Shown here: positions 1 through 32,000 of the stretch, one piece after another | Numbering within the stretch: position 1 is the first letter of the stretch | Layout of the letters: each line of letters starts with the position of its first letter | NCBI RefSeq assembly: GCF_900167395.1 | Contig: NZ_FUWK01000005.1 | Coordinates: forward strand, 1 to 32,000 | Reading direction: 5' to 3' | From: Nitrosomonas europaea | GTDB lineage: Bacteria > Pseudomonadota > Gammaproteobacteria > Burkholderiales > Nitrosomonadaceae | DNA: 32,000 nt | The notes under the pieces: generated by a model | Databases searched by the model: none | The model's input: the letters and a program-made list of their open reading frames with translations, nothing else | Told to the model about the DNA's origin: nothing | Program-made: the position numbers and the translations under genes

Positions 1-287
1 CCGAACGTCTGGCACAAGCCGGTATTGAACCGTCTGTCGGCAGTCGCGGTGACAGTTACGATAATGCGCTGGCTGAAACGATCAATGGCCTGTACAAGGC
101 TGAACTGATACACAGGAGAGCTCCCTGGAAAACCAGGGCTGCTGTGGAGCTGGCAACTTTGGAATGGGTTGCCTGGTATAACCATCAACGCCTGCTTGGA
201 TCTATCGGGTATATTCCTCCAGCTCAGGCTGAAGAAAACTACCGACAAACCCAGGATAATAAGACATTGATGGATATTTTACTTTAA
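1..287 (+). mobile_element. IS3-family transposase OrfB, C-terminal part (5' end lies outside the window)
   Basis: Frame 3 is open from the window edge to TAA at 285-287. It reads ERLAQAGIEPSVGSRGDSYDNALAETINGLYKAELIHRRAPWKTRAAVELATLEWVAWYNHQRLLGSIGYIPPAQAEENY... This is the end of a DDE/rve integrase domain, with the G-x-x-GD-x-YDNA-x-AE block that carries the catalytic Glu and the WYN-x-x-R-x-H/L-x-x-LGY tail typical of IS3 OrfB. It is absent from the ORF track because it has no in-window start. The terminal inverted repeat cannot be located without the other end of the element. Confidence 0.85.
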
Positions 288-295
288 CCAAATAG

Positions 296-718
296 CCTCC
301 TCGATTGTCGGGACGGTTCATTGTGATGTTTGGTGGTAATCCCTATGAAGCAACTGCTCTCCGTGGCAGCAAAGAAATGGATTACTGCATCCTCAACACC
401 GTTGGCTTACCCGCCAGAGCCGCCCGCATCGGCAAGCTCTCGTCAGTCGCTCCGGGGCAGCGCGTTTACAGCGTTGGCTCCCCACGAGGGTTCGAGCTGA
501 CCATAGCGGAGGGCCTGGTATCCGGGTTACGCAAAAAGGACGGTGTGCCACTGTTCCTAATACAAACATCAGCAGCAATATCCCCTGGCTCGAGTGGCGG
601 CGGACTATTCGACGAGTTCGGGCGCGTTATCGGTATCACTACGTTCCTACTCAAGGATTCGCAGAACATCAACTTTGCTTTGCCAGTCGAGCTTTCCCAA
701 AGGTTTGGGCGTCAATGA
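296..718 (+). pseudogene. 5'-truncated trypsin-like (S1, DegP/HtrA-type fold) serine protease fragment
   Basis: The frame opens at 296, just after TAG 293-295, only 9 nt past the transposase stop. The only available start is TTG at 305. The product keeps the Asp region (KEMDYCILN) and the catalytic Ser motif (TSAAISPGSSGGGLFD). It lacks the upstream catalytic His block and any signal peptide. Confidence 0.7.
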
Positions 719-884
719 GAACTGACCAACTGTTGCAACCCCGACGTCGCAGCTGAATGTGGGCGTCAGGCCGCAACGACACCGATTAGCATCCTGCCAA
801 TATCCGAAATGCAATTCCCCACGAGACAAACGTACTGATTCGTAGGTGACGCTCTTCTGGCACAGAGGGTGACCTCTGTCAAAC

Positions 885-2066
885 CTACACATATTGCCCA
901 GCTACGTAACCTGAAGACCAAGCCCACTGGAAGTTGAAACCGCCGAGGTGGCCGGTGACATCCACCACTTCGCCGATAAAGAACAGGCGGGGTTGTTTGT
1001 TTGCCTCCATGGTTTGTGAGGATAATTCACGTGTATCCACGCCGCCGCGCGTTACTTCTGCTGTTCGATACCCTTCGGTGCCAACCGGTTTGACATGCCA
1101 GGCGTTAACCGCGCTAGCCAGCGCTGCGAGTCGGGTATCAGATAAACTGGCCAATGGGCCGCTGCCGTTATGTTCATCGCAAATGCTTTGGGCAAGCCGC
1201 CTGGGCAGGATTTCCGCCAGTGCGTTGTTGATATGCAGCTTGGGCTGGCTTTGTTTTTGTTCTTTCAGAAATGCAAGCACATCCGTACCGGGTGCCAGAT
1301 TGATCACAATCGGCTCTCCTTCCTCCCAATACGATGAGATTTGCAAAATGGAAGGGCCGCTCAATCCACGGTGGGTGAAAAGCAATCCTTCGGCAAAAAC
1401 CTGTTTCCCGAAGCGTACATCCGCCTCGACTGAAAGCCCGCTCAATGCCTGACAGCACGCCAGCAATGCACCATCGAACACCAGTGGCACCAGCGCCGGA
1501 CGCGGCGGGATAATATTCAATCCGAATTGTTTGGCTACCTGATAGCCAAACGGCGTGGCCCCGATCTTGGGAATCGAAAGCCCACCCGTCGCGATCACCA
1601 GTGAAGTACAGGTTCGTTCGCCCTGGCTGGTATTGAGCCGATAACCGCCTGCAATGGTTTCGATGGTACTCACCTGCACCGGGTTTTCCAGTTTCACGCC
1701 CGCTTCACGCGCTTCTGCTAACAGCATGGCGATGATCTGTTTGGCGGAATCATCGCAAAATAACTGCCCCAGCTTTTTTTCATGAAAAGTGATGCCATGC
1801 TTGCGTACCAGCGCAATGAAATCCTGCGGTGTATAGCGCCTGAGTGCCGATTTGCAGAAATGCGGATTCTGAGAGAGGTAGCACTGGGGCTGGGTATGCA
1901 GATTGGTGAAATTGCAGCGCCCACCGCCGGAAATGCGGATCTTCTCCGCAATTTTGACGCTATGGTCGATCAGCCACACCTTGCGCTCACGCTTGCCAGC
2001 CTCGATTGCACACATCAGCCCGGCTGCACCGGCACCGATGATGATCACATCAAAGGAATGAGTCAT
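885..2066 (-). CDS. NAD(P)/FAD-dependent oxidoreductase, HI0933/YhiN/BaiN family
   Basis: 393 aa. N-terminal Rossmann dinucleotide motif DVIIIGAGAAGLMCA. The family-typical ISGGGRCNFTN block follows, and the C-terminal end reads FFIGEVVDVTGHLGGFNFQWAWSSG. Confidence 0.9.
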   Translation of the reverse strand: MTHSFDVIIIGAGAAGLMCAIEAGKRERKVWLIDHSVKIAEKIRISGGGRCNFTNLHTQPQCYLSQNPHFCKSALRRYTPQDFIALVRKHGITFHEKKLGQLFCDDSAKQIIAMLLAEAREAGVKLENPVQVSTIETIAGGYRLNTSQGERTCTSLVIATGGLSIPKIGATPFGYQVAKQFGLNIIPPRPALVPLVFDGALLACCQALSGLSVEADVRFGKQVFAEGLLFTHRGLSGPSILQISSYWEEGEPIVINLAPGTDVLAFLKEQKQSQPKLHINNALAEILPRRLAQSICDEHNGSGPLASLSDTRLAALASAVNAWHVKPVGTEGYRTAEVTRGGVDTRELSSQTMEANKQPRLFFIGEVVDVTGHLGGFNFQWAWSSGYVAGQYV

Positions 2067-2123
2067 GTGTAAAAATAGTTAAAAATATGACGGACTCCAT
2101 ATTGATTCAAAGAAAACTGGACA

Positions 2124-3011
2124 ATGAATAAGTGCTCTCATACCACCTTGCCCTTAATACTGGGTGTATTTCTGCTAATCGCCTTTACCAATCCGGCTTA
2201 TGCACAAGTCAATGTAGTTGAAGCATTGATCGAATTCAAAAATCTGGATGGACTCGTCAAATCTCTAAAGCCAGAAGAACTGAATACCCTCGCCCGGCAG
2301 AAAACTTTGAAAGTTTTTGAAGTACACGAAGGTAGGGAGCGGCAATATAAAGTTTATCCAGCACAATCCGTTTTTGACCAAATGTTCGGTCCAAGCTGGC
2401 GAATAGCGGATGAAATCATCTTCACCTGCCAGGATGGCTACCGGCCCAGTATTCCGGTTGCAAAATTCCTCACTTACGATGCTTATCTCGCCGTTGCCAG
2501 CGCAGACAGCAAACCCTTTACACTCAGTAACGCACTCCAGAATCATGAAGTTGTAGCACTGGGACCCGCTTACCTGATATGGGATAACCTGAAATCTCCC
2601 GCTCTGCTCGATGAAGGTGCTTCCGATATGCCTTATCAGATTGCCCGTATTGAGCTGGCTTCTTTTGCGGCACGTTTTCCGGGAATGTTTCCACCAGCAG
2701 GTGCATCTGCAGAAACCAAGCGAGGGTTTCTGCATTTTCGCAAATACTGTATGGCGTGCCATACGATCAATGGCCAGGGAGGTGGCAAAGCACCCGAACT
2801 GAATTACCCGGTCAGCGTGATCGAATACTTCAAACCCGGATATCTGAAGCAATGGATCGATAACCCGGCCAGCCTACGCTACAACACCACCATGCCAGCT
2901 CTGACTGTAGCAATACCGGAACGGGAAAAGGTCATAGAAGAAATCATTGCCTATCTGACAGCCATGAGGGATGTGAAGCGCATGCGGCCTGCAGGAAACA
3001 GTAAGCAATAA
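2124..3011 (+). CDS. Secreted c-type cytochrome domain protein with an unassigned N-terminal domain of about 190 aa
   Basis: 295 aa. Signal peptide MNKCSHTTLPLILGVFLLIAFTNPAYA-QV. A single heme-binding CMACH motif sits near the C-terminus, with a downstream Met (NTTMPAL) as a plausible distal ligand. Confidence 0.8.
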   Translation: MNKCSHTTLPLILGVFLLIAFTNPAYAQVNVVEALIEFKNLDGLVKSLKPEELNTLARQKTLKVFEVHEGRERQYKVYPAQSVFDQMFGPSWRIADEIIFTCQDGYRPSIPVAKFLTYDAYLAVASADSKPFTLSNALQNHEVVALGPAYLIWDNLKSPALLDEGASDMPYQIARIELASFAARFPGMFPPAGASAETKRGFLHFRKYCMACHTINGQGGGKAPELNYPVSVIEYFKPGYLKQWIDNPASLRYNTTMPALTVAIPEREKVIEEIIAYLTAMRDVKRMRPAGNSKQ

Positions 3012-3090
3012 ACAACACTGGAAATCCTTACCGCCTGCCCGATAAACTTGATCCGGCCATTTCTTCCGTAACCGGAAGCGCATCCGGAAA

Positions 3091-3792
3091 TCACTCTTTT
3101 AACCGGATATCAACTTTGCCATCCGTCACCTGGATGTGTTCAACGCCCTCGGAAAAAGATTTCCAGAAACCGGGATCCATACCAAATTCGCTGACCAGAT
3201 CGATATTTTTCAATCCACCCAGCCAGGCATTAGGAACGGGAACTCCCATGATACTGACACCCTTGAGGATGATGACGGGCTTATCGTTGCGATAAGCCAT
3301 ACCGAGACCGGCGTTCAGGCGCAGCGTTTTCCCGCCCAGTACCGGAAAATCCTCATCGAGCGGAAGGAGCAGACGTGCACTTACCAGATCATCGGCAAAA
3401 TCGATCGCCAGTTTTTGTGCAAGATCGGTATTTTTGGCCAGCAATGCGTTTATTTCCCGCTCGGTAAAGTTGACTTCACGTTTTGCCCCCTGCTCGGAAT
3501 ACGCTTGAGGTTTCAGAAAACCTTCCTCATCGATTTCACCTTTGAGATCATCATTCCGCTTTGCTGTCGGTGACGAAAATGAAAAATCGTAACCGATCGT
3601 CCGGAGCTTTTGCTCCAGCGTTTTTTCTTCCTTTTTGCTCAAAATAACCGGTTCAAAGGATGAAACAAAAACATAGGTTGTGAGCACCCAGTAAGTACCG
3701 GCCACAGTCAGCACAATCGTAGCCAGAACGATCAGCAGCACATGTGACCAGTGCAAACGAGCGTTATTACTCGTATTTCCGGTTGAATTCAT
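3091..3792 (-). CDS. Membrane-anchored hypothetical protein (single N-terminal TM helix)
   Basis: 233-aa ORF with the hydrophobic helix VLLIVLATIVLTVAGTYWVLTTYVFV followed by a soluble domain. I recognise no catalytic motif. It converges on the cytochrome gene. Confidence 0.65.
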   Translation of the reverse strand: MNSTGNTSNNARLHWSHVLLIVLATIVLTVAGTYWVLTTYVFVSSFEPVILSKKEEKTLEQKLRTIGYDFSFSSPTAKRNDDLKGEIDEEGFLKPQAYSEQGAKREVNFTEREINALLAKNTDLAQKLAIDFADDLVSARLLLPLDEDFPVLGGKTLRLNAGLGMAYRNDKPVIILKGVSIMGVPVPNAWLGGLKNIDLVSEFGMDPGFWKSFSEGVEHIQVTDGKVDIRLKE

Positions 3793-4127
3793 CTTTGTCC
3801 GTCCAAGTTATTCAGCCGAAATTATAGCTGTTGCTCTATAAACCTGTACGCTACTATGCAAATAATGCCAACCGGTAGAATCACTACGGTAACCGGTCTT
3901 GGTAAGGCATACGAATACAGGCTTTCAAACCGGGAAATATTATCGGCAGATCAGCCATTTATTCCTATAGCACTCCGATTTTTTGTACATCTGATGTTTC
4001 ATTCTGAATGCTGCCGAAAGTACGTCATACTGGACCTTAACTTCTAAATTTTTTAATACTGTTGCCGGATCTGGAGGAAAATCATAAAGAAGATTTACTT
4101 ATTTCAGTTCCGGTACCATCAAATGCG

Positions 4128-4150
4128 TATAATTCTTGTTTGCATATAAT
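4128..4150 (+). promoter_or_regulatory. Two perfect TATAAT hexamers upstream of doxX (candidate -10 elements)
   Basis: TATAAT occurs at 4128-4133 and again at 4145-4150, in the AT-rich 485-bp divergent spacer 128-150 nt upstream of the doxX ATG. Neither has a good -35 hexamer. Confidence 0.3.
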
Positions 4151-4277
4151 CAGAAGATACAGGTGAATTCACGGCGGTAGGATCAGGGTTATTTCTCATC
4201 AAATGATAACGAACCCTGTAATTGATCCTTACGACAATCGTATTTTTAATTCACACAACTAAAGGAGAAAAACTGAA

Positions 4278-4682
4278 ATGAATCTTCCATTCCAGAATGA
4301 TGCACTGGGTAAATTAACCCTGCGACTCACTGTAGGTGTACTCATACTCCTTCATGGCGTACATAAAATATTTAACCCGGGTTCTCTTGACTACATCAGC
4401 ACACTGCTGGCAAATGTAAATCTGCCTCAGATACTGGCTTACGGGGTTTATCTGGGGGAAGTCATTGCACCGCTGATGATCATACTGGGAATATTTTCCC
4501 GAATTGGCGGCTTGCTCGTTTTTGGTAATACCGTATTTGCGATAGGGTTGGCACATCGCAGTGAACTATTCGCATTCACTGACCATGGCGGATATGCGTT
4601 GGAGTTGCAGGCTTTCTTTTTACTGACAGGGCTCGCGGTATTCTTTCTCGGAAGTGGCAGATTCGCCATTAAACCTGATTAA
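4278..4682 (+). CDS. DoxX family inner-membrane protein
   Basis: 134 aa with four hydrophobic segments. DoxX-like N-terminus LRLTVGVLILLHGVHKIF. A strong RBS (AAAGGAGAAAA) precedes the ATG. Confidence 0.85.
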   Translation: MNLPFQNDALGKLTLRLTVGVLILLHGVHKIFNPGSLDYISTLLANVNLPQILAYGVYLGEVIAPLMIILGIFSRIGGLLVFGNTVFAIGLAHRSELFAFTDHGGYALELQAFFLLTGLAVFFLGSGRFAIKPD

Positions 4683-4797
4683 ATATCTGAAAATTTACCA
4701 GTAGTCGTCTGTACAAGAGTATTCAGTCAACATGCACAAACGACTGCCTGTCGAATGCCGGTTTGTGCTACGTAATAACTGGAACCATCGTCGACAA

Positions 4798-4822
4798 CGG
4801 TGTTGCCGACGAGCCATACATT
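4798..4822 (-). terminator. Hairpin 11 nt downstream of the stop of the 794-aa gene (weak terminator candidate)
   Basis: TCGTCGaCAAC-ggt-GTTGcCGACGA forms 10 bp with one A/C mismatch. On the minus strand it is followed by TGGTTCCAGTTATTAC, which is only a modest U-tract. Confidence 0.35.
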
Positions 4823-4832
4823 CATAGTTGTT

Positions 4833-7217
4833 TCAGTGGCTTGCAGGAACCGACACTGGTTTTGGCGCTGGAACGACAGTCGATACCGGTTCAGGAGAAG
4901 CCACAGATCCATTCTCCACTCCTTCCTTTGCCGCAGGCTGAGGAGGCTTGTCATCCTCGGTTTTCTGACCGTCAGCAATTTCCTCTGCAGGGGATGCAGA
5001 AGGAATCTCTTGTGCAGTACTTGCTTCTTCTGTGCCAATTTCTGCTTTATCCGACAAGAAATGCTTTTTCAACGTGTCGACAGTACCCTGATTGAGGTAG
5101 CCACTGTGAAAAAGATAAGCAATGCTTCCCAGCAGGAGCAGAACGAAAAGATAGAATTTCCACGGACGTTTTTTCTCTGCATAAGGATCGGTCAGGGAGC
5201 GCTGCGCGCCGGCAGGCAATGTCGCCATTTGAGTCAATGAGATGCCAAACGGAATATTGATGATTGCCCGTGTATTGATTGCCCAACCATTCCCGTCAAG
5301 TAACGGTGCCAGATTACGTTTTCTGAGCTTGAGAAAAGCAATCAGTACGGAAGGACCGGATATTACGAGAATCAGGCCAAGAACCGTGAGTGGCATTTGC
5401 CACCAGGCCAGACCCAGGAAGCCGGTTACGACCGATGCAATCGCAGTACCGATTGCACCGATTGCAAGACCGATCGCAGCAAAAATCCCTGCAAACTTAC
5501 CTACATCGAAGGGCGCTGCCGCGGGTGGTTTACCTGCTTCCGCTTTTTGTGAAATATCCGCAATCCCTGCTGCCGCCTGATCCTGTACCGATTTTTCACG
5601 CGCACTGGCCACTTTCTCGATCTGTTCACCGATCATTTTGCCGATGCGCTTGTACGGATACCAGAAGGCCTGACGTACGCTGATGGGATGCTCGACGATC
5701 TTGACGATGGTGGCATCCCAATCCTGCCCTCTTCGATCATAGAAAATACCGTTCCGGCCAACCATCAAATTGTCTGCATCACCATTCGTAAACGCAGCCG
5801 CAATATTCATTTTTTCGCTGCCGCCCCTGCGCTGACATTCGCAATAGGCCAGATAGATGCCACTCAGACCGGCCATGCTGCTGTGCTTTTCGATATCGTC
5901 GACACGCAGGCAAAAATCACAGTTACGGCCATCCAGATACAGTGAACCTGCCTGAAAAACTGCCTTGTTCTGTGCAGTATAAAAATCACGAAACGAAACG
6001 AAATTGTTCAACAGCTGAAAAAGATTTCGCTGATAGCGAATCAGCTTTTCAACTGAATCGATCGCATCGGATGCGCTGGCAAGCGACTGATCTTTCTGCA
6101 GTAATGCACTGATCTCATCCTGATACCTTCCTGCCAGGATCGAACGAATACGATTGATTCCGAGAGATTCTACCGTTGCCCCCCGTTTGGTATCCAGCCA
6201 GGCCTGATGGGCAGTAAATCTGTCACAAAGCGCCTGCCATTCATCTGCGCTCAACTGTTCTTTATCGGCCAGTAGAGGTTGAACGACTTGTCGTTTCAGT
6301 GCATCGATCGCACCGACCCAGGCCGGATTGATGCCTTCATTGAGTGACAGTGGTTTTTTTGCCTCGATTTTTGCAAGCGGTAATGTGGCAAGTTGCTCAG
6401 TGGTGCTGGAGAGATCGGTATTGGTGAGTGCTTCATAATCCGATAACGCCGGATTCAGCGGATCCCCCGCTTTCTGGTCAAATTCAGCCAGCTTACAGCG
6501 GGTAAAGTAGTCATCTATTTTTGCTTTGACTGCATCAAAGGCCGCCTTTGCGGCTTCAGTATTTTCTCCCAGCGGTAATATGCTGGTAGCATCCCGTTCC
6601 GCATCCTGCCACCATTCCGAGTACGCTTTCGCTTCAGTAAAAAATTGTTCGATCAGTTCTGCTGAAACCCCCGGCAGACCGGATCGGTCCTGAACCGATC
6701 CGACACACTTCATCATATCTTCAATGACGGCCCGGGTTTCGGCATCGCTGGCAGCAGTGGCCGGAATGATGCCATCACCATTGAAGCGGGTACTGGCAAA
6801 AATTCTGTTGAGATCAGCCGTATCTTCGACTGTAATCACCTCTTCATCTTTTTTACCGATGTTGAGCAAAATCTGTCTGGCTGACGCGAGCAGCGCCGCA
6901 CCTTCCGGAGTACTGTCATCGATCGCACTCAGTTGCAGCGCTTCTGATCCAGAAGTGAGATCCCCGGGATTTTTCAGAACGGAAGACACCCATTCGACTG
7001 CAGCAATGATTTCCGGGACACGGATATGGCCATCATGATCAGTATCAATGAACTCGAGTGTTTTATCATCGAATTCCAAATTGCTCGTCGGGCAACTGAG
7101 CGCAGCCCACAGCTTGGGATCGAGCGTTCCGAGCGATTCGACATCCGCTCCGGTTTCCAGACGCACCTGATCAAAACCACCTGATCTGAAAAAACGCCAT
7201 TTATGAGCTGTATTCAT
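4833..7217 (-). CDS. Large membrane protein with an N-terminal canonical EF-hand loop; function unknown
   Basis: 794-aa uninterrupted ORF. Residues 58-69, DTDHDGHIRVPE, fit the 12-residue EF-hand loop D-x-D-x-D-G-x-I-x-x-x-E exactly (nt 7011-7046). About 560 aa of a mostly helical-looking soluble region follows. A hydrophobic block comes next (FAGIFAAIGLAIGAIGTAIASVVTGFLGLAWW, LTVLGLILVISGPSVLIAFL, FYLFVLLLLGSIAYLF). The last ~70 aa form a Pro/Ala/Glu/Ser-rich low-complexity tail. Confidence 0.85.
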   Translation of the reverse strand: MNTAHKWRFFRSGGFDQVRLETGADVESLGTLDPKLWAALSCPTSNLEFDDKTLEFIDTDHDGHIRVPEIIAAVEWVSSVLKNPGDLTSGSEALQLSAIDDSTPEGAALLASARQILLNIGKKDEEVITVEDTADLNRIFASTRFNGDGIIPATAASDAETRAVIEDMMKCVGSVQDRSGLPGVSAELIEQFFTEAKAYSEWWQDAERDATSILPLGENTEAAKAAFDAVKAKIDDYFTRCKLAEFDQKAGDPLNPALSDYEALTNTDLSSTTEQLATLPLAKIEAKKPLSLNEGINPAWVGAIDALKRQVVQPLLADKEQLSADEWQALCDRFTAHQAWLDTKRGATVESLGINRIRSILAGRYQDEISALLQKDQSLASASDAIDSVEKLIRYQRNLFQLLNNFVSFRDFYTAQNKAVFQAGSLYLDGRNCDFCLRVDDIEKHSSMAGLSGIYLAYCECQRRGGSEKMNIAAAFTNGDADNLMVGRNGIFYDRRGQDWDATIVKIVEHPISVRQAFWYPYKRIGKMIGEQIEKVASAREKSVQDQAAAGIADISQKAEAGKPPAAAPFDVGKFAGIFAAIGLAIGAIGTAIASVVTGFLGLAWWQMPLTVLGLILVISGPSVLIAFLKLRKRNLAPLLDGNGWAINTRAIINIPFGISLTQMATLPAGAQRSLTDPYAEKKRPWKFYLFVLLLLGSIAYLFHSGYLNQGTVDTLKKHFLSDKAEIGTEEASTAQEIPSASPAEEIADGQKTEDDKPPQPAAKEGVENGSVASPEPVSTVVPAPKPVSVPASH

Positions 7218-7357
7218 TATTTTTCCTCTTGTGTGAATCAGACTGTCGGGGTGTTACTGTATGGAATAAGCCGTCCCCTTCATACGATGAAACGGCTGCG
7301 AACTGCTACTGATCGGCGTCATCGGACTGGCAACAGTTTGCCCATCCTGTTTTTTTT

Positions 7358-7371
7358 CACATCATGATGTG
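7358..7371. promoter_or_regulatory. Perfect 14-bp palindrome CACATCATGATGTG in the divergent intergenic region (candidate operator)
   Basis: The sequence is self-complementary over all 14 nt and flanked by direct TTTCAC copies (7355-7360 and 7372-7377). It lies 141 nt upstream of the ATG of the 794-aa gene. Confidence 0.3.
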
Positions 7372-7512
7372 TTTCACCGGCTGCATTTCTCCTGTCCGGA
7401 AGCTCTATTGTTTCACACCAACGATACGAAACATGAATCGATTCTACCGCTCCTCCCTGTTTTCCCGGCATAAATCTTGACAAAATCATCAAATGGCGCA
7501 GGATAAAAATGC

Positions 7513-7545
7513 GCCACTAGAAAGTGGCAGTGTCTGCCACTTTTG
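7513..7545 (+). promoter_or_regulatory. Two mutually exclusive hairpins sharing the segment AGTGGC; the second is followed by TTTT
   Basis: Hairpin 1 is GCCACT(7513-7518)-AGAA-AGTGGC(7523-7528). Hairpin 2 is AGTGGCAG(7523-7530)-TGT-CTGCCACT(7534-7541), followed by TTTTG. A TTGACA hexamer lies upstream at 7477-7482. The structure sits in the leader before the 7605 ORF and lon. Confidence 0.3.
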
Positions 7546-7604
7546 AGTGCCTGTCGGTATTATCCGTTGCAAAATCAGTCAATTGCATGAAAGGAGATGT
7601 CATT

Positions 7605-7883
7605 ATGAGTACTCCAGGCATTCAACCCGGTTTTCAGCAAGTCACAAGGCACCATACCATTTTTCAGGAACGTGTCGACGATGCCTATAAAATCAAAGGA
7701 AAGCTGCCGGAACCGACCATATGCCCGCAATGCAGTGCGTATTCCAGAAAGGATGCTGACCAGCCTTCACCGTCCATTGTGCGTGCAATCGACATGAATC
7801 GGCAGATTTATTCCCGACTTTCCAGCTGTTCCCTTGAATTTCCATCAAAGCGCTCAATATTAGCGTCAGTGAATAATTCCTGA
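7605..7883 (+). pseudogene. Decayed remnant of a BCAM0308/NMD3-like small zinc-ribbon protein
   Basis: AGGAG at 7592-7596 lies 8 nt before ATG 7605. The first ~45 aa (..QERVDDAYKIKGKLPEPTICPQCSA) match my recollection of this family's N-terminus (HD-x-YK...KLPEPT-x-CP-x-CGAVF-x-x-GRW). After CPQCSA the annotated frame loses resemblance. The +2 frame then reads (V)FQKGC*, and later HCACNR...DLFPTF, which suggests frameshifts or deletions. The ORF ends 2 nt before lon, and the C-terminal half of the family is missing. Confidence 0.45.
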
Positions 7884-7885
7884 GA

Positions 7886-10252
7886 ATGAGTGCCATGGAA
7901 CAATCCCCCTCTAACCTGCCTGAACTGCCTGCCGATGTCATCGCCCTGGTGCCGATGCGTAATGTCGTGCTGTTCCCGCACGTGATCATGCCCGTTGCCG
8001 TCGGCCGCACCCGGTCGATTGCAGCGATTCAGCATACCTTGCAGTCGAAAGTACCTGTCGGCATCGTGCTGCAGAAAAACCCTTCCGTCGATGAACCTGG
8101 ACTGGATGCACTTTGCCAGATTGGGACCATTGCCAATGTCGTGCGCCATATCGCTTCCGAAGATGGCACACATCACGCTGTCTGCCTGGGAGTCGAGCGC
8201 TTCCGCATCGAAGCGCTGGTTGAAGGCTATCCCTTCCTTGCCGCACGGATCCGGCGTATTCCGGAAGCCATTCCGGATACCACACAAGTGGAAGCACTGA
8301 CATTGCAATTACGCGAACGCGCAATGGAAATTGTATCGCTGCTGCCTAGTGTACCGGCTGAACTGGCACATGCACTGCAGGCGACGCGTGCACCCTCCGA
8401 TCTGGCAGACATTACTGCCAGCCTGCTCGATACTGAAGTGGCCGAGAAGCAGAAACTGCTGGAAACCATCGATATCGAGGAACGGCTGCACAGCGTGCTG
8501 CAAATTCTGGCGCGACGCATCGAGGTCCTGCGACTTTCTCAGGAAATCGGCGAACGTACCAAAGAACAAATGGAGGATCGTGAACGCAAGTTTCTGCTGC
8601 GCGAACAACTGAGGACCATCCAGAAAGAACTTGGTGAAGATGGTGAAAATGAGCAGGAAGTCGTCAAGCTAGAGGAAGCCATCACTGCTGCTGGCATGCC
8701 GACAGATATCGAACAGCAAACACACAAGGAGTTGCAGCGCTTACAACGGATGCCCGCCGCATCGAGCGAATTTTCCATGCTGCACACCTACCTTGAATGG
8801 ATGACAGAACTGCCATGGCAACTGCCGGAAGATAAACCGATCGACCTTGATGCTGCACGTACCATTCTCGAGGCTGATCATTTTGGACTGGAACGCATCA
8901 AGCAGCGCATCATTGAATTTCTCGCCGTACAAAAGCTGAAACCGCAAGGCCGTGCACCGATCCTCTGCTTCGCCGGCCCGCCGGGCGTGGGAAAAACATC
9001 ACTCGGGCAAAGCATTGCACGCGCGCTACAGCGCCCGTTCGTCAGAGTATCGTTAGGCGGAGTCCATGACGAAGCGGAAATGCGTGGTCACCGCCGTACC
9101 TACGTGGGTGCCATGCCGGGCAATATCATCCAGGGGTTGCGCAAGGCGGGTGCACGCAACTGTGTGATGATGCTCGACGAAATCGACAAAATGACTGCCA
9201 GCGCGCATGGTGATCCAGCGGCTGCATTACTGGAAATTCTCGATCCGGAACAGAACTCGACATTCCGTGATAACTATCTGGGTGTCCCATTCGATCTGAG
9301 TCGCGTGGTATTCATCGCCACGGCCAATGTCATTGATCAGATCCCGCCACCGGTACGGGATCGCATGGAAATCATCGATCTGCCGGGTTACACCCAGGAA
9401 GAAAAACTGCAGATTGCGCTGCGTTATCTGGTGCAACGACAAAGCGAAGCCAACGGTCTGCAGACAGATCAATGCATGCTGACATCGGCAGCTTTGCAAG
9501 GCATCATTGCCAACTACACCCGTGAAGCCGGGGTGCGCCAGTTCGAACGTGAAATCGGCCGGATCATGCGTCACGCCGCCCTGCAAATTGCACAAGGCAC
9601 ACAGCAGCAGGTACAGATCGACGCTCAAAATCTGGAAGACATTCTGGGGCCAGAGAAATATGAACATGAACTGGCACTTCACACCGACCTGCCAGGTGTT
9701 GCAACCGGTCTGGCCTGGACACCGGTGGGAGGCGACATCCTGTTCATCGAGGCGACGCGTATCAATGGCAGTGGCCGCCTGATCCTGACCGGTCAACTTG
9801 GCGATGTGATGAAAGAAAGTGCACAAGCAGCGCTCACCCTGGTAAAAGCACGCGCCGAAGACTTGCACATTCCAACCTCAGTGTTCGAGGGAATCGATGT
9901 GCATTTACATGTGCCTGCCGGCGCCATCCCCAAAGACGGGCCAAGCGCAGGTGTGGCAATGTTCATTGCACTGGCTTCGCTGTTTGCCAACCGGCCGGTA
10001 CGGCACGATGTGGCCATGACCGGTGAAATCAGCCTGCGTGGGCTGGTTTTACCGGTTGGCGGCATCAAGGAAAAAATATTGGCGGCGCAGCGTGCCGGTA
10101 TTCGAACTGTACTGCTGCCAGCGCGCAACCGGAAAGATCTGCATGATGTTCCGGAAGCAACACGCACTGCCATACAGTTCGTTTTTCTGGAAACTGCCGA
10201 CAATGCTGTTCAGGCAGCTCTAGGTAAATCCGACAATCTGGAATCCGTTTGA
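7886..10252 (+). CDS. lon: ATP-dependent Lon protease (endopeptidase La)
   Basis: 788 aa. Lon N-terminal domain ([21 protein letters not shown]), Walker [10 protein letters not shown], Walker [10 protein letters not shown], and the protease domain with catalytic Ser in [11 protein letters not shown] and Lys in [10 protein letters not shown]. The start could instead be ATG 7895. Confidence 0.95.
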
Positions 10253-10260
10253 GGACTGTA

Positions 10261-10291
10261 GCCGCCTGCCAGCCAGTTGCGCGGCAGCGGC
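10261..10291 (+). terminator. GC-rich hairpin 8 nt after the lon stop (weak U-tract)
   Basis: GCCGC(c)TGCC ... GGCAGCGGC forms 9 bp with one bulge and a 12-nt loop. It is followed by AATTTGTCGC. Confidence 0.35.
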
Positions 10292-10426
10292 AATTTGTCG
10301 CATGGCTATTTGGTGAAATCCGGGTTACAGTGTGAATCACCAGGCAGATACTTTTCTTATCTGTCATATATTTGTCTGGTGCAGTTGTTATCCTTGCATT
10401 TTGAATCAATGAAAGGAGAAAGCTTT

Positions 10427-10720
10427 ATGCGAAATGAAACACAGACTACGCATTCCCACAGCAAGCATGAGCAACACTGCCAGCATGTGTACGAAACCGG
10501 ACAGTTACGGCGTGCAAAAATGCATGTCGCACGTCTGACTGGTAATTTTGACAGCAGGAAAATTCTCTCGCCGTCATTACTTCAACTGCTTGAAACCAGC
10601 ATTATTTTGGAGACAACCGACTCGAAAGTGCTTGCCTCCCGGTTAAAACGTAAACCAGCCGCAATCCGTGCTGACCTGCAGAAAATCTGCCATCTCCTTG
10701 CAGAAGAACCAAGGTTATAA
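10427..10720 (+). CDS. Small hypothetical protein with a His-rich N-terminus
   Basis: I prefer ATG 10427 because it is preceded by AAAGGAGAAAG with 5-6 nt spacing. This gives 97 aa, MRNETQTTHSHSKHEQHCQH..., with a possible helix-turn-helix-like C-terminal part. No family is recognised. Confidence 0.5.
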   Translation: MRNETQTTHSHSKHEQHCQHVYETGQLRRAKMHVARLTGNFDSRKILSPSLLQLLETSIILETTDSKVLASRLKRKPAAIRADLQKICHLLAEEPRL

Positions 10721-10878
10721 CAATATCAACCCGGGATCATTACCCGTACTCAAGAAGTTGCAATCGAACTGCCGAAGCCAGATCATTATTTCCAGCCCGG
10801 CAAAACCCATGTACCATTCTTTCATGAAGGCTGCACCACGGTCTTAAAAAGACTCCATTTCATGAAAGAACAGGAAAA

Positions 10879-11205
10879 ATGAAATATCTTACAATAGTAG
10901 TTTTATCATTGTTGATGATCCCTGCCTCAATCACGGCTGGCGACTTGTCTAATCTGCAGCAGCAAACCAACCAGGCCTACGAACAGATGAAGCAGGCTGA
11001 AAGTCAGCTCAGCAACGCCAGGAAGGATGTGCAGGTCAAGCAGGATAATTTGCGCTACCACCAGGAAAAGGCAGCTGAAACCGAGAAGGAGCTCCAGGCC
11101 GCACAGCAGGTTTTACAAAGGGCTGAAGAAAATCAGTCGGCAGCCAGGAAAAAATGGAATGAGAATTCCGAGGAGCTTTATCAGAAGTGGCACCGGAAAA
11201 AATGA
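10879..11205 (+). CDS. Small secreted coiled-coil protein (hypothetical)
   Basis: 108 aa. Signal peptide MKYLTIVVLSLLMIPASITA-GD, followed by a Gln/Glu/Lys/Ala-rich heptad-like sequence. Confidence 0.65.
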   Translation: MKYLTIVVLSLLMIPASITAGDLSNLQQQTNQAYEQMKQAESQLSNARKDVQVKQDNLRYHQEKAAETEKELQAAQQVLQRAEENQSAARKKWNENSEELYQKWHRKK

Positions 11206-11268
11206 AGTGATGAAGCCAAAACTGCCAGACATCACTGCAACATCACTGTACCTGCGCGAGTACCGTAT

Positions 11269-12570
<1,302 letters not shown>

Positions 12571-12800
12571 CTATTGATCTCTCGAAATTATTCCAAAATA
12601 AAGCACCGCACTGTGAACAGCACGGTGCATGAGTATCCTTTTTCAGCGACTGATTACCAGCCTGCTTCTTTTAAAACAGGCAGTTGACTGAATCCGATAA
12701 ACTTACACTTCCTCTGGTTGACGGGTATCAAGACTCCCCGCTTCCCTACCTCAGTACAGCCGCCCCATCTGCAGGCAAAACCGTTCTCCTCCAGCGTCGT

Positions 12801-13976
12801 TTATCCTGTAACCGGATCGATTTCCCAGTTACCATTACGGAAAACGAGTTTCCTGTCGCAACCTGTTACTTCCTGATTTTCTTCTCCCGGCAGCTCAGTC
12901 ACCACGATATGCCCTTCAGCACGTAATTGCCGAACCATTGCTGCCAGTTTCTCATCTTCCGGCTTCCATGGCGCCAGTATTCCCGAAGGATAACCATTCA
13001 TATCCGTCAGCTGCGACAACTGTTTCAAGTCGAGACTGAATCCGGTTGCCGGCCTCGCTCTGCCAAACGATTTGCCGATTTCATCATAGCGTCCTCCCAG
13101 GGCGATGGGCGCAGGACATCCCGGTGTATAAACGGCGAAAACCATACCCGTATGATAGTGGTAGCCCCGCAAATCAGCCAGATCAAACGTTATCCGGTCG
13201 ACATAAGGTTGCAGTATTCTGGCAACATGTTCCAGTTGATCCAGTGCCTCACCGATTTCCGGGAAATCCGGCAAATGCTGACGCGCACTCAGAAGCACGG
13301 TACCGTCCCCATACAGCTCCGGTAACAACAGCAAAGCATTTTGCACCGATCTGGTCAGACGTTTATTCAAGCCTGTACGTACCAGTTCCTTCAGGGAGCT
13401 AATATCCTTGGCCCACAATGCAGCATAAAGCTCCATTTCGAACTCGGGCTTGATGCCTGAATCACGAATCAGGCTGCGAAAAACCCTGATATGCCCAAGA
13501 TCGAGATGAATCGAATGAATGCCTGAAACTGACAGACACTCCAGTAACAAACACTGGATTTCAAGATCACTCTCGATACCGGAATGTCCGTACAATTCGG
13601 CACCCACCTGGAATGGCTCACGTGTGCGGGTAATTTCATCCGGTACCGTATGGACCACGCTGCTGGCATAACAAAGCCGCGTCACGCCACTGATATTCAG
13701 TAAATGAGCATCGATCCGGGCTGCCTGCGGAGTCATATCCGCGCGCAATCCCATCATTCTGCCGCTGAGCTGATCGACGACCTTGAACATACGCAGATTC
13801 ATACCGCTTCCGCTCCCGGCCAGCAAGGATTCCACATATTCCAGCAGGGGCGGCATGACAAACTGATACCCGTGGGCAAACAACATGTCCATGATAAGAC
13901 GGCGGATCTTCTCTATACGATAAGCATCACGCGGCAATACATCTTCAATATATTCAGGAAGCAGCCAGTTGCGCAT
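12801..13976 (-). CDS. hisZ: ATP phosphoribosyltransferase regulatory subunit
   Basis: 391 aa with a class-II aaRS (HisRS)-like core (MRNWLLPEYIEDVLP..., GGRYDEIG) but no anticodon-binding domain. The position next to purA and downstream of hflKC is the usual betaproteobacterial one. Confidence 0.92.
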   Translation of the reverse strand: MRNWLLPEYIEDVLPRDAYRIEKIRRLIMDMLFAHGYQFVMPPLLEYVESLLAGSGSGMNLRMFKVVDQLSGRMMGLRADMTPQAARIDAHLLNISGVTRLCYASSVVHTVPDEITRTREPFQVGAELYGHSGIESDLEIQCLLLECLSVSGIHSIHLDLGHIRVFRSLIRDSGIKPEFEMELYAALWAKDISSLKELVRTGLNKRLTRSVQNALLLLPELYGDGTVLLSARQHLPDFPEIGEALDQLEHVARILQPYVDRITFDLADLRGYHYHTGMVFAVYTPGCPAPIALGGRYDEIGKSFGRARPATGFSLDLKQLSQLTDMNGYPSGILAPWKPEDEKLAAMVRQLRAEGHIVVTELPGEENQEVTGCDRKLVFRNGNWEIDPVTG

Positions 13977-14051
13977 TTTTCAACATTGACCGGAATGAGT
14001 CATATCCGGATCGATAGCAGGAACAATCAAAATTATCAGAGGAAAGATCGA

Positions 14052-14252
14052 TCAGTTGACCAGAAAGAGGATAACCAGGCCGACCAGCATGGTACTGAGG
14101 CCCACGAACCTTATCTGGCTGTCTTCCAGTTGCATGAGTTTGAGAAAGGTTTCACGCCAGGCACCAGGAAATGAAAAAGGAAAGATACCTTCCAGTATCA
14201 GCATCAGTGCAATTGCTTGCAGAAAGGTATCCCACATATCAGTCTTGAACAT
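14052..14252 (-). CDS. DUF2065-family small membrane protein
   Basis: 66 aa with two hydrophobic helices. The motif ILEGIFPF..P..WR and the conserved location between hflC and hisZ support the call. The true start may be the Met at 14237. Confidence 0.75.
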   Translation of the reverse strand: MFKTDMWDTFLQAIALMLILEGIFPFSFPGAWRETFLKLMQLEDSQIRFVGLSTMLVGLVILFLVN

Positions 14253-14370
14253 CGATTAATGAAACGTTTCCTGATACGCTGCCACTTAAACCTGCCAACC
14301 AATATTCTCCAGAACGCCGGTTTTCAGTTTCGCAATCCAGTTTAAGAGGCCGCATATCAGGTTCAAATCT

Positions 14371-15249
14371 CTATTTTTTACGATCTAACGGGGTTTTCAT
14401 ATATTTGAAAAACTCCGAATTAGGTTCCAGGACGAGAATATCCTCCTTGCTTTTGAAGGATTTTCGATACGCCTCCAGACTCCGGTAAAATTCATAGAAT
14501 TTCGCATCCTTCTGGAAAGCATCGGCATAAATTGCCGTTGCCTGGGCATCACCATCCCCCATGATTTTCTGAGCTTCGCTATAGGCTTCCGCCAGAATCA
14601 CTTCATGCTGGCGATCAGCATCAGCACGGATTTTTTCCGCTTCGGCAGCACCGGTCGAACGCAGCTCGTTTGCCACCCGTTTACGTTCCGCTTCCATTCT
14701 GCGATAAACGGATTCACTGACTTCCTGGGGCAAATCTACGCGCTTGAGCCGCACATCCACGACTTCCACACCAATCTTTCTGGCATCCGCATTAGCTTTC
14801 TGACGCATGATCTCCATGATCTTGTCACGTTCTCCAGAAACCACATCGTGCACGGTCCGGTTACCGAATTCATCACGCATGCTGGAATTGATGGTCTGTG
14901 CAAGGCGAGTCTGTGCCAATGTCTCATCTCCGCGAACACTGACATAGTATTGTTTGACATCCACGATGCGCCATTTAACGAACAAATCCACCAGAACGTT
15001 TTTCTTTTCCGATGTGATGAAGCGTTCGGGTTCCTCTGAATCCATCGTCAGAATACGAGAATCGAAAAAACGAACATTCTGGGCGACAGGTATCTTGAAA
15101 TAGACACCCGGAGAAGTTTTGACTCCCACGACCTCCCCCAGCTGGAACAGTAATGCCTGCTCACGTTCGTCAACAATATAGACAGCAGAACTGCCCAATA
15201 CCGCCAGCACCAGCAGAAGCCCGCCAAATACAGATGAAACTGCTTTCAT
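14371..15249 (-). CDS. hflC: Protease modulator HflC (SPFH/band-7 domain)
   Basis: 292 aa with an N-terminal TM helix and an SPFH domain. There is a one-nt stop/start overlap with hflK. Confidence 0.95.
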   Translation of the reverse strand: MKAVSSVFGGLLLVLAVLGSSAVYIVDEREQALLFQLGEVVGVKTSPGVYFKIPVAQNVRFFDSRILTMDSEEPERFITSEKKNVLVDLFVKWRIVDVKQYYVSVRGDETLAQTRLAQTINSSMRDEFGNRTVHDVVSGERDKIMEIMRQKANADARKIGVEVVDVRLKRVDLPQEVSESVYRRMEAERKRVANELRSTGAAEAEKIRADADRQHEVILAEAYSEAQKIMGDGDAQATAIYADAFQKDAKFYEFYRSLEAYRKSFKSKEDILVLEPNSEFFKYMKTPLDRKK

Positions 15250-16439
15250 TATCTCATCTCCCGTTCACGACTACGAAAAGACTCACGCGAACGTGAGCCG
15301 ACATCTGAGGAAAATTCCTGGGATTCATTTTGTGATCTGGCCGCTGCAACTGAAGATCTCGTCGCACTGGAATCAGCCTGAATCAGCTTGTCCAGTGGCA
15401 GATAAAGCAGATTGCTCCCGCCTTTTTCCTGATCGATCAGGATTTTGCTGGTACTGGATAAAACTTGCTGGATCGTATCGAAATACATACGTTCCCGTGT
15501 GACCTCGGGTGCTTTGGCATATTCTGTCTGCACCTGCGTAAAGCGGCTGGCATCCCCCTCTGCAGCGGCAACTACCCTTTGCTTATACCCCTGAGCTTCC
15601 TCCAGCAAACGTGCGGCTCCCCCTCTTGCTCTCGGTATCACATCATTTGCATAAGCCTGGCCTTCGTTTCTTTGCCGTTCACGATCCTGACCTGCCTTGA
15701 CGGCATCATCAAAAGCGGCCTGTACCTGCTCAGGCGGCTGCGCATTCTGCATCGTTACCCGGTTGATGGAAATACCGATCTGATAACGGTCGAGAATTTC
15801 CTGCATCAGCTCGGTCGTTTTGGCTGTTACCTCTTCACGCCCTTCGTACAGGACAAAGTCCATTTTGCTGGTACCAATGACTTGCCGGATGGCTGTTTCT
15901 GCCACCTGCAAGACGGTACTTTCCGGATCACGGTTATTGAAGAGGAAATTCTCGGGACTGTTCAGAATGTACTGCACGGCAAACTGGATATCGACGATAT
16001 TTTCATCATCCGTAAGTATCAGCGATTCCTTGAGTACCTTGCTGCGAACATTATTACGATAGCCGATTTCCACCGTGCGTACCTGACCAATATTGACAGA
16101 CTCGACAGCTTCGACAGGCGAAGGAATATGCCAGCGCAATCCCGGCATGGTCGTTTCCACATGTTTACCGAAACGCAGTACCACACCGCGCTGACCTTCA
16201 TCGACAATGTAAAAACCACTTCCTATCCATGCCAGAGCAAGCAAAGCGACGATTGCTACAAACCCCCTGCCGCTGGGAAGATTAGGGCTTCCCCCGCCAG
16301 AGTCTTCATCATCGTTACCCCCTCCCTTTTTGCCGAAAATTTCACTTATTTTCTGGTTAAAGTTACGCATAATGTCTTCAAGGTCAGGAGGCCCTGAGTT
16401 GCCTCTTCTTTTTCCCCACTGCGGATCATTCAAGCCCAT
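15249..16439 (-). CDS. hflK: Protease modulator HflK (SPFH/band-7 domain)
   Basis: 396 aa. Gly-rich N-terminus, TM helix, SPFH domain and a coiled-coil C-terminus. The gene follows hflX. Confidence 0.95.
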   Translation of the reverse strand: MGLNDPQWGKRRGNSGPPDLEDIMRNFNQKISEIFGKKGGGNDDEDSGGGSPNLPSGRGFVAIVALLALAWIGSGFYIVDEGQRGVVLRFGKHVETTMPGLRWHIPSPVEAVESVNIGQVRTVEIGYRNNVRSKVLKESLILTDDENIVDIQFAVQYILNSPENFLFNNRDPESTVLQVAETAIRQVIGTSKMDFVLYEGREEVTAKTTELMQEILDRYQIGISINRVTMQNAQPPEQVQAAFDDAVKAGQDRERQRNEGQAYANDVIPRARGGAARLLEEAQGYKQRVVAAAEGDASRFTQVQTEYAKAPEVTRERMYFDTIQQVLSSTSKILIDQEKGGSNLLYLPLDKLIQADSSATRSSVAAARSQNESQEFSSDVGSRSRESFRSREREMR

Positions 16440-16444
16440 GTGAT

Positions 16445-17635
16445 TTAGTCCTTCTCATTATTTATAAAAGTGGCACGGACATTGTCGTTCATGCTTTCAG
16501 GTGTTGCTGAATGTTGCTCTAACCTCTTCAAATTCTGGTCAAACACCTCTGCCAGTGCGTCGTACAGATAACTAAAACCCGCTCCTGTCCTCGCGCTGAG
16601 ATGAATGCTTTTGATTCTACCATACTCATCACGCATGTAATTCCCGGACGGATACTGTTCGAGAAGATCAATTTTATTCAGAATCAGAATCTGCGGTATC
16701 GTATCGGCACCAATTTCTCGCAATAATTTATTGACTTCGCTGATCTGCGCATCCCGATTGGAACTGGAGGCATCGACTACATGCAGAAGCAAATCAGCTT
16801 GTATGGTTTCTTCCAGTGTGGCACGGAATGCCGCAACGAGCGTATGGGGTAATTCGCGGATAAATCCAACTGTATCGGAAATTACTATCGTCCCGCGTCC
16901 GGGAAGTGTCAGCCTCCGGGTAGTCGTGTCCAGCGTAGCGAACAACTTGTCGGCAGCATATGTATCCGTTCGTACCAGCCGATTGAACAAGGTCGATTTA
17001 CCGGCATTGGTATACCCTACTATGGAAACGGACAGGATTTCTGCACGCTTTCTCGCACGCCGCCGTACCTCACGCTGCCGTTTGAGCTTGGTCAGCTTCT
17101 CTTTCAAAAGTTTTACGCGCTTCGCCAGCAAACGACGATCCGTCTCCAGCTGCGTTTCACCCGGCCCGCGCAGACCGATACCACCCTTCTGACGTTCGAG
17201 GTGAGTCCATCCTCTCACCAGTCGTGTTGAAAGGTATTCCAGCTGGGCCAGTTCGACCTGCAGTTTACCTTCATGACTTTTGGCACGTTGCGCGAAAATA
17301 TCCAGAATCAGACTGGTACGATCTATGATGCGGCAAGCCAGCACCATGGAAAGATTTCGTTGCTGTACCGGAGACAGCTCATGGTTGAATATCACCATTG
17401 CAGCGTGTGTCTGCGCCAGAATCTGGCTGATTTCCTCTGCCTTGCCCTTGCCGATAAAGGTGGCAGGGTCAGGTTGCTTCCGCGTCCCTTCAACTACAGC
17501 GACCACCGAGAGCCGATCGCTGCGAGCAAGCTCCCGCAGCTCTTCCAGGCTTTCTTTATCTCCTTCACCAAAATCGATGTCTACTAATATCGCGGTGTTA
17601 TCAGCCACCGTTCCAGTAGCAACATCATGGCTCAT
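16445..17635 (-). CDS. hflX: Ribosome-associated GTPase HflX
   Basis: 396 aa. HflX N-terminal domain, G1 [10 protein letters not shown]3 DTVGF and G4 NKID. It overlaps the hfq 3' end by 11 nt. Confidence 0.95.
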
Positions 17636-17879
17636 CTTGCTCAGTCTGGGTGTCGGCAGGTATCGGAATTGAAATAGCTTTGGCCGGAACTATGGTGGAG
17701 ATGGCATGTTTATAAACCATCTGCGTGACAGAATTTTTCAACAGAACGACATACTGATCAAAGGAATCAATTTGACCTTGTAACTTGATGCCGTTGACCA
17801 GATAAATGGAAACCGGAATACGCTCCTTGCGCAAGATATTCAGAAAAGGATCCTGCAGTAACTGCCCTTTGACGCCCAT
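17625..17879 (-). CDS. hfq: RNA chaperone Hfq
   Basis: 84 aa. Sm motifs [39 protein letters not shown] and [10 protein letters not shown]. An RBS GGGAGGA lies upstream. Confidence 0.97.
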
Positions 17880-18213
17880 TGTTCATCCTCCCTGGTGAAT
17901 TTTTTTAGTTATCTGATAAGAATAAATACCCTTCTGGGTTGGTCGGCCGTTTCCGGCAGTATTTTTGTCATGATCCGAGAATCTGACTGCATCATCAGAT
18001 CGACAGAAAGAAATCAAAAATTCATAAAAACTCATCCCGGGTATTTTGATGTTACTAAAGTATAAGTCGCGCAAAACCATAAGTCTAACACGGTGTATCT
18101 CGCCGTCTACGCGATACAGTATTTTTGATTTACCTGAAAAAGGAAATCGCAGAAAAAACCAGAACGGTAGCCGACAGCATGAAATATCATCCTGCTTTAC
18201 TGATACAAAGCTC

Positions 18214-19572
18214 TCAGGCAGCAGAATTCTGTTTCGTATGTTCTGGAGAAGAGCTGATCACTGGCGCGGTTTCGGCCGGTAGCACACGATTACTCGGAAA
18301 CCATATCCTGAAAATGCTTCCCGCTCCAGGCTGGCTGGTAATTTCCATACTCGCCTGATGACGATTCAGAACATGCTTGACTATGGCAAGACCGAGACCG
18401 GTTCCGCCGGTTTCACGGGAACGGCTGCGATCCACCCGATAAAAACGTTCCGTCAACCGGGGAATATGATTTGGCTCGATGCCGATCCCGCTGTCCTGGA
18501 CGTAAAACAACCCTTTTCCATTTTCCACTACCCAATTCAGGGAAATTATCCCGCTCTCCGGGGTATATCGCACAGCATTACTGATCAGATTCTCAAATGC
18601 GCTGCGCAGTTCATCTTCACTGCCGAGCAACATGGCATGACTGGCAAGATTGAGAGAAATGACATGACGCCCTGCACTCAGTGACTGGGCTTCCTGGTAA
18701 AGTCCCTGCAACAGTTTGACGACATCCACCTGTTCTTCTGTCAGGTTGTTTCCGGCGTTCTCCAGCCGGGACAACGTCAGCAAATCCTCTACCAGGCGAC
18801 GCATGCGGATGGCCTGGTCGGACATCAGCCGCAGTGCATTTTTCTCCATTTCGCCGGATATTTTATTTTCTTCCAGCAGTGTTTCAAGGAACCCGCCAAT
18901 CACTGTCAGGGGTGTACGCAATTCATGCGAGACATTGGCAACGAAATCCCGCCGCATGATTTCAATTTTCTCAAAACGCGTCACATCCTGGCTGATCAGC
19001 AGTTTTTCCCTGTCACCATAAGGCACGATCTGGATGGAGAGCAGGACATCACGCAAGCGTGACTGATTGAGTAAAAAGGGTTTACTGAAATCTCCCATGT
19101 CGAGATAGGCCACGAACCTCACCTGGCGCACCATACGGGTAATGTGCTGGCCGGCATCCATTTCGAGATTGAGGCCCAGATGCCGCTCGGCGGCTGAATT
19201 GCACCACTCGATCTGATCCTTGTCACCCAGAATGACAATACCTTCCGGCAGTGCAGATGTCGCGCGCTGCAATCGTTCCAGGGAAGTATTCAATCCCAGG
19301 CGCTCCTTGTCATGACGCCGCACGAAGCGTGCCAGCCTGGCGAATACCACACCCCATAAGCCTGATCTGTCAGGTACCGTCGCGTAGGAAAGATCCGAAT
19401 GATGCAGCCATTGTTCCAGACAATACAACGTATGAATATGGTAAATGACGATCCCTAACAGAATGATGCTGTACAGGCCGAATACGATTGCAGCATTGAA
19501 CAGTATCCCCACCGGTATGGCAATGATAGTCAGCCATAAAACAGGAGCAAGGCTCAACCAGAAGGAGTTCAT
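18214..19572 (-). CDS. phoR: PhoR-type phosphate-regulon sensor histidine kinase
   Basis: 452 aa. PhoR-like double-TM N-terminus, PAS region (LPEGIVILGDKDQIEWCN), HisKA H-box FVANVSHELRTPLTVI, and HATPase N/G boxes (NLISNAVRYT, DSGIGI, GGTGLGLAIV). Confidence 0.85.
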   Translation of the reverse strand: MNSFWLSLAPVLWLTIIAIPVGILFNAAIVFGLYSIILLGIVIYHIHTLYCLEQWLHHSDLSYATVPDRSGLWGVVFARLARFVRRHDKERLGLNTSLERLQRATSALPEGIVILGDKDQIEWCNSAAERHLGLNLEMDAGQHITRMVRQVRFVAYLDMGDFSKPFLLNQSRLRDVLLSIQIVPYGDREKLLISQDVTRFEKIEIMRRDFVANVSHELRTPLTVIGGFLETLLEENKISGEMEKNALRLMSDQAIRMRRLVEDLLTLSRLENAGNNLTEEQVDVVKLLQGLYQEAQSLSAGRHVISLNLASHAMLLGSEDELRSAFENLISNAVRYTPESGIISLNWVVENGKGLFYVQDSGIGIEPNHIPRLTERFYRVDRSRSRETGGTGLGLAIVKHVLNRHQASMEITSQPGAGSIFRIWFPSNRVLPAETAPVISSSPEHTKQNSAA

Positions 19573-19654
19573 ATGGTTATGGAGCAGTAGTGGAATCGAT
19601 TTCCCTGATTATTCTGCTCAACCATGGTGGTATCTGTTTTTTCGGGCTCATTCT

Positions 19655-20680
19655 TCATCCCGGAATAGCATCCAGGCCACATAACGATGAAAAAAATTCT
19701 ATGATACGTTGTGGCAGCCAATCCAGTTTTCCCGGAAAAGTACCTTGTATGAAACCAACATGTCCTCCCTGCTGTGGAAATTCCAGTGAAACGAAGGAAG
19801 AAACCTCGGATTTTTGCGGCAACACGCTCTCGGGCAGGAACGGGTCGTTACGCGCATTGATCAGTAATGTCGGTACCTGAACCGATCCAAGCCATGGTTT
19901 GCTGCTGGACTGGCGCCAGTAATCGTCCGTATCCCGAAAACCATGCAGCGGTGCCGTCACCAGATTATCAAATTCATACAATGAGCGACAGGCTGCAACG
20001 GCTCTGGCATTCAGCAAGCCGGGAAATTGTCTGTTTTTCTCCAGTGCCTTGCGTTTGAGGGTAGTCAGAAAATGATGGGTGTAAACCCGGTTGAAACCGG
20101 AATCGAGTACCTTGCCTGCAGCTGCCAGATCGAGTGGAACCGAAACTGCAACGACCCCTGCAATCTGCCTGGCTGCTTGTGCGCCCTGCTCACCCAGCCA
20201 TTTCAGCAGTGCATTGCCTCCGAGAGAAACACCCACAACATAACAGGGGGTATTCCATTCATGTGAATCGTTCCGATGCGCTATGTGCCGCAGCATACGA
20301 TCGATTTCCATCGAATCACCGGCATGGTAAGCACGCGGAAGGCGATTGGAATATCCGGAACAGCCACGAAAATGAACGACGGCACCGCGCCAGCGCAACA
20401 TCTGCAGGAGATTCATCAGGCTCAGTGCGTAATGACTTTGCGAACTGCCTTCCAGACCATGTAGCATGATGACCAGCGGTTTATCCGATTCACCATCCAG
20501 CCAGTCGATATCGATGAAATCTCCATCATCCATTTCCCAGCGCTCGCGCCGGTAGCTGATAATCGGACTCAGATTGATAAAGTAAGGAAAAATGGTTTGC
20601 GCGTTACCGCCCGGCAGCCATTTGGGAGCACGATAAGATTCGAGCAATCCGGAATCGGACAGAAAAAAAGGGTCAGTCAT
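19655..20680 (-). CDS. Alpha/beta-fold hydrolase, YheT-like
   Basis: 341 aa. HGLEGS oxyanion region, HFRGCSG, and the nucleophile elbow GVSLGG. Confidence 0.85.
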   Translation of the reverse strand: MTDPFFLSDSGLLESYRAPKWLPGGNAQTIFPYFINLSPIISYRRERWEMDDGDFIDIDWLDGESDKPLVIMLHGLEGSSQSHYALSLMNLLQMLRWRGAVVHFRGCSGYSNRLPRAYHAGDSMEIDRMLRHIAHRNDSHEWNTPCYVVGVSLGGNALLKWLGEQGAQAARQIAGVVAVSVPLDLAAAGKVLDSGFNRVYTHHFLTTLKRKALEKNRQFPGLLNARAVAACRSLYEFDNLVTAPLHGFRDTDDYWRQSSSKPWLGSVQVPTLLINARNDPFLPESVLPQKSEVSSFVSLEFPQQGGHVGFIQGTFPGKLDWLPQRIIEFFSSLCGLDAIPG

Positions 20681-20727
20681 TGCAGATAATATAAAACCTT
20701 TTCAGGTGAATCCAGCCGGCCAGATCG

Positions 20728-21849
20728 TTACAGAATAACCAGGTTATCTCTGTGAATAAGTTCATATTCATCCACATAACCCAGCACAGCTTCAATCTGG
20801 CTGGTAGGACGACGCATGATCTTGCGTGATTCACGAGCATCGTAATTGATCAGGCCACGAGCGATTTCACGGCCGCTGGCATCGAGGCAGGATATGGCTT
20901 CTCCACGTTCAAATTCACCCTTTATCTCCACCACCCCGATGGGCAGCAGACTTTTACCTCCAGACAGCAATGCTCTGCTGGCCCCATCGTCCAGCACTAC
21001 ACTCCCCCGTACCTGGAGATGATCGGCCAGCCACAACTTGCGCGCCACCTTCACTGGCATATCCGCCAGCAGAATGGTTCCGATAGCCTCTCCACCTGCC
21101 AGACGAACCAGCACATCCTTCGCCCTGCCTGAAGCGATCACCGTATGCGCACCGCTGCGAGCAGCACGCCTGGCAGCCATTACCTTGCTTTGCATACCAC
21201 CGCGTCCGATGCTGCTGCCCGCCCCACCGGCCATGACTTCGATATCCGGATCGCTGACGCTGACTTCCGGGATCAGTCTGGCATCGGTATTTTTGCGCGG
21301 ATCGCCGGTAAAAAGACCTTCCTGGTCAGTCAGGATCACCAGCACTTCGGCTTCGATCAGATTGGCAACCAGTGCAGCCAGATTATCGTTGTCACCAAAC
21401 CGGATTTCATCGGAAACCACAGTATCGTTCTCATTGATGACCGGAATGATACCCAGATTCAGCAGCGTAAGAATGGTCGAACGGGCATTCAGATAGCGTT
21501 TACGACTCGACAGATCATCATGCGTCAGCAGAATCTGAGCCGTCTGTAATTCGTATTCACTGAAACAATCGGCATAGGCCTGGGCAAGCCCCATCTGCCC
21601 CACTGCCGCGGCAGCCTGCAGCTCATAAAGCGCCGCAGGACGCATTTTCCAGCCCAGACGCTGCATACCCTCGGCAACGGCGCCGGATGAAACCAGCACG
21701 ACTTCCTTGCCCATCTGTCTGAGCCGGGAAATCTGTCCGGCCCAGCCTCCCAGTGCACAGCGATCAAGACCGTGTCCTTCATTCGTCACCAGGCTGCTGC
21801 CAACTTTTACGACTATCCGGCGGGCGGATTGCAGAATCGATTGCGTCAT
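20728..21849 (-). CDS. proB: Glutamate 5-kinase with C-terminal PUA domain
   Basis: 373 aa. The N-terminus reads [12 protein letters not shown], with an amino-acid-kinase fold and a PUA domain at the C-terminus. Confidence 0.95.
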
Positions 21850-21854
21850 AAAAA

Positions 21855-22907
<1,053 letters not shown>

Positions 22908-22950
22908 TTAATTGCGGGCGGAGAATTTATTCCAGTAAAAAACTATAATC

Positions 22951-22989
22951 AAAGTAAAAAGCCCCATTCAGAAAATGGGGCTTTTCTCC
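22951..22989 (-). terminator. Rho-independent terminator between rpmA and obg
   Basis: An 8-bp stem GCCCCATT/AATGGGGC (22961-22981) with a 5-nt loop. On the minus strand it is followed by TTTTTACTTT. It starts about 30 nt after the rpmA stop. Confidence 0.7.
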
Positions 22990-23017
22990 AACTTGCACGG
23001 TCGGGCTGATCGGACGA

Positions 23018-23275
23018 TCAGGAGGGAATGACTGCAACTGTTCTCCGGTTCATCCGCCCTTTGACAGCAAAGACAATCTTACCATCCACTTTTGCAAACA
23101 GGGTATGGTCACGCCCGATCCCGACATTATCACCGGGATGGAACTGCGTGCCACGCTGACGTACGATGATTCCACCCGCCCGGATGATTTCACCACCATA
23201 GCGCTTCACACCCAACCGTTTGGAATGAGAGTCACGCCCGTTTCTGGAGCTGCCGCCCGCTTTCTTATGTGCCAT
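23018..23275 (-). CDS. rpmA: 50S ribosomal protein L27
   Basis: 85 aa, [24 protein letters not shown].... Confidence 0.97.
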
Positions 23276-23287
23276 GAATCAATCTCC

Positions 23288-23599
23288 TTATGCAGAAATA
23301 CCGGTAATCTGAATTTCAGTATAATTCTGTCGGTGTCCCTGTTGTTTCCGATAATGCTTGCGGCGACGCATTTTGAATATGCGTATCTTGTCATGCCGCC
23401 CGTGACTGACCACAGTCGCGCTGACTTTTGCCTGATCGAGTAATGGCGCGCCAGCAGAAATCGCTTCACCATCCGCAATCATCAGAACCTGGTCCAGTTG
23501 AATATCACTTCCCACTTCTGCGGGCAGCGTTTCCACCTTCAGCTTATTCCCGACCTCAACCCGGTACTGTTTACCACCTGTCTTGATTACTGCGTACAT
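23288..23599 (-). CDS. rplU: 50S ribosomal protein L21
   Basis: 103 aa, [17 protein letters not shown].... An RBS GGGAG lies upstream. Confidence 0.97.
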
Positions 23600-23624
23600 A
23601 TACGTCTCCCGTCCTAGAACCGCG

Positions 23625-23634
23625 CATTATAATG
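23625..23634. promoter_or_regulatory. Palindromic CATTATAATG giving a TATAAT hexamer on both strands (candidate rplU -10)
   Basis: The minus-strand TATAAT is at 23626-23631, 27 nt upstream of the rplU ATG. It is flanked by CCGCG/CGCGG arms. The -35 is poor. Confidence 0.3.
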
Positions 23635-23748
23635 ATATCCGCGGATTTTGTGTAATAAATTCAAGTAACACGGCATACTCGTCAAACATTCGCTCCGGCT
23701 TTGATCGAGTCTGCCCTGCCGCAGACAGAATCTGCTGGCCCTGGTCAA

Positions 23749-23757
23749 TGCTATAAT
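23749..23757 (+). promoter_or_regulatory. Extended -10 element TGcTATAAT upstream of gshA
   Basis: A perfect TGnTATAAT motif lies 34 nt upstream of ATG 23791. No convincing -35 is present, which extended -10 promoters tolerate. Confidence 0.4.
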
Positions 23758-23790
23758 CAGCCGGTTTATTTCCAAGTTTACGGATATCTC

Positions 23791-25092
23791 ATGCCGGTAC
23801 CCCACCTCACCCATGCACTGAACGCACCCACCCTGGATCTGGAAAAACGCATCCTGGCTGCCAAACCGACGATCGAGCACTGGTTCCGCAAACAATGGCA
23901 GCATCACACCGTGCCGTTCTACTGCTCGGTAGATTTGCGCAACAGCGGTTTCAAACTGGCACCGGTCGATACCAATCTGTTTCCCGGCGGATTCAACAAC
24001 CTCAACCCGACTTTCATTCCGCTGTGCATTCAGGCAATGATGATCGCTGTCGAAAAAATCTGTCCGAATGCACACAATGTTCTCCTGATTCCGGAGAACC
24101 ACACCCGCAATGTCTTTTATCTGCAGAACATCGCCATGCTGCAATCCATCATGCAGCAGGCAGGAATGAACATTCGTATCGGCTCGTTGCTGCCCGATCT
24201 TGACCAACCCCTGCCTGTCCTGCTACCCAATGGTGATTCCCTGTTGCTGGAACCGGTACAGCGTGAAGGAAACAGACTGTTTACCCGGGATTTCGACCCC
24301 TGTGCCATCCTTCTGAATAATGACCTGTCTGGCGGCATACCTGAAATTCTGCAAAATCTGGAACAGATCATCATTCCACCCCTTCATGCAGGCTGGGCCA
24401 CTCGCCGCAAATCCTGGCATTTCAGTGCCTATGACAATGTGGCGCAGGATTTCGCCGATCTGATAGGCATCGATCCCTGGCTCATCAACCCTTATTTCAT
24501 TTCTTGCGGAAAAGTCGATTTTCATGAAAAAGAGGGTCTGGATTGTGTCGCGGCCGGCGTAAACGAAATTCTGCATCTGATCAGAGAAAAATATGCCCAG
24601 TACGGGATCAGTGAAAAACCGTTCGTCATCTGCAAGGCAGACTCGGGCACTTACGGCATGGGTATCATGAGTATCAAGGACGGCGCCGAGCTCTATAAAC
24701 TCAACCGCAAGCAGCGCAACAAAATGGCAACCATCAAGGAAGGACTCGTTGTCAAGAACGTGCTGGTACAAGAAGGGGTACACACGTTCGAAAGTATCCA
24801 TCAGGCTGTAGCCGAACCCGTTATCTACATGATCGATCGCCATGTAGTAGGTGGATTCTACCGGGTACATACCGGCCGGGGGATCGATGAAAACCTGAAT
24901 GCACCGGGCATGCACTTCGTACCACTGGCCTTTGACACCACCTGTATGCAGACAGACCCCACTGCCCGGCCGGATGCCGCCCCCAATCGTTTCTATACTT
25001 ATGGTGTCATCGCCAGACTGGCACTACTTGCCTCAGCCATCGAGCTGGAACGGTATCTGCAAACACCCCTGCCTGTATTGGCGGAAGTCTGA
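23791..25092 (+). CDS. gshA: Glutamate--cysteine ligase (ATP-grasp-like proteobacterial type)
   Basis: I prefer ATG 23791 (433 aa, MPVPHLTHALNAP...) to the track start at 23701. The block YCSVDLRNSGFKLAPVDTNLFPGGFNN is characteristic of this type as I recall it. The stop overlaps the gshB ATG (TGATG). Confidence 0.8.
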   Translation: MPVPHLTHALNAPTLDLEKRILAAKPTIEHWFRKQWQHHTVPFYCSVDLRNSGFKLAPVDTNLFPGGFNNLNPTFIPLCIQAMMIAVEKICPNAHNVLLIPENHTRNVFYLQNIAMLQSIMQQAGMNIRIGSLLPDLDQPLPVLLPNGDSLLLEPVQREGNRLFTRDFDPCAILLNNDLSGGIPEILQNLEQIIIPPLHAGWATRRKSWHFSAYDNVAQDFADLIGIDPWLINPYFISCGKVDFHEKEGLDCVAAGVNEILHLIREKYAQYGISEKPFVICKADSGTYGMGIMSIKDGAELYKLNRKQRNKMATIKEGLVVKNVLVQEGVHTFESIHQAVAEPVIYMIDRHVVGGFYRVHTGRGIDENLNAPGMHFVPLAFDTTCMQTDPTARPDAAPNRFYTYGVIARLALLASAIELERYLQTPLPVLAEV

Positions 25093-26054
25093 TGAAACTG
25101 GCTTTCATCCTGGATCCGCTCGACAGTATCAAAATCGGCAAGGATTCGAGCTACGCCATGATGCGTGAGGCCGCAGTCCGTCACCATCAGCTGTATACCC
25201 TGCAACAGAATGATCTGGCGTGGAAAGATCATCAGGTCATCGGCTTCGCACGACCGCTGACACTCCTCGATCCGCCGGAAGGTGACCACCGCTGGTATGA
25301 AGAAGGTGCCATCGAAGAAATTCCGCTGTCCGGGTTTGATGCTGTGCTCATGCGAAAGGACCCTCCTTTCGATACCGAATATATCTACAGCACCTACTTG
25401 CTCGAACTGGCTGAACGCCAGGGTGCCTATGTCGTGAACAGCCCGCGAGGAATTCGTGACCACAACGAAAAACTGGCGATTACCGAATTTCCCCGATTCA
25501 CGCCCCCCTCACTGGTAACCAGCCAGGAACAACTGATTCTCGAGTTTCTGGCCGAACATGAGGACATCATCCTAAAACCCCTGGATGGTATGGGAGGCGC
25601 CGGTATTTTCCGTATCCAGAATACCGACCATAACATTGGCGTCATCATCGAGACACTGACACGCTACGGTACGCGCACCATCATGGCACAGCGCTTTCTG
25701 CCGGAAATCCGGGAAGGCGACAAACGCATATTGCTGATTGCGGGAAGACCAGTCGATTATGCACTCGCACGCATCCCAAAACCGGGGGAAACACGCGGCA
25801 ACCTGGCAGCCGGCGGGACGGGTGTGGCACGACCGCTATCAGCCCGTGACAGGGAAATTGCCGAAGAACTGGGACAGATACTCTATGCGCGTGGCCTGAT
25901 GCTGGTAGGGCTGGATGTCATCGGCAACCATCTGACGGAAATAAACGTCACCAGCCCGACCGGCATGCGAGAAATCTCCGATCAGACCGGAACGAACGTT
26001 GCGGGACTAATGATCGATGCGCTGGAACAGAACATTGCCAGGAAAAACCGGTAA
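25092..26054 (+). CDS. gshB: Glutathione synthetase
   Basis: 320 aa. The N-terminus reads MKLAFILDPLDSIKIGKDSSYAMM, followed by an ATP-grasp domain (ILKPLDGMGGAGIF, NLAAGG, EINVTSPTG). Confidence 0.95.
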   Translation: MKLAFILDPLDSIKIGKDSSYAMMREAAVRHHQLYTLQQNDLAWKDHQVIGFARPLTLLDPPEGDHRWYEEGAIEEIPLSGFDAVLMRKDPPFDTEYIYSTYLLELAERQGAYVVNSPRGIRDHNEKLAITEFPRFTPPSLVTSQEQLILEFLAEHEDIILKPLDGMGGAGIFRIQNTDHNIGVIIETLTRYGTRTIMAQRFLPEIREGDKRILLIAGRPVDYALARIPKPGETRGNLAAGGTGVARPLSARDREIAEELGQILYARGLMLVGLDVIGNHLTEINVTSPTGMREISDQTGTNVAGLMIDALEQNIARKNR

Positions 26055-26077
26055 AAATATCGCACGGCACTAAACAG

Positions 26078-26818
26078 CTAATCTCCAACCGGGCCGCGCG
26101 CCAGATCAACCATTTTTCTCAATCTCTCGACATCGAGCACGCGCAATTCATGGCCCGTCCGCTGAATCAGCCGGTTCCTGGCAAGTTCACTCAATTCACG
26201 GGTAACGGCTTCGCGGTGGGTGCTGACAAAACACGCCAGCTCGGCATGTGTCGGGGCAGGCTTGATAATGGCCGTATTCGGAGAATCCATGTGCTGCCTT
26301 GCAAGTCTCAGCAGTTCTGCATGGATGCGATTACGCACCGCCAGCGTACTGAAATCGAAGACCCGTTCAGTCAGACGGCGCACCTGGCCTGCCAGACGCT
26401 GCATGATCGCCATGCAGAATACCGGGCTCTCATGCACCAGCCGTATGAACGCCTGGTTTGACATGACCGCCAGCAAAGAATCAGATCGGGCAACGACCGT
26501 AGCAGATCTCGGCTGACCATCGATTGCCGTCAGCTCACCGAAAAACTCCCCTTGCGATAAATCGCACAGAATCACTTCATCACCGGAATAACCGAAGTAA
26601 TGAATCCGCACACCACCTTCAAGCACAAAAAACACATTGTCACTATGATCGAGGTAACGAACGATCTCTTCTCCAGCAAGAAAATGCTGCATTTGCAGAA
26701 GCTGCGCCACCATCTCCAGATCTGAAGCGGAAAAATCCCTGAATTCTCTGATGACTGTCAGTTGAGTACCGGTTACCTCTCTGGATTGATTGTAAAAATC
26801 ATTGGCATAAGTACTCAT
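26078..26818 (-). CDS. Crp/Fnr-family transcription regulator with cNMP-binding domain
   Basis: I prefer ATG 26818, which is preceded by GGGAG at 8 nt, giving 246 aa. The phosphate-binding cassette FFGELTAIDGQPRSATVVA is present. The C-terminal HTH has recognition helix REAVTR, with the same R-E-x-x-x-R spacing as E. coli CRP RETVGR. Confidence 0.9.
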   Translation of the reverse strand: MSTYANDFYNQSREVTGTQLTVIREFRDFSASDLEMVAQLLQMQHFLAGEEIVRYLDHSDNVFFVLEGGVRIHYFGYSGDEVILCDLSQGEFFGELTAIDGQPRSATVVARSDSLLAVMSNQAFIRLVHESPVFCMAIMQRLAGQVRRLTERVFDFSTLAVRNRIHAELLRLARQHMDSPNTAIIKPAPTHAELACFVSTHREAVTRELSELARNRLIQRTGHELRVLDVERLRKMVDLARGPVGD

Positions 26819-26880
26819 ACTCACCACTCCCTATGAGGCCTGTTGCGCGAATAGCTTCGATCATACGATCCTGCCGCAAA

Positions 26881-27300
26881 TTACCAGGGGATACAGTAAA
26901 CTTGTCCGCGGAATACCAATACTGACCTGCAGTTATCATCTCCAGCATAGGCATCTGTGCTGCCGCTCCCTAATTGCAGCATCAGTTCTTTTATACTTGA
27001 ACCCGCTCCGGCTGTCATCCCTGCAAGCCCTTTACCATAAAAAACCAGATCAGCTTGTTCACCATCTTTCTTTTTGATGACAAGCACCCCCTCTGTTCTT
27101 TCAGAATCCAATTCGTTCCTGGTTAGCGTTTCCAGGTTCTTAACTGTCAGATCCTGTTTTTCATAGGATACGACCTTTACCGGAATACCCGTCTGGCTTA
27201 ATTTAAACAGGTAAGCCAGGATTATTACCAACAGTATGATATTAACAAGAAAACTGATTCTGTATCTGGTCAGTAATCCTTCCCGATCATGAGTTCCCAT
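26881..27300 (-). CDS. Small bitopic hypothetical protein (N-terminal TM anchor, ~95-aa extracytoplasmic part)
   Basis: ATG 27300 is preceded by GGGAGA. The track start, TTG 27312, lies 1 nt after the upstream TAA. The TM helix is ISFLVNIILLVIILAYLF. The C-terminus ...CRSVLVFRGQVYCIPW has two Cys residues. No family is recognised. Confidence 0.6.
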   Translation of the reverse strand: MGTHDREGLLTRYRISFLVNIILLVIILAYLFKLSQTGIPVKVVSYEKQDLTVKNLETLTRNELDSERTEGVLVIKKKDGEQADLVFYGKGLAGMTAGAGSSIKELMLQLGSGSTDAYAGDDNCRSVLVFRGQVYCIPW

Positions 27301-27313
27301 CGTATCTCCCAAG

Positions 27314-30300
27314 TTAAAAGTTCAAGGTTATTCTGGCAAACAACGTCCGTTCAGGTATATATCTGGGCAAAGCCGGCTCCGACAGATAAAGATACTGATT
27401 CCGGTAGTAGAAATGTTTATTCAGTAGATTTCTGACTTCAAAACTCAGCAATCCTTTGCGTTTGGGCAATCTGTACCCTGCAACCATATCCAGCAGAAAA
27501 AAATTGGAATCCTTCTTCTCAATCCAGCCAAGCCATGTATCTTCGTCAAATCGCGCCCATTTTACATCCTGCATGACATAAGTGCCGGTCAGCTTCGCCC
27601 AGAATCCATTCTGGTCAAAATAGCTCACACTGATCGGCGCTCTCAATGTATGAATATTCGTAGGCAAATCTGCATATCTTTCCTTTCTATCGAATTTCTC
27701 GTATTCAGGTTCGATCGCAACAACCCAGTTCGGGCGAAACGTGCCATAAACATAGCCCCGGAGTAATTGTTCTTTCTGCTTATCCCAATAATAATCCCTG
27801 TCCGACACACCCAGCTCAGGAATTACCGGCACATCCAGATCACGCTCGGATACCTCCACTCCGCCATAAACGGCATTGGCAAAATGAATATCCAGCCCGA
27901 CTGCCTTATGTCGTGATTTCGTTCCGGTCATTTCATCATAGAATTGATTAAATCCGGCGATCTGGGTCGGCTCGATTGTCGCCTGACCAATCAGATCCCG
28001 CTTCAGCGCTTCAAACCAGGCCATACGCAAACGAACATTTTTGTGGAAATCTACCTGCAGTCCAATTTTGGGATCAAATTCACTGACTTTTCGATTGATT
28101 CCTCCAGCATCATTGGAATAGGCTTGATAACTGAAACCCAGCGTGGCCATCACATTTTTGAGTATATTCAGATTCGAATACAGATACGCAACATTCTGTT
28201 CCTTATCCGCTTTGGACTTCTCACATCCCATCATCATACAAATCAGCGGTTCGGTATTTTTTCTGAAATCATTCGTCAGATTGGTCCGGTAAATACCACC
28301 ACCAGTAATCACATTCACCCGATCCTTGCGAAGAATATGTTGTGCTTCAACCTGGTAACCATGGCTGCGCTGATCCCCATAAAACGGGAAATCACTACCC
28401 AGATCTTCTATTACATCAGCATCCTGGTGCGTATAAATCGTCGAGAATAGAAAATTCTGCCGAGGTGAAATCCGGTACATCGCCCCTATACGCGCCGTAT
28501 CTTCTTCGAGATTCAAGCGCGCTACCTCGGAAAATTTCTTTGGATCAAAATCCATCAGCAAATCCCCGTGCTTCTTTTCCCGCCGGCGCAACTCTGCCTG
28601 AACATTCAAATCCGGTGTAACCGCATACTGCACGAAAGCATTATAGATATTATGCGTCTGGTCATTGTTGGGCCGGAATCCATCGGTCTGATAATGAAAC
28701 TGCCCCACACTGACCGAAGCCCGGTCATACACGCCGGACACAACGACTTCATCCCCCAGCGCACCATGATTGCCAACTACACCGGAGGCCACCAGTTGCG
28801 CCTTATTGCGCTCCATCAGTGGTGCGAATTCGTTGAACCCCGGTGCTGAGGGGCCTGTACCGGTAATGAGATTGAGGTCAGCTACCGCCATTCTGGGCTG
28901 TACCGGATTGACGTTGACTGGCTGCAGCAGTTGAGCCTGCAGCAGTTCGCTCACCCGCGCGATTTCGTGGCGCGGAACATTGGCATAAGCATCGGACAGA
29001 AACCGGTGCGCGGAATGACTGGCCGGATCAAAGCTCAGCGACTTGGCCGTTTCCATCAGAGCACGTTTTTCAAACCCGAGATTGTCATAAATCCGTGCCA
29101 GGCTGGAACCGCGCGCTGCCTGATCCTGATCCAGCAGCAGTTGCGAACGGTACACCGCACGATTATCGTTCAGCTCAATTGATTTCTGGACATCGCGCAA
29201 CGCTTCCACTGGCCGGTTCTGGGTCTGTTTCTGGATCGCATCGTACAACCAGGGAGTGGGATCGTTCGGGTCGCGTGCTTTGGCCAGATCAAACTGGGTG
29301 CCGGCCAGCGGATAGCGCTTTTCTTCGAAATAGGCTTTCCCGAGATAACTGCGGATCAGCGAATTCGCCGGATCCAGGCTGGCTGCCGTTTCGATATCGA
29401 TACGTCCGGCTTCGAGTTTATTCTCACGTATCCGGGCAATCCCGATCCCCAACCGGGGCATAGGATCAGCCTGATCGAGCACGGTCGCCCGGGCAAAAGC
29501 TACCTGCGCCCGGTGAGTATCAATCTGCAGAAGATGGGCAAAACCCAAAACGGTTTGTGTCCTGCTCAGATCAGGGTCGAGGCTGACAGCTCGTTCGGCT
29601 GACTGCAACGCATGGTCGGATTTCCCGGCAGACATCTGCAATTCTGCCAGGCGTGCCCAGGCCAGGGCATTTTGCGAATCGAGCCGGACAGCCTCCTCCG
29701 CACTGGCCAAGGCTGTTTCGATCTGAAAATTCGCTTGCTGCGCATAAGAAAGTGCCAGCTTTGCTGCAGATGAAGCCGGATTATTTCTGACAGCCTGTCC
29801 AGCCAGTGCCAGTGCTTCCTGCTTACGATTCTGTACCACGAATATCATTGCATGCAATGCCAGTGCATCACTGTTACCGGGTTCAAGCTGCTCTGTTCGT
29901 TGCAGATCCGATAAGGCTTCCTTTACCCGACCGGTGGTCAGCAACAGCTCGGAGCGAAGAATCAGAGCATCTACCGTCAATTCTTCGGCCAGCAGATGAT
30001 CCAGTTCAGCCAGTGCTTCTGCCAGCTTGCCCTGCCGATACTGTTCGATTACATGATGCACCGCAGGTGATTGCTGATTTTCATGACCTGATCGGGAGTA
30101 CAAATCAATCAGCATTGGATAGTGCAACGCCCACTGCACTGCATCGAGCGGGTGCACCATGACGGTCTTTCGGGCAGGCTGATTTTCCTGAAAAACCGCA
30201 GCCTCCTGATTTGCCAGAATCAGATTATCCTGATCACTACCAGCCTTAACCCGGCCTTCATAAACCGCGATCGTTACGCTGGGAGACGAGTCATCCTCGC

Positions 30301-30811
30301 CGCCTGCATCCACCAGAAATTCGGTTCCATCGACACTGGCATTGACCACAGGTGTTCTGATTTTGAAGGGTTTAGGCGTGCGGGTGATGATGTGCATCAC
30401 GCCATTCATTAAATCCAGCAGAGTATTCTGCTCGACATCAGGGCCTGAGATAGTAATTGCCGTTCGCTGATTCAGCCGAAGCATGCTTTCGTTACTGAGC
30501 CGGAGCGCTGCACGACTGTTGGCGCGCACCCTCACTCTGTCACCGGCACAGAATGTGCTGTTGGAAGCAGCCATGTGCCAGCCCGAATCTCCCGGCCGGT
30601 GATATTCCACCACACCCTGCAATGAAACCATCCGTGCTACCGGTGCGTTGCATACCTCCTCCGCAAAGGCAATCGAAACAGCACCAGTCGTCATGAAAAA
30701 GCACAATCCCGGCAGAGCTCTGTAAAGTAATTTCAGTGTTGCAGGAATCCACCCGGTACATTGCGCATTTTTCATAAATTTATCATTTCGCCGTTGATAA
30801 CAGACAATCAT
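27314..30811 (-). CDS. Large secreted protein: FecR-like domain + TPR array + putative C-terminal outer-membrane beta-barrel
   Basis: 1165-aa ORF; ATG 30775 is an alternative start. Signal peptide ...GLCFFMTTGAVSIAFA-EE. The FecR-like block spans about residues 57-190 (LQGVVEYH..W......FCAGDRVRVRANSRAALRLSNESMLRLNQRTAITI....FKIRTPVVNASVDGTEFLV....VYEGRVKA). At least eight TPR-like repeats, with recurring A-x-x-L-D/N-P motifs, cover about residues 240-640. The last ~470 aa are rich in Tyr/Asn/Gly/Phe with alternating hydrophobicity and end RTLFARITLNF, an OMP beta-signal with a terminal Phe. Confidence 0.85.
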   Translation of the reverse strand: MIVCYQRRNDKFMKNAQCTGWIPATLKLLYRALPGLCFFMTTGAVSIAFAEEVCNAPVARMVSLQGVVEYHRPGDSGWHMAASNSTFCAGDRVRVRANSRAALRLSNESMLRLNQRTAITISGPDVEQNTLLDLMNGVMHIITRTPKPFKIRTPVVNASVDGTEFLVDAGGEDDSSPSVTIAVYEGRVKAGSDQDNLILANQEAAVFQENQPARKTVMVHPLDAVQWALHYPMLIDLYSRSGHENQQSPAVHHVIEQYRQGKLAEALAELDHLLAEELTVDALILRSELLLTTGRVKEALSDLQRTEQLEPGNSDALALHAMIFVVQNRKQEALALAGQAVRNNPASSAAKLALSYAQQANFQIETALASAEEAVRLDSQNALAWARLAELQMSAGKSDHALQSAERAVSLDPDLSRTQTVLGFAHLLQIDTHRAQVAFARATVLDQADPMPRLGIGIARIRENKLEAGRIDIETAASLDPANSLIRSYLGKAYFEEKRYPLAGTQFDLAKARDPNDPTPWLYDAIQKQTQNRPVEALRDVQKSIELNDNRAVYRSQLLLDQDQAARGSSLARIYDNLGFEKRALMETAKSLSFDPASHSAHRFLSDAYANVPRHEIARVSELLQAQLLQPVNVNPVQPRMAVADLNLITGTGPSAPGFNEFAPLMERNKAQLVASGVVGNHGALGDEVVVSGVYDRASVSVGQFHYQTDGFRPNNDQTHNIYNAFVQYAVTPDLNVQAELRRREKKHGDLLMDFDPKKFSEVARLNLEEDTARIGAMYRISPRQNFLFSTIYTHQDADVIEDLGSDFPFYGDQRSHGYQVEAQHILRKDRVNVITGGGIYRTNLTNDFRKNTEPLICMMMGCEKSKADKEQNVAYLYSNLNILKNVMATLGFSYQAYSNDAGGINRKVSEFDPKIGLQVDFHKNVRLRMAWFEALKRDLIGQATIEPTQIAGFNQFYDEMTGTKSRHKAVGLDIHFANAVYGGVEVSERDLDVPVIPELGVSDRDYYWDKQKEQLLRGYVYGTFRPNWVVAIEPEYEKFDRKERYADLPTNIHTLRAPISVSYFDQNGFWAKLTGTYVMQDVKWARFDEDTWLGWIEKKDSNFFLLDMVAGYRLPKRKGLLSFEVRNLLNKHFYYRNQYLYLSEPALPRYIPERTLFARITLNF

Positions 30812-30886
30812 AACAAATTGCCGGAATATGGTTTCAATACATCAGCATAACATCGCTACAGATTAACCGGTAAGGTGCTGTATCGA

Positions 30887-30902
30887 CGTGATTTTTGACA
30901 CA
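30887..30902. promoter_or_regulatory. CRP-like inverted repeat CGTGA-N6-ACACA upstream of the FecR-TPR-barrel gene
   Basis: It matches TGTGA-N6-TCACA at 8 of 10 positions. It is centred about 84 nt upstream of ATG 30811, in the 140-bp spacer. By itself this is statistically weak. Confidence 0.3.
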
Positions 30903-30951
30903 GTTGCCAACAGGAAATCTGCGGGCCGGATGTGCTGTCTGCATCCGGACA

Positions 30952-32000
30952 TCATTTCGATTGTATGGATATGATCAGCTCACCCGCTTCCCGGACTGGA
31001 AACAATCGGGGTTCACGGCAATAGGTAAGCATGAATCGGGTGGGGCCATCTTCGGGGAAACGTTCATGGATCATTTCGAATCGATGCAATGCATCCACCC
31101 GGTTGCCGGTTTGACAAACGTGCAGTGCTTGCTCATACGCGGCACACAGCTGTCTCTGCGCTGCATTGCTGCCACTCTGACGAGCGACCAGTTCAAACAG
31201 GTTGACCGGTTGTGACTTTCCCGGCAGCAGAAACCGCCCGAGCGGACGCAGCAGCAGATCATTCAACCCATTTACTACTTCTTCCGATACCAGCAACCGG
31301 GTACCCAGATGCTTATTGACTCCCTGGATACGGTTGGCTGTATTGACGATATCGCCCACCGCACGGTACTCATAATGCTGTCGTGCACCAATGTTGCCTA
31401 GTACCATTTCACCAAAATGTAACCCTAGCCGGGTTGGAAGGGGCGGACGGCCGTATCCGCCCTGGTGATTGAAGCGCTCTATCGCGCTGATGATATCCAG
31501 GCAAGCCAGGCACGCCCGTTCGCGCACAAGCGGATCAGCAGAACCAGCCGCCCAGATGGCCAGCATGGCATCGCCGATCACATCGGACACTTTGCCCTGA
31601 TAACGCTCAACCGGTTCAAACAGGCACTCATAATATGCATGCATGAGTGCGGCAAGCTGGCGAGGATCCATAGCTTCAGCAAGCGCAGTATATTTTTCCG
31701 CATCTGTCGCCAGGCAGGCTCCATAGACCAGTTGCCCTTCCGTATGGATCGGGCCTGCACCACGAACCATATCCCGCACCACTGGCTCTGGCCGATGTCC
31801 ACCAAACAGCGCCTCGATCCGCCTGCGTTCCCGGTCAGCTTCAAAATACAGCAGGGTGACGATCCCGATCACACCCACCGGTAACTGCACCATCAGCGGA
31901 ATAGCCAGAGGAATCCACAATTGCCATTGTCCGAACAGCCATACACTCGCACTGCCATAAGCACAAAACGACAGGATTCCTGCCAGTGCCATTCCCAGCG
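30952..32000 (-). CDS. Membrane-anchored class III nucleotidyl (adenylate/guanylate) cyclase, 5'-truncated by the window edge
   Basis: The frame stays open to nt 32000. Two hydrophobic helices are followed by a cyclase homology domain: metal Asp residues in CLATDAEKYT and VIGDAMLAIW, transition-state residues in GDIVNTANRIQG, and GLHFGEMVLGNIG. A ~75-aa C-terminal extension follows. A CHASE2-type periplasmic sensor upstream is inferred, not seen. Confidence 0.85.
   Translation of the reverse strand, partial: LGMALAGILSFCAYGSASVWLFGQWQLWIPLAIPLMVQLPVGVIGIVTLLYFEADRERRRIEALFGGHRPEPVVRDMVRGAGPIHTEGQLVYGACLATDAEKYTALAEAMDPRQLAALMHAYYECLFEPVERYQGKVSDVIGDAMLAIWAAGSADPLVRERACLACLDIISAIERFNHQGGYGRPPLPTRLGLHFGEMVLGNIGARQHYEYRAVGDIVNTANRIQGVNKHLGTRLLVSEEVVNGLNDLLLRPLGRFLLPGKSQPVNLFELVARQSGSNAAQRQLCAAYEQALHVCQTGNRVDALHRFEMIHERFPEDGPTRFMLTYCREPRLFPVREAGELIISIQSK

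Follow-up and report, generated by a model that had tools for sequence, protein, structure and literature searches.

A cluster of four co-oriented genes on the minus strand of the window (the whole stretch of 32,000 nucleotides analysed) probably encodes an NsrA-type module that signals from the outer membrane to a cyclic nucleotide in a Nitrosomonas-like betaproteobacterium, a reading to which we assign a probability of about 0.7. The genes specify a cyclase, a 1165-aa barrel protein, a small anchored protein and a Crp-family regulator. In S. meliloti, NsrA is the outer-membrane receptor required for signal-dependent cAMP synthesis by CyaK, CyaD1 and CyaD2, with Clr as the output (PMC7529298, PMC13001267, PMC10463352, PMC5498481). 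The first-pass annotation of this DNA knew of no characterised pathway wired in this way, a claim that has to be withdrawn because the S. meliloti proteins form such a pathway (PMC7529298, PMC13001267, PMC10463352). With the NsrA-CyaK-Clr pathway already known, the wiring of the cluster is not new; judging from the sequences, what this clade adds to it is a small partner protein that evolves fast and a cyclase whose active site is unusual.

Gene content and layout of the locus

The features of the locus, in the order of transcription, were as follows:

30952..32000, minus strand: CHASE2 class III nucleotidyl cyclase, C-terminal 349 codons, frame open at base 32000 (Guanylate_cyc)
30887..30902, minus strand: CRP-type box TGTGTCAAAAATCACG in the cyclase-barrel spacer, two mismatches to TGTGA-N6-TCACA
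27314..30811, minus strand: NsrA-like outer-membrane protein, 1165 aa (Pfam, AF2 model, Foldseek, hhalign)
30245..30541, minus strand: FecR-like domain, aa 91-189 of the 1165-aa protein, periplasmic (PF04773, E 1.7e-16)
28922..30067, minus strand: TPR / helical-repeat region, aa ~249-630 of the 1165-aa protein (TPR Pfam families, model helices)
27317..28798, minus strand: C-terminal beta-barrel, aa ~672-1165 of the 1165-aa protein (PF00593, model strands)
26881..27312, minus strand: small envelope protein, family B (HMM of positional counterparts; ORF call)
26078..26827, minus strand: Crp-family cNMP-binding transcription factor (cNMP_binding and HTH_Crp_2)

The four open reading frames and the 140-bp spacer between cyclase and barrel genes (30812-30951) were thus found where the first-pass annotation had placed them. 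Its further statement that ECF sigma factors, anti-sigma factors and TonB-dependent receptors are absent also held: profile searches matched no ECF sigma factor, anti-sigma factor or further TonB-type receptor among the window ORFs, and sigma-70 r2/r4 domains had no match in any window ORF or in the 10-kb flanks of the related locus L001. The remaining genes of the window were housekeeping genes (gshA/B, proB, phoR-like, hflX/K/C, hisS-like, purA and lon). The four-gene arrangement is not a product of chance, since it recurs across genomes.

The 1165-aa protein and its relationship to NsrA

Pfam profiles placed a FecR domain at aa 91-189 of the 1165-aa protein (E 2e-16), TPR families at aa ~250-560 and a TonB_dep_Rec_b-barrel domain (PF00593) at aa 711-1129 (E 4.8e-11), all behind a cleavable signal peptide with cleavage between …SIAFA and EE; the C-terminal end reads …RITLNF. 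The proposal that a FecR-like domain is joined to a TPR array and a barrel in one exported protein was therefore correct. The AF2 model (mean pLDDT 65) showed beta strands at aa 57-217, helices at aa 249-628 and a C-terminal barrel of ~22 strands with pLDDT values of 70-90; the spatial arrangement of FecR, TPR and barrel regions is unreliable in this model, as is the segment ahead of the barrel (aa 516-668), predicted as helical at low confidence. The best Foldseek matches were the TonB-dependent transporters PqqU, FptA, FpvA and FecA (E ~1e-17). Profile match, modelled strands and structural matches agree that the C-terminal region is a membrane barrel, a point on which the earlier interpretation had staked itself beforehand.

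The plug domain PF07715 had no Pfam match in the protein at E <= 0.01, nor did Pfam return a DUF560/Slam match, and an NCBIfam match to PgaA was weak and limited to the TPR region. Among the 3455 homologues recovered from protein databases, many are publicly annotated as 'TonB-dependent receptor'. Within the family, Cys54 and Cys88 were nearly invariant, and conservation was strongest in a block at aa ~514-655, in the TPR / helical-repeat region.

On pSymB of S. meliloti, a gene for a FecR-TPR protein of 1190-1197 aa lies directly upstream of, and overlaps, the annotated cyaK. We take this protein to be NsrA because of its position beside cyaK and its size. Several of the rhizobial replicons, which were obtained from PLSDB, had their ORFs called anew. 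The rhizobial protein matched FecR and TPR profiles as the window protein did, and its C-terminal region aligned to the window barrel; the barrel of NsrA has been placed at aa 600-1200 (PMC7529298). Homology spans the full length: hhalign of the window family against the rhizobial NsrA family gave a probability of 99.7% and an E-value of 8.6e-27 over 1004 columns (66-1121 vs 44-1208). BLASTP aligned the two proteins across the N-terminal 600 aa (E 2e-21), and identity to NsrA was 19-25%.

Cyclase

Within the window, the cyclase is represented by its final transmembrane helices and its catalytic domain (Guanylate_cyc, E 6e-12); the anchor at the N terminus and the CHASE2 domain, which is periplasmic, fall past the window end. 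Metagenome contigs with an identical 1165-aa neighbour provided the full-length protein of 759 aa with CHASE2 (E 3e-28) and Guanylate_cyc domains, so that the periplasmic sensor expected in the upstream part was indeed found. Alignment to OaPAC indicated that both metal-binding Asp residues and the transition-state Asn and Arg are kept (tabulated columns D, D, N, R). The substrate-specifying pair is Asp…Arg, as opposed to Lys…Ser in CyaK, and an Asp/Glu…Arg pair occurred in 44/61 cyclases of the clade. Because the window enzyme aligned with Asp…Arg and lacked the adenylate-cyclase pair Lys…Asp/Thr/Ser in this alignment, the product of the clade cyclases may not be cAMP. Among proteins of solved structure, Synechocystis Cya2 (PDB 2W01) was one of the best matches (E 5e-14).

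Crp regulator and its putative binding sites

The Crp ORF matched cNMP_binding (E 2e-20) and HTH_Crp_2 (E 1e-12) in Pfam, and its start is likely the ATG at 26818, giving a protein of 246 aa. Its best solved relatives were E. coli CAP and S. meliloti Clr. The CAP residues E72, R82 and S83, on the ligand-phosphate side, and the DNA-reading R180, E181 and R185 are conserved in the window protein, and all six in 20/23 linked Crp homologues. At the position of the base-contacting Thr127-Ser128 of CAP, the window protein and 20/23 linked homologues carry Leu-Thr.

The box at 30887-30902 is probably an operator at which this regulator controls the barrel/small-protein/crp transcription unit, as predicted from sequence; the distance between the box centre and a possible -10 hexamer (TAATCT, 30865-30860) is 29.5 bp, which would correspond to class II geometry. 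The window box is degenerate, with two mismatches, and that of its closest relative has three; its position was compared with locus L008 by alignment. Most related loci had a perfect box in the corresponding place, and a site with <=2 mismatches occurred in 32/49 spacers, vs. 8±2.6 in shuffles. Over 1.32 Mb of loci, 27 of the 35 perfect CRP boxes fell <=400 bp upstream of barrel genes, where they were ~90-fold denser than elsewhere. The informative quantity is this positional enrichment across loci only, as the count of 2-mismatch boxes over the whole window did not exceed chance; a generic scan for sigma-70 promoters and terminators likewise yielded nothing above shuffle level. The concentration of boxes upstream of barrel genes implies Crp-dependent feedback.

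A CRP box in this position is also compatible with the barrel gene as a mere output.

A fast-evolving small protein downstream of the barrel gene

Mechanical ORF calling starts the small gene at a TTG 1 nt past the TAA of the barrel gene. An ATG at 27300, 13 nt after the barrel gene and behind a GGGAG Shine-Dalgarno sequence, gives a protein of 139 aa, the same length as called in metagenomes. Its features are a transmembrane anchor at the N terminus, a beta hairpin, the motif SIKELMLQLGSGSTDAYAG and, at the C terminus, a Cys…Cys hairpin; the AF2 model, of low confidence (pLDDT 49), was used for secondary structure only and was consistent with this. No Pfam or NCBIfam profile matched it, and sequence searches returned merely 3-7 clusters in public databases. 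An HMM of family B built without the window protein nevertheless recovered it (E 4.9e-11), all matches of this HMM sitting directly downstream of barrel genes. Compared with its counterpart in L008, the protein was 43% identical at a dN/dS of 0.26, vs. 86-94% identity for the neighbouring genes. The HMM recovery and the dN/dS ratio rule out a meaningless orphan ORF.

A small ORF was present within about 10-30 bp downstream in 77/86 barrel genes with downstream flank. Most of those following NsrA-like genes sorted into four families, the window copy belonging to family B; many carried lipoboxes or N-terminal anchors, and families C and D were without an export signal. Merging families A and B into one was unsupported (hhalign E 0.12), and neither was found at the rhizobial nsrA-cyaK loci. 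One further candidate, P0127 (3272 aa, nine stretches in the exhaustive search), was repetitive and Gly/Ser/Thr-rich and was treated as a compositional match. These small, fast-evolving proteins, tightly coupled to barrel receptors, are a previously unnoticed set. The earlier description of the window copy as a generic bitopic protein was right about the N-terminal anchor and wrong about its being generic, as it belongs to a position-specific, fast-evolving family.

Distribution

An initial scan of species-representative genomes returned 549 related stretches, and synteny was assessed in 80 loci from GTDB species genomes, 43 of which had enough flank on both sides. A CHASE2 cyclase adjoined the barrel gene in 37 of these 43, the syntenic loci spanning Nitrosomonadaceae, Desulfosarcina, Nitrospirae, Chromatiales, Methylococcales and Thermodesulfobacteriota; the synteny predicted by the first-pass annotation therefore extends over several phyla. 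A Crp homologue was present in 17/40 barrel loci in varying arrangement, and barrel paralogues without a nearby cyclase occurred in four loci (L030, L034, L054 and L058). NsrA-like systems were found in free-living ammonia oxidisers, sulfate reducers and methanotrophs, often as several paralogous or tandem copies.

Proposed signalling route and alternative explanations

In the proposed NsrA-type module, the 1165-aa protein would be anchored in the outer membrane by its 22-strand barrel, with the FecR-like and TPR domains reaching into the periplasm. An external or envelope cue would make these domains act on CHASE2 in the neighbouring inner-membrane cyclase, and the activated enzyme would form a 3',5'-cyclic nucleotide. 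The adjacent Crp protein would bind this nucleotide and TGTGA-N6-TCACA-type boxes, including the degenerate box before the barrel gene; binding there would place the barrel/small-protein/crp unit under positive feedback. The small anchored protein, which is specific to the clade and diverges rapidly, may partner the barrel protein in the periplasm. Which way the signal flows is taken by analogy from S. meliloti genetics; we infer the FecR/TPR-CHASE2 contact, a candidate in S. meliloti too, as well as the identity of the nucleotide and what the small protein does. The relay from a surface or periplasmic signal through the cyclase sensor to Crp, as first suggested, thus stands as a functional proposal, consistent with the synteny, the CHASE2 domain and the barrel, and has lost its novelty.

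The 1165-aa protein could instead be an output, namely a TonB-dependent-like channel or transporter induced by Crp and cNMP, with the cyclase sensing otherwise via CHASE2 alone. This would agree with the public annotation of many homologues, the PF00593 and transporter-structure matches of the barrel and the CRP boxes directly upstream, but the lack of a plug match, a periplasmic FecR and TPR module of ~600 aa that has no role in transport, and the tight CHASE2-cyclase adjacency across phyla make it unlikely. Control by Crp also fits positive feedback on a receptor, and in S. meliloti inactivation of nsrA abolishes signal perception by CyaK and its overexpression sensitises it (PMC7529298). 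The small ORFs downstream of 77/86 barrel genes, many with lipoboxes or anchors and evolving very fast, as surface proteins often do, raise the question of whether the TPR-barrel protein serves as a device for their export or surface display (Slam/type XI-, PgaA- or BcsC-like), with cyclase and Crp having a regulatory function only. We consider this very unlikely given the absence of a DUF560/Slam match, the restriction of the weak PgaA match to the TPR region, a barrel of the 22-strand TonB-dependent-transporter type and families C and D being without an export signal. Rhizobial nsrA loci, moreover, are without such ORFs and still signal (PMC7529298), and the FecR domain and the CHASE2 linkage would be left unexplained.

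Less probable still is an Rcs-like sensor of envelope integrity, in which the small lipoprotein or anchored protein would monitor the envelope via the barrel and damage would be relayed to the cyclase: homology to Rcs components is absent and hypervariability is unexpected in a housekeeping sensor, even though the outer-membrane barrel has lipoproteins or anchored proteins of small size coupled to it and 'signal 1' of S. meliloti, a basic protein (uL2) in many cell extracts (PMC7529298), could be interpreted as a sign of lysis or damage. An extension of the NsrA-type reading, which we regard as speculative and doubtful, is that the non-rhizobial systems form a widespread polymorphic family in which each barrel is matched with a rapidly diversifying small envelope protein of its own, serving as a co-receptor, as a plug or as a specificity determinant displayed on the surface; the product of the Asp/Glu…Arg cyclases would be cGMP or some nucleotide other than cAMP, and Crp proteins with the Leu-Thr motif would be its readers. 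If true, ammonia oxidisers and other Proteobacteria would have a surface-to-cGMP pathway with self-amplifying feedback.

To our knowledge, the NsrA-CyaK-Clr route has so far been studied only as a rhizobium-legume curiosity, and we know of no ligand for the CHASE2 sensor domain. The window locus and its relatives indicate that NsrA-type wiring is common beyond rhizobia, and CHASE2 gains a general candidate partner in the periplasmic FecR/TPR domains of an outer-membrane protein. Because the cyclase Asp/Glu…Arg pair and the Crp Leu-Thr motif both depart from the cAMP prototypes, the signalling nucleotide of the clade is directly testable. In nitrifiers, the module could serve to sense neighbours, products of lysis or surfaces.

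Comparison with known systems

A 22-strand barrel is shared with TonB-dependent transporters, the window protein differing from these in having no N-terminal plug match. Slam/type XI secretion, with its 14-strand DUF560 barrel as opposed to the 22-strand type here, offers an analogy for the adjacent small proteins only. The locus shares with FecA/FecR/FecI a FecR-type periplasmic domain, a FecA-like 22-strand barrel and the logic by which a signal passes from the outer membrane to a transducer in the inner membrane, but its FecR domain is part of the barrel protein, behind a signal peptide, and its inner-membrane partner is a cyclase. Classical signalling of this kind was ruled out, as there is no ECF sigma factor, anti-sigma N-domain, plug or N-terminal signalling domain.

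[quoted passage not shown] Compared by description, the window likewise has a CHASE2 cyclase beside a FecR-domain outer-membrane protein with TPR; the TPR protein there is a separate gene and the cluster includes the phosphodiesterase (PMC9239204), whereas in the window a single polypeptide combines FecR, TPR and barrel, a phosphodiesterase is absent and Crp is encoded next to them. The Burkholderia 'BiofilmReg' operon also has the gene of a periplasmic FecR-domain protein beside a CHASE2 sensor, but there a histidine kinase and a response regulator form the output and the FecR protein is small, with LysM and no barrel (PMC5192318); this pairing suggests, by analogy, that the FecR-CHASE2 partnership may be general.

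Clustering of cyclase-subunit genes with a Crp homologue is shared with RC1_3785-gcyB-gcyC-cgrA of Rhodospirillum centenum, where the operon is preceded by a perfect TGTGA-N6-TCACA box, a feed-forward loop operates and the nucleotide is cGMP (PMC4681086, PMC10187061); CgrA has the motif RT where the window Crp has RS. Like the window enzyme, the guanylate cyclase Cya2 of Synechocystis belongs to class III, has a CHASE2 domain and carries an acidic residue where adenylate cyclases have Lys, its pair being Glu…Gly (PMC6005667) rather than Asp…Arg.

The closest counterpart is the S. meliloti system, with which the locus shares an outer-membrane protein of ~1200 aa homologous over its full length (signal peptide, FecR, TPR array and C-terminal barrel), a barrel gene abutting that of a CHASE2 class III cyclase, and a Crp-family regulator, there the output Clr. 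On the S. meliloti chromosome, clr, cyaD1, the FecR-domain gene SMc02177 and the gene of the periplasmic protein SMc02178 are also neighbours (PMC5498481). The order is cyclase then barrel gene in the window and nsrA then cyaK on pSymB, and, compared with the pSymB nsrA locus, the window crp lies within the cluster. Clr has the motif TT where the window Crp has LT (PMC10127613). The small-ORF families downstream of the barrel gene belong to this clade and are absent from the nsrA-cyaK loci, and the host here is an ammonia oxidiser, whereas S. meliloti is a plant symbiont.

Gene content of the cluster

The four consecutive minus-strand genes described in the first-pass annotation were all recovered as open reading frames, and the domain assignments made there agreed with the Pfam searches:

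30952–32000 (minus strand), membrane-anchored class III cyclase with a CHASE2 domain, running off the window end
27314–30811 (minus strand), exported 1165-aa protein with FecR domain, TPR repeats and barrel (barrel gene)
26881–27312 (minus strand), small ORF
26078–26827 (minus strand), Crp-family gene with cNMP_binding and HTH_Crp_2 domains

The cyclase frame runs on past base 32000, so the window contains only its final 349 codons. The sensor upstream of the window end was found on metagenome contigs carrying an identical 1165-aa neighbor, on which the full-length cyclase has 759 aa with CHASE2 (E 3e-28; aa ~25–385) and Guanylate_cyc domains (catalytic part at aa ~480–759). The mechanical start of the small ORF is a TTG one base past the TAA of the barrel gene; a GGGAG precedes an ATG at 27300, which gives 139 aa, the same length as in the metagenome calls. 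As had been claimed, no ECF sigma factor, anti-sigma factor or other TonB-type receptor was present among the remaining ORFs of the window, which encode housekeeping functions. The closest genome was a Nitrosomonas MAG (86% identity), and homologues of the 1165-aa protein came overwhelmingly from Nitrosomonas, Nitrosospira, and Nitrosovibrio.

Elsewhere in the window, a 794-aa ORF (4833–7217, minus strand) and its neighbors of 295 aa (2124–3011, plus strand) and 233 aa (3091–3792, minus strand) had no Pfam match at E ≤ 1e-4. Upstream of the cyclase, beyond the window end (positions 1–7252 of the longer locus L001), we observed genes for a small HAO_bd-domain protein, a PEMT/DUF1295 protein, a pilin, HipA and a transposase (Transposase_31), along with toxin-antitoxin pairs of the HigB/HTH and MazE/PemK types; next to the cluster there is accordingly a variable stretch rich in mobile elements.

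Conservation across genomes

With one genome scanned for each GTDB species, 549 related stretches were obtained; 80 loci were retained, and every ORF in them was translated and searched with the window proteins. Homologues co-occurred and stayed adjacent across genomes: among the 43 loci flanked on each side by 2.5 kb or more, 37 had a CHASE2 cyclase adjoining the barrel gene, and among the 62 whose upstream flank reached 2.5 kb, the cyclase lay directly upstream on the same strand in 45. The loci span Desulfosarcina, Nitrospirae, Thermodesulfobacteriota, Chromatiales, and Methylococcales in addition to Nitrosomonadaceae. A Crp homologue was found inside the locus in 17/40 cases; in Nitrosomonadaceae its position is downstream, and in several Gammaproteobacteria it precedes the cyclase in divergent orientation.

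Ten loci (L015, L024, L028, L031, L037, L038, L048, L049, L051, L068) carried a second barrel paralogue in tandem, the two copies lying behind a single cyclase, e.g., at 9926–13240 and 15352–18678 in L015. Several MAGs had further barrel copies on other contigs, and a few paralogues were orphans beside unrelated genes. Two Nitrosospira loci contained such orphans with no cyclase nearby (L030, 8300–17109; L034, 8267–16594), with a sigma-54 activator as one neighbor and a ~770-aa TIR and TPR protein, encoded on the other strand, as another. A similar cluster of CHASE2 cyclase, FecR outer-membrane protein and TPR protein is known from Campylobacterota (PMC9239204), and in Burkholderia the partner of a LysM-FecR protein is a CHASE2 histidine kinase (PMC5192318); the FecR-CHASE2 partnership thus seems to be general.

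The barrel protein

Pfam placed FecR at aa 91–189, many TPR families at aa ~250–560 and a TonB-dependent-receptor barrel at aa 711–1129 of the 1165-aa protein, with no match to a plug domain. A signal peptide ending in SIAFA|EE occupies the N-terminus, and the C-terminus (RITLNF) is typical of outer-membrane proteins. An AlphaFold2 model (mean pLDDT 65; 70–90 in the barrel region) comprised a beta domain at aa 57–217, helical repeats until ~aa 630 and ~22 strands at aa 672–1164. Its best structural matches were the TonB-dependent transporters PqqU, FptA, FpvA, and FecA (E ~1e-17, TM ~0.55 on target). The protein thus resembles a plug-less barrel of the FecA type to which TPRs connect a periplasmic domain of the FecR type, the predicted periplasmic part covering aa ~51–660. 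At aa 514–655, between TPRs and barrel (window 28847–29272; DPNDPTPW…NDNRAVYRS…LLQAQLLQP…), lies the family's most conserved block; modeled at very low confidence (pLDDT 26–44), it might bind a partner or serve as a plug-like element.

Small proteins downstream of barrel genes

An ORF of at least 40 aa followed the barrel gene in 77 of the 86 cases with downstream flank, counting starts from 40 bp before to 160 bp after the barrel-gene stop; most listed cases started ~10–30 bp after it. Most of these ORFs fall within four families. Family A has 34 members, 26 of them with a lipobox, and all 12 members of family B, which includes the small protein of the window, have an N-terminal hydrophobic anchor; families C and D (11 and 7 members) are without export signal. 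Families A and B had no detectable relationship to each other, and their profile HMMs matched only ORFs in post-barrel position against 7495 background ORFs. When the window protein was omitted from the family-B model, the model still recovered it with E 4.9e-11. Where tandem loci were inspected (e.g., L015, L024, L028, L031), a small ORF followed each barrel copy, the families differing; in L015, family B came after one copy, then family A.

Between the window lineage and the closest genome, the small protein was 43% identical, compared with 86% for cyclase and barrel protein and 94% for Crp. Its dN was 0.52 (dN/dS 0.26) vs. ~0.07 in cyclase and barrel genes and 0.03 in crp. Together, these values point to a real gene that is very fast-changing or exchanged. 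Only a handful of sequence-detectable relatives occurred in public databases. The small-protein profile also matched nine repeats of a giant, repetitive Gly/Ser/Thr-rich protein of 3272 aa (P0127; E 9e-17); this match is probably compositional, although the conserved LQLGSGS motif overlaps the segment in question.

CRP boxes and putative feedback

The 140-bp spacer between cyclase and barrel gene holds TGTGTCAAAAATCACG at 30887–30902 (minus strand), with two mismatches to the CRP consensus. This box is not significant alone and is degenerate within the window's own sub-lineage; its position is conserved across loci. Sites with at most two mismatches occurred in 32 of 49 cyclase-barrel spacers vs. 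8 ± 2.6 in shuffles, and were perfect in 22. In 1.32 Mb of loci, 27 of the 35 perfect TGTGA-N6-TCACA boxes lay no more than 400 bp upstream of a barrel gene, a density of 0.57 per kb as against 0.006 per kb elsewhere. A TAATCT at 30865–30860 lies 29.5 bp from the center of the window box, a spacing that would fit class II geometry. The linked Crp proteins kept the motif-reading residues R180, E181, and R185 and the ribose-phosphate-binding residues E72, R82, and S83 in 20/23 cases. We infer that Crp with bound nucleotide may activate the barrel/small/crp unit, a positive feedback that would be of the same kind as in the R. centenum gcyB-gcyC-cgrA operon (PMC4681086).

Relation to the rhizobial NsrA pathway

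The claim that no characterized pathway is wired in this way did not hold. In Sinorhizobium meliloti, the CHASE2 cyclases CyaK and CyaD1/D2 need the outer-membrane protein NsrA to make cAMP in response to a plant signal, and the Crp-like Clr is the output (PMC7529298, PMC13001267, PMC10463352, PMC5498481). The prototype locus is on pSymB. There, in S. meliloti 1021 and other strains, the gene of a 649-aa CHASE2 cyclase, annotated as cyaK in several records, is immediately preceded and overlapped by a gene for a 1190–1197-aa FecR and TPR protein, whose annotation is "TonB-dependent receptor" or "FecR domain-containing protein"; CyaK is the sole CHASE2 cyclase of pSymB (PMC5498481, PMC13001267). 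The barrel portion of NsrA comprises residues 600–1200 (PMC7529298). Profile-profile comparison aligned the window and rhizobial protein families over 1004 columns, from FecR to the last barrel strands (probability 99.7%, E 8.6e-27), and pairwise BLASTP gave E 2e-21 at 25% identity. Neither family A nor family B was found at rhizobial nsrA loci. Divergent from nsrA-cyaK lies a gene for a membrane-like, 181-aa "DUF5706 domain-containing protein" (147–692 in pSymB locus L090, 5256–5801 in L088).

Proposed mechanism and alternatives

The earlier proposal of a surface or periplasmic signal relayed to the cyclase and read out through Crp was judged reasonable, and an NsrA-type relay with Crp-dependent amplification of the receptor operon is the best-supported reading (probability about 0.7). 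A signal would enter at the outer-membrane barrel protein and pass to its periplasmic FecR/TPR domains, which would act on the CHASE2 cyclase; the cyclic nucleotide would then, via Crp, amplify the receptor operon. The direction of this flow is borrowed, by analogy, from S. meliloti genetics.

The CRP boxes favor a rival reading in which the barrel protein is merely a Crp-controlled channel; this reading is opposed by the absent plug, the FecR/TPR module and NsrA genetics. Export or display of the adjacent small protein by the barrel would agree with the small-ORF pattern. It is opposed by the type of barrel, the families that have no signal and the situation in rhizobia. The barrel protein might also be an envelope-damage sensor. 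Channel, export and damage-sensor roles are all compatible with feedback on a receptor. A polymorphic surface-to-cGMP system in which the small proteins act as specificity partners appears rather unlikely.

Differences from the rhizobial prototype

The window cyclase (catalytic core at 31330–31590; L001 7581–9857) has both metal-binding Asp residues as well as the transition-state Asn and Arg. An Asp (KVSDVIGD) occupies the adenine-specifying Lys position and an Arg (YEYRAVGD) the partner position, which is Asp/Thr/Ser in adenylate cyclases. Among 61 cyclases from the loci, Asp…Arg occurred in 34 and Glu…Arg in 10 (together 44/61), whereas the pair is Lys…Ser in CyaK and its relatives from rhizobia. 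Because an acidic first residue is a guanylate cyclase hallmark (the CHASE2 enzyme Cya2 has Glu…Gly; PMC6005667), the product of the window cyclase may be cGMP or another nucleotide.

At the positions of CAP Thr127-Ser128, Leu-Thr was present in the window Crp (26078–26827) and in 20 of the 23 linked Crp proteins. Gorshkova reportedly found in 1995 that T127L changes the cGMP response of E. coli CRP. The same substitution confers higher DNA affinity without cAMP (PMC11445507), and Clr differs from the window clade in having Thr-Thr (PMC10127613). The linked Crp proteins may differ from CAP and Clr in ligand specificity or allostery.

The features that merit follow-up are the Asp/Glu…Arg cyclase pair, the Leu-Thr motif of Crp and the coupled hypervariable small proteins. 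The wiring is already known, and the locus is best filed with the NsrA/CHASE2-cyclase/Crp kind, here in a free-living nitrifier.

Follow-up and report, generated by a model that had tools for sequence, protein, structure and literature searches.

What does a bacterium do with a single protein that joins a FecR-like domain, a TPR scaffold and a C-terminal β-barrel? We considered this question for an uninterrupted 1165-aa open reading frame (27314..30811, minus strand) within a 32,000-nucleotide stretch of Nitrosomonas europaea DNA (contig NZ_FUWK01000005.1, hereafter “the window”), based on Pfam matches, an AF2 model, homologues, and a comparison with the Sinorhizobium meliloti protein NsrA. 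An earlier note on this stretch had likened the protein to exopolysaccharide export porins and Slam/DUF560 translocators, while also proposing that it might be a signalling outer-membrane protein, or a translocator linked to cNMP signalling. A signalling role at the outer membrane with a cNMP link is now the best-supported reading, through homology to NsrA and synteny with a CHASE2 cyclase. In our view, the protein is probably an outer-membrane receptor of the NsrA type that stands first among the components of a cNMP signalling cassette of four genes (CHASE2 cyclase, receptor, small partner, and Crp-like regulator), in which it relays an outside cue to the cyclase and the Crp-like regulator.

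Domain architecture and conservation of the putative receptor

An identical 1165-aa protein is encoded on at least 12 contigs (four of these loci come from four separate sequencing runs), and more than 100 full-length homologues exist, the best 120 being 1070–1214 aa long with a query coverage of at least 95%. NsrA, moreover, has an identical domain layout. An artefact of assembly or annotation joining two ORFs, a concern of the earlier note, is thus ruled out by the identical contigs and full-length homologues, and retains next to no probability. Judging from the sequence, the start codon is likely Met13, in which case the signal peptide would end at ...SIAFA, immediately before EE. The protein terminates in ...ARITLNF (translation of 27314..30811, minus strand), with a C-terminal Phe that is at least 90% conserved across 120 homologues. 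The signal-peptide-like N-terminus and the terminal-Phe β-signal are both consistent with the predicted outer-membrane placement.

The proposed three-part architecture proved real in both Pfam matches and the AF2 model. A FecR-type β-sandwich (aa 57–216; 30164..30643, minus strand), predicted to be periplasmic, was delineated from the Pfam FecR match, AF2 strands, and the alignment with NsrA. The FecR-like block passes a profile search (PF04773, residues 91–189, E 1.7e-16, 60.9 bits vs a cutoff of 24), and the strands of this region are modelled with a pLDDT of about 70–92. Next comes a TPR/helical-repeat scaffold (aa 237–627; 28931..30103, minus strand), with several Pfam TPR families matching residues ~256–444 and a helical repeat solenoid modelled by AF2 at residues 237–627 (pLDDT >85 at residues 260–540). 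The linker between scaffold and barrel (aa 628–671; 28799..28930, minus strand) is highly conserved (column identity 0.88; numerous positions between R619 and L665 are invariant) and has low AF2 confidence (pLDDT <50 at residues 623–666). Across the whole model, the mean pLDDT is 78; the inter-domain arrangement is uncertain (pTM 0.53). Column identity is 0.72 at aa 256–478 and 0.91 in the C-terminal TPR part (aa 479–627), which is the best-conserved region of the protein, and the predicted periplasmic region 479–671 displays values of 0.88–0.91. That conservation peaks in the C-terminal TPR part and linker, and not in the FecR domain, counts against a receptor function.

The remainder of the protein forms a plug-less, 22-strand β-barrel resembling those of TonB-dependent transporters (TBDTs) and ending in the terminal Phe (aa 672–1165; 27317..28798, minus strand), as defined by PF00593, DSSP, and Foldseek. 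The TonB_dep_Rec_b-barrel profile (PF00593) matches residues 711–1129 (E 4.8e-11, 43.6 bits vs a cutoff of 27), with scores of 43.6–47.3 bits across the barrel searches against this same cutoff. DSSP assigned 22 β-strands to residues 672–1164 of the AF2 model, counting the elements at 1029–1033 and 1036–1042 as one. TBDTs dominate the Foldseek hits, with FptA, PqqU, FhuE, FpvA, BtuB, FrpB, and FecA among the top PDB matches (E 6e-16 to 2e-12). The barrel with a Phe-terminal β-signal suspected in the earlier note is therefore genuine, and the domain identities and barrel type are demonstrated. No Pfam match to Plug (PF07715) or STN was found in the protein at E ≤0.01, and only a 44-aa linker stands ahead of the barrel in the AF2 model. 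A 22-strand barrel without a plug would represent a very wide pore, which also counts against a receptor function.

Column identity drops to 0.08–0.22 in the hypervariable predicted surface loops L4, L5, L6, L8, L9, and L10. In contrast to these neighbours, loop L7 (aa 937–964, between strands 13 and 14; 27920..28003, minus strand) has a column identity of 0.83 over 28 aa and is a candidate in-barrel constriction, while L11 (aa 1128–1155, between strands 21 and 22; 27347..27430, minus strand), also 28 aa long, has a column identity of 0.62. Variable surface loops opposed to a conserved periplasmic part are thus a demonstrated pattern of this family.

Relationship to Sinorhizobium meliloti NsrA

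The closest studied relative of the protein is S. meliloti NsrA, an outer-membrane protein needed for the perception of plant signals by the CHASE2 adenylate cyclases CyaK, CyaD1, and CyaD2, whose signalling runs via the Crp-like Clr (PMC7529298; PMC13001267). The NsrA barrel spans aa ~600–1200 (PMC7529298). The FecR–TPR–barrel architecture was therefore already known, with NsrA as its genetically characterised example. With at least 553 relatives confirmed among 599 matching stretches of a species-representative genome collection, and 2248 representatives of the barrel family at 50% clustering, the layout that the earlier note had called unusual is neither rare nor undescribed.

We used as reference the annotated nsrA of CP140934.1, located on pSymB and adjoining cyaK. 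Both proteins combine a signal peptide, a FecR domain, TPRs, and a C-terminal barrel of about 500–600 aa, at a similar overall size (about 1200 aa vs 1165 aa here). The FecR domain of NsrA is recognised by Pfam (E 2.3e-15), and the two FecR domains align with each other. Residues 57–548 of the window protein match NsrA in BLASTP (E 3e-9), and hhalign associates it with the N-terminal half of NsrA at 99.3% (E 2e-20) over 400 columns spanning the FecR domain and TPRs. For the barrels, pairwise BLAST alone was not significant, and a profile built from 249 family barrels matched NsrA 866–1183 (E 1.3e-9 at Z=1e6). This match is limited to profile positions 165–468 of 495 (~60%), and identity to NsrA is only 22–26%; both points, like the failure of the NsrA barrel to reach PF00593, count against an NsrA-type receptor. 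Overall, these sequence comparisons support homology in both the N-terminal half and the barrel, and demonstrate that the protein is a distant NsrA relative.

The resemblance extends to genomic context, since a CHASE2 class III cyclase gene adjoins in both cases and a Crp-family regulator acts downstream, namely Clr in S. meliloti. Several differences are nonetheless apparent. The NsrA barrel falls below the PF00593 threshold whereas the window barrel exceeds it, nsrA precedes cyaK in S. meliloti whereas the cyclase precedes the receptor here, and only here is a Crp-like gene found in cis. The window locus further includes a small partner gene, and relatives include tandem receptor arrays. Finally, NsrA comes from a plant symbiont, whereas the window protein belongs to a free-living nitrifier of the Nitrosomonas type.

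Cyclase, Crp-like regulator and small partner gene

The gene located 140 nt upstream of the receptor gene encodes a class III nucleotide cyclase, of which the window includes the 3′ part (348 codons; 30952..32000, minus strand; Pfam Guanylate_cyc), with a frame open to the window edge. Overlooked in the earlier note was that this is a CHASE2 receptor cyclase truncated by that edge. The frame starts in TM helices within the window, and the N-terminal CHASE2 domain lies beyond it. On contigs with an identical neighbour, the cyclase is 759 aa long, with CHASE2 at 36–393 and Guanylate_cyc at 509–674. It is 30% identical to residues 324–595 of CyaK (E 7e-23), but its specificity residues are not those of CyaK: where Lys and Asp/Thr/Ser would be expected, it carries Asp and Arg. 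These residues are non-canonical, and the second messenger may be one other than cAMP.

Of the 61 related loci with available flank, among the matches listed, 45 have a CHASE2 cyclase gene immediately upstream of the receptor gene and in the same orientation, including loci from Desulfosarcina, Nitrospirae/Nitrospirales, Thermodesulfobacteriota, and Gammaproteobacteria. Synteny with a CHASE2 cyclase is thereby demonstrated, although the other 16 of 61 loci have no adjacent cyclase (e.g., Nitrosovibrio L008), which counts against a receptor function. Downstream, the window encodes a Crp/Fnr-family cNMP-binding transcription regulator (26078..26827, minus strand; cNMP_binding E 2e-20, HTH_Crp_2 E 1e-12), which by analogy would be the functional counterpart of Clr. 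Of the 53 related loci whose downstream flank is long enough, 22 encode a homologue of it. The neighbours of the receptor gene are the cyclase, the small protein, the Crp-like regulator, gshB, and gshA.

A mirror-tree comparison revealed that distances between CHASE2 periplasmic domains follow those of the FecR domain (Spearman rho 0.87) more closely than those of the barrel (0.55), while the cytoplasmic catalytic domain of the cyclase yielded 0.46 with FecR and 0.28 with the barrel; these values are given without a significance test and are confounded by shared phylogeny. Co-variation of FecR and CHASE2 is a demonstrated pattern in these data. Gene clustering of this kind has also been noted elsewhere, with genes for FecR-domain envelope proteins beside CHASE2 sensor genes in both Campylobacterota (PMC9239204) and Burkholderia (PMC5192318). 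The Campylobacterota clusters, which encode CHASE2 adenylate cyclases, also include a TPR protein and cAMP components, but as described there the TPR protein has a gene of its own, distinct from that of the FecR outer-membrane protein (PMC9239204). The Burkholderia operon combines a LysM–FecR protein, which has no barrel, with a CHASE2 histidine kinase as output (PMC5192318).

Between the receptor and regulator genes lies a small partner gene (26881..27312, minus strand), beginning ~13 nt past the receptor stop codon. Its ORF is 143 aa long, and the start is likely the ATG at 27300, yielding a 139-aa protein with an N-terminal TM anchor, a ~95-aa domain predicted to be periplasmic, and a C-terminal Cys124...Cys136 hairpin. 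No family match was found for it in Pfam, NCBIfam, or PADLOC. Partner genes of this type diverge fast and are present after nearly every receptor copy, with a small ORF in the equivalent slot behind 77 of 87 barrel genes, and the C-terminal Cys-hairpin motif is enriched (odds ratio 9.5, p 2e-18). The earlier note had pointed out that the small downstream protein has no lipobox, which is correct in the window but does not generalise: a crude classifier based on regex and hydrophobicity assigns a lipobox to 23 of the 83 ORFs in this slot at related loci, a TM or signal sequence to 21, and no recognisable signal peptide to 39. The partner family partly follows the barrel clade. The partner may be a cognate accessory protein that docks to, or occludes, the plug-less barrel. 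No equivalent gene was found at the S. meliloti nsrA locus, and this lack of precedent counts against a receptor function.

Alternative functions and a proposed signalling route

Other functions can be envisioned for a TPR scaffold followed by a C-terminal outer-membrane barrel. This layout is shared with exopolysaccharide export porins of the BcsC/PgaA/PelB kind and with Slam (DUF560), and an NCBIfam PgaA profile does match weakly, although only in the TPR part and at 21.6 bits vs a cutoff of 366. However, BcsC/PgaA/PelB porin barrels have 16 strands and the DUF560 barrel 14, vs 22 in our model, none of the BCSC_C, PgaA-barrel, PelB, and DUF560 profiles matched any of five family barrels at E ≤10 (Pfam), and neither BcsC/PgaA/PelB proteins nor LptD appeared in the Foldseek top 50. 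The protein also differs in carrying a FecR domain, and the window offers no lipoprotein-substrate context. As the earlier note had observed for the window, no synthase or glycosyltransferase adjoins the gene, nor does any modifying enzyme, and the same is true of syntenic contigs. Strand count, Foldseek, and profile searches thus effectively refute an export porin, and the Slam/DUF560 analogy is not supported by the barrel evidence either. The protein could instead be a channel for TonB-independent uptake, or an atypical TonB-dependent transducer similar to FecA, importing a nutrient such as iron and reporting occupancy through a FecR domain fused in cis. TonB-dependent transporters (FecA, FpvA, BtuB, and FptA) share the 22-strand fold and the above-cutoff PF00593 match, Foldseek retrieves siderophore, cobalamin, and FecA transporters, and FecR domains are familiar from the FecA–FecR–FecI system, in which a periplasmic FecR-type domain takes part in outer-to-inner-membrane signalling. 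Yet the plug and STN domains of these systems were not detected, and neither an ECF sigma factor gene nor genes for TonB/ExbBD or siderophores were found near the gene in the window and related contigs. FecR-type anti-sigma factors are inner-membrane proteins in which a cytoplasmic anti-sigma N-terminus, a single TM segment, and a C-terminal STN-binding domain accompany the FecR domain; here the barrel protein itself carries that domain, and the other elements are absent (NCBIfam FecR equivalog, 15 bits vs a cutoff of 385). Synteny is with a cyclase and Crp-like regulator, i.e., a cyclase output instead of a sigma factor. We therefore regard this function as quite improbable.

A stronger competitor is a translocon or plug-and-barrel system, in which the barrel would export or surface-display the downstream Cys-hairpin protein, as in Slam/TbpB, LptD–LptE, or RcsF–OmpA, with the cyclase and Crp-like regulator regulating it or being regulated. 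The missing plug, the tightly coupled small ORF behind almost every copy, the lipobox, TM, or signal sequences of part of these ORFs, the partial tracking of barrel clade by partner family, and a common Cys hairpin that could serve as docking signal are all in line with this proposal. LptD–LptE also offers a mechanistic analogy, i.e., a large barrel without its own plug and a small, often lipidated, partner, but LptD is related to our barrel in neither sequence nor fold, and a partner acting as plug is purely hypothetical here. Moreover, the 39 downstream ORFs in which the crude classifier recognises no signal peptide cannot be classical periplasmic substrates, the partner in the window has a long TM anchor and not a lipobox, and the barrel belongs with those of TBDTs and not with DUF560, Omp85, or LptD. 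The synteny is with a sensor cyclase and not secretion genes, and the homologue NsrA serves signal perception (PMC7529298) and has no such partner. We consider a translocon unlikely.

For the favoured NsrA-type receptor, the route would be as follows. The protein would be exported and inserted by BAM, placing its 22-strand plug-less barrel in the outer membrane with the hypervariable loops facing outward, where they may recognise an extracellular cue, and with the conserved linker, TPR scaffold, and FecR domain projecting into the periplasm. There, these parts would touch the CHASE2 domain that the class III cyclase of the cassette exposes from the inner membrane and, by analogy with NsrA genetics, switch on synthesis of a cyclic nucleotide to be read by the co-encoded Crp-like regulator. 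More tentatively, and with a lower probability, the barrel and its Cys-hairpin partner may be cognate diversifying modules, often in tandem, that converge on one CHASE2 cyclase via FecR/TPR and may use a messenger other than cAMP. If so, CHASE2 domains would be activated by a docked FecR-domain protein rather than a small molecule, a plug-less TBDT-like barrel could act as a TonB-independent trans-envelope transducer, and the small partner would gate or plug this barrel in trans.

NsrA has so far been the single genetically defined example of its kind, from a plant symbiont, and we know of no structure or mechanism for it. The combination of a FecR–TPR–barrel receptor and a CHASE2 cyclase is widespread in free-living ammonia oxidisers, here joined by a Crp-like regulator within a single compact cassette, and the same receptor type reaches Nitrospirae/Nitrospirales, Thermodesulfobacteriota, and Gammaproteobacteria. 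Given this wide distribution, NsrA-type outer-membrane-to-cyclase signalling would be general, and not a speciality of symbiosis. The barrel is now defined as a plug-less TonB-dependent-transporter fold, and the compact cassette could serve for reconstitution. Published accounts treat the ligands of CHASE2 domains as unknown, and the FecR-domain partner provides a candidate for what these domains sense. In nitrifiers, these receptors point to a group of surface sensors, so far unstudied, with a possible role in controlling how the bacteria behave in biofilms and wastewater communities.

Domain architecture and barrel type

The receptor, a minus-strand ORF at 27314-30811, runs through 1165 codons without interruption, and the three-part layout read from its sequence in an earlier note, a FecR-like domain joined to a TPR scaffold and a C-terminal barrel ending in Phe, was borne out for all three blocks by profile searches. 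Against Pfam, the FecR domain (PF04773) was matched at residues 91-189 (E 1.7e-16), many TPR families at about residues 256-444, and the TonB-dependent-receptor barrel (PF00593) at residues 711-1129, with 43.6 bits against a curated cutoff of 27. The C-terminus reads ...ARITLNF, with the final Phe kept in at least 90% of 120 homologues. The gene is no artefact of assembly or of two fused ORFs, because an identical protein is present on 12 contigs examined, the best 120 database homologues are full-length (1070-1214 aa, query coverage at least 95%), and at least 553 relatives were confirmed in a scan of species-representative genomes. Named homologues among these best 120 come mostly from Nitrosomonas, Nitrosospira or Nitrosovibrio. 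With the barrel alone as query, 2248 representatives of sequence clusters were retrieved, 928 of them at E<=1e-30; among those of about 1100 aa, the barrel is C-terminal in most.

From the alignment of the 120 sequences, AlphaFold2 (AF2; mean pLDDT 78) predicts a beta-sandwich for the FecR domain (57-216), a helical-repeat solenoid for the TPR scaffold (237-627), a low-confidence linker (623-666) and a barrel at 672-1164. The barrel has 22 predicted strands, counted from DSSP elements with 1029-1033 merged with 1036-1042. Searching PDB sequences with the barrel as a single query gave nothing meaningful, so a fold search was required. With Foldseek, TonB-dependent transporters (TBDTs), including FptA, PqqU, FhuE, FpvA, Fiu, BtuB, FrpB, YncD and FecA, filled all but 3 of the top 50 places in the PDB (E 6e-16 to 2e-12, TM-scores 0.44-0.62 relative to the target), and the remaining 3 aligned to the TPR part. 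In a permissive Pfam scan (E<=10) of five barrels, PF00593 was found in the window barrel and in all three diverse relatives, beside weak generic outer-membrane-protein (OMP) barrel families, and the barrel of NsrA, the Sinorhizobium meliloti receptor, gave a weak generic OMP match only.

The earlier analogy to exopolysaccharide (EPS) export porins or Slam translocators found no support in these searches: no EPS-porin or DUF560 family appeared in any of the five barrels at E<=10, BcsC, PgaA, PelB, Slam and LptD were all absent from the Foldseek top 50, and the sole NCBIfam PgaA match lay within the TPR part and scored 21.6 bits where the cutoff is 366. On the profile matches and the predicted fold, the barrel is TBDT-like. 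Yet the receptor stands outside the TBDTs proper because it has no plug: Pfam profiles detected neither a TBDT plug domain nor a transducer STN domain, and in the model a linker of 44 residues is the sole segment ahead of barrel strand 1. EPS-porin, Slam, FecR anti-sigma and canonical TBDT readings were each rejected on their defining features.

Relationship to NsrA and the cyclase locus

The layout of the receptor suggested a link to NsrA, which we then tested by sequence search, taking the architecture of NsrA directly from the pSymB sequence. A tblastn search of plasmids with the window receptor yielded matches in rhizobial chromids, including a 1216-aa FecR+TPR protein of Ensifer canadensis immediately followed by a CHASE2 cyclase. 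Its S. meliloti orthologue (71% identical) is annotated nsrA and lies beside cyaK in CP140934.1. The authentic NsrA has 1200 aa, with FecR at 66-160, TPRs at about 378-587 and then a long C-terminal region, residues 600-1200 having been handled as its beta-barrel portion (PMC7529298, S7 Fig legend). Receptor and NsrA match across residues 57-548 by BLASTP (E 3e-9) and over 400 columns by profile comparison (probability 99.3%, E 2e-20). Their C-terminal halves were not significantly similar by pairwise BLAST (E about 0.1), and a family profile was therefore needed: an HMM of 249 family barrels matches NsrA 866-1183 at E 1.3e-9 for a nominal database size of 10^6. The core FecR-TPR-barrel architecture is one for which NsrA stands as an earlier, named example. 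NsrA itself, a receptor associated with the outer membrane, is required by the CHASE2 cyclases CyaK and CyaD1/D2 to perceive plant signals, ribosomal protein uL2 among them, and cAMP from these cyclases activates the Crp-like Clr (PMC7529298; PMC13001267; PMC9927233).

The neighbours of the window receptor all lie on the same strand. Upstream, a cyclase gene is open from 30952 to the window edge at 32000 (-), where the visible frame starts in TM helices; contigs with the identical receptor show it to encode a CHASE2 plus class III cyclase of 759 aa, and the partial sequence shares 30% identity with CyaK (E 7e-23). About 13 nt past the receptor stop codon lies a gene (26881-27312, -) for a small partner of 139 aa, which is anchored by an N-terminal TM segment and matches no known family. 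It is followed on the same strand by a Crp-family cNMP-binding regulator (Pfam) and then by convergent gshB and gshA, as well as housekeeping genes. Promoter and terminator sites predicted in 25900-32000 were no more numerous than in shuffled sequence, so operon boundaries are drawn from gene spacing. Elsewhere in the window, the segment 2124-7217 has lower GC (0.44-0.48 around 2-5 kb) and carries three ORFs to which neither Pfam nor PADLOC assigned a family, at 2124-3011 (+, 295 aa), 3091-3792 (-, 233 aa) and 4833-7217 (-, 794 aa), the first with a weak, sub-threshold C-terminal match to a SoxX-like c-type cytochrome. A 147-aa ORF directly 3' of lon (10277-10720, +) had no Pfam, NCBIfam or PADLOC match.

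Across 77 related loci, a same-strand CHASE2 cyclase lies directly upstream of the receptor in 45 of the 61 with at least 2.5 kb of upstream flank, and a Crp-like gene is present in 22 of the 53 with enough downstream flank. The arrangement extends to Desulfosarcina, Nitrospirae/Nitrospirales, Thermodesulfobacteriota and Gammaproteobacteria at 42-45% identity. Twelve loci hold a tandem second receptor copy (L017, L027, L032, L034, L042, L043, L053, L054, L056, L072 and L081 among them), usually with a small downstream ORF for each receptor and, in most, a single CHASE2 cyclase ahead; L027 also has two Crp-like genes. These arrays suggest that several receptors converge on one cyclase; in S. 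meliloti the relation is inverted, with three cyclases served by a single NsrA (PMC7529298). Receptors without an adjacent cyclase or Crp gene occur at L008 (Nitrosovibrio), L026, L035 and L041 (Nitrosospira), with a small downstream ORF at L008 and L026; they presumably act through a cyclase gene at another locus or have a different output. A TIR+TPR protein adjoins the L008 receptor, and upstream of and divergent from nsrA lies a gene for a PycTM membrane protein (PF18967, Pycsar effector-like, E 3e-11; 5256-5801 (-) of the pSymB locus L002), a cyclic-nucleotide-associated effector domain beside a cyclase locus.

The cyclase (window 30952-32000, -; full length at locus L004, 1771-4050) retains both metal-binding Asp residues and the Asn/Arg pair. 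At what we take, from class III cyclase determinants, to be the specificity positions, it has an Asp in place of the substrate-specifying Lys of CyaK (SDVIGD vs DKYIGD) and a conserved Arg (YRAVGD), so its product may be other than cAMP.

Surface loops, the small partner and a possible signalling route

The receptor pairs variable predicted surface loops with a conserved part that would be periplasmic. Conservation peaks in the C-terminal part of the TPRs plus linker (479-671, 0.88-0.91), and the predicted surface loops L4, L5, L6, L8, L9 and L10 of the barrel are hypervariable (0.08-0.22); L7 and L11, of 28 residues each, are conserved (0.83 and 0.62). The linker (window 28799-28930 (-), receptor 628-671) combines a column identity of 0.88 and many invariant residues with AF2 pLDDT <50, and its folding probably depends on contact with a partner or on placement within the barrel. 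Loop L5 (window 28211-28276 (-), receptor 846-867) contains a Cys pair (...PLICMMMGCEK...). Asp and Glu are abundant in the predicted surface loops, as read directly from their sequences, and in this they resemble the acidic external loops of NsrA, proposed in the literature to bind basic uL2; basic proteins such as uL2 activate NsrA (PMC7529298).

Pairwise distances of 45 cyclase-receptor pairs, compared by Spearman correlation uncorrected for phylogeny, tie the periplasmic CHASE2 domain most closely to the FecR domain (0.87), followed by TPR-C plus linker (0.81), TPR-N (0.77) and the barrel (0.55). The cytoplasmic catalytic domain gave lower values, 0.46 with FecR and 0.28 with the barrel, likewise uncorrected. 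This pattern fits a periplasmic interface between FecR/TPR and CHASE2, with the barrel diversifying independently. Genomic observations made independently elsewhere tie FecR-domain proteins to CHASE2 sensors (PMC9239204; PMC5192318).

We consider it fairly probable that the receptor is an outer-membrane protein relaying ligand binding via its FecR domain to the CHASE2 cyclase, with a Crp-like readout. The barrel would lie in the outer membrane and expose its variable loops to the exterior; the binding of a ligand would be passed through the conserved linker and TPRs to the FecR domain, which would contact CHASE2 and activate the cyclase, and the nucleotide would be read by the Crp-like protein. 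The signalling OMP coupled to cNMP that the earlier note had envisaged is supported by the NsrA homology, the CHASE2 cyclase synteny and the Crp-like neighbour.

The main rival, in which the small partner would be either a substrate of the barrel or its plug, seems unlikely to us, and either role could be compatible with signalling.

A small ORF follows 77 of 87 receptor genes (L009-L085 and the window), usually after a gap of about 13-20 nt; S. meliloti nsrA has no equivalent. These ORFs (75-270 aa) diverge fast and fall into at least four families, which cannot be called one family because hhalign probabilities among the four main ones were <=4%. No Pfam, NCBIfam or PADLOC family was found for any type, and type in part tracks receptor clade. 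A crude classifier (n=83) assigned a lipobox to 23, a TM or signal sequence to 21 and neither to 39. A C-terminal C-x(4-14)-C hairpin occurs in 37 of 79 unique small ORFs vs 8.5% of control ORFs (odds ratio 9.5, p 2e-18). For the window's own small partner, word-based homology search found 3 relatives and a family profile 14, and its AF2 model (pLDDT 48) was unusable.

Overall, the receptor is best filed as a distant addition to the NsrA kind, itself barely characterised, and the compactness of the cassette, its fast-diverging partner slot and its link to the unknown ligand of CHASE2 make it worth following up.
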